Shown one piece after another: positions 1 through 32,000 of a stretch of 32,000 nt of DNA. How positions within the stretch are numbered: the first letter of the stretch is position 1; every line of letters starts with the position of its first letter. Location: positions 2,760,001 through 2,792,000 of the forward strand of contig OY759724.1 of the NCBI GenBank assembly GCA_963662715.1, given 5' to 3'. A program made the translations under genes and the position numbers. Below the pieces are notes generated by a model that saw nothing but the letters and a program-made list of their open reading frames with translations, searched no databases and was not told where the DNA came from. Source of the stretch: Candidatus Omnitrophota bacterium (GTDB taxonomy: Bacteria > Omnitrophota > Gorgyraeia > Zapsychrales > JANLHA01).

Positions 1-73
1 GCTGGGCTGTGGCCGGAGTTATCGCGACCCGGGTTTCAAAACTTTCTGTTTCCCGCGGCATACCGATCCGCAT
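1..73 (-). CDS. AlaDH/PNT-family dehydrogenase (alanine dehydrogenase or transhydrogenase-alpha-like), first 24 codons only; gene continues beyond the window start
   Basis: The reverse complement of 1-73 reads ATG CGG ATC GGT ATG CCG..., giving MRIGMPRETESFETRVAITPATAQ with no stop before the edge. A GGAG (complement of 79-82) lies 5 nt upstream of the ATG (complement of 71-73). The pattern M-x-IG-x-P-x-E...E-x-RVA-x-TP is the characteristic N-terminus of the alanine dehydrogenase / PntA family. It is absent from the ORF track because the window truncates it. Confidence 0.5.
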   Translation of the reverse strand, partial: MRIGMPRETESFETRVAITPATAQ

Positions 74-311
74 TTTCACTCCTTTGGATGTTTTTAGCAG
101 ACGGGAGCGTTATTGGTCCCTAACAATGTTCATAATATTCATATCAGAAGTTCATCTAAAGTCAAGAAGAAACTGGGTCAAAAGTAAATTAAATTTTTAT
201 ATTGCAAAAGAAGGTGCGGGAACCCATACCTCATCTTGGAGGAAAGCCCGTTGTCCAGCCGGAACCGGACTATTCCGGGGCCAAAATTCTCCTCAATATT
301 TCATTTGTGGC

Positions 312-340
312 TTGACAATTATTCTTTACAAAGATATATT
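312..340 (+). promoter_or_regulatory. sigma70-type promoter candidate for the rseC-rnf operon
   Basis: TTGACA (312-317), a 17-nt spacer, then TATATT (335-340). It ends 37 nt upstream of the ATG at 377. Confidence 0.5.
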
Positions 341-376
341 AAAGCCATTAACTAACCGCAGGAAAGTAAAAGTGAA

Positions 377-811
377 ATGGCGGAATCCAGGCAGGTTGTT
401 GAACACGAAGGCATTGTTAAAGATATTACCGGCCGGGATGTTTATGTCGAATTATTAAAGACTTCCGCCTGCGGGAGTTGTGAAGCTAAAGACCGTTGCG
501 GCCTCGCAGAAAGCCAGTATAAGGTGTTGGTTTTTCAAGATGCGGGAACCGGCTATTTTATAGGCCAAAAGGTCATGGTCGTATTAGAAGAATCTCAAGG
601 GATCAGAGCCCTTGTCCTGGCCTATTTGCTTCCGCTTTTAATCGTTGTTTTCTCAATCCTGTTTTATTCCATTTTCGTTAAACAAGAGTATCTGGTAGGT
701 TTATGCGCGTTATTCATGTTAATCCCGTATTATCTCCTGCTGTATCTTTTTCGCCATAAACTTAAACAGTCTTTTCGGATGAAGCTGTATCCGGACAGCA
801 CGCATTTATAA
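377..811 (+). CDS. rseC: RseC/MucC-family (SoxR-reducing system) membrane protein
   Basis: 144-aa ORF. The soluble N-terminus carries the Cys cluster SACGSCEAKDRC and is followed by two hydrophobic helices, which is the RseC/MucC layout. It ends 7 nt before rnfB, a common position in rnf clusters. Confidence 0.7.
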   Translation: MAESRQVVEHEGIVKDITGRDVYVELLKTSACGSCEAKDRCGLAESQYKVLVFQDAGTGYFIGQKVMVVLEESQGIRALVLAYLLPLLIVVFSILFYSIFVKQEYLVGLCALFMLIPYYLLLYLFRHKLKQSFRMKLYPDSTHL

Positions 812-818
812 TTACGGT

Positions 819-1682
819 ATGTTGATTATTTATACAATCTTGACATTAAGTATCCTGGGCGTCTCGGCTGCGGTCATCCTTTTCCTGGTCGCGCAGAAGT
901 TCAAAGTCCACGAAGATCCCCGGATTGACCAGGTCGAAGAAGCTTTGCCTGCCGCCAATTGCGGCGGCTGCGGTTATCCCGGATGCCGTAATTTTGCCGA
1001 AGCCTGCGTCGCGGCCGATGATTTGACCGACCTTTTTTGCCCGGTCGGCGGGCAGGAATGTATGCACGCGGTCGCCAAGTTATTGGGAAAAGAACTTTCC
1101 GTTAACGATCCGATGATCGCCGTGGTCCGTTGCTCCGGGACCTTCGAGCACCGGCCCAAAACGAGTGTTTATGACAGTGCCCCGACCTGTGCCATCGCCG
1201 CCGCCGTTTACGGCGGGGACACCGGATGCTCTTACGGCTGCCTGAGCCTGGGAGATTGCGTCAGGGCCTGTAAGTTTGATGCCATATATATAGATGAAAA
1301 GACCGGGCTGCCGGTTGTTATCGAGGATAAATGCACGTCCTGTGGGGCCTGTGTGAAAGCCTGTCCGAGGAACATTATTGAACTGAGGAAAAGAGGCCCG
1401 AAGAACAGGCGTATTTATGTGTCCTGCGTCAGCCAGGACAAGGGGCCTGCGGCACGGAAGGTGTGCAAGGCCGCCTGCATCGGCTGCGGTCTTTGCGTCA
1501 AAGCCTGCCCCTTTGAAGCCATCACGTTAGAAAACTCCCTTGCCTATATTGATTTTAATAAATGTAAGCTGTGCCGTAAATGCGCTCCGGTGTGCCCGAC
1601 TCATGCTATTATGGAAATCAATCTGCCGGAACGAAAACCCAAAGAGAAACCCGTTGAGAGTCCGCAGAAGACAACGACATAA
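819..1682 (+). CDS. rnfB: Rnf electron transport complex subunit B (polyferredoxin)
   Basis: 287 aa. It has an N-terminal TM helix and a CGGCGYPGC motif. Repeated CxxCxxCxxxCP 4Fe-4S motifs follow (CTSCGACVKACP, CIGCGLCVKACP, CKLCRKCAPVCP). Confidence 0.9.
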   Translation: MLIIYTILTLSILGVSAAVILFLVAQKFKVHEDPRIDQVEEALPAANCGGCGYPGCRNFAEACVAADDLTDLFCPVGGQECMHAVAKLLGKELSVNDPMIAVVRCSGTFEHRPKTSVYDSAPTCAIAAAVYGGDTGCSYGCLSLGDCVRACKFDAIYIDEKTGLPVVIEDKCTSCGACVKACPRNIIELRKRGPKNRRIYVSCVSQDKGPAARKVCKAACIGCGLCVKACPFEAITLENSLAYIDFNKCKLCRKCAPVCPTHAIMEINLPERKPKEKPVESPQKTTT

Positions 1683-1697
1683 AGTTTTTAAAATGAC

Positions 1698-3050
1698 ATG
1701 AGCCAAAAAAATGTTAAAACTTTTCCGCAGGGCGGCGTTCACCCGAAAGATCATAAATTGTCTGCGGACCGGACTGTGCGCAGACTTCCGCTGCCCAAGA
1801 CCGTAAGCATCCCGTTCTCCCAGCATATCGGCGCTCCGGCTGTCCCGCTGGTTAAGGCCGCGGACGAGGTTAAGACGGGCCAGCTGATCGCCCAGTCGGC
1901 AGGGTTTATCTCGGCCAATATTCATTCCTCGGTCTCCGGGAAGGTGAAAAAAATCGACCAGGTCAAAGATTTAACCGGGTACAAACGCCCGGCGTTTATT
2001 ATTGAGGTGCAGGAAGACGCGTGGGCGGAAGGCATTGATCTGAGCCCTGATTTGGTCAAGGACATTTCTTTGTCGCCGGAAGACATTGCCGCTAAAGTCG
2101 CCGCCGCCGGGATTGTCGGTATGGGGGGGGCCACGTTTCCCTCGCATGTCAAGCTGGCGCCGCCCAAAGACAAGAAGGTTGAGTTTCTCATGATCAATGG
2201 CGTGGAATGCGAGCCTTACCTGACCTCGGATCACCGGCTTATGCTCGAGAAAAATGAAGAGATTATGGTGGGCATACAGATCATGTTAAAAGCCCTGGGG
2301 ATTGATCAGGCTTTTATCGGGATCGAGGACAACAAGCCCGATGCCATCAACCTTTTAAAAGAGACCGCGAAAAAGTATCCCGGGATTTCGGTCGAACCGC
2401 TGAAAGTCTGGTACCCTCAGGGAGGGGAAAGGCAGCTTGTCAAGGCTTTGACAGGACGGGAAATCCCGCCGCCGCCGAAAGGGCTGCCGATCGATGTCGG
2501 CTGTGTCGTGTTCAATGTCGGAACGGTTTTTGCGGTTTATGAAGCCGTACAGAAAAACAAACCGCTGATCGAGCGGGTTGTCACCGTAACCGGTCCGGCG
2601 GTTAAAAAACCGTCTAATTTCTGGGTGAGGGTCGGGACATCCATCGCTGAACTTATTGAGGCTGCGGGAGGTTTGCCGGACAATACCGGCAAGATTGTGT
2701 CCGGCGGGCCGATGATGGGCAAGGCCCTTGATTCGGCAGACGTTCCCGTTACGAAAGGGACTTCCGGAATCCTTCTGCTCCCGCAGACAGAGGCTAAACG
2801 GTGGGAAAAACTGCCTTGTATCCGTTGTGCCAAATGCGTGTCCGCCTGCCCGCTAGGATTAGAGCCGTATTTATTGATGGCCCTGGTTGACCGGCAGATG
2901 CTGGACCGGGCAGAACAGGAACGCATCCTGAATTGCTGTGAATGCGCCTGTTGCAGTTTCGCCTGTCCGTCCAACCGGCCTTTGCTGGATTATATCCGTT
3001 ACGGGAAAGCGACAATTTTGAAAAAGTTAAGGGAAAAAGCGAAAAAATGA
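1698..3050 (+). CDS. rnfC: Rnf electron transport complex subunit C
   Basis: 450 aa. It has the GMGGATFP and ECEPYLTSD motifs and two C-terminal 4Fe-4S motifs (CIRCAKCVSACP, CCECACCSFACP). Confidence 0.92.
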   Translation: MSQKNVKTFPQGGVHPKDHKLSADRTVRRLPLPKTVSIPFSQHIGAPAVPLVKAADEVKTGQLIAQSAGFISANIHSSVSGKVKKIDQVKDLTGYKRPAFIIEVQEDAWAEGIDLSPDLVKDISLSPEDIAAKVAAAGIVGMGGATFPSHVKLAPPKDKKVEFLMINGVECEPYLTSDHRLMLEKNEEIMVGIQIMLKALGIDQAFIGIEDNKPDAINLLKETAKKYPGISVEPLKVWYPQGGERQLVKALTGREIPPPPKGLPIDVGCVVFNVGTVFAVYEAVQKNKPLIERVVTVTGPAVKKPSNFWVRVGTSIAELIEAAGGLPDNTGKIVSGGPMMGKALDSADVPVTKGTSGILLLPQTEAKRWEKLPCIRCAKCVSACPLGLEPYLLMALVDRQMLDRAEQERILNCCECACCSFACPSNRPLLDYIRYGKATILKKLREKAKK

Positions 3051-4036
3051 GTTCTCAATTATTAACGGTATCGCTGTCTCCGCATACTTACGGCGGGGAG
3101 ACGGTTAAGAAACTTATGTCAGGGGTTTTGATCGCCTTGCTGCCGGCCTGGATTGTCTCGGTCATTGTGTTCGGCCTGGCGGCGGTCAAGGTGAGCGTTC
3201 TCGCCGTAGCTTCGGCGGTCCTGTTTGAATATCTGATTCAGAAGTATGTCCTGAAAGTCGATCCTTCCGTGACAGACGGCTCGGCGGCCCTGACGGGCCT
3301 GTTGTTGGCGTTCAATGTTCCGGCCACATTGCCCGGCTGGATTGTCGTTTTAGGCAGTTTTGTCGCGATTGCCGTCGGCAAGATGTCGTTCGGCGGGCTG
3401 GGCAACAACCCTTTCAATCCGGCGTTAGTCGGCAGAGTCTTTTTGCTGGTATCCTTCCCGGTCGCCATGACAACCTGGCCGAAACCTTTCAGCGGAGCCA
3501 TGGCTGTGGCGGACGGGATAACAACGGCAACGCCTTTAGCGGTGATCAAAGAAGGTTTGAAGAACGGCCAGACCCCTCAGGAATTGCTGGCCGAGCTTCC
3601 GGGATATTCTGATTTGTTGTTGGGTAAGATGGCCGGATCCCTGGGGGAAATTTCCGCGCTTGCTTTAATTCTCGGCGGCCTGTTTTTAATATATAAAAGA
3701 ATCATTACCTGGCACATCCCCGTTGCCGTGATAGGCAGCACAGCGGTCTTTTCCGGGCTGTTATGGCTGGTTCATCCGGATCAATTTATGGACCCTGTTT
3801 TTCATCTGCTGACCGGCGGTCTGTTGCTCGGCGCGTTTTTTATGGCGACGGACTATGTCACGTCCCCGATGACCCCAAAAGGCATGCTGATTTTTGGCGC
3901 CGGAATAGGGATACTAACGGTTACGATACGTGTTTTCGGCGCTTACCCGGAAGGGATGTCTTTTGCGATTTTAATCATGAATGCCTTTGTGCCGCTGATT
4001 AACCGCACCTGTAAACCGAGACGTTTCGGAGAGTGA
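3047..4036 (+). CDS. rnfD: Rnf electron transport complex subunit D
   Basis: The ORF-track frame is 2942-4036. I place the start at ATG 3047 (MSSQLLTVSL...), which overlaps the rnfC TGA (3048-3050) as an ATGA junction. It is a polytopic membrane protein with the RnfD/NqrB-type motif MATDYVTSP. Confidence 0.88.
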   Translation: MSSQLLTVSLSPHTYGGETVKKLMSGVLIALLPAWIVSVIVFGLAAVKVSVLAVASAVLFEYLIQKYVLKVDPSVTDGSAALTGLLLAFNVPATLPGWIVVLGSFVAIAVGKMSFGGLGNNPFNPALVGRVFLLVSFPVAMTTWPKPFSGAMAVADGITTATPLAVIKEGLKNGQTPQELLAELPGYSDLLLGKMAGSLGEISALALILGGLFLIYKRIITWHIPVAVIGSTAVFSGLLWLVHPDQFMDPVFHLLTGGLLLGAFFMATDYVTSPMTPKGMLIFGAGIGILTVTIRVFGAYPEGMSFAILIMNAFVPLINRTCKPRRFGE

Positions 4037-4037
4037 A

Positions 4038-4616
4038 ATGGCAAAGAAAGAATCGACATTCGGGAATATGGTCTTAACGCTTTTTATCGTGACCTTTGTT
4101 TCGTCGACAGCGTTAGGGTATGTTTACGAAGTGACCAAAGGCCCCAAGGCCAAGGCAGAACTGGAGAAGAAAATTAAGGCGATCAGTGAAGTCGTGCCGG
4201 ATTTCGACAATTCTCCCATTGAGGAGAAAGTCGAACGCTGCGCCGGTGAACAGTGTGTAATGTTTTATCCGGCCAAAAAAGACGGACAGCTTGTCGGAAC
4301 CGCTGTCGAAGTGACGACCAACAAAGGGTTTGCCGGCAATATTACGCTGATGGTCGGGTTCCTGCCCGACGGCGTGATTTTTGATACCGCCGTGGTTGAG
4401 CATAAAGAAACCCCGGGGTTGGGGGATAAAATAGACAAGAAGAAATCCGGTTTTGCGGAGCAGTTTAAAAATAAAGATCCGCAGAATTTTCGTTTAAGTG
4501 TCAAAAAGGACGGGGGAGACGTGGATGCGATCACGGCAGCCACGATCAGTTCCCGGGGGTTCTGTGACGCGGTCAAGAAAGCTTATGATTCTTACCGAAA
4601 GGAGTTTAAAGATTAA
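4038..4616 (+). CDS. rnfG: Rnf electron transport complex subunit G (FMN-binding)
   Basis: 192 aa. It has an N-terminal membrane anchor and the C-terminal flavin-attachment-type motif [11 protein letters not shown] typical of RnfG/NqrC. The ATG lies 1 nt after the rnfD stop. Confidence 0.88.
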
Positions 4617-5196
4617 TCCATTGCAGAATTTCAGTAAAGGCTTTGTTAAGGAAAATCCCGTTTTTGTTCTGCTGCTGGGATTGTGTCCGACTTTGGGGGT
4701 GACCACTTCGGCCGTTAACGGGCTGGGGATGGGGCTGGCCACGACCTTTGTCCTGGTTATGTCCAACACGGTCGTCTCTCTGATCAAATCCTTAATCCCG
4801 GATAAAGTCCGGATTCCCTGCTTTATTGTTGTCATCGCTTCTTTTGTCACGATTGTCGACCTTGTTATGGCGGCGTTTGCCCCGGCGTTACACGCTCAGT
4901 TGGGATTGTTTATCCCGTTAATTGTCGTGAACTGCATTATCCTCGGCCGGGCTGAAGCTTTTGCTTCAAAGAACACCTTGCTGTCGTCTGCCATTGACGG
5001 ACTGAGCATGGGCCTGGGATTCGCCTTTGCGCTGACTCTCCTGGGCGGAGTCAGGGAACTTTTAGGGGTAGGCGCTTTATTCGGGTACAAATTTATTTCC
5101 GGGGACGGTATTTTGGTCTTTATCCTGGCTCCCGGAGCCTTTATTGCCCTGGGGTACATGATCGCTCTTATTAATTGTCTTAACAAATCGGAATAA
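4585..5196 (+). CDS. rnfE: Rnf electron transport complex subunit E (start uncertain)
   Basis: The frame is that of ORF 4498-5196. The RnfE/NqrD N-terminal signature [19 protein letters not shown] is present. ATG 4585 overlaps rnfG by 32 nt. In-frame alternatives are ATT 4612 (7 nt after GGAG 4601-4604) and TTG 4621. The stop is firm. Confidence 0.8.
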
Positions 5197-5201
5197 ACTT
5201 T

Positions 5202-5777
5202 ATGGAGTATATTCTCATCATTATTTCCGCCACTTTGGTCAATAATATCGTATTGACCCGCTTTTTAGGCCTTTGCCCGTTTCTGGGTGTGTCCAACCGT
5301 TTTTCCAACGCCCTGGGGATGTGCGGGGCCGTGGCTTTTGTCATGACCCTGGCCACGATCGTGACGTACCTCATAAATACCTACATTCTCGTTCCTCTTC
5401 AGATCGGGTATATGCAGACGGTAACGTATATTCTGGTTATTGCGTCTCTGGTGCAGATGGTGGAAATTATTTTAAAGAAAGTGAGCCCGGCGCTTTACCA
5501 GGCCCTGGGCGTTTTTCTCCCCTTGATTACCACAAACTGTACTATCCTCGGTGTGGCCATTTTAGTTGTTCAGAAAGAATACAATCTTATCCAAAGCGTT
5601 GTCTTCGCCATAGCCAATGCCGCGGGTTTTGCCCTGGCTTTGATCCTTTTTTCGAGTATCAGAGAACAGCTTGACCTCGTGGATGTCCCGGAAGGGATGC
5701 GGGGTGTTCCGATCGCTTTGGTTATCGCGGGATTGCTTTCCCTAGCCTTTATGGGCTTCGCCGGAATCGTCCATTAA
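5202..5777 (+). CDS. rnfA: Rnf electron transport complex subunit A
   Basis: 191-aa hydrophobic six-helix protein that closely resembles RnfA/NqrE (LGLCPFLGVS, PLITTNC). It is the last gene of the B-C-D-G-E-A order. Confidence 0.9.
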   Translation: MEYILIIISATLVNNIVLTRFLGLCPFLGVSNRFSNALGMCGAVAFVMTLATIVTYLINTYILVPLQIGYMQTVTYILVIASLVQMVEIILKKVSPALYQALGVFLPLITTNCTILGVAILVVQKEYNLIQSVVFAIANAAGFALALILFSSIREQLDLVDVPEGMRGVPIALVIAGLLSLAFMGFAGIVH

Positions 5778-5853
5778 TAAGATATTTTAGGTATCAAGAA
5801 AACAGGCCAACCTTGCCGCCGATCCTGTCTTTCGGCCCTTTTTTTGAGCCGCT

Positions 5854-5924
5854 GTTCAGATGCCCTGCGTTCGTTCGCGGTTCCAAGCTCTCTCACGCAC
5901 GGCATCTGAACCGGTACCTTTTTT
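5854..5924 (+). terminator. long-loop inverted repeat followed by a T-run downstream of rnfA (possible terminator or structured RNA)
   Basis: GTTCAGATGCC (5854-5864) is a perfect reverse complement of GGCATCTGAAC (5901-5911). The stem extends through TGCGT/ACGCA after one C/C mismatch. A TTTTTT run at 5919-5924 lies 7 nt after the stem. The spacing is atypical for an intrinsic terminator. Confidence 0.3.
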
Positions 5925-5966
5925 CCGCGGAGCCCCCACGGCCTGATTTAGTGTTTATAAAAATTC

Positions 5967-5995
5967 TTGTCATAAACCAGGGAACATACTAGACT
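5967..5995 (+). promoter_or_regulatory. sigma70-type promoter candidate upstream of the radical SAM gene
   Basis: TTGTCA (5967-5972), a 17-nt spacer, then TAGACT (5990-5995). It ends 40 nt upstream of ATG 6035. Confidence 0.3.
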
Positions 5996-6034
5996 AATAT
6001 TCAAACATTACCCGGAACAATCTTTGGGATTTTT

Positions 6035-7063
6035 ATGGCTCAGGAACAGAACAGTTACGTAGCCCGCTACTGGGAGAAACTCGATAACGGAGACATTGTC
6101 TGTTACCTGTGTCCCCGTGCCTGCCGGCTCAAAGAAGGCCAGCGGGGCTTTTGTTTTGTGCGGCAGAATATCGGCCAGCAGCTGATTTTAACCACCTACG
6201 GGCGAAGCAGCGGTTTTTGTGTGGACCCCATCGAAAAAAAACCTCTCAATCACTTTTATCCTCAAACAACAATTCTGTCCTTCGGCACGGCAGGATGTAA
6301 CCTGGGCTGTCAGTTTTGCCAGAACTGGGACTTAAGCCGGTCCAGGTCTTTTGACCGGATGTCTGAATACGCATCCGCCGATGACGTTGTGATCCGGGCC
6401 AGGTCAGCCGGCTGTAAAAGCGTGGCCTTTACTTATAATGATCCGGTTATTTTCGCGGAATATGCCATAGATATTGCCGAGGCCTGTCATAAACAGGATA
6501 TTAAAACCGTCGCTGTCACGGCCGGGTACATCAGCGACCGGGCCAGGCCGGACTTTTTTCAGGTGATGGATGCCGCCAACGTTGATTTAAAAGCTTTTTC
6601 GGAATCGTTTTACCGGAAATATTGCCAGGGGGCCCTGCAGCCGGTGCTGGATACCCTGCTTTACCTGAAAAAGGAGACCCGGGTCTGGTTTGAAATAACG
6701 ACTCTGCTTATCCCGGGATTAAACGATTCGGACCGGGAACTGGATCAAATGACGGACTGGATATTAGAGCATTTGGGCGCGGATGTCCCGCTGCATTTAA
6801 CGGCTTTTCACCCGGCGTACCGGGTATTAAACATACCCGCGACAAGCTATGAAACCCTTTCCCGGGCAAGACAGCTGGCCCGGGATAAAGGCCTGCATTA
6901 TGTCTATACGGGCAATGTCCTTGACCCGGAAGGGAGCAGCACATATTGTCATGCCTGCGGGAAACTGCTTATTAAAAGGGAATGGTTTCATATCAGCGCC
7001 AATCATATCGTTGACGGGCATAATTGTGCGTATTGCGGGGCAGAATGTGCGGGAATTTTTTAG
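6035..7063 (+). CDS. amrS: AmmeMemoRadiSam-system radical SAM enzyme (PflA-like activase fold)
   Basis: 342 aa. The N-terminal motif CxLCPxxCxLxEGQxGFCxVR (CYLCPRACRLKEGQRGFCFVR) and the radical SAM CxxxCxxC motif (CNLGCQFCQNW) are both present. The C-terminus is Cys-rich (CHACG...CAYCG). This layout is characteristic of the family. Confidence 0.8.
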   Translation: MAQEQNSYVARYWEKLDNGDIVCYLCPRACRLKEGQRGFCFVRQNIGQQLILTTYGRSSGFCVDPIEKKPLNHFYPQTTILSFGTAGCNLGCQFCQNWDLSRSRSFDRMSEYASADDVVIRARSAGCKSVAFTYNDPVIFAEYAIDIAEACHKQDIKTVAVTAGYISDRARPDFFQVMDAANVDLKAFSESFYRKYCQGALQPVLDTLLYLKKETRVWFEITTLLIPGLNDSDRELDQMTDWILEHLGADVPLHLTAFHPAYRVLNIPATSYETLSRARQLARDKGLHYVYTGNVLDPEGSSTYCHACGKLLIKREWFHISANHIVDGHNCAYCGAECAGIF

Positions 7064-7115
7064 CTGCCGGAAGACAGGCTCGGCCGTCCGTCCGGCGGGA
7101 TAAGGAGGTGTTCTG

Positions 7116-7880
7116 ATGAAGCTGATCAGCTGGAATGTCAACGGCATCCGGGCTATCATGAAAAAAGGGTTTAACGAGTGGATGAAAGAGGCGTCCCCGG
7201 ATGTTTTATGCCTGCAGGAAACCAAGGCGCATCCCGAACAGCTCTCACAGGCTGTTTTATCTCCTGCCGGATATCATTCGTTCTGGTCATCGGCGGAAAG
7301 AAAGGGCTACAGCGGGGTTGCCGTTTACACCCGCCAACAACCTCTTGCTGTTGAAGAGGGGCTGGGGATTAAAGAATTTGACCAGGAAGGACGTGTTTTA
7401 ATATTAACTTATCCTGATTTTATCTTATTTAACCTTTATGTCCCTAACGGAGGCAACGGGAACAAAAGGGTCCCTTTTAAAATGGATTTCAACGAAATCC
7501 TGCAGAACAAACTTGAGGATTTACGGAGAAAAGGTAAAAGTCTTGTGATCTGCGGAGACATTAATACCGCCCATACGGAAATCGATCTGGCCCGTCCCAA
7601 GGCCAACGAGAAAAATACCGGGTTTTTGCCGGAAGAACGGGCCTGGATCACTCAGTTCCTGTCCCTGGGCTATGTCGATACATTCCGCCATTTCTGCCCG
7701 GAGCCGGAACATTATACATGGTGGGATTATAAAACCAAAGCCAGGGACAGGAATGTCGGATGGAGGATTGATTATTTTTTTATAACGGTTGATATGACGT
7801 CAAAATTAAAAGACGCTTTTATCCTGAAAGATGTCCTTGGCTCAGACCATTGTCCGATCGGTATTATCCTGGATGTTTGA
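7116..7880 (+). CDS. xthA: exodeoxyribonuclease III
   Basis: 254 aa. It starts MKLISWNVNGIRA and has the QETK and GSDHCP motifs. AAGGAGG lies 6 nt upstream of the ATG. Confidence 0.92.
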   Translation: MKLISWNVNGIRAIMKKGFNEWMKEASPDVLCLQETKAHPEQLSQAVLSPAGYHSFWSSAERKGYSGVAVYTRQQPLAVEEGLGIKEFDQEGRVLILTYPDFILFNLYVPNGGNGNKRVPFKMDFNEILQNKLEDLRRKGKSLVICGDINTAHTEIDLARPKANEKNTGFLPEERAWITQFLSLGYVDTFRHFCPEPEHYTWWDYKTKARDRNVGWRIDYFFITVDMTSKLKDAFILKDVLGSDHCPIGIILDV

Positions 7881-7932
7881 TCCTTTTGTGAGGGATATTT
7901 ATAAAAATTTTTTTAAAAATAAGGAGGATGTC

Positions 7933-8451
7933 ATGAGAATAATAAAAACATCCGGTTTTATGTTCTTTCCTGCCTGTTTGTTGCTGCTGATGTTCGATCA
8001 ACCCGGAATGGCTCAGACTGCCTTTCAACTGACCAGTCCGGCTTTTAAGCATAATCAAATGATCCCGGTTAAATATACCTGTAAAGGCGAAGATATCAGT
8101 CCGCCGCTTCACATTCAGAATATCCCTGCCGGGACCGAAGCCCTGGTCCTCATCGTGGATGACCCTGACGCCCCGATGGGAACCTGGGTGCACTGGGTGG
8201 TTTATGATATCCTGCCGTCAGAATATATCGCGGAGAACTCTGTCCCCGGACGGCAAGTTGTGAACAGTTTCGGCAAGATTGAATACGGCGGACCATGCCC
8301 GCCCAGCGGGACACACCGGTATTTTTTTAAGCTGTACGCGCTTGATACGAGGTTAATGTCTTTAGAAGAAGGGACACTGAAAGATGTCGTAAAAGCCATG
8401 GAAGGTCATGTCTTGGGGAAAGCTGAGTTGATCGGCTTGTTTAAGAAATAA
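7933..8451 (+). CDS. secreted YbhB/YbcL-family PEBP (Raf-kinase-inhibitor-like) protein
   Basis: The frame is that of ORF 7831-8451, but AAGGAGG (7921-7927) sits 5 nt before ATG 7933. The product starts MRIIKTSGFMFFPACLLLLMF... AQT, a signal peptide. The PEBP motifs DDPDAP and GTHRYFFKLYALD are present. Confidence 0.85.
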   Translation: MRIIKTSGFMFFPACLLLLMFDQPGMAQTAFQLTSPAFKHNQMIPVKYTCKGEDISPPLHIQNIPAGTEALVLIVDDPDAPMGTWVHWVVYDILPSEYIAENSVPGRQVVNSFGKIEYGGPCPPSGTHRYFFKLYALDTRLMSLEEGTLKDVVKAMEGHVLGKAELIGLFKK

Positions 8452-8625
8452 TAGTTTGCTTTAACAAAAATCAAGTTTTTATGCCGGGGGGCAAGGCAGA
8501 GGGGGATACGGCCGGGGCAGCCGCCGGGGGCGTGTAAATAATCATTTTTAATGTAGATTGTTATAATAAATATTGGTATATTTATTAAACAGCCCTTTTT
8601 ATTATAATTTCACCGAGGAACACGC

Positions 8626-8724
8626 ATGAAAGACATCACCCCGTTATTAAAGAAAGCCTGCATATTCGGATTTATTGCCATTTTTTTGATCGCTCTTGCC
8701 TGGGTCCTGATCGCTGGGCGATAA
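8626..8724 (+). CDS. possible 32-aa single-helix membrane micro-protein
   Basis: My own translation gives MKDITPLLKKACIFGFIAIFLIALAWVLIAGR plus a stop. GAGGA (8615-8619) lies 6 nt upstream. It is too short for the ORF track and there is no homology evidence. Confidence 0.3.
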   Translation: MKDITPLLKKACIFGFIAIFLIALAWVLIAGR

Positions 8725-8797
8725 AACCCTGAATATGATATTTTCAAAATCAAAGCCCCATCCTGTCAGAATTTGACTCTACGGATTGTTTTAAAAA

Positions 8798-10006
8798 ATG
8801 ATACCTGTTCTCCAAGCTGAAAGCCTGATCCTCAATCAGGCCGTTCTTTTTTCTGCTGAGCCTTGTCCGTTGGAAAAGGCAGGGGGCCGGATATTGCGTG
8901 AAGATATTTTTGCCGACCGCGATTCTCCGGCCGAGAGCTGTTCAGCCATGGACGGGGTTGCTATCCCTATGTCTTCCTGGAAAAAAGGACAGCGGGAATT
9001 CCGGATCCTCGGCACTCAGCGCGCCGGGGTGCCCCGGGTTTCTCTTCCCGATGCCTCCTGCTGTTACGAAGTCATGACCGGAGCTTTAATCCCCCGGGGC
9101 TACGATTGCGTTGTCCCGGTTGAAGATATTGTTATCAGGGGGGGACGGGCCGTTGTCCCGGGGAAGCTATCTCTGAAAAAGCATCAGTACATCAGGAGTA
9201 AAGGCAAGAATTTCCATCAGCAGGACCTTTTGATCCCGCAGGGCACTGTTTTGGCTCCGCCTCAGGTTGCGCTCGCGGCTTCAGTCGGTAAGACCACTGT
9301 CTTAACGGCTGAACCCCCGGCCATTGCCTTTATCGGCACAGGGGATGAAGTCGTGTCCTGTGACCGGCCGGTTTTAGCCCATCAGGTCCGGTCGGCCAAT
9401 GTCCGGGCGGTGGGAGCTGCTCTCAGCCAACACGGTTTTACCAGAAACACATCTTTTCATCTTCCGGATAATTATGCTGTTATCCGGAGCCGGGTGAAAA
9501 AGATTCTGGCGGACCACGATGTCGTTATCTTCAGCGGCGGGGTGTCTATGGGGAAATATGATTACATCCCGAAAGTTTTACAGGAACTTGGAGTGAAAAC
9601 GGTCTTTCATAAAGTCTCTCAGCGGCCGGGCAAACCTTTATGGTTCGGCCTGACCGGGAAATCACAGCCGGTCTTCGGCCTGCCGGGAAACCCGGTTTCG
9701 ACTTTGATCTGTACATACAGATACGTCCTGCCTTTTTTATTGAGGTGCGCCGGGGCCGCTCATACTCAGGAAGATCTGACGCTGCTGGAAGATTCTTGTG
9801 AGAATGAATCGGAATTAACTTTCTTTTTCCCGGTTGATAAAAGTTCTGATCCAAAAATTCCTTTATATAAACGCATCATCCCTTATCGCGGTTCGGACGA
9901 TATCCTTTCTTTGACCCGGAGCGCGGGATTTGTCGAGATCCCGGCCAGGACAGCCATTGCCGCCGGGAAAGACCCGGTCCGTTTCTTCCCGTGGGCCTTA
10001 ATATAA
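8798..10006 (+). CDS. moeA: MoeA-family molybdopterin molybdenumtransferase
   Basis: 402 aa. It carries MoeA signatures: SAMDGVA near the N-terminus, FSGGVSMGKYDY, and GLPGNPVS. Confidence 0.8.
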   Translation: MIPVLQAESLILNQAVLFSAEPCPLEKAGGRILREDIFADRDSPAESCSAMDGVAIPMSSWKKGQREFRILGTQRAGVPRVSLPDASCCYEVMTGALIPRGYDCVVPVEDIVIRGGRAVVPGKLSLKKHQYIRSKGKNFHQQDLLIPQGTVLAPPQVALAASVGKTTVLTAEPPAIAFIGTGDEVVSCDRPVLAHQVRSANVRAVGAALSQHGFTRNTSFHLPDNYAVIRSRVKKILADHDVVIFSGGVSMGKYDYIPKVLQELGVKTVFHKVSQRPGKPLWFGLTGKSQPVFGLPGNPVSTLICTYRYVLPFLLRCAGAAHTQEDLTLLEDSCENESELTFFFPVDKSSDPKIPLYKRIIPYRGSDDILSLTRSAGFVEIPARTAIAAGKDPVRFFPWALI

Positions 10007-10016
10007 TTCTGACGCC

Positions 10017-10466
10017 ATGAATATGACCTTAATCATGAACGGATGTGTTGTCAGTCTGGGATGCCTTTCGGTTTTACTGCCGTTTTGGGGCTGTCTGCTG
10101 TTTAATCCCAGGCATACGGCGGATTTTTACCGCCGTTATTTATTCCTGTATAATATTCTGCTCGGCCTGACCCTGATCTGCAGCTTTTTTTCCGGCATGG
10201 ATGTTTATGCTAAAATGCTCGTTGTGTTTTGGAAAGTTTTTGCGGTGGTCATAAGCCGCATGAACTGGCATAAAAAGAAAATCGGCAGACCGGTATTTTT
10301 TCTTTTGTTTTTCTGCGGAGTTTTTTGTTATATGCTGATTTCTGCCGGTCTTCTGAAAGGGACGGGACTGGCCCGCGGATGGGTCTTTGCGGCGGGTCTG
10401 GGGTTGAGTGCTCTCATTCACCTGGGGCAAGCAAAGCGAGGGAATATATCCGTGGTCAGGGAATGA
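10017..10466 (+). CDS. hypothetical integral membrane protein (about 4 TM helices)
   Basis: 149-aa hydrophobic ORF starting 10 nt after moeA on the same strand. I recognise no family. Confidence 0.45.
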   Translation: MNMTLIMNGCVVSLGCLSVLLPFWGCLLFNPRHTADFYRRYLFLYNILLGLTLICSFFSGMDVYAKMLVVFWKVFAVVISRMNWHKKKIGRPVFFLLFFCGVFCYMLISAGLLKGTGLARGWVFAAGLGLSALIHLGQAKRGNISVVRE

Positions 10467-10539
10467 CCGGTTTGCGGCAGATTCTACGTAACCCTTTTTT
10501 AGCAAAAGAATTAAAGGATGAACGGATAAAAATTTTTTT

Positions 10540-10565
10540 TGTAACTTTTTTTGCCGGGACGCGTT
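10540..10565 (+). promoter_or_regulatory. ECF-type (autoregulatory) promoter candidate
   Basis: TGTAAC (10540-10545), 16 nt, then CGTT (10562-10565). This resembles the AAC-N16-CGT core of many ECF sigma promoters. It lies about 30 nt upstream of the sigma gene ATG at 10595. Confidence 0.35.
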
Positions 10566-10594
10566 AAAAAGACAGGAGAGAGACAGAAGAGGAT

Positions 10595-11176
10595 ATGACG
10601 CACGCTGACGAAGAACTGATTTTAGAGTTTCAAAACGGCAATGAATCGGCTTTTGAAGATTTGTTTCAAAAGTATAAAACGCCTATCTTTAACTTTGCGA
10701 TGCGCTTCCTGGGGACCCGGGCGGATGCGGAGGATGTTGTGGCAGAAGTTTTTTTGAAATTATACACACAAAAAAATGCCTACCGGCCCAAAGCCAAGTT
10801 TTCAACCTGGCTGTTCACCGTGGCCCGCAACACCAGTATCTCTAAAATCCGTTCCAGGAAGAGATTTGTGTCCATGTGGTTTGTCCGTGATGAGAAAGAC
10901 ACGTATGAAGAAATCGATGTCCAGGATACGGCCCCGCTTCCGCGGGAAGAGATCATGAACCGGGAAACGGCAGCCGCTGTGCAGCTCGCTGTCCAAAAAC
11001 TGCCTCCGGATCAGAAAGAGGCCCTGATCTTGCGGGAATATCACCGTTTTAAATATGACGACATCGCTCTGATTTTAGGGTGTTCTTTAGAGAATGTGAA
11101 AATACTTATATACAGGGCCCGGGCCCGTTTGCGTCGAGATTTACCATCACAATTGATGGAGGGGCAAGATGACTGA
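10595..11176 (+). CDS. ECF (sigma-70 group 4) RNA polymerase sigma factor
   Basis: 193 aa. Region 2 (FEDLFQKYKTPIFNFAMRFLG...AEDVVAEVFLKLY) and the region 4 helix-turn-helix (YDDIALILGCSLENVKILIYRARARLR) are both present. Confidence 0.9.
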   Translation: MTHADEELILEFQNGNESAFEDLFQKYKTPIFNFAMRFLGTRADAEDVVAEVFLKLYTQKNAYRPKAKFSTWLFTVARNTSISKIRSRKRFVSMWFVRDEKDTYEEIDVQDTAPLPREEIMNRETAAAVQLAVQKLPPDQKEALILREYHRFKYDDIALILGCSLENVKILIYRARARLRRDLPSQLMEGQDD

Positions 11177-13808
11177 ACATGAAAGAATCCAGATGCTGAT
11201 TTCAGCTTATGTTGATCAGGAATTGCCTGATGATGACCGGCAGACTGTTGAAAACCATTTGTCGGAATGCCAGGAGTGTCAGCGTTTTTACAAAGATGTC
11301 CGAAGAATTTCCTCTTCTCTTAAAAGCTGGACACCGGAAACTCTCTCTCCCGATTTAGAACAGAGAATCGCCAGCCAAGTTAAAGCTCGAAAGAGCCGGG
11401 AGGAGCAGACCATGCGTAAATATTTTAATATCCCGTACAGTGCCGTGAGCACGCTTGTGATTTGTATGCTTGTTTTAACCGTGTCATTACGTGTTTATAT
11501 GAAGAGGAATGTCCAGACGGCTTTTAAAGAGGCCGGGGATGCCGTGACAGAGGAGCATTTGGTGCAGGAAACGGAACGGCAGATCAGGAGAAAGGAAGAT
11601 GCTGCAGCCGTGCGTTCGTCTTCAGAAATCCCGGAGACGGTTGAACAGCAAAAATCTGTCCGTCTGGATGAAGCTGACAGTATTGAAATTGAGCCGTCCC
11701 GGCAGGAGACAGCCCCGCCGGTTGAAGCGTTTAAGTCGGCCCGTTTCGGTCAGAAAGGGGAACGCCGGGTGGCCATAGCCCCTTTGTTGGATAAAGAAGA
11801 AAAGGCCGGGCCGGATAAAAGTGTTGATCATAAAGATATGTCCCGGCTTTCCGGGTTAAATCATGAAATGACCAGTAAAGAGGTGACGGCAAGGGCCGGA
11901 GAACAAGGGGCCGTGTCTGCCGGTAAAACCACGGGATATGTCTCTCAGCCGGCTATTGATATTGTTCAGAGCCAGGTGTCTTCCGCTTCCGCCGTAAACG
12001 GCAGAGATCAGTCCCGGAGTGTGCTTTTTAAAGGACAGGCCGTTTCAAAGGCCGCGTTTACGGGCTCAGCGGCGGATGAAGGCGGCGTGGCCGGACAGGT
12101 GTATCTTGGCGAAAGCAAGAAAAAGATCCCGGCAGATAAACTGTATTTTGAAGCAGCCGACGGGAATTTTGCCGCTTCAGCCAGAGGAACAGCCCCGGCC
12201 GGAGCCGCTTTGTCGGTGATGGATGCCCGGCTGCGCGGTCCCGCTGTAACAGAAGAAGCCGAATACTGGGGGGATGCCTCATCCAGTGCCGTTATTTACC
12301 CGGACACGGGTGTCTCACCCATGAGGCCGGGTTTTATGATCGTTAAACCGGAAGAAGGCTGGGAAGAACCGTATGATCAGCCCTGGCAGGACCATAATGC
12401 CGAAGAATACGACCGTATTTATGAAAATGAATTCCTGGCGGCGATAGACAATCCGTTATCCACCTTCTCGATCGACGTTGACACGGCTTCTTATGCCAAT
12501 ATCCGCCGTTTTCTGAACGACGGACAGATGCCGCCGCAGGACGCCGTCCGGATAGAAGAGATGGTGAATTACTTTGTCTATGATTATCCTCAGCCGGATA
12601 AAGGGGAGCCGTTTTCGATCAATACCGAGACCGCCCCCTGTCCGTGGAACAGAGGGCATTTGTTGACCATGATCGGCCTGCAGGCCAAACAGTTATCCGC
12701 CGGTGAAATGCCGCCCAGCAATCTGGTTTTCCTGGTTGACGTGTCCGGGTCCATGAACCGGCCGAACAAACTTCCGCTGTTAAAGTCGGCCCTGCACATC
12801 ATGGTTGACCAACTGCGGGAGGAGGAGCGGATATCTATCGTGACCTACGCCGGGCAGGCAGGCCTGGTGCTGGAATCGACCCCGGGGTATGAAAAAGAAC
12901 GGATACGTCAGGCCATCGACCGTCTGCAGGCCGGCGGGTCTACGGCCGGGGAACAGGGCATACAGCTGGCGTACCGGATCGCCCAGCAGAATTTTATCCC
13001 CAGCGGGAATAACCGCGTTATCCTGGCGACGGACGGCGATTTTAACATCGGGATCAGCAGCGACGCGCAGCTCGTGCGGGTGATTGAAGAGAAGCGGGAC
13101 CAGGGGATCTTTCTGAGCGTTCTGGGATTCGGGAAAGGAAATTATAAAGACTCCAAAATGGAAAAGCTTGCGGATAAAGGCAACGGCAATTATTATTATA
13201 TCGATACTTTGAACGAAGCGCAGAAAGTTTTGGGCTCTGAACTGGGGTCGATGCTGTTTCCGGTGGCCAAGGACGTGAAAATCCAGATAGAGTTTAACCC
13301 GTCGCAGGTTAAAGCTTACCGCCTGATCGGGTATGAAAACAGGGCTTTGGCCAAGGAGGATTTTAATGATGATACGAAAGACGCCGGGGAACTGGGCGCC
13401 GGACACACGGTGACGGCTTTTTATGAAATTGTGCCCATTGATTCTGAAGAGGAACACCGGAAGATTGATCCTCTGAAATATATGCGCACGGTTGTGCAGC
13501 AGAGCGAGGATCTGATGACCGTTAAGTTAAGGTATAAAGACATTCAGGACAGCAAAAGCCAGCTGCTGACCCGGGCTGTTAAAGGGCGGGAGATCAAAGA
13601 GCCGTCAGCGGTTTCAGACAACTTCCGCTTCGGGACAGCTGTGGCGGAGTTCGGGTTGCTGCTCAGGCAATCCCCGCATAAAGGCGAGGCTTCTTATCTG
13701 AATGCCCTGCAACGGGCCAAGGGGTCTTTAGGGGAAGACCCGTGGGGATACCGCGCCGAGTTTATCCGTTTGGTTGAAAAAGCGGTGGTTTTGGATAAAG
13801 GCTATTGA
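11169..13808 (+). CDS. membrane anti-sigma factor (zf-HC2) fused to a YfbK-type vWA ectodomain
   Basis: 879 aa. The ATG overlaps the sigma gene stop (ATGACTGA).
- N-terminal zf-HC2 motif: H-x3-C-x2-C (HLSECQEC).
- One TM helix (VSTLVICMLVLTVSL).
- A low-complexity linker of about 300 aa.
- A YfbK-like N-domain (NPLSTFSIDVDTASYANIRRFL).
- A vWA MIDAS motif (DVSGSM...TDGD).
- A DUF3520-like C-terminus. Confidence 0.85.
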   Translation: MTEHERIQMLISAYVDQELPDDDRQTVENHLSECQECQRFYKDVRRISSSLKSWTPETLSPDLEQRIASQVKARKSREEQTMRKYFNIPYSAVSTLVICMLVLTVSLRVYMKRNVQTAFKEAGDAVTEEHLVQETERQIRRKEDAAAVRSSSEIPETVEQQKSVRLDEADSIEIEPSRQETAPPVEAFKSARFGQKGERRVAIAPLLDKEEKAGPDKSVDHKDMSRLSGLNHEMTSKEVTARAGEQGAVSAGKTTGYVSQPAIDIVQSQVSSASAVNGRDQSRSVLFKGQAVSKAAFTGSAADEGGVAGQVYLGESKKKIPADKLYFEAADGNFAASARGTAPAGAALSVMDARLRGPAVTEEAEYWGDASSSAVIYPDTGVSPMRPGFMIVKPEEGWEEPYDQPWQDHNAEEYDRIYENEFLAAIDNPLSTFSIDVDTASYANIRRFLNDGQMPPQDAVRIEEMVNYFVYDYPQPDKGEPFSINTETAPCPWNRGHLLTMIGLQAKQLSAGEMPPSNLVFLVDVSGSMNRPNKLPLLKSALHIMVDQLREEERISIVTYAGQAGLVLESTPGYEKERIRQAIDRLQAGGSTAGEQGIQLAYRIAQQNFIPSGNNRVILATDGDFNIGISSDAQLVRVIEEKRDQGIFLSVLGFGKGNYKDSKMEKLADKGNGNYYYIDTLNEAQKVLGSELGSMLFPVAKDVKIQIEFNPSQVKAYRLIGYENRALAKEDFNDDTKDAGELGAGHTVTAFYEIVPIDSEEEHRKIDPLKYMRTVVQQSEDLMTVKLRYKDIQDSKSQLLTRAVKGREIKEPSAVSDNFRFGTAVAEFGLLLRQSPHKGEASYLNALQRAKGSLGEDPWGYRAEFIRLVEKAVVLDKGY

Positions 13809-13866
13809 GCTGGAGCAGGACAGGATTTAGGCGGAAGGGGCATTAAGGTGTGCCTTGTCCGGGAAT

Positions 13867-13899
13867 AAAAAAACCATGTTTTCAAGGCATGGTTTTTTT
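13867..13899 (+). terminator. intrinsic terminator candidate after the anti-sigma gene
   Basis: AAAAAAACCATG (13867-13878) pairs with CATGGTTTTTTT (13888-13899). The stem is A/U-rich and its T-run is built in. An alternative stem is TGCCTTG (13848-13854) with CAAGGCA (13883-13889). Confidence 0.45.
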
Positions 13900-14108
13900 A
13901 TTTCTTGAGTAGCGGTTGATTCGGCTGCAGAGCTCGTTTATAATAACGAAATAAACCGGGAGTTTGTTAAGAAACAGTAAGAGCGTTTTGGCTGCCTGAA
14001 AATATATCGGTCGTGCACAGCGTCCTGCCATGTTTTTTGGGGGACGGCTGCGGTACGCGTTGTGTCAGATGTTTTTAAGGAGGCCAAGGCCTGAAAGGAC
14101 TGAACACG

Positions 14109-14501
14109 ATGCAAAATTATAAAAATAAAATTATTGTTTCCGTTCTTATCCTGTTATGCGCAGGCTGCGCCAGTGTCCCTGTTCAGGAACAGTATGATCT
14201 TGTTAAAAGGGATGACGGGATCAGTGAAAAGGAAGCTGTCATTATCGGGCAGTATGAACTTACGGAAGCCGCGCTTACCAATCGTTTCCATATTAAAAAA
14301 GGGATGATCCTGGACGACCGTCTGGTCGAGCCTTATCCGGATTACTGGTTTGTTTCCTTTTATCCCATTGCCTATGACGATCATTTCCGCCGGTTCCTGG
14401 TTGTGATTGACAAGAAAAACGGGAATGTCGTCCGTGCCGAAATGTACAGGCCCTTACGCGTGTTTGATTATGAATGGGTTTTTAACGGCAGCCAGCCGTA
14501 A
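14109..14501 (+). CDS. hypothetical lipoprotein
   Basis: 130 aa. It has a signal peptide with the lipobox-like sequence LLCAGC. I recognise no family. Confidence 0.6.
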   Translation: MQNYKNKIIVSVLILLCAGCASVPVQEQYDLVKRDDGISEKEAVIIGQYELTEAALTNRFHIKKGMILDDRLVEPYPDYWFVSFYPIAYDDHFRRFLVVIDKKNGNVVRAEMYRPLRVFDYEWVFNGSQP

Positions 14502-14544
14502 AAAAGGGAGGACCGGGTTATTTACTCGGTGCCTCCCTTTTTTG
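14501..14544. terminator. bidirectional intrinsic terminator between convergent genes
   Basis: GGGAGGACCG (14506-14515) pairs with CGGT-g-CCTCCC (14527-14537). An A-run lies upstream and a T-run downstream (14538-14543). It sits between the plus-strand lipoprotein gene and the minus-strand ferredoxin gene. Confidence 0.65.
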
Positions 14545-14562
14545 AGAGCTTTTTATTGATCC

Positions 14563-14841
14563 TTATTGATTCGCTAAAGGTTCTTTGTGCTCAGTGATCA
14601 CGGGAAGGTTCGGGGCTTTTTCGGCGTTGAGCTGAATAAAACTCTGCCATTTTTCCGGGACTTCTTCCGCCGGATGGATGGCCTGAACCGGACATTCCGG
14701 CACGCACGCGCCGCAGTCAATGCAAACTTCCGGATCAATGACGACCATTTCTTCGTCCTCCCGAAAACTTTCCACCGGGCAGACTGTGACACATTGAGTG
14801 TATTTGCATTTAATACACGGTTCGCAAACAACATGTGGCAT
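14563..14841 (-). CDS. fdxA: 7Fe-type ([3Fe-4S][4Fe-4S]) ferredoxin, FdxA-like
   Basis: 92 aa. The sequence MPHVVCEPCIKCKYTQCVTVCPVESF...CIDCGACVPECPVQAI...FIQLNAEKA closely parallels Azotobacter-type ferredoxin I. AGGAGG lies upstream of the ATG on the minus strand. Confidence 0.88.
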   Translation of the reverse strand: MPHVVCEPCIKCKYTQCVTVCPVESFREDEEMVVIDPEVCIDCGACVPECPVQAIHPAEEVPEKWQSFIQLNAEKAPNLPVITEHKEPLANQ

Positions 14842-14883
14842 GGGATTACCTCCTGATAAGTAAAAAATAATTAACTTTGCCTA

Positions 14884-14912
14884 AATTTAACAGATTGTCT
14901 TCCGGCTGTCAA
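14884..14912 (-). promoter_or_regulatory. sigma70-type promoter candidate for the ferredoxin gene
   Basis: The minus strand reads TTGACA (complement of 14907-14912), a 17-nt spacer, then TAAATT (complement of 14884-14889). It lies about 40 nt upstream of the fdxA ATG. Confidence 0.4.
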
Positions 14913-14949
14913 ATAAAATTCCCCTTAGATGAGAATGCCTCCGGAGGCT

Positions 14950-16398
14950 TTAAGCCCGTCGGAGCCTGGCGGATATCTTGGAAAGAAAATAATTTATAAA
15001 AGCTCCGAACCCGTAAACCTTCCGCCGTAAATCCCCCGGGCTTCTGATCGAAATCAGCATGCGCCAAATCTGTTCGGGCCGCAGATAAAATTCTTTGAGC
15101 CCTTTGTCAATGAAAGCGTCAATCTCTGTGCTGGACAGCTGCGGGTAGGACAGCAGGGTCCGCTGTTCCTTCTCCGCGGTCAGCCATTCGTTCCAGTCCC
15201 TGGCCAGAAGAAAACCGTTGCCCTTGGCCCATTGATACAGCGTTGTCCCCGGATAACAGGCCATGCCGGTGATTTGGGCCGTATCCAAAGGCAGTTCTTT
15301 GGCGAGATTGATGGTCTGCCGGGCGGAGGCCCGTGTCTCTCCGGGAGCCCCGATCATAAAACACCCGTGAATGATAAAACCCAGTTCATGGGCCTTATGC
15401 GCAAACGCCCGGGCCATTTCAACATTGACGCCGCCTTTGCGTACGGCCCGGAAGGCTTCATCATAACCGAATTCAAACCCGACCATGAGCATGCGGCAGC
15501 CGGCGGATTTCATTAAAGGAAGGACATCCAGCGGCGTGTTGATGCGCATATTGCAGGACCAGGAGATTTTTTTGTGTACGCCTCTGCGGATGATCTCCCG
15601 GCAGACGGCTTCGGCATGTTCGCGGCTGGCGGCAAACGTGTCGGTCTCAAACATGATTTCCCGGATCTGCGGATGCACGGACAAATCGTATTCCATTTCA
15701 TCAACGACTTTTTCGGCCGAGCGCATGCGCAGGCGGTAGCCGTACATCAACTGCGGGTCGCGGCAGAATGTGCAGGCATTATTGCACCCGCGTCCGCTCA
15801 GCAGAGTGAGGAAGGGGAATTTTTTCCCTCCGTCCGGATACCACTCCGGTTGGATCAACGGCCAGGCCGGGAAGGGGAGGTCATTGACATCCAGCGGCGG
15901 CCGATCGGGATTGTCGGCGATACGGTCTCCGTCCCGCCAGCTCAGCCCGGCAATGTCTTTTGCGGGATGACCGTCGGCCAGATCGCGCAGGGTGAAATCA
16001 TATTCGGCCCTTAAAATAAAGTCAACAGCGCCTCGGCTGATTTCAAATGTGTTGCGGACTTCTGCGGACACATGCTGTCCGACGAAAGCTATTTGCGCTC
16101 CGGTCTGTTTCTTGACGGCCCGGGCCTGTTCGATATCGTTATAAATGGACGGTGTCGTGGCGTGAATGACGACCAGGTCCGGCTGAAACGCCCGGATGAT
16201 GTCATACGACTGTTCGGGAGTGAAGTTGCGGGCCGCGGCTTCAATGAACCGCACGTCGTGGCCGGCGTCAATGAGAACCTGGGCGGCCGTGAGCAGGTAT
16301 TCGGGATGGCGCTGGACGCGGCCGCGCGACTTGGCTGCCCAGCGGGCTACGCGGACAAAATTATCCCCGAAGGAAGGATTGAAAATAGCCACTTTCAT
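14950..16398 (-). CDS. B12-binding-domain (class B) radical SAM protein
   Basis: The ORF-track frame is 14950-16458, but codon 16458-16456 is GTG. I prefer ATG 16398, which gives MKVAIFNPSFG..., the usual start of the N-terminal cobalamin-binding domain. The radical SAM motif CNNACTFC is present. The substrate is unknown. Confidence 0.8.
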   Translation of the reverse strand: MKVAIFNPSFGDNFVRVARWAAKSRGRVQRHPEYLLTAAQVLIDAGHDVRFIEAAARNFTPEQSYDIIRAFQPDLVVIHATTPSIYNDIEQARAVKKQTGAQIAFVGQHVSAEVRNTFEISRGAVDFILRAEYDFTLRDLADGHPAKDIAGLSWRDGDRIADNPDRPPLDVNDLPFPAWPLIQPEWYPDGGKKFPFLTLLSGRGCNNACTFCRDPQLMYGYRLRMRSAEKVVDEMEYDLSVHPQIREIMFETDTFAASREHAEAVCREIIRRGVHKKISWSCNMRINTPLDVLPLMKSAGCRMLMVGFEFGYDEAFRAVRKGGVNVEMARAFAHKAHELGFIIHGCFMIGAPGETRASARQTINLAKELPLDTAQITGMACYPGTTLYQWAKGNGFLLARDWNEWLTAEKEQRTLLSYPQLSSTEIDAFIDKGLKEFYLRPEQIWRMLISIRSPGDLRRKVYGFGAFINYFLSKISARLRRA

Positions 16399-16545
16399 TG
16401 CTTTTGTGATACTCCCTTGTTTGCAGGGGGGTGAACAAATATAAGATTGTTTGAACACGTTTTGACTACAGAAAGCTTAATTTCATTCATAGTATACTCT
16501 TTTTTTGAAAAAATAAAAGGGACAGGGCAAAATAAGAAATAAGAA

Positions 16546-16611
16546 GTAAGAAGGACCGGGTCCTCATTATGCTTAGAGCTGCAGGAAGTTGAGAGAGAAG
16601 TGTCCCCTGAT
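16546..16611 (+). repeat. 66-nt conserved non-coding element, copy A
   Basis: By my hand count, an ungapped alignment to 18900-18965 gives 53/66 identical positions. Shared blocks are GGACCGGGT-CTCATTAT and GAGAGAAGTGTCCC-TGAT. Copy A lies in the divergent intergenic region upstream of the OMP gene. Confidence 0.6.
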
Positions 16612-16651
16612 GCTGAATACTGCTATTCAGGCTTTCCCTATAATGTGTTTC

Positions 16652-16680
16652 TTGACAAAATAAAATGGGTCGGTTAAAAT
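16652..16680 (+). promoter_or_regulatory. sigma70-type promoter candidate directed toward the OMP/PD40 genes
   Basis: TTGACA (16652-16657), a 17-nt spacer, then TAAAAT (16675-16680). It lies about 345 nt upstream of ATG 17026. Confidence 0.4.
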
Positions 16681-17025
16681 AAAATATCTTTTTCCATCTT
16701 TCCCCGGGAAGCAAGCAGATTTTTGCTGCCCATTTACCCCACATTATTTTTGTTTTTCACATTAAACTTAATTTAAAAATTTTTAAGCCCGGACTTTTTG
16801 TCTTGTTGCGTAAATATTTTATTTATTAGTGGTTGGGCGATTCTGAAAAATATTTTTGTATCCAAGTTTAAGAAAAGTCAGTTTTTGGTCGAGTCTGGCA
16901 ATTGTGCGGATACAGACATTAGATTACAATGATATCAATTGACTGATGCTTGTTAAAATTTTTTGTTAAGAAAAACAGCTAAGGGGCTGGCTATATATTT
17001 TAAATATTAATCTGGAGGAGTGAGT

Positions 17026-17694
17026 ATGCTGAAAATGAATTGTAGAAATATTGGGTCTTTTAATCGATATGTTATTATTTCTTTTACCTTTATTCTAAAT
17101 TTATTATGTTTCCAGCTCCCGGTTCATTCTGCCGACGTTGAAAATCCCTGGCATCTCAGCATGTACGGCGGGGGTGTTTTTCCTACTGACGATACCATTG
17201 AAGAAACATTTACAATCGGCGGCCGTTTTACCTATGAACTGCTGGAAAATCTGGAAGTCGGGGTTGATCTTTCCTGGCAGCAGTATGAAGACAAGTATCT
17301 GGGGCTTACATTAGGTGATGTGAACCATATCCCGGTCTATGCCGTTGTGAAATACAATATTGTCTTTAATCCGGATAATACCAGGTTTGTTCCCTATTTG
17401 TTGGGCGGGATCGGCTTTTCATACTGGAATTATCATGAAGAATTGTCAACCATATCCGCAGATGATGATATCAGTTTTACCGGGAAAATCGGCGGGGGCG
17501 TTGACATGGCTCTGAACGAGCAGACATCTCTGTTCCTGGAGGGCGGTTTTTCGTGGGCAAAGTACGACCTGTCAGGTACAGTCCAGATGATAATCCCTGT
17601 TTCATCAACACCGATTGTTAGAACTGTTAGTGTCTCCAGTTCCACTGATCTCAATACGGCTTTTGCAAAAATCGGGATCAGGATCAATTTTTAA
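17026..17694 (+). CDS. outer-membrane beta-barrel protein (OmpA/OmpW-like small porin-family barrel)
   Basis: ORF-track position 17020 is a GTG. GGAGG (17014-17018) lies 7 nt before ATG 17026. The product has a signal peptide (...QLPVHSADV), alternating hydrophobic beta-strand patterning and the terminal sequence IGIRINF, with the C-terminal Phe typical of OMPs. Confidence 0.75.
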   Translation: MLKMNCRNIGSFNRYVIISFTFILNLLCFQLPVHSADVENPWHLSMYGGGVFPTDDTIEETFTIGGRFTYELLENLEVGVDLSWQQYEDKYLGLTLGDVNHIPVYAVVKYNIVFNPDNTRFVPYLLGGIGFSYWNYHEELSTISADDDISFTGKIGGGVDMALNEQTSLFLEGGFSWAKYDLSGTVQMIIPVSSTPIVRTVSVSSSTDLNTAFAKIGIRINF

Positions 17695-17758
17695 GGATTT
17701 TAAGGGACAGTCCACAACCTCTAATATTAAATTATTTTCAAATGGAAAGGAGCGAGCT

Positions 17759-18898
17759 ATGTCTCGTTTTAGGTTGATTTTGAGCTTGCTGATTTTTTGC
17801 GCGTTTGTCCTTGTTTTCCCTAACTCAGCGCAGAGTTTTTATCCAGGGAGAATAGTTTTCATACATGAGGCGGATTATCATAATTCAGAAAACGAAACCG
17901 AAATCTATACTATGAATATTGACGGTTCAGATGTTCGGGTGCTGACAGATAATGATTTTGCCGATATGGACCCTCTCTGGTCACCTGATGGTCAATATAT
18001 TTCTTTCTATTCTAACCGTACCGGAACAGGTGATGTGTTTGTTATGGATCAGAACGGCGATAATGTGATAAACGTCAGTAATAACCAGGATCATTCCAAC
18101 TACCGTCAAACCTGGTCCCCAGACAGCCAACAGCTTACTTACGTGGAAAACATAGACCCGACTAATATAAATATATGGACCAGCACTTTAGATGGCAGTC
18201 CGTCTCAAAAGATTAACCAGGAACAGGGAAGTTTTTCTTTCCCAAGATGGTCAGGTGCCGGAGACCGCATCGCTTACAGTAAGTATGACAGTGATACCAA
18301 AATTTATATCGCTGACAGTGATGGTTCAAATACTGTTATCTTGTCGGGCGTCAGCACGATGTTTAATTGGTCTCCTTCAGGAGACAGGCTTCTTTATGTG
18401 CAGGATGGCAATTTGTGGACCGTTGATCCTTATGGTTTAGATGCAGAAATGCTTTATGATCCTTCGAATGGGAACGTTTTCTTCTCAGCAAATCCTGTTT
18501 GGTCTTCCGACGGTGAATCCATCGCTTTTGTTGTATCGGAAAGCACGGAAGAGGGGTTCACGCGTGCCCTTTATACCATAGGGGCCGATGGGCAAGGGCT
18601 TAATATGCTTTTTGATATACCACAGTATTCTACCGTAGGCTATCTGAATTGGACGCCTGACGGCCGATATTTAGTTTTTTGTATGTTTAGTGATTCTTAT
18701 CAGATTTACAGCCTGGATTTGTTGACATCCGAATTAACCCAACTAACATTTGACGGAGACAACAGTAAACCTCATCTGCAGATGCTGCTCTCTCAGGATG
18801 ACCCGCCATCTTCGACTGTCCCGGAACCGGCAACTGTTTTGTTGTTTGGCTTTGGAATCTTGGGCGGTTTATGGCGAAAATTAAAGGGACCGAATTAA
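17759..18898 (+). CDS. PD40/TolB-like beta-propeller protein with C-terminal PEP-CTERM sorting signal
   Basis: The frame is that of ORF 17615-18898. GGAAAGGAG precedes ATG 17759, which gives MSRFRLILSLLIFCAFVLVFPNSAQS, a signal peptide. PD40-type repeats recur (WSPDGQYISFYSNRTG, WSPDSQQLTY, WSPSGDRLLY, WSSDGESIAF, WTPDGRYLVF). The C-terminus is VPEPATVLLFGFGILGGLWRKLK, i.e. PEP, a TM helix and a basic tail. Confidence 0.85.
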   Translation: MSRFRLILSLLIFCAFVLVFPNSAQSFYPGRIVFIHEADYHNSENETEIYTMNIDGSDVRVLTDNDFADMDPLWSPDGQYISFYSNRTGTGDVFVMDQNGDNVINVSNNQDHSNYRQTWSPDSQQLTYVENIDPTNINIWTSTLDGSPSQKINQEQGSFSFPRWSGAGDRIAYSKYDSDTKIYIADSDGSNTVILSGVSTMFNWSPSGDRLLYVQDGNLWTVDPYGLDAEMLYDPSNGNVFFSANPVWSSDGESIAFVVSESTEEGFTRALYTIGADGQGLNMLFDIPQYSTVGYLNWTPDGRYLVFCMFSDSYQIYSLDLLTSELTQLTFDGDNSKPHLQMLLSQDDPPSSTVPEPATVLLFGFGILGGLWRKLKGPN

Positions 18899-18899
18899 A

Positions 18900-18965
18900 G
18901 TTAAAGGGACCGGGTTCTCATTATTCCTGGAGCGACAGAGAGTTGTGAGAGAAGTGTCCCTTGAT
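18900..18965 (+). repeat. 66-nt conserved non-coding element, copy B
   Basis: It starts 2 nt after the PD40 gene stop and is 53/66 identical to 16546-16611 in the same orientation. Its first 12 nt (TTAAAGGGACCG, 18901-18912) also duplicate the last codons of the gene (18881-18892). Confidence 0.6.
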
Positions 18966-19126
18966 ATCCGTGTGAATTTGAGTATTGTTGTTTATTCGCA
19001 GCGCCGGAGGTTTAATGCTGTGAACTTTGTGCTTGTGCCCCTTTTTTTTTGAAAATTGACCTGTCTTTTTTTGTATTTTATAAAATTTTTTTTCTTGAAG
19101 TCAAATAAAGATAGTTCGAGGTTAAG

Positions 19127-19456
19127 TTAGCCGATTGTCAATGTTGAAAAATTGATTATACTGATAACGAAGATTGCAAAATGGCTAGAAATCAATTCAG
19201 TGGGATAAATGGGAAATGAAGAGGGCAGCTGAAGGTTTTTTTCTGTCAAGAAGTTGAGTGTCCTTTTAAAAAAATTCAATGGCTTGACAAATTCGCGTTT
19301 AAGAGTTAAATTGAAAATACCCCAATCTCTTTTTCCCACCAAATAATTGGCTGGATTATAGCCATTAACAGTTAATTCCCAAGATAGTATTCTATCGACG
19401 AGGTTACCCCTTGGTGAAAAGGATTTTTTGCCGAAGTCCTTTTTTGTGTATGGCAT
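19127..19456 (-). CDS. doubtful hypothetical ORF in the AT-rich spacer
   Basis: 109-aa ORF with no recognisable motif and no Shine-Dalgarno sequence. It overlaps a good plus-strand promoter candidate. I list it only because a 330-nt open frame is somewhat unexpected in AT-rich DNA. Confidence 0.2.
   Translation of the reverse strand: MPYTKKDFGKKSFSPRGNLVDRILSWELTVNGYNPANYLVGKRDWGIFNLTLKREFVKPLNFFKRTLNFLTEKNLQLPSSFPIYPTELISSHFAIFVISIINFSTLTIG
19284..19312 (+). promoter_or_regulatory. sigma70-type promoter candidate for the giant gene
   Basis: TTGACA (19284-19289), a 17-nt spacer, then TAAATT (19307-19312). It implies a leader of about 270 nt before ATG 19589. Confidence 0.4.
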
Positions 19457-19588
19457 GCTTTGTCTTTGAACATAAACCGGCTGTGGTCAATAAATTTTAT
19501 AAATAGGAAAATTTTTAAATGCCGGGGCATTATTATTTTTTTTCAAAACATTCATTTGATAACCTGCTGATAACTTAAGGGAAAAGCC

Positions 19589-22500
19589 ATGAAACAAATA
19601 TTCCAATCCGTTAGACGAACAATTGAAAAGCATGCCGTCTTTAGTCCTGGATTCTTAACTTTGCGAAAACCGCTTTTTGCCATAATGCTCATCCTGTTAA
19701 GCAGCGTGGCTTGTGTCGGAAATGTATATGGCCAAACTCCCACGGTCAGCACCGATAAGGCAACGTATACTCCGGGTGAATCGATAGTGGTGAGTTTCAC
19801 CAACGCGGCCGGGGACGCGTCCGACTGGATCTCCCTGGCCAATGCCGGGTCGGCGAACAATCAGTATGTTGATCTACTATATACGGACGGCACTTTGAAC
19901 GGGACCGCAGGTATCGTTAACGGCAGCGTCACGTTCCCCAATGGCCTGCCGTCCGGGAATTACGAAGCCCGGCTGTTTTTCTATGATTCCTTCAACCTGG
20001 AGGCGAGCGTGTCGTTCACGGTCGAGCCCGCGGGTGCGATCACGGTCAGCACCGATAAGGCAACGTATACTCCGGGTGAATCGATAGTGGTGAGTTTCAC
20101 CAACGCGGCCGGGGACGCGTCCGACTGGATTTCCCTAGCCAATGCCGGGTCGGCGAACAATCAGTATGTTGATCTACTATATACGGACGGCACTTTGAAC
20201 GGGACCGCAGGTATCGTTAACGGTAGCGTTACGTTCCCCAATGGCCTGCCGTCCGGGAATTACGAAGCCCGACTGTTTTTCTATGATTCCTTCAACCTGG
20301 AGGCGAGCGTGTCGTTCACGGTCGAGCCCGCGGGTGCGATCACGGTCAGCACCGATAAGGCAACGTATACTCCGGGTGAATCGATAGTGGTGAGTTTCAC
20401 CAACGCGGCCGGGGACGCGTCCGACTGGATTTCCCTAGCCAATGCCGGGTCGGCGAACAATCAGTATGTTGATCTACTATATACGGACGGCACTTTGAAC
20501 GGGACCGCAGGTATCGTTAACGGCAGCGTCACGTTCCCCAACGGCCTGCCGTCCGGGAGTTACGAAGCCCGGCTGTTTTTCTATGATTCCTTCAACCTGG
20601 AGGCGAGCGTGTCGTTCACGGTCGAGCCTGCGGGTGCGATCACGGTCAGCACCGATAAGGCAACGTATACTCCGGGTGAATCGATAGTGGTGAGTTTCAC
20701 CAACGCGGCCGGGGACGCGTCCGACTGGATTTCCCTAGCCAATGCCGGGTCGGCGAACAATCAGTATGTTGATCTACTATATACGGACGGCACTTTGAAC
20801 GGGACCGCAGGTATCGTTAACGGCAGCGTCACGTTCCCCAATGGCCTGCCGTCCGGAGATTACGAAGCCCGACTGTTTTTCTATGACTCTTATAATCTGG
20901 AAGCCAGTGCTTCTTTTGATGTGGCAACAGCCCCGGATGCTATAACTGATTTAAGCGCAGTATCAGGAGAAGGAGAGGTAACGCTTAGTTGGACAGAGCC
21001 GCCAGATAACAATTCTGCGATTACGAGTTATGAGGTTGAGTATGGGACGGTGGCGAGTGGATTATTTGATAATACATATACGGATGACGCAACGCCTGGC
21101 GCGACAATTAGTGGTCTTACGAATGGAGTTGCCTATCAGTTCAGGGTATTGGCTATTAATGGAGAGGGGACGAGTCCCGAGTCCAACGTAGTGACAGCAA
21201 CACCAGCAGCTATGACAGGTGTCACCTGGACGGATTTAGTGGGGGTGAGTGCGAACGGGAATACCATCACAAAGACAGCCGGGGGGACGGGATGGAATGC
21301 CGGGGCGGCCTCGGCAGAGACGTTTAACGGCGACGGCGGAGTGGATTTCAGTGTATCGCAGGCTAACGGAGCTGTGATGTGCGGGTTATCAGAGGAGAAT
21401 ACGGATGAAAACTATACAACGATTGATTATGCTTTGTATGCGGATCTGTCGGGGAATGTTCGGGTGTATGAGAACGGAGTGTCCCGCGGGACGTTTGGGG
21501 CTTATGAAATCGGGGACCGGTTACGAGTGGCAAGGACCGGGAGCACGGTGACATATGAGCATAACGGGACAGTGATCTATACGAGCACGGTGTCAAGCAG
21601 CGGACCGCTTGTGGCGGATGCCTCGATCTACACGGCAGATGCTGAAATAGTCGATGCCCAGCTTTTTGGGGTCACAGTGGGTGTGCCCGATACGATAACG
21701 GATCTGGAAGTGAGGAATAACATTGTTGATGTTGAATTGGCGTGGACAGCACCGGGGAATAACGGAGCGGCGATAACAGAATATGAGATCCAGTATGGTA
21801 CGGTGGCAAGCGGATTATTTGAGAATACGTATGTTGATGATGCCAGTGCCGGGGCAACGCTGAGCGGATTAACGCTAGGAGTGGGATATCAGTTCAGGGT
21901 GATAGCGAAGAACAGTTATGGGTCATCAGGGACGTCGAATGTTGCAACCGGGACACCGGTAACGGGGATAGATGTAAGCTGGACGGATTTGGTGGGGGTG
22001 AGTGCGAACGGGAATACCATCACAAAGACGGCCGGGGGTACGGGATGGAATGCCGGAGCGGCCTCGGCAGAGACGTTTAACGGCGACGGCGGGGTGGATT
22101 TCAGTGTATCGCAGGCTAACGGAGCTGTGATGTGCGGGTTATCAGAGGAGAATACGGATGAAAACTATACAACGATTGATTATGCTTTGTATGCGGATCT
22201 GTCGGGGAATGTTCGGGTGTATGAGAACGGAGTGTCCCGCGGGACGTTTGGGACGTATGAAATCGGGGACCGGTTACGAGTGGCAAGGACCGGGAGCACG
22301 GTGACATATGAGCATAACGGGACAGTGATCTATACGAGCACGGTGTCAAGCAGCGGACCGCTTGTGGCGGATGCCTCGATCTACACGGCAGATGCTGAAA
22401 TAGTCGATGCCCAGCTTTTTGGGGTCACAGTGGGTGTGCCCGATACGATAACGGATCTGGAAGTGAGGAATAACATTGTTGATGTTGAATTGGCGTGGAC

Positions 22501-25500
22501 AGCACCGGGGAATAACGGAGCGGCGATAACAGAATATGAGATCCAGTATGGTACGGTGGCAAGCGGATTATTTGAGAATACGTATGTTGATGATGCCAGT
22601 GCCGGGGCAACGCTGAGCGGATTAACGCTAGGAGTGGGATATCAGTTCAGGGTGATAGCGAAGAACAGTTATGGGTCATCAGGGACGTCGAATGTTGCAA
22701 CCGGGACACCGGTAACGGGGATAGATGTAAGCTGGACGGATTTGGTGGGGGTGAGTGCGAACGGGAATACCATCACAAAGACGGCCGGGGGTACGGGATG
22801 GAATGCCGGAGCGGCCTCGGCAGAGACGTTTAACGGCGACGGCGGGGTGGATTTCAGTGTATCGCAGGCTAACGGAGCTGTGATGTGCGGGTTATCAGAG
22901 GAGAATACGGATGAAAACTATACAACGATTGATTATGCTTTGTATGCGGATCTGTCGGGGAATGTTCGGGTGTATGAGAACGGAGTGTCCCTCGGGACGT
23001 TTGGGACGTATGAAATCGGGGACCGGTTACGAGTGGCAAGGACCGGGAGCACGGTGACATACGAGCATAACGGGACAGTGATCTATACGAGCACGGTGTC
23101 AAGCAGCGGACCGCTTGTGGCGGATGCCTCGATCTACACGGCAGATGCTGAAATAGTCGATGCCCAGCTTTTTGGGGTCACAGTGGGTGTGCCCGATACG
23201 ATAACGGATCTGGAAGTGAGGAATAACATTGTTGATGTTGAATTGGCGTGGACAGCACCGGGGAATAACGGAGCGGCGATAACAGAATATGAGATCCAGT
23301 ATGGTACGGTGGCAAGCGGATTATTTGACAATACGTATGTTGATGATGCCAGTGCCGGGGCAACGCTGAGCGGATTAACGGTAGGGGTGGAATATCAGTT
23401 CAGGGTGATAGCGAAGAACAGTTATGGCTCATCAGGGACGTCGAATGTTGCAACCGGGACACCGGTAACGGGGATAGATGTAATCTGGACGGATTTAGTG
23501 GGGGTGAGTGCGAACGGGAATACCATCACAAAGACAGCCGGGGGTACGGGATGGAATGCCGGGGCGGCCTCGGCAGAGACGTTTAACGGCGACGGCGGGG
23601 TGGATTTCAGTGTATCGCAGGCTAACGGAGCTGTGATGTGCGGGTTATCAGAGGAGAATACGGATGAAAACTATACAACGATTGATTATGCTTTGTATGC
23701 CGATCTGTCGGGGAATGTGCGGGTGTATGAGAACGGAGTGTCCCGAGGGACGTTTGGGACGTATGAAATCGGGGACCGGTTACGAGTGGCAAGGACCGGG
23801 AGCACGGTGACATACGAACATAACGGGACAGTGATCTATACGAGCACAGTGTCAAGCAGCGGACCGCTTGTGGCGGATGCTTCGATTTATACAGCAGATG
23901 CTGAAATAGTCGACGCTATGATTATGGGTGTTAGTCAGGCTCCCGAACCTATTACGGATTTAACGGCCATGGCTGAGAACGGGCAAATTTCCTTATTTTG
24001 GACAGCTCCGGAAGATAACGGGTCCCCAATAACAGAATACGAAGTCCGTTACGGGACCGTTAGCGGCGGTGTATTTGATCACACGTACACGGATGATGAT
24101 ACTCCGGGGACTGTAATCACGGGACTCACTAATGACGTAGAGTATATGTTTAGGGTCTTTGCCATAAACAGCGCTGGGTCTTCAGCTGATTCTAATTTCG
24201 TTACAATTTCGCCGATAATAACGTTTCCGGTCAATTGGACGGATTTGGTCGGAGTGAACGCTAACGGAAGCACGATCACAAAAACAGATACATCAGCCTG
24301 GGGAAATGGCGGAGCGGCCTCAACAACAACTTTTGAGGGAGATGGAGGTGTGGAATTCCGGATTTCCCAAACTCCTGTCAATCTTATATGCGGGTTGTCT
24401 GATGAAAATACGGATGCCGATTATACGAGTATTGACTATGCCATCCGTTTAAATGATACGGGAGCGATTGAAGTTTTTGAAAACGGGTTATATGTAGACT
24501 CGTTCGGGAGTTATGAGGCTGCGGATGTTTTTAGAGTCAGGAGAACAGGAAACACAATAACTTATCAAAAGAACGGGACGGTTTTTTACACAAGCACTGT
24601 TTCTAGCTTGGGGCTTTTACTGGCGGATGCCGCCATATATGCGTCTGGAGACGAAATAGCCGATGCCAATATGATAGGTGTAACCCCGGGAGTTCCCGGG
24701 TCGATATATGATCTGTCCGCTGTGGCCGGGGATGAAGAAGTTATGCTTTACTGGACAGCCCCGGTGAACAACGGAGCGGTTATCACGGAATATGAAATTC
24801 AGTACGGAACTGTAGCCAGCGGTCTATTTGACAATACTTATACGGACGACGCCGTTACCGGGGCTACGATAACCGGCCTGACAAATGACACCGAATATCA
24901 ATTTCGTGTTGTTGCTGTCAACAGTTACGGCACGGCCGATCCATGGGGTTTTGTAACATCCACTCCGTATGAGAGCAGTGTGGGCATCCCTGTCACCTGG
25001 CAGAATATGATCGGATGTGAAGCGACGGGTAATGATTTGGAAAAAGTGACTTGGGCAGGATTTGCCACAGCCTCTTCCGTAACGACCTTTTCCGGGGATG
25101 TGAAGGTGGCATTCACGGCTTCCAGTTTTCCCTACGGGATCCAGTTTGGTTTATCCAGTGATCCGGATACTTCTTATACGAACATACATCATAATATCCA
25201 TATCAATAATCCTTCCGGCGTAGATACAATTAACATCCGCGAAAACGGCGTAATTGTTTACTCCGAGACGACATCTGTATCTGCCGGCGATGTTTTTGCC
25301 ATAGAGAGAAGCGGTACGACTGTAACTTATCTCAGAAATGAAACCGTTTTTTATACGAGTACGAGCCCGTCTGCCGGGACTCAATTTATTGACGTTTTTA
25401 TGGATACTTTTGGCGGCCGCCTTGAAGATGCCATGATTTACGGCGTCACGCCTGGCGTGCCTGATCCTGTTACGGATTTAACGGCTGATGCCGATCCGGG

Positions 25501-28500
25501 CGAAGTCGTGCTCGACTGGACAGCCCCGGCGAATAACGGCACAGCGATCATCCAGTACGAAGTGCAGTACGGCACAGTGGCCAGCGGGTTGTTTGATCAT
25601 ACTTATATTGATGATGACAGCCCCGGAACGACGATCAGTGCCCTGACGAACGGCACAGCCTATCAATTCAGGGTCGTGGCCACCAATAGTTCCGGTTCTT
25701 CGGAGGTCTCAAATGCCGTTGTTTCCACTCCTTATGACGGTATGCCTGTCACCTGGCAGAATCTGGTCAACTGCACGGCCACGGGCAGCGATTTGGAGAA
25801 TACCTCGTCTGAGCAAGGCGGCGCTTCATCCGTGACAACTTTTTCCGGGGATGCGAAAGCGGAATATACCGTCTCTGCCAGCCCGGTGGGGATTCACTTC
25901 GGTCTGTCTGACAGTGATCCTGATGTGGATTGGACGAATATTGATTATGATATTTATGTCGGTACGGGACTTACGGTGACTGTTTATGAAAACGGCACGT
26001 CCGTACATGCGGGCCCTGTTGTGAACACCGGCGACGTTCTATCCATTGACAAGACAGGCTCAACCATAACCTATCTGTTGAACGGGACGGTCTTTTATAC
26101 AAGCGCAGAAACGGCAAACGGGACTTTATTAATAGACACTTTCTTGGAGAATAACGGGAATTTGATCGAAGATGCCCGCATGATCGGGCTTGTCACCGGA
26201 GTTCCCGGCACAATAACAGACCTTACCGCTTACAGCGGCCTTGGGGAAGTCACGCTTTACTGGACAGCCCCGGCGAACAACGGTTCTGCGATTTTTGAAT
26301 ATGAAATCCAGTACGGCACGGTCGCCGGCGGATTATTTGATAACACCTATACGGACGACGCAGAAACAGGAGCCATTGTTTCCGGCCTGACAGACGCAAC
26401 GGATTATCAATTCAGAGTGATCGCCAAAAACGGCTATGGAAGTTCGGATGTGTCCAACACGGCCGCAGCCATGCCGAATACAAGTGTAGACATCACCTGG
26501 ACAGATATTGTCGGCGTTACGGTTAACGGTAATACCATTATAAAAAATGCTGCGACTATGGCCTGGGACAGCGGTGCCGCCTCTTTTGAGAAGATCAGCG
26601 CCGATGGGGCCCTTGAGTTTACCGCAACCCAGACAAATACACGGCGTTTATGCGGCTTTTCCAAGGCGAACACCGATGCCGGCGGCAGCAGTATTGATTA
26701 CGGGATTTATCTTTACGATAACGGCTACGCTTATGTCTTTGAGAACGGCGCCAATAAAGCGTCTCTTGGACCGTACGAAAGTGGCGACCGATTTGCCGTG
26801 CGGCGCACCGGCTATCAGATGATTTATAAGAAAAACGGAAACGTTTATTATGCAAACAGCAACACAGCTAACAGCGGAGAACTGCTGGCCGATGCGTCTA
26901 TTTATACCCCTGAAGGGGAGATTACTGAGGCAAAGTTGCTGATCCTCAGCCCCGGTGTCCCTGATGCGGTCGAAGATCTCGTTGCTGTCGGGGAAGACGG
27001 TCAGGTCGCTTTAAGCTGGAACGCTCCGGATGGAAACGGTTCGGCCATTACGGAATATGAAGTGCGGTACGGGACAGTGGCCAGCGGTTTGTTTGACAGT
27101 ACATATTTAGATGATGCCGATCCCGGTGCGGTCATATCAGGATTAACTAATGGTGTAGAATATCAGTTCCAGGTTGTCGCCACCAACGGTGTCGGTACGG
27201 GTGAAGTTTCCAATACCGCGACAGCTATCCCTGTGCAGACCCCGGAAATTGACGTGGTCTGGACAGATTTGGTCGGGGTGTCGGTTGACGGCAACAGCAT
27301 TACCAAGACGGCATCCACAGGCTGGGGGAACGGCGGGGCGGCATCCGAGCAGATCATAACAGGAGACGGCGGGGTGAAATTCACCGCGGCCCAGACAGAT
27401 AAAATCGTGCTCTGCGGCTTATCAGAGACCAATGCCGATGCCAGTATTTTTTCCATTGAATACGCTATGTATCTGCACAGCAGCGGCAATGTTTATGTTT
27501 ACGAGAGCGGTTCTTATATCGACGGCTACGGGTCTTACAGCGTCGGTGATACTTTCTCGGTGGAACGCAGCGGGACCACGGTCGTGTACAAACATAACGG
27601 TACGATTATTTACACCAGCACGGTCCCGGCCGCCGGGTCACTGCTGGTGGATTCGACGATATACACCCAGGGCGGCACGATCAGTGACGCGAAAATCACA
27701 GGGATCGCGGTCGGCCCGCCTGACGCCGTTGATGATTTAATAGCTTCGGCTAAGGATGCTGGAGTAATATTAGACTGGACAGCCCCTTCAGACAACGGTT
27801 ATCCGATCAGCGGATATGAAGTGCAGTACGGCACGGTGGCCGGCGGTTTGTTTGACAATACCTATGTCGATGACGACATCCCGGGCACGGCGATTTCCGG
27901 ATTGACCAACGGAGAGGAATATCAATTCCGGGTGGTGGCCGTGAATTCCCAGGGGACCAGTGATGTTTCAAATGTCGTAATGGCGACCCCTGAGCCCCTG
28001 GTTGTGGTTGACGTCGTCTGGACAGATGCCATTCACGTGGATGTCAACGGTAATACCATTACCAACACCTGGTGGCAGGATGGCTGGGAGAGCGGCGCCG
28101 CGTCCATGACAATATTTGACGGAGACGGGGCCGTTGATTTTACCGTTGCGCAGACCAATGCCCGTCTGGCCTGCGGCTTGTCTGATGCCAATACCGGCAC
28201 CGGGTATACTTCGATCGACTATGCCTTTTATCTTGAGACCAACGGTGACCTGTATATTTATGAAAATGGGGTGAGTCAGGGCGTCTTCGGTACTTATGAT
28301 GTCGGAGACCGGCTTGTCATAGACAGGACATTTTCCACGGTCACTTACTGGAATGACACGACGCTTCTTTACACCAGCACCACCCCCAGCACCGGGCCCC
28401 TTATGGCGGACAGTGCCATTTACACCTCCGGGGGCGTGATTGATGATGCCCGGTTAAGCGGGATATCCTGGAGTCTGCCGGAATCCGTAACAGACCTGGA

Positions 28501-30361
28501 TGCGACTCCTTATTCCGAGGAAGTTGATTTATCCTGGAGCAATACCGAACTTGTGACCGGTTATAAGATCCTGTACGGCACAGCCAGCGGGGTTTATGAT
28601 ACGGAAATCAATGCCGGGGCCGTAACCGATTATACGGTCACCGGTTTAAGTAACGGTACGAAATATTATTTTATCGTCCGGGGCTACAACCATGTCGGAG
28701 ACGGCGCAGACTCCAATGAAATCGACACCATACCTTACCAGAAGACCTATATCAATTCTGATATCACGGAAGATACAACTTGGGACCTGCAGGGCAGCCC
28801 GTATATTATTAACACAAGCATTGCCGTTGATGCCGGCGTGACTTTGACGATCGAACCCGGCGTTGAAGTGAGGTTTGGCGGTTTTTACAGCCTCACCATT
28901 AACGGCACGTTAAACGCGCAGGGCACAGCCGGGCAGAGGGTCCTTTTCACATCGGATGAATCGCCCAAAGAAGCTCAGGATTGGATAGGTATTTATATTT
29001 ACGGTAACGCAAATATATCCTTTGCCCAATTTGAATATTCCCTTCACGGATTGTATATCGATAATGTTTCTCCCTCAATTTATGATAACGTTTTTAAATA
29101 CAACGGCTCAGCGCTTTATCTTGTTAACGGCTGTTCGTCTGATATATCCGGGAACACGATAAGCAATAATCATACGGGTGTTTTTGTGTCCCCTTCATTA
29201 ACGACGCCGCCCAACCCAACGATCAATAATAATGACATTTTTGACAACGTATATGATTTTAAAACAGAAGCTCCGGGGGGATTGGATTATTCTTCCATCA
29301 CGATCAATGCGGAGAATAACTGGTGGGGGACAACAGATCAGGCGGCCATTGAAAATAAAATTATTCATAACCCTGATGATGCTTTGCTCCCGGTCGTGGA
29401 TTACGAGCCTTACGAATCGCAGGCCAGCGGGCCGGGGATATCCAACCCCAATGTCTCAGCTCTGCTGTTTACCCCTGTCTCCGGGGAAACCACGAGTATC
29501 AATTATACCCTTGACCAGGACGCGGATGTTACAATTAAAATATATTTATATGAGACTAAGGAACTCGTCTACACTTTGCTGGATTCTGCGGCCAGAACCG
29601 CCGGCACTCATTCCGAGACCTGGGACGGCCGGAACAATTATAATGAAGTCCTGCCTTATGATGTTTATTATTACACCATCAGTGCTGTCGACAGTTCGGA
29701 TAATTATTCGGAATATGACCCTCAGTATGTTGAAGGGACTGTGGATTTCCTTAATTATTCGGTTGAGCCGGACACGTTTGACCCTTATCAGAACGAAGTT
29801 GTAACGGTCTCTTATGATCTGCTTTCCCCGTCTTGGGTTATTTTGACAGTGAACGCCCCCAGAGAAATCGGTGAAGATGCCTATGAAATTGATGAGCTGG
29901 TGACGTCAAGCCCACAGGACACGACGGGGAATCAGGAGATCTGGGATGGACGCGATGCCGGAGGATTCATTAGGGATGGTGATTTTTATATATTTGGTTG
30001 GGCGACTCTTTTGCCGGATAATGCCATTGCCCTGGAGCCTGATTTCGAAATCACATCTTTGACTACGGGGCCGTACTCTATCTTCCCGATTTACGGGGAT
30101 ATCACGCATATAACGTATGAAATCCCCGCAGATGCGGTGATTACTCTGGAAGTGCTGGATCCTGACGGCGTTTCGGTTCGCACGCTTATAAATGATGCAT
30201 TGACGGAAGCAGGTCATTATACCGGTCTCGTTTGGGACGGCAAAGATGATACCGGACGGGTTGTTTCTCCGGCCGGGAATTATATCGTGAAACTCACAGC
30301 AGTGAATGCCGCGGACGGGGAAACGAGTATCAAGTATGCCAATGTCACAATTTTTGATTAA
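19589..30361 (+). CDS. giant (3,590 aa) secreted multidomain repeat protein: 4x Ig-like, 11x FN3 / 10x unassigned domain, parallel beta-helix, FlgD-Ig-like domains
   Basis: A single uninterrupted 10,773-nt frame. The approximate domain map is:
- Signal peptide: RKPLFAIMLILLSSVACVGNVYG-QT.
- 19742-20930: four 100-aa domains.
- 20930-28741: FN3 domains (TDL...L.WT.P.NNG..I..YE..YGTV...Y.FRV.A.N..G) alternating with a ~155-aa domain.
- 28742-29420: beta-helix repeats (ISGNTISNNHTGVFV, INNNDIFDN, NNWWGT).
- 29420-30358: about three FlgD-Ig-like modules (TWDGRNNYNEVLPYDVYYYTISAVD; VWDGKDDTGRVVSPAGNYIVKLTAVN). Confidence 0.9.
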   Translation: MKQIFQSVRRTIEKHAVFSPGFLTLRKPLFAIMLILLSSVACVGNVYGQTPTVSTDKATYTPGESIVVSFTNAAGDASDWISLANAGSANNQYVDLLYTDGTLNGTAGIVNGSVTFPNGLPSGNYEARLFFYDSFNLEASVSFTVEPAGAITVSTDKATYTPGESIVVSFTNAAGDASDWISLANAGSANNQYVDLLYTDGTLNGTAGIVNGSVTFPNGLPSGNYEARLFFYDSFNLEASVSFTVEPAGAITVSTDKATYTPGESIVVSFTNAAGDASDWISLANAGSANNQYVDLLYTDGTLNGTAGIVNGSVTFPNGLPSGSYEARLFFYDSFNLEASVSFTVEPAGAITVSTDKATYTPGESIVVSFTNAAGDASDWISLANAGSANNQYVDLLYTDGTLNGTAGIVNGSVTFPNGLPSGDYEARLFFYDSYNLEASASFDVATAPDAITDLSAVSGEGEVTLSWTEPPDNNSAITSYEVEYGTVASGLFDNTYTDDATPGATISGLTNGVAYQFRVLAINGEGTSPESNVVTATPAAMTGVTWTDLVGVSANGNTITKTAGGTGWNAGAASAETFNGDGGVDFSVSQANGAVMCGLSEENTDENYTTIDYALYADLSGNVRVYENGVSRGTFGAYEIGDRLRVARTGSTVTYEHNGTVIYTSTVSSSGPLVADASIYTADAEIVDAQLFGVTVGVPDTITDLEVRNNIVDVELAWTAPGNNGAAITEYEIQYGTVASGLFENTYVDDASAGATLSGLTLGVGYQFRVIAKNSYGSSGTSNVATGTPVTGIDVSWTDLVGVSANGNTITKTAGGTGWNAGAASAETFNGDGGVDFSVSQANGAVMCGLSEENTDENYTTIDYALYADLSGNVRVYENGVSRGTFGTYEIGDRLRVARTGSTVTYEHNGTVIYTSTVSSSGPLVADASIYTADAEIVDAQLFGVTVGVPDTITDLEVRNNIVDVELAWTAPGNNGAAITEYEIQYGTVASGLFENTYVDDASAGATLSGLTLGVGYQFRVIAKNSYGSSGTSNVATGTPVTGIDVSWTDLVGVSANGNTITKTAGGTGWNAGAASAETFNGDGGVDFSVSQANGAVMCGLSEENTDENYTTIDYALYADLSGNVRVYENGVSLGTFGTYEIGDRLRVARTGSTVTYEHNGTVIYTSTVSSSGPLVADASIYTADAEIVDAQLFGVTVGVPDTITDLEVRNNIVDVELAWTAPGNNGAAITEYEIQYGTVASGLFDNTYVDDASAGATLSGLTVGVEYQFRVIAKNSYGSSGTSNVATGTPVTGIDVIWTDLVGVSANGNTITKTAGGTGWNAGAASAETFNGDGGVDFSVSQANGAVMCGLSEENTDENYTTIDYALYADLSGNVRVYENGVSRGTFGTYEIGDRLRVARTGSTVTYEHNGTVIYTSTVSSSGPLVADASIYTADAEIVDAMIMGVSQAPEPITDLTAMAENGQISLFWTAPEDNGSPITEYEVRYGTVSGGVFDHTYTDDDTPGTVITGLTNDVEYMFRVFAINSAGSSADSNFVTISPIITFPVNWTDLVGVNANGSTITKTDTSAWGNGGAASTTTFEGDGGVEFRISQTPVNLICGLSDENTDADYTSIDYAIRLNDTGAIEVFENGLYVDSFGSYEAADVFRVRRTGNTITYQKNGTVFYTSTVSSLGLLLADAAIYASGDEIADANMIGVTPGVPGSIYDLSAVAGDEEVMLYWTAPVNNGAVITEYEIQYGTVASGLFDNTYTDDAVTGATITGLTNDTEYQFRVVAVNSYGTADPWGFVTSTPYESSVGIPVTWQNMIGCEATGNDLEKVTWAGFATASSVTTFSGDVKVAFTASSFPYGIQFGLSSDPDTSYTNIHHNIHINNPSGVDTINIRENGVIVYSETTSVSAGDVFAIERSGTTVTYLRNETVFYTSTSPSAGTQFIDVFMDTFGGRLEDAMIYGVTPGVPDPVTDLTADADPGEVVLDWTAPANNGTAIIQYEVQYGTVASGLFDHTYIDDDSPGTTISALTNGTAYQFRVVATNSSGSSEVSNAVVSTPYDGMPVTWQNLVNCTATGSDLENTSSEQGGASSVTTFSGDAKAEYTVSASPVGIHFGLSDSDPDVDWTNIDYDIYVGTGLTVTVYENGTSVHAGPVVNTGDVLSIDKTGSTITYLLNGTVFYTSAETANGTLLIDTFLENNGNLIEDARMIGLVTGVPGTITDLTAYSGLGEVTLYWTAPANNGSAIFEYEIQYGTVAGGLFDNTYTDDAETGAIVSGLTDATDYQFRVIAKNGYGSSDVSNTAAAMPNTSVDITWTDIVGVTVNGNTIIKNAATMAWDSGAASFEKISADGALEFTATQTNTRRLCGFSKANTDAGGSSIDYGIYLYDNGYAYVFENGANKASLGPYESGDRFAVRRTGYQMIYKKNGNVYYANSNTANSGELLADASIYTPEGEITEAKLLILSPGVPDAVEDLVAVGEDGQVALSWNAPDGNGSAITEYEVRYGTVASGLFDSTYLDDADPGAVISGLTNGVEYQFQVVATNGVGTGEVSNTATAIPVQTPEIDVVWTDLVGVSVDGNSITKTASTGWGNGGAASEQIITGDGGVKFTAAQTDKIVLCGLSETNADASIFSIEYAMYLHSSGNVYVYESGSYIDGYGSYSVGDTFSVERSGTTVVYKHNGTIIYTSTVPAAGSLLVDSTIYTQGGTISDAKITGIAVGPPDAVDDLIASAKDAGVILDWTAPSDNGYPISGYEVQYGTVAGGLFDNTYVDDDIPGTAISGLTNGEEYQFRVVAVNSQGTSDVSNVVMATPEPLVVVDVVWTDAIHVDVNGNTITNTWWQDGWESGAASMTIFDGDGAVDFTVAQTNARLACGLSDANTGTGYTSIDYAFYLETNGDLYIYENGVSQGVFGTYDVGDRLVIDRTFSTVTYWNDTTLLYTSTTPSTGPLMADSAIYTSGGVIDDARLSGISWSLPESVTDLDATPYSEEVDLSWSNTELVTGYKILYGTASGVYDTEINAGAVTDYTVTGLSNGTKYYFIVRGYNHVGDGADSNEIDTIPYQKTYINSDITEDTTWDLQGSPYIINTSIAVDAGVTLTIEPGVEVRFGGFYSLTINGTLNAQGTAGQRVLFTSDESPKEAQDWIGIYIYGNANISFAQFEYSLHGLYIDNVSPSIYDNVFKYNGSALYLVNGCSSDISGNTISNNHTGVFVSPSLTTPPNPTINNNDIFDNVYDFKTEAPGGLDYSSITINAENNWWGTTDQAAIENKIIHNPDDALLPVVDYEPYESQASGPGISNPNVSALLFTPVSGETTSINYTLDQDADVTIKIYLYETKELVYTLLDSAARTAGTHSETWDGRNNYNEVLPYDVYYYTISAVDSSDNYSEYDPQYVEGTVDFLNYSVEPDTFDPYQNEVVTVSYDLLSPSWVILTVNAPREIGEDAYEIDELVTSSPQDTTGNQEIWDGRDAGGFIRDGDFYIFGWATLLPDNAIALEPDFEITSLTTGPYSIFPIYGDITHITYEIPADAVITLEVLDPDGVSVRTLINDALTEAGHYTGLVWDGKDDTGRVVSPAGNYIVKLTAVNAADGETSIKYANVTIFD
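19741..20930 (+). repeat. in-frame tandem repeat, 300-bp unit x 4 (near-identical)
   Basis: CACGGTCAGCACCGATAAGG recurs at exactly 19741, 20041, 20341 and 20641. The units differ by only a handful of mostly synonymous substitutions. The fourth unit diverges in its last ~50 nt. Confidence 0.95.
21228..23915 (+). repeat. in-frame tandem repeat, 753-bp unit x ~3.6 (near-identical), continuing as diverged ~750-760-bp modules to ~28741
   Basis: GTGGGGGTGAGTGCGAACGGG starts at 21239, 21992, 22745 and 23498, a spacing of exactly 753. The encoded units differ at only a few residues (A/T, R/L, E/D, L/V, G/E, S/I). Confidence 0.95.
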
Positions 30362-30375
30362 AGAAAGATGAAAAT

Positions 30376-31260
30376 ATGCTGCAAAGGACTTTAGTTTTTC
30401 TGCTCATAACTTTTTTCTTGAGCCATAGTCCGCTTTGGGCTGAGGTTAAAGAACTGATTGCTTATTCAAGTCTCACGGATGGCTACTGGCAGATATGGAC
30501 CATGGCCCCGGACGGAAGTCATAAACAGCAGGTGACGCGGTCTTTGTCTGATAAAAGGGACCCGGCATGGATGAACAACGGTCAGGCTTTGGTGTGCCGA
30601 ACGAATAATGGCGAACTTTGGACTGTTGACCTTGCGACAAAAGAGGAAAAACAGGTCCTCACAAGATACACCATGATCCGTAATCCGCATTACTGCGATG
30701 CCAGCCAGGAGATCGTTTTTGTCCGTTTTGACCCGCGGTCCCAGGGGGCGGGCTTTATATGGAAAACAGATTTGAAAGACAGCTACCCGGAGGTCCTAAC
30801 CCGGGAAAGCATTCTGAAATATCAGCCGGTTTTTTCCTGGCAGTGCGACAAGATTGCCTTTGTCAAAGCTGATCAGGAATTAAAGAATCATCATGTATGG
30901 CTCATGGACGCTGACGGCAAGAATCAGGAACAGTTGACAAAAGAAACAGGGCTGTTTACGCTCCCGGCGTTTTCTCCGGATCAGAAAAGCCTTGTTTTGA
31001 CCTCAAACTGTCAGGATGATAATTATGAAATTTATGTTCTGGATCTGGCAAGCCGGGAAACGAAGCGGATCACCAGCGATCCGGGGCTGGATACCCATGC
31101 CCGTTTTTCCCCGGACGGGAAAAATATTGTCTTTGTTTCCAACCGCAGCGGGAGTCAGCAGATCTGGACCATGGACCGGGAAGGCCGTAATCTGCAACAG
31201 CTCACCCGCGGCCCGGAGGAATGTGTCACTCCGGATTGGGGAAGGGCCGGGGAGGATTAG
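30376..31260 (+). CDS. TolB-like periplasmic PD40 beta-propeller protein
   Basis: 294 aa. It has a signal peptide (FLLITFFLSHSPLWAEV) and PD40 motifs (FSPDQKSLVLTSN, ARFSPDGKNIVFVSNRSGSQQIWTMDREGRNLQQLT). It starts 14 nt after the giant gene stop. Confidence 0.85.
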   Translation: MLQRTLVFLLITFFLSHSPLWAEVKELIAYSSLTDGYWQIWTMAPDGSHKQQVTRSLSDKRDPAWMNNGQALVCRTNNGELWTVDLATKEEKQVLTRYTMIRNPHYCDASQEIVFVRFDPRSQGAGFIWKTDLKDSYPEVLTRESILKYQPVFSWQCDKIAFVKADQELKNHHVWLMDADGKNQEQLTKETGLFTLPAFSPDQKSLVLTSNCQDDNYEIYVLDLASRETKRITSDPGLDTHARFSPDGKNIVFVSNRSGSQQIWTMDREGRNLQQLTRGPEECVTPDWGRAGED

Positions 31261-31297
31261 ACATTGTTTATATTAATTCATACATGAGGGTTATATT

Positions 31298-31678
31298 ATG
31301 AAAAATTTATCTCTATCCGTATTCATGCTTTTATTTTGTGCCTTGTCAGCAAACGTTTTATACGCCCAGTCCGTTATTCCGGTCACACTCAATCTTGTTC
31401 AGGAAGAACCGGATAAAAAAGGGACGGATATAACGAATATCTATACGGTAGAAATTCAGGCTGATCAGCCGGCAGACGTTGAAGGCAGGACATTTGAAAT
31501 CGTTTATTTCCTGGATGATATTGTTATTCAAAGATTTGATCAGCAGACATTGCCGTTTTCGTTCAAAAGAAATTACAAAGGGAAGAAACCGGGTGCGCAT
31601 AAGATACGTGTTGAGCTCCTTGATGAAAACGGCAATAAAGTCGCCCAGAAGAGTGTAACCGTAAATGTGGTCTATTAA
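31298..31678 (+). CDS. small secreted protein, probable Ig-like beta-sandwich
   Basis: 126 aa. It has a signal peptide (LLFCALSANVLYAQS) and a beta-rich pattern ending GAHKIRVELLDENGNKVAQKSVTVNVVY. GAGGG lies upstream. The gap from the preceding gene is 37 nt. Confidence 0.65.
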   Translation: MKNLSLSVFMLLFCALSANVLYAQSVIPVTLNLVQEEPDKKGTDITNIYTVEIQADQPADVEGRTFEIVYFLDDIVIQRFDQQTLPFSFKRNYKGKKPGAHKIRVELLDENGNKVAQKSVTVNVVY

Positions 31679-31696
31679 TAACCGGAACCTTTAATA

Positions 31697-32000
31697 ATGA
31701 GTTACTTGGTCAATATCATATTTCTTGTGTTTATCCTGTCCGGCTGTCAGACCGTGACGGCCCCGCCGGCAAGTGGGCCTGTTACATCTGGGGTGTCTCC
31801 CTCCGAAACAAAGCCTTTTTATGAAGGAGAAGTTAAAGTCTCCGATACCTCTTTTGCCCAGGCAACCGGTAAGATTGTTTACACCCTGGCCGAACCCGCT
31901 TTGGTCCGTATCCGCATAGGCCAGGAGAACGGGGCTTTGTTAAGGACTTTCCTGGATTGGGAAGAACAGGAAAAGGGGGAGCATGTTCTGGCCTGGGACA
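31697..32000 (+). CDS. lipoprotein with FlgD-Ig-like domain (partial; runs off the window end)
   Basis: My own translation from ATG 31697 gives MSYLVNIIFLVFILSGCQTVTAPP..., with the lipobox LSGC. It continues ...KIVYTLAEPALVRIRIGQENGALLRTFLDWEEQEKGEHVLAWD with no stop up to 32000. The V.I.I......L......G.H...WD pattern matches FlgD-Ig-like modules. It is not in the ORF track because the frame is open-ended. Confidence 0.6.
   Translation, partial: MSYLVNIIFLVFILSGCQTVTAPPASGPVTSGVSPSETKPFYEGEVKVSDTSFAQATGKIVYTLAEPALVRIRIGQENGALLRTFLDWEEQEKGEHVLAWD

Follow-up and report, generated by a model that had tools for sequence, protein, structure and literature searches.

A giant mosaic protein and its neighbours as the putative front of an Rhs toxin cassette in Omnitrophota

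Several described systems bear on the locus treated here. Rhs toxins with a signal peptide have been classed as T2SS/Sec-dependent, without signature neighbouring genes (Zhang et al. 2012, PMC3482391). Giant genes exceeding 25 kb in Omnitrophota have T2SS/T4P-like loci on their flanks (bioRxiv 10.1101/2023.11.21.568195; 10.64898/2026.06.07.730766), and CDD places type B CTDs in the FlgD_ig superfamily (PMC11611037). Here we examine a stretch of 32,000 nucleotides from a Candidatus Omnitrophota bacterium (the window), and argue, with a probability of roughly 0.55, that its last four genes form the front of a five-to-six-gene Rhs toxin cassette shared by Omnitrophota and their PVC relatives, Sec-dependent, tethered to the outer membrane and equipped with a modular adhesin arm. 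Judged from the sequences, the cassette would run from a protein with variable head and FlgD_ig tail via a PD40 propeller, a small Ig-like protein and a FlgD_ig lipoprotein to an Rhs/YD-shell protein and a small ORF. No described counterpart was found in the literature searched.

According to the ORF list, all four genes lie on the forward strand: gene 1 (19589..30361) encodes a giant secreted protein of 3,590 aa, gene 2 (30376..31260) a secreted PD40 beta-propeller of 294 aa, gene 3 (31298..31678) a small secreted beta-rich protein of 126 aa, and gene 4 (31697..32000) a lipoprotein whose ORF runs off the window end, with the first 101 of its 250 residues inside. The coordinates give intergenic gaps of 14, 37 and 18 nt, in full agreement with the initial annotation, and a sequence scan found no terminator-like site within the three gaps, in keeping with the single transcription unit suggested there; as a predicted compact unit, genes 1-4 hold. 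Upstream, a non-coding, AT-rich leader on the same strand (18899..19588, ~41% GC, no supported ORF) presumably contains the promoter region of the cassette. Two sigma-70-like matches in it (19135-19162 and 19284-19312, 10/12 positions) are of consensus level only, and a minus-strand ORF of 109 aa (19127-19456) is without Pfam match. The nearby OMP barrel (17020-17694) and the PD40 protein bearing a PEP-CTERM (17615-18898), both reported previously, are real.

The gene order is conserved in related genomes, all of them Omnitrophota/PVC MAGs. Homologues of gene 4 led to the lineages L001 (=L002/L009), L003 (=L004), L008, L012, L013, L005 (=L006/L010) and L011, while a start from the Rhs side led to L016/L017 and L018/L019, with identical order; in each of three family members sampled from an exhaustive profile search (L020, L021 and L022), PD40 lies upstream, and Rhs follows downstream if the contig extends that far. 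The succession giant, PD40, small protein, lipoprotein and Rhs is present in 10/10 independent lineages with readable downstream DNA, and spans cassettes down to 25-40% identity. The junctions are tight, with gaps of 0 to a few nt or overlaps of 1, 4 or 8 nt, and the stop and start codons of the lipoprotein and Rhs genes often overlap. In these relatives the fifth gene encodes a Sec signal followed by DUF6531 and RHS_repeat (E 1e-50 to 1e-72), and precomputed Pfam annotations include TEN_YD-shell. The C-terminal tips after the DPxG motif are all different and have no Pfam match, and where contigs continue, a small ORF without family match follows, presumably encoding immunity. T6SS, Tc-A and T5SS genes were absent from the flanks examined; in L016, a true SpvB/TcdB_midN/RHS gene is situated 2 kb away.

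As the window ends inside gene 4, the Rhs gene at this locus is a prediction from the relatives. With a relative's Rhs as query, no protein of the 3.36-Mb source contig appeared among the best 120 matches; considering that the known Rhs proteins of L005 and L011 are also missing from these, the absence is weak evidence. The initial annotation had read the locus as a candidate surface-display or attachment system. The compact unit and the lack of a known signal stand, and both checks that it had set against itself came out in its favour, the terminal domain being no canonical T9SS domain and the gene order recurring in relatives. The unit is cut by the window, however, which left that interpretation incomplete; since a Sec-signal Rhs comes next in all relatives whose DNA continues, the locus is better read as the part of an Rhs polymorphic-toxin cassette that supplies accessory proteins and adhesin than as stand-alone display of the giant.

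Turning to the giant protein, residues 1-48 (19589..19732), read by eye from the translation, comprise a long n-region, a hydrophobic core and VYG/Q, and are probably a Sec signal peptide, with comparable N-termini in the orthologues. All cassette products appear by eye to carry a Sec or lipoprotein signal, and these signals recur in orthologues. Residues 49-448 (19733..20932) are four near-identical Ig-like repeats of 100 aa, weakly MG2-like (E 6e-4, below cut-off) and encoded by a tandem DNA repeat (300-bp unit, 3.8-4 copies, 98% identity). There follow ten units of FN3 plus a second domain, termed domain X (residues ~449-2960, 20933..28468), delimited by fn3 matches and a period of ~251 aa, with units 2-4 being near-identical, and then an eleventh FN3 (residues 2961-3055, 28469..28753); Pfam fn3 matches 11 stretches (E 6e-120). 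Domain X (154 aa) is modelled with a SPRY/ConA-like jelly-roll fold (pLDDT 92), congruent with the SPRY/B30.2, CBM66 and LamG folds recovered by Foldseek from the PDB (TM 0.6-0.73). Its sequence shows homology to structural proteins of phage virions (PDB 26gp_Q, E 3e-9; PHROG 19691, E 7e-14), and by structure it matches a protein of Cellulophaga phage phi13:1 in BFVD (TM 0.84); the locus itself contains no phage genes. Residues 3056-3284 (28754..29440) correspond to a right-handed parallel beta-helix (Beta_helix PF13229, E 3.7e-8; NosD PF05048, E 1.8e-6), with TIGR04247 at E 9.5e-6, below its own cut-off. This head is exchangeable between relatives: PPC-like domains occur in L005, and L016 has beta-helix repeats without FN3 and without domain X.

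Beta-helix and CBM-like folds suit carbohydrate-active proteins, and the giant and the Rhs might be ordinary Sec/T2SS substrates freed into the medium, a route already proposed for other giants of Omnitrophota, the beta-helix and ConA-like domains binding or degrading polysaccharide and genes 2-4 serving as periplasmic housekeeping proteins or chaperones. The T2SS/Sec class of signal-peptide Rhs toxins and the T2SS/T4P-like flanks of giant Omnitrophota genes, both introduced above, point the same way. We nevertheless consider such release distinctly unlikely: T2SS or pilus genes are found neither in the window nor within 10 kb in the relatives, gene 1 matches no catalytic family in Pfam or NCBIfam, and a generic pathway leaves unexplained the conserved tail and the dedicated accessory genes, with the lipoprotein family confined to the cassette context in all sampled cases.

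The tail (residues 3285-3590, 29441..30361) consists of three FlgD-type Ig domains (FlgD_ig, E 2.6e-7 and 2.3e-6) and ends in NVTIFD at the stop codon. It shares 33-57% identity with its counterparts in L001, L003, L005, L008, L011, L013, L016 and L020, and these ~300 aa are the only part of gene 1 common to all cassettes. The earlier view of a unit headed by the giant has to be qualified: of gene 1, the tail alone is part of the conserved system. The tail is homologous to the N-terminal domain of the gene 4 lipoprotein (hhalign E 1.9e-6, probability 90%), and also matches a FlgD_ig domain that in other lineages is fused straight to the N-terminus of Rhs (P0246, E 4.8e-5).

The homology between tail and lipoprotein would also suit a giant that works on its own, as an adhesin of the cell surface or a surface-layer protein, with genes 2-4 as its anchoring or assembly factors: the lipoprotein and the TolB-like propeller would hold it at the outer membrane by its FlgD_ig tail, and the Rhs would be a frequent neighbour of separate function. 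The composition and domain content of gene 1 are adhesin-typical, and earlier negatives on sorting signals hold: LPXTG and GGxGxD motifs are absent from the giant protein, and neither RTX signals nor PEP-CTERM, T1SS, T5SS or T9SS type A models were detected, the models giving no match even at E<=10 in the last 101 aa. Moreover, Rhs is truncated in L013 (967 aa), showing that the gene can decay, and is a predicted gene in the source genome. This explanation is however unlikely in view of the Rhs directly downstream in every readable lineage despite the low identity of the cassettes, the FlgD_ig-Rhs fusions, and a gene 1 head that is wholly swapped while the accessory genes and Rhs remain.

Alternatively, the terminal FlgD_ig could function in T9SS-type sorting, as a divergent domain resembling type B, with a T9SS-like exporter encoded elsewhere. 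Type B CTDs share the FlgD_ig superfamily in CDD, and sub-threshold matches link the last tail domain to the PorU C-terminal region (NF033707, E 6e-4) and the first to TIGR04131 (E 0.059) and CHU_C (E 0.013). The type B-like scores, however, remain under cut-off (13.5 vs 35 bits and 16 vs 27 bits) and fall on the first tail domain rather than the terminal one, TIGR04183 and Por_Secre_tail find no match in the last 101 aa even at E<=10, so that the terminus is no canonical T9SS domain, and the tail profile recovers only FlgD Ig domains from the PDB. The relatives, furthermore, belong to the PVC group, and T9SS is not known outside the FCB group. We regard this option as highly improbable.

Gene 2 matches PD40 (E 2e-18, Pfam) and resembles a TolB propeller without the TolB N-terminal domain, its best NCBIfam match (TIGR02800) reaching 154 bits, under the 343-bit cut-off. 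Orthologues of 36-62% identity occupy the same position in all relatives, but PD40 homologues are not exclusive to the cassette, as L007 shows. Gene 3 has no family above threshold in Pfam, NCBIfam or PHROG, yet is kept in place in the relatives at 26-45% identity, and probably folds like an Ig domain, with kinship to the C-terminal part of the gene 4 product (hhalign E 1.3e-4, probability 54%, a weak match); in a ~370-aa form of gene 4, an extra FlgD_ig domain takes the place of gene 3. The full gene 4 product (P0125, 250 aa, its first 101 residues identical to the window translation) has a lipobox (LSG/C) and, at the N-terminus, a FlgD-type Ig domain, whereas its C-terminal domain is particular to the family. 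The Pfam match to FlgD_ig is weak but was borne out by hhalign against the tail of the giant, and the AF2 model, confident for residues ~45-130 only, yields in local Foldseek high-probability matches (<=0.97, E ~0.1) to FlgD hook-cap proteins only. Clustered at 50% identity, the family amounts to 1,126 clusters if matches down to E<=1e-3 are counted and to 502 under the stricter E<=1e-10, and all members sampled sit in the cassette context. The four products recognized in the initial annotation, among them the FN3-containing giant, the PD40 propeller and the FlgD-Ig-like lipoprotein, are confirmed, and the accessory trio, as proposed there, matches no described adhesin-export set.

Considering that a secreted Rhs toxin closes the cassette of the relatives, the most likely role of the giant protein is to bind cells on behalf of a system for toxin delivery. 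Once exported through Sec, the products of genes 2-4 would assemble into a scaffold tethered to the outer membrane, which may dock the FlgD_ig tail of the giant and hold or export the Rhs cocoon. The head would then act as an exchangeable cell- or glycan-binding arm, here built of four Ig domains, ten FN3 and phage-virion-protein-like SPRY/ConA units and the beta-helix, and could carry the toxin to cells targeted in competition or predation.

Compared with known systems, the Rhs proteins of the relatives are similar to the Sec-dependent Rhs/WapA toxins, such as WapA of Bacillus and Streptococcus, in signal peptide, DUF6531, variable tip after DPxG, small downstream ORF and lack of nearby T6SS genes, and, as for WapA, the cassette toxin is expected to stay at the cell surface. 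In contrast to these toxins (the T2SS/Sec class in Zhang et al. 2012), however, four conserved genes precede the Rhs, and whereas WapA is anchored to the Gram-positive wall by its own N-terminal domains, any anchoring in the present diderm organism would occur in trans via the lipoprotein. Tc (ABC) toxins, composed of TcA, TcB and TcC, likewise have a huge Ig-rich receptor-binding component adjoining an Rhs cocoon, with a beta-propeller associated with the cocoon. Unlike TcA, gene 1 has exclusively beta-type domains, no TcA family match and no region for a helical pore; neither SpvB nor TcdB_midN is present in the cassette Rhs, PD40 makes up a protein of its own where Tc toxins have their propeller within TcB, and Sec signals are present on all components.

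Teneurins and bacterial teneurin-like YD-shell proteins also combine a YD shell, a six-bladed-type beta-propeller and Ig/FN-like domains, but in one polypeptide and with an NHL propeller, where the cassette would employ separate gene products and PD40. In TolB-Pal, too, a PD40 propeller of the periplasm is paired with a lipoprotein of the outer membrane; gene 2 differs by its low TolB score and missing N-terminal domain, no tolQRA genes are located near it, and the cassette lipoprotein is Ig-like while Pal is OmpA-like. T9SS CTD cargo resembles the giant as large multi-domain secreted proteins with a terminal Ig-like beta-sandwich of the FlgD_ig superfamily, yet the giant's tail is a conserved triple domain beside dedicated neighbour genes, in a PVC rather than FCB lineage. 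Finally, domain X has homologues, by sequence and by structure, among the proteins with which phages bind receptors or build their virions (structural protein of Cellulophaga phage phi13:1; PHROG 19691, 26502), but here its ten copies alternate with FN3 within a secreted protein of a cell, which shares with phage fibres the logic of a conserved docking end and an exchangeable binding end.

Four genes on the forward strand close the window in tight succession: gene 1 (19589-30361), a 3,590-aa ORF for the giant secreted protein; gene 2 (30376-31260), a 294-aa ORF for a PD40 propeller; gene 3 (31298-31678), a 126-aa ORF for a small secreted protein; and gene 4, a lipoprotein ORF that starts at 31697 and extends past the window end. 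The gaps of 14, 37 and 18 nt, from which the initial annotation had argued for one transcription unit, are borne out by the ORF list, and no terminator-like sites were detected in these three short gaps; scanning the window for Rfam families and tRNAs returned no matches. The full-length gene 4 product was recovered as P0125 (250 aa), the first 101 residues of which are the same as the window translation. As judged by inspection, all four products possess Sec-like N-termini, that of gene 4 being a lipoprotein signal (LSG|C). For genes 2 and 4, the top-scoring homologues originate from Candidatus Omnitrophota MAGs, with one Planctomycetales and one Planctomycetota record, and from these best matches together with synteny we infer a PVC/Omnitrophota assignment of the unit.

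The order of the parts was checked by tblastn of the window proteins against all loci retrieved (L001-L022, from related Omnitrophota/PVC MAGs), and the succession of giant protein, PD40 propeller, small protein and lipoprotein is kept in the relatives. Directly after these genes, the relatives harbor a fifth gene. Its product combines DUF6531 and RHS repeats (E 1e-50 to 1e-72) with a signal peptide and a Gly/Pro-rich linker. The complete order, from the gene 1 tail (the C-terminal three FlgD-type Ig domains) via PD40, small protein and lipoprotein to Rhs, was recovered in L001 (=L002/L009), L003 (=L004), L008, L012, L013, L005 (=L006/L010) and L011, and the same order is present in L016/L017 and L018/L019, which were found starting from Rhs. 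L020 and L021, reached via distant members of the lipoprotein family, also display the cassette order with Rhs, and in L022 PD40 is located upstream of the lipoprotein, the contig stopping before the fifth gene. Rhs-bearing cassettes thereby stem from 10 independent lineages, with cassette identity down to ~25-40%, and each of the 10 related lineages with downstream DNA has the Rhs core protein (RHS repeats, DUF6531 plug) as part of the unit. The junctions are equally compact, with a 0-nt gap from giant to PD40 in L011, 8-nt overlaps from lipoprotein to Rhs in L001 and L003 and from PD40 to small protein in L016, and 1-4-nt overlaps in L018 and L020. After the conserved ...RYY.P..GRF...DP.G the C-terminal tip of Rhs is different in each lineage, and no Pfam family matched the tips of the relatives; where the contig goes on, the next gene is a small ORF of 110-231 aa, a presumed immunity gene, with no family match.

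For the source genome, a search seeded with the Rhs of a relative retrieved no source-contig protein among the best 120 matches, a weak negative hint only, because the Rhs genes verified in L005 and L011 are missing from this list as well. It is likely that an Rhs gene, or a remnant of one, follows gene 4. The idea of a propeller fused to Rhs, as a Rosetta stone for the two proteins, was abandoned, since the precomputed Beta-prop_THOC3/EML matches lie within the RHS repeats and far under the cut-off.

The giant protein is a mosaic. A signal peptide (residues 1-48, by inspection) is followed by four 100-aa Ig-like repeats (residues 49-448; DNA repeats 98% identical), ten repeats of a unit made up of FN3 and a 154-aa domain, here domain X (residues ~449-2960), an eleventh FN3 (residues 2961-3055), a right-handed beta-helix (residues 3056-3284; Beta_helix E 3.7e-8) and the tail of three FlgD-type Ig domains (residues 3285-3590; E 2.6e-7 and 2.3e-6). 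No Pfam family matched domain X. A structural model built from the window's own diverged copies (pLDDT 92) predicts a ConA-like/SPRY jelly-roll, with SPRY/B30.2, CBM66 and LamG as PDB neighbours at TM 0.6-0.73. In sequence comparisons, domain X shows homology to structural proteins of phage virions (PDB 26gp_Q, E 3e-9; PHROG 19691, E 7e-14; PHROG 26502, E 5.5e-12), and a Cellulophaga phage phi13:1 protein aligns with it at TM 0.84 and 24% identity; the fold is common to many phage minor-tail and fibre proteins.

At the DNA level, gene 1 contains a tandem of four 300-bp repeats (window 19741-20940; 98/98/89% identity) and four 753-bp FN3 plus domain X units (~20987-23999; 92-100% identity over the compared stretch), with a GC skew of ~0.3 over 21-24 kb of the window. 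These near-identical tandem repeats and the skew suggest recent expansion or gene conversion. The homologues disrupt the assemblies of relatives, with contig ends in L001 and L003, which fits near-identical internal repeats, and a run of N in L018 at ~7620-7720. In L018, gene 1 had at first seemed to be only 91 aa long, as in a minimal cassette; this was dismissed, the gene being interrupted by the run of N in the assembly. Three 50-aa proteins in the 90% cluster of the giant (P0127-P0130; window 19589-30358) were likewise discarded as an unrelated clustering artefact; the representative of this cluster is a 50-aa Cys-rich peptide unrelated to the giant.

Between cassettes, the conserved part of gene 1 is the triple FlgD_ig tail only, at 33-57% identity and ending in ...N[VI]T[VI]F-x. 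The head, that is the rest of the protein, ranges from four Ig domains, ten FN3/domain X units and a beta-helix in the window, via fewer FN3/domain X units plus beta-helix in L001 and L003, three such units plus PPC-like domains in L005 and ~4 units in L011, to approximately five beta-helix blocks and Ig domains in L016, where FN3 and domain X are absent.

We then consider how such a protein might be sorted. The last 101 aa of gene 1, compared with NCBIfam and Pfam at E<=10, matched neither TIGR04183 nor Por_Secre_tail, the canonical T9SS type A domains, and the type B models remained under their cut-offs, TIGR04131 with 13.5 versus 35 bits (E 0.059) and CHU_C with 16 versus 27 bits (E 0.013). 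A divergent T9SS-like domain at the C-terminus would draw on these similarities and on a sub-threshold match of the PorU C-terminal region in the tail (E 6e-4). The two type B matches, however, lie in the first tail domain of three rather than in the terminal one, the tail profile matches FlgD Ig domains only in the PDB, no PorK/L/M/N, SprA, PorV or PorU genes occur in the 32-kb window, and the relatives are members of the PVC group. We consider a T9SS-like terminus very improbable, and the PorU, TIGR04131 and CHU_C similarities are superfamily-level echoes only, below threshold.

Analogously, PEP-CTERM (PF07589 / TIGR02595) did not match gene 1, the C-terminus of which (...ANVTIFD) lacks a hydrophobic helix; a match (E 3e-6) was obtained for the neighbouring gene at 17615-18898. 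GGxGxD is absent from gene 1 and ABC, MFP and TolC genes are absent from the window, no Pfam/NCBIfam match to a T5SS element (C-terminal beta-barrel, N-terminal TPS domain, TpsB) was obtained in gene 1 or its neighbours, and a regular-expression search found no LPxTG in gene 1. The initial annotation had reported gene 1 to be devoid of LPXTG, RTX/T1SS, T5SS and PEP-CTERM features; with motif and Pfam/NCBIfam scans in agreement and no sorting or export signal above threshold, these negative statements are therefore correct. A stand-alone adhesin equipped with its own anchor is a second way to understand gene 1, for which the domain shared by tail and lipoprotein and the adhesin-type domain content may speak. 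Against it stand the Rhs gene directly after the lipoprotein in all 10 lineages with readable DNA and the exchange of the gene 1 head in cassettes that keep the accessory genes and Rhs; we hold this to be unlikely.

The accessory proteins are related to the tail and to each other. The lipoprotein N-domain is homologous to the gene 1 tail domains (hhalign E 1.9e-6, probability 90%), and gene 3 is weakly related to the lipoprotein C-domain (E 1.3e-4, probability 54%). The commoner lipoprotein form, of ~370 aa, possesses an extra N-terminal FlgD_ig domain instead of the small gene 3, and in other lineages a related FlgD_ig is fused directly ahead of the Rhs DUF6531 (P0223, P0246; hhalign E 4.8e-5). 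The AF2 model of the lipoprotein (mean pLDDT 51) is confident for the FlgD-like N-domain only, and Foldseek with this model gave no significant match. Scored against 1.84 billion representatives, the lipoprotein profile identified 1,126 clusters (50% identity) at E<=1e-3, a number that falls to 502 at E<=1e-10 and to 44 at E<=1e-30. Among the best 150, almost every match extends over the full protein or over the C-domain specific to the family. Annotation currently assigns no family to gene 3, gene 4 or the gene 1 tail. The PD40 propeller of L020 (619-1506) carries a lipobox, ILSG|C, the window copy having an ordinary signal peptide; given this, lipidation of the putative base may shift between components.

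Upstream of the cassette, the window encodes an ECF sigma factor and an anti-sigma protein (zf-HC2, VWA, YfbK_C; 10595-13808), a 130-aa ORF (14109-14501), a ferredoxin (14563-14841, minus strand) and a B12-binding radical SAM enzyme (14950-16458, minus strand). L001, L003 and L004 have this same set ahead of their cassettes, and it is absent there in L005, L011, L016 and L018; it may represent a regulatory or co-functional neighbourhood in the L001/L003/L004 clade. In the window only, gene 1 is separated from the radical SAM gene by an OMP_b-brl protein (17020-17694) and the PD40/PEP-CTERM protein (17615-18898), the true start of which is probably the Met near 17759; the relatives lack both genes at that position, and the PD40/PEP-CTERM protein shares only ~25% identity with the cassette propeller. 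The window further contains an Rnf operon (an RseC-like gene and RnfB, C, D, G, E, A; 377-5777). In L013, where Rhs is truncated to 967 aa, an Rnf operon comes directly after it (L013 10038-14983), so that the Rnf and cassette loci adjoin in the L013 clade; they are arranged differently in the window.

Aggregated, the comparison shows a conserved, tight cassette of Sec-exported proteins, in which a protein of variable head and conserved tail is combined with a propeller, with FlgD/Ig-type proteins (one or two, of which one is lipidated) and with an Rhs of polymorphic tip. Very probably, the cassette operates as a functional unit in this family. What is said here on function derives entirely from comparative genomics, the toxin gene itself being located outside the window. 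The lipoprotein, the Ig protein and the propeller would form a base tethered to the outer membrane, at which the gene 1 tail and the Rhs cocoon would dock, and the gene 1 head would act as an exchangeable binding arm that would bring the toxin to target cells. This specific docking and delivery mechanism is tentative, and we regard it as possible rather than probable. The initial annotation had proposed an undescribed surface-display or attachment system. We propose, with a probability of roughly one in four, that genes 1-4 would constitute an unrecognised Sec-dependent, outer-membrane-anchored Rhs delivery apparatus of PVC-group bacteria, the base of which presents the cocoon and an exchangeable, phage-like receptor-binding arm setting target specificity. 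If so, it would add a polymorphic-toxin trafficking mode beside T5SS, T6SS, T7SS and Tc, and Omnitrophota might attack host or prey cells with it. With its conserved tail for docking, its exchangeable head for binding and its lipoprotein/propeller base, the proposed architecture can be put to the test.

Among diderm bacteria lacking T6SS, signal-peptide Rhs toxins are common, and Rhs polymorphic toxin loci as such are of an already known kind. In the reference classification of polymorphic toxins, the Sec/T2SS class is defined by a signal peptide and has no signature neighbouring genes (PMC3482391). Gene 1 and Rhs could, along these lines, be ordinary T2SS substrates with unrelated neighbours; a generic pathway would not account for the conserved tail and the accessory genes, and we judge this distinctly unlikely. 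The cassette offers four candidate accessory genes for the Rhs class listed without signature neighbours (PMC3482391), and it bears on the route of non-T6SS signal-peptide Rhs toxins to the surface and to their target. A description of the cassette was not found in the literature searched on Omnitrophota and on Sec-type Rhs in diderms, and to our knowledge no conserved four-gene accessory set, its adhesin arm modular and phage-like, has been described for a Sec-signal Rhs. One Omnitrophota Rhs (P0199, 1,759 aa) has four DUF1080/Laminin_G_3-type jelly-rolls inserted after its N-terminal plug, thus binding domains fused in cis to Rhs; homology of domain X to these LamG/DUF1080 inserts was rejected, with no signal (hhalign E 0.76).

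Among known systems, the Tc (ABC) toxins differ in that gene 1 has no TcA-related match and the cassette Rhs proteins lack SpvB and TcdB_midN. A Tc-type SpvB/TcdB_midN gene is present separately in L016, outside the cassette: at 15953-23014, ~2 kb past it, lies a second toxin locus, in which a Big_7 Ig protein precedes a 2,122-aa SpvB/TcdB_toxin_midN/RHS protein similar to a TcB-TcC fusion. Gene 2 departs from TolB of Tol-Pal, scoring 154 bits on TIGR02800 versus a cut-off of 343, its 294 aa being propeller only, and no tolQRA or pal genes are near it. With respect to the FlgD hook cap, only the Ig-like part matches, at 20-33 bits versus cut-offs of 230-383, and no flagellar genes are in the window. 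The Omnitrophota, a phylum not yet cultured, are suspected of predation or parasitism (PMC10066038), and giant genes of >25 kb have been described in them, flanked by T2SS/T4P-like loci (10.1101/2023.11.21.568195; 10.64898/2026.06.07.730766); these two papers make no mention of Rhs-linked FN3 proteins, TolB or FlgD. The cassette, widespread, unannotated and relevant to Omnitrophota lifestyles, is a toxin-linked large-protein system distinct from the >25-kb giants at T2SS/T4P loci.

Follow-up and report, generated by a model that had tools for sequence, protein, structure and literature searches.

The window analysed here, a 32,000-nt stretch of a Candidatus Omnitrophota genome, encodes a giant protein in which 11 Pfam FN3 domains alternate with exactly ten modules of about 155 aa, hereafter referred to as X (Table 1). 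The array extends from 20933 to about 28765 with a start-to-start period of 744–765 nt, and every FN3–FN3 interval holds one X module of 153–157 aa. The FN3 domains start at residues 449, 700, 951, 1202, 1452, 1703, 1958, 2206, 2458, 2711, and 2964, and these 11 stretches belong to PF00041 with 392 bits against a gathering cut-off of 25 (E 6e-120). Searching the six-frame translation of the window with an X HMM built solely from copies of other organisms recovered the ten modules, all at full length (E 7e-32 to 8e-62), and no eleventh copy. The strict alternation that a preliminary description had read from the sequence is therefore borne out by Pfam and by the X HMM, and the array limits it gave (20930–28741) agree with the recomputed ends within about 25 nt.

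Table 1. Features of the giant ORF (positions within the window).
Feature	Position	Strand	Basis
Giant ORF, 3,590 aa, carries the whole array	19589..30361	+	ORF translation
Signal-peptide-like N-terminus, aa 1-48 (basic stretch, hydrophobic core, ...VYG/QTP)	19589..19732	+	Translation read by eye
Near-identical 300-nt (100-aa) repeat, 3.8 copies	19741..20886	+	Repeat analysis and domain scans
FN3 domain 1	20933..21217	+	Pfam fn3
X module 1 (predicted SPRY-like concanavalin-A fold); copy used for the structure model	21218..21685	+	X HMM, AlphaFold2, Foldseek
FN3 domain 2	21686..21970	+	Pfam fn3
X module 2; 98% identity with module 1	21971..22438	+	X HMM
FN3 domain 3; 100% identity with FN3 domain 2	22439..22723	+	Pfam fn3
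X module 3	22724..23191	+	X HMM
FN3 domain 4	23192..23476	+	Pfam fn3
X module 4	23477..23941	+	X HMM
FN3 domain 5	23942..24226	+	Pfam fn3
X module 5; 58% identity with module 1	24227..24694	+	X HMM, PHROG
FN3 domain 6	24695..24988	+	Pfam fn3
X module 6, divergent subtype (begins WQN, has FGLS); predicted fold unchanged	24989..25459	+	X HMM
FN3 domain 7	25460..25744	+	Pfam fn3
X module 7, divergent subtype	25745..26203	+	X HMM, PHROG
FN3 domain 8	26204..26488	+	Pfam fn3
X module 8	26489..26959	+	X HMM, PHROG
FN3 domain 9	26960..27250	+	Pfam fn3
X module 9	27251..27718	+	X HMM, PHROG
FN3 domain 10	27719..28009	+	Pfam fn3
X module 10	28010..28477	+	X HMM, PHROG
FN3 domain 11, divergent (32-40% identity with other FN3)	28478..28765	+	Pfam fn3
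Weak NosD-like stretch resembling a right-handed beta-helix, C-terminal region	29039..29332	+	TIGR04247 E 1.4e-4, far under the family cut-off
FlgD Ig-like domain	29483..29692	+	Pfam PF13860
FlgD Ig-like domain at the C-terminus	30137..30325	+	Pfam/NCBIfam scans and PDB search

Outside the array, the 100-aa repeats that follow the N-terminus are probably Ig-like, with weak matches to MG2 and to choice-of-anchor-U in the Pfam and NCBIfam scans. PDB searches with these repeats and with the C-terminal region returned only weak FlgD Ig-like matches and spurious nanobody matches. The Pfam scan of the protein recognised no catalytic domain and neither SecA-like nor dockerin domains, and an exact-sequence look-up of the ORF retrieved no record.

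Comparison of the ten copies revealed two very different degrees of relatedness. Copies 1–4 share 94–99% mutual identity, while all other X pairs fall at 27–58%; copies 6 and 7 diverge furthest, sharing 49% identity between themselves and 27–44% with the remaining copies. FN3 domains 1–10, leaving out the recent duplicates, retain 48–64% identity. As judged from these identities, X diverges faster than its FN3 spacers, a pattern that fits diversification of the functional unit. Copies 6 and 7 had been set apart beforehand as a distinct subtype, and both their WQN start and the replacement of CGLS by FGLS were confirmed, with predicted fold and family unchanged. The consensus proposed for the module proved approximately right, except that the cysteine of CGLS varies across the family, where column 55 can be I, F, or A.

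No relevant family for X emerged from Pfam-A or NCBIfam, whether the query was the entire protein, an individual module, one of 65 relatives, the family consensus, or one of the most divergent copies. The Pfam SPRY model (PF00622) likewise failed to match the window copies, 65 members, the consensus, or these divergent copies even at E <= 10. A single Laminin_G_3 (PF13385) match, at residues 1–56 of relative P0061, was rejected as the end of a separate domain preceding X. In the PDB sequence search, the only hits were chain 26gp_Q, discussed below, and pyocin L lectins, the latter matching weakly (E 0.06) in what we judged to be a chance likeness of beta-hairpin "NG" turns.

The structure of X was approached by modelling module 1 with AlphaFold2, which yielded an all-beta model of 14 strands (pLDDT 96.6, pTM 0.91). 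Foldseek comparison against the PDB revealed that the best 50 of 158 matches at E <= 1e-3 are all concanavalin-A-like, at query-normalised TM scores of 0.46–0.74, and include the archaeal legume-lectin domain 7elv (E 6.5e-6), CBM66, GH16, Emp46/47, and SPRY/B30.2 structures, all with moderate TM scores at 10–18% identity. At the level of the predicted fold, X thus falls within the concanavalin A-like lectin/glucanase superfamily, and the earlier guess of an all-beta, jelly-roll or lectin-like module is supported by this model. A model of an FN3-X-FN3 segment matched FN3 chains only (TM <= 0.29), and no solved structure with this arrangement was found in the Foldseek search. X shares its predicted fold class with CBM66, legume and L-type lectins (Emp46/47), and Laminin_G_3, but no sequence or HMM matches link it to any of them, and no known sugar- or metal-binding residues were identified in it. 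CBM66 itself aligns at TM 0.46–0.51 with 12–16% identity, and no relevant CBM HMM matches X, which was accordingly not placed in CBM66 or another named CBM.

The presence of GH16 glucanases and of a PL7 alginate lyase among the Foldseek matches, together with a nearly invariant E85 (95%) and well-conserved D100 and D134, raises the question of whether X could be a small GH16-like or PL7-like catalytic domain, repeated to boost the local enzyme concentration. We consider this highly improbable. The GH16-type E-x-D-x-x-E motif is absent, E85 being the sole conserved acidic residue on its strand, and identification of X as a GH16 glucanase was rejected on these grounds. Furthermore, X comprises 155 aa against the 185–216 residues of the aligned enzyme chains (TM 0.53–0.60), no precedent is known for a catalytic domain repeated ten to 25 times in tandem, and the enzymes that occur in relatives are separate GH5 or GH16 domains.

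Among all fold matches, the best TM score belongs to RanBP10 (0.74), and SPRY domains overall score 0.65–0.74. Alignment by hhalign of an X profile of 552 non-redundant copies against a profile of real SPRY sequences, which holds three sequences only, returned a weak match (P 1.9e-5, probability 77.6%) spanning 90 columns, in which the G-D, aromatic-x-x-N-G (Y..NG), and L-x-x-D/P core motifs align. The corresponding controls gave P 0.031 for reversed SPRY, P 0.049 for FN3, and P >= 0.18 for 15 column shuffles. These comparisons suggest that X is a remote SPRY-like relative, linked by a specific but weak profile match. Most residues conserved throughout the family (G56, L57, G87, G99-D100, Y113, N116-G117, and L131) fall on SPRY structural motifs, so their conservation does not require a binding-site meaning. 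The polar and aromatic positions with family-wide conservation are W4, K19, W26, S32, E85, Y96, D100, Y113, N116, T122, S123, D134, and S136, and variable loops lie at about residues 20–25, 47–52, 59–68, 76–80, 124–129, and 138–140. X shares the predicted concanavalin-A-like beta-sandwich with the SPRY/B30.2 domains (PF00622) of RanBP9/10, TRIM PRYSPRY, Ash2L, and RyR SPRY2, yet only 10–18% identity with the solved structures. Classical SPRY domains belong to intracellular proteins of eukaryotes and usually occur once, whereas X comes from bacteria or phages, is highly repeated, and is predicted to lie outside the cell; it also carries a conserved N-terminal motif of its own, W..(V)..GN.L.K...W(N/D)AGA.S.

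Closer homologs of X were observed in phage virion proteins. Residues ~100–240 of a Pseudomonas phage KPP25 virion protein (PDB 26gp_Q) are homologous to X with a profile E of 4.6e-9 and an hhalign probability of 97.6%. This protein, ORF005 of KPP25/phiR18 (620 aa; PDB 26gp_Q, 26la, and 44nx; phrog_26502), shares homology over nearly the whole module, as does a structural protein of Cellulophaga phage phiST/phi13:1 (phrog_19691). Of the seven distinct window modules, six match the PHROG 19691 and 26502 HMMs, with E 8.7e-14 (PHROG 19691) to 1.6e-5, and module 6 does not; since the matches span only some 140 positions of profiles that are ~620 long, they denote a shared domain rather than full-length membership. 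In a viral structure library (BFVD), the best X matches reached TM 0.87 and 0.82 and included the phi13:1 structural protein. The phage proteins differ from the window protein in having a single X within ~620 aa and no FN3 array, and their identity to X is about 25–36%. A scan of viral contigs with window-derived patterns found no relatives because the phage homologs are too distant for that method.

The X-bearing protein is annotated at the KPP25 and phiST loci as 'structural protein' and nothing more, and no relevant family came up when KPP25 ORF005 and the neighbouring proteins were scanned with Pfam. One X-carrying phage protein has been auto-annotated as 'ash2'-like. Our literature search found no paper describing PDB 26gp, 26la, or 44nx, and ORF005 was not identified in the pilus tail-fibre preprint. 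Concanavalin-fold lectin domains, including SPRY, have been tied to virion components of phages, tail fibres among them (PMC7824862), and a phage-tail origin has been proposed for the SPRY domain (PMC8195603). By its predicted fold, X is a previously unnamed family in the concanavalin-A-like beta-sandwich superfamily, with SPRY/B30.2 as its probable nearest known relatives. The earlier statement that the module cannot be assigned to a family therefore holds as regards Pfam-A and NCBIfam and fails as regards its homology to the phage virion domain (26gp_Q) and the PHROGs and its remote SPRY likeness; a match to an already described family exists at the superfamily level only, not as a named family.

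An exhaustive profile search revealed the size of this family, with 9,867 proteins passing E <= 1e-3, of which 3,144 also pass E <= 1e-30, from Omnitrophota, Bacteroidota, Nitrospirota, Binatia, and phages, carrying up to 25 copies of X per protein. Of the 150 representative proteins with the best scores, 62 show intervals of 85–102 aa between copies and 65 show direct tandems. X copies thus occur elsewhere either in tandem or with ~90-aa spacers, and the periodic layout of the window, which the preliminary description had called unusual, is not. FN3 spacers of the window type are present in at least 12 of these 150 proteins. The assumption that all ~90-aa spacers of relatives are FN3 was rejected, as the majority are other modules; FN3, Big_12, a Cys-containing ~90-aa module, cadherin-like domains, and TSP3 are interchangeable in this position.

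This architecture bears on the possibility that X has no specific ligand and that X and FN3 are merely building blocks setting the length, stiffness, or bulk of a fibre or matrix. Copy numbers from 3 to 25, direct tandems devoid of partner domains, conserved residues located chiefly at core or turn positions, and the four near-identical 753-nt units of the window, which reflect a recent duplication like that of length-variable fibre proteins, are all compatible with such a role. We nevertheless regard it as unlikely, given that X diverges faster than the adjacent FN3 domains, that X stays constant across proteins while the spacers are exchanged, and that enzyme, toxin, and virion proteins carry one or two X modules with no need for a length element. 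Moreover, the N- and C-terminal strands of concanavalin-A-like domains are usually adjacent, which makes such domains poor in-line rod elements.

The partner domains observed in relatives are informative as to what X might bind. In P0118, which at 62% identity is the closest relative, a GH5 catalytic domain lies upstream of an FN3-X array; GH5 was detected in 4 of the 150 top proteins and GH16 in relative P0239. This order of glycoside hydrolase, FN3 linkers, and binding modules follows the modular logic of CBM systems. Other relatives contain partners typical of adhesins, namely Calx-beta, cadherin-like, FG-GAP, PKD, RCC1, and CHB_HEX_C domains, and in an Rhs toxin of the cultured Fulvivirga kasyanovii two X modules make up part of the N-terminal region. 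Glycoside hydrolase partners are found in a minority of relatives only, and the window protein has no recognised catalytic domain; both points count against the binding account favoured below.

Characterised SPRY domains bind mostly proteins or peptides rather than glycans, and X may tentatively be viewed in the same manner, as a protein- or peptide-recognition module like eukaryotic SPRY/B30.2 whose targets could be pili, S-layers, outer-membrane proteins, or subunits of a surface assembly. We consider this possible, though not the favoured account. The highest TM scores and the sole specific profile–profile link both point to SPRY, and the architecture of the Fulvivirga protein would agree with it, since Rhs toxins often use their N-terminal parts to recognise protein receptors. 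Opposed to it are the fusions of X in relatives with GH5, GH16, and the carbohydrate-associated CHB_HEX_C and DUF4082, as well as the lowest Foldseek E-values, which go to lectin and CBM structures.

Considering these observations together, the best explanation, to which we assign a probability of roughly 0.6, is that the window protein presents a multivalent ligand-binding array of X modules, probably directed against a glycan or cell surface, with FN3 domains as spacers. According to this model, a giant protein bearing a putative signal peptide would display ten copies of X, neighbouring copies being parted by one FN3 each. We infer that X is the ligand-recognising unit, probably for a glycan or another cell-surface structure, and that the FN3 domains would act as inert spacers keeping the binding units apart. 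Through multivalent avidity, the array could then bind a repetitive surface, such as a polysaccharide or the envelope of another cell, and the diverged X copies may broaden the range of ligands. X appears to play an equivalent part in the GH5 cellulase fusions, in the N-terminal region of the Fulvivirga Rhs toxin, and in the virion proteins of Pseudomonas KPP25-like and Cellulophaga phages.

A broader and rather doubtful reading would make X the main prokaryotic and phage branch of SPRY, diversifying receptor recognition in phage adsorption proteins, Rhs-type toxins, and Omnitrophota giants, with the FN3 arrays serving as a multi-specific grappling device. If true, host-dependent or predatory Omnitrophota would seize cells with such arrays, each copy contacting a different surface epitope, and the X family would show that the SPRY/B30.2 immune-recognition domain of eukaryotes arose in bacteria or phages.

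Giant surface proteins of Omnitrophota and other bacteria have been described as tandem-repeat scaffolds with up to 36 Laminin_G_3 domains (bioRxiv 10.64898/2026.06.07.730766, 10.1101/2023.11.21.568195). The window protein shares with them the phylum Omnitrophota and a long, presumably secreted chain of repeated beta-sandwich domains of the adhesion type, although at 3,590 aa it falls far short of the 'giant' class of those papers. Having no Pfam model, X would count as unannotated sequence in surveys of this kind, and its occurrence in roughly 10,000 representative proteins with neither a Pfam nor an NCBIfam model leaves long dark stretches in "hypothetical" surface giants. X is a new family of a familiar type and reveals no new kind of biological system. 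With a name, and with its ties to a solved phage structure and to the SPRY/concanavalin-A-like fold made explicit, the family would allow adhesins, Rhs toxins, and structural proteins of phages to be annotated better. The family also adds data on the proposed phage origin of SPRY, and for Omnitrophota, X is a concrete candidate for the proposed attachment to cells.

Eleven FN3 stretches were recognised by Pfam in the giant protein (E 6e-120), with starts spanning aa 449 to 2964, and motif mapping placed ten X modules of 153–157 aa between them, where neither Pfam nor NCBIfam gave a match. When the window was translated in six frames and scanned with an HMM built solely from X copies of other organisms, the same ten modules were recovered at full length (E 7e-32 to 8e-62), with no further match. 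The start-to-start spacing is 744–765 nt. Modules 1–4 share 94–99% pairwise protein identity, while the other modules share 27–58%, and the four near-identical FN3+X units are a recent tandem duplication or expansion; their copy number in the assembly could be wrong. A strong local GC skew (0.18–0.31 at 20–24 kb) coincides with these units. The preliminary description had set modules 6 and 7 apart as a distinct subtype, and they are indeed outliers among the ten window copies; both are nonetheless matched over their whole length by the external HMM (E 8e-35 and 2e-41), and the FN3 domains flanking them are not themselves unusual. The structure prediction of an FN3-X-FN3 segment that it had proposed, carried out here with AlphaFold2 on FN3(6)-X6-FN3(7), gave a confident three-domain model (pLDDT 89.1) with the 14-strand pattern of the module 1 model, although its pTM of 0.67 suggests that the placement of the three domains relative to one another is only moderately well fixed. 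The Cys described there as conserved proved specific to the window protein, the corresponding column being I/F/A in the wider family.

Coordinates of the features discussed
Feature	Location	Strand	Description
Giant gene	19589-30361	+	ORF, 3,590 aa
N-terminal repeat of giant protein	19741-20886		3.8 copies of a 300-nt repeat, 98% identity
Four FN3+X units	21181-23941		753-nt period; X-region DNA 92-93% identical, proteins 94-100%
C-terminal ~530 aa of giant protein	28766-30361		weak NosD-like, right-handed beta-helix-like stretch and two to three FlgD Ig-like domains
Neighbours of giant gene	17020-18898 and 30376-31260		outer-membrane beta-barrel protein and two PD40 (TolB-like) beta-propeller proteins
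GH5 with X, fragment locus	L002 1-3060		
X-bearing phage protein	L001 8686-10548		620 aa; PDB 26gp/26la/44nx chain Q
Phage neighbour protein	L001 6531-7727		398 aa; PDB 26fb chain K
Fulvivirga kasyanovii JCM 16186 Rhs protein	L025 2155-6345 (NZ_BAAAFL010000012.1)	+	1,396 aa

No Pfam-A family was matched by single X modules (E ≤ 10), by 65 relatives (E ≤ 0.01), by a relative made up of seven tandem X copies (P0124), or by the family's consensus and the most divergent of its members (E ≤ 10). The AlphaFold2 model of X, obtained from a 65-sequence alignment, is all-beta with 14 strands (pLDDT 96.6, pTM 0.91), and in a Foldseek search of the PDB all 50 matches listed, of 158 at E ≤ 1e-3, were concanavalin-A-like folds, so the jelly-roll or lectin-like character suggested earlier holds at the level of predicted structure. 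Among them were an archaeal legume-lectin domain (7elv; E 6.5e-6, TM 0.67), chain E of 8a9y from a levan utilisation machinery, CBM66, GH16 glucanases, Emp46/47 L-type lectins and many SPRY/B30.2 domains, the last giving the best superpositions (RanBP10, TM 0.74; TRIM25, 0.70). Sequence identity to these structures is 10–18%; thus, the fold class is clear, yet X has no near relative among the cellular proteins of solved structure. Given the GH16 matches, X might be a catalytic GH16-like domain, but it carries no catalytic motif, and we regard this reading as highly improbable. In hhalign, a profile of 552 non-redundant X copies matched a SPRY profile, made from only three real sequences taken from PDB alignments, with 77.6% probability (P 1.9e-5); the alignment spans 90 columns and brings the G-D, Y-x-x-N-G and L-x-x-D motifs into register. 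As controls, reversed SPRY (P 0.031), 15 column shuffles (P ≥ 0.18) and the window FN3 (P 0.049) were negative. We conclude, with high confidence as to fold and family, that X belongs to the concanavalin-A-like domains and lies outside the Pfam SPRY family as now defined, its closest named relatives probably being SPRY domains. The earlier statement that X could not be assigned to a family stands for Pfam-A and NCBIfam but not for its fold or its phage homologues, which have a structure and PHROG families. A SPRY-like mode of action, in which X would recognise protein rather than glycan, is possible but rather unlikely.

The profile of the window modules matched residues 106–237 of 26gp_Q, a 620-aa chain named "Structural protein" (E 4.6e-9; hhalign probability 97.6%), which is also present in 26la and 44nx and is identical to ORF005, which in the Pseudomonas phages KPP25 and phiR18 (genus Kochitakasuvirus) is a structural component of the virion. 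Of the seven distinct window modules, six also matched PHROGs 19691 and 26502 ("virion structural protein"; E down to 8.7e-14). In a viral structure library, the best match (TM 0.87) was a protein from an uncultured marine phage whose automatic annotation reads "ash2", the name of a SPRY-containing protein, and a structural protein of Cellulophaga phage phi13:1 reached TM 0.82. Among cultured phages, X occurs only in the KPP25 group and in Cellulophaga phiST, phi13:1 and phi19:2. The 398-aa protein adjoining the X-bearing KPP25-type protein is named only "Structural protein" in the PDB and is annotated 'head closure Hc3' in the KPP25 record. Our literature search found no publication describing the recently deposited 26gp, 26la, 44nx or 26fb structures. 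Published comparisons link concanavalin-fold lectin domains, SPRY among them, to tail fibres and further parts of the virion (PMC7824862), and an origin of SPRY in phage tail proteins has been proposed (PMC8195603).

Beyond the window and these phages, X was found in several bacterial phyla. A word-indexed homology search yielded 108 fragments, most of them unnamed and none longer than 273 aa, and the two that were checked (P0006 and P0010) are pieces of frameshifted giant genes, so such counts greatly understate the family. In the loci of these two fragments, X accompanies FN3 downstream of a GH5 cellulase in one (L002) and Big_12 in the other (L003). An exhaustive profile search detected 9,867 representative proteins at E ≤ 1e-3, of which 3,144 reached E ≤ 1e-30; the highest-scoring ones carry 3–25 copies each. 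Because the profile held some flanking columns, the count may be inflated at its lower-scoring end. The closest relatives (61–62% identity) are in Omnitrophota, and others are in MAGs labelled Planctomycetales, Leptospirillia and Binatia, in one Pseudomonadales MAG and in many Bacteroidota, including cultured Fulvivirga. In the 150 best-scoring proteins (849 X copies), the copies are in direct tandem (≤ 20 aa apart) in 65, 85–102 aa apart in 62, 50–84 aa apart in 13 and more than 102 aa apart in 10; the periodic spacer layout, previously considered unusual, is therefore common. The ~90-aa spacer is a window-type FN3 in at least 12 proteins (e.g. P0113, hhalign 99.9%; P0118). In the largest proteins (P0109, 25 copies; P0110, 19), as in P0111, P0112, P0114, P0121, P0126 and P0130, it is a different, Cys-containing module with the pattern '(S/G)P.YQW.LNG...G.N..TY.NT.L...D.I.C.LTP...GC', and others appear by eye to be CHB_HEX_C-like, cadherin-like or TSP3-like; in L003, Pfam identified the spacer as Big_12. 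Thus, X is what these proteins share, and the spacers can be exchanged for one another.

The partner domains of X, namely Calx-beta, cadherin-like, FG-GAP, PKD, RCC1 propellers, CHB_HEX_C, Fn3_assoc, TSP3 and PEP-CTERM, are typical of extracellular adhesins. P0118 (2,457 aa), which at 62% identity is closest to the window modules, has its FN3-X array preceded by a GH5 cellulase domain (E 1e-29), as in P0179, P0232, P0208 and L002; this order is the classical enzyme-FN3-binding-module layout. GH5 is present in 4 of the 150 top proteins, and P0239 combines GH16 with DUF4082. Unlike these GH5-bearing relatives, the window giant protein has no recognisable catalytic domain. Positions conserved across the family (W4, K19, W26, G29-A30-x-S32, G40, G56-L57, E85-x-G87, Y96, G99-D100, Y113, N116, S123, L131 and D134) may be structural in role, since several coincide with SPRY core motifs. 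X could be a purely structural bead, which we consider improbable: outside the recent duplicates, X copies are more diverged (27–58% identity) than FN3 domains 1–10 (48–64%), and the FN3 around modules 6 and 7 are ordinary, a pattern consistent with X being the functional unit that diversifies and FN3 a spacer that is conserved.

Outside the array, the 300-nt repeat encodes four near-identical 100-aa units at the N-terminus, with weak MG2 and choice-of-anchor-U matches only and no solved relative in a PDB search, and the C-terminal ~530 aa contain no PEP-CTERM or T9SS sorting signal; neither these repeats, the beta-helix-like stretch nor the FlgD Ig-like domains give a decisive functional clue. 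The window is a bacterial chromosome segment that also encodes the Rnf complex, MoeA, a VWA protein and radical-SAM enzymes, its RnfC sharing 75%, 68% and 67% identity with proteins named Candidatus Omnitrophota. Of the PD40 propeller proteins beside the giant gene, the one upstream terminates in a PEP-CTERM motif, a hint of a surface locus that depends on an exosortase.

The X family is thus real, large and without a name in the curated domain libraries tested, and the surveys of Omnitrophota giant proteins that we consulted do not describe it; what is already familiar is the fold, the modular way in which it is used and the type of protein that carries it, and the family includes a solved, uncharacterised phage homologue. 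Our favoured reading (probability roughly 0.6) makes X a lectin-like module that binds a ligand; a secreted or surface protein would display it ten-fold on FN3 spacers and so attach multivalently, possibly with several specificities, to a repetitive surface (a polysaccharide, for instance, or the envelope of another cell). In the Fulvivirga kasyanovii protein, a signal peptide is followed by X-FN3-X, an FN3-like segment, Rhs/YD repeats and, at the C-terminus, a variable region that is toxin-like, so that X sits where polymorphic toxins carry targeting domains. X therefore also forms the N-terminal portion of such a toxin, here in a cultured, experimentally testable member of the Bacteroidota.
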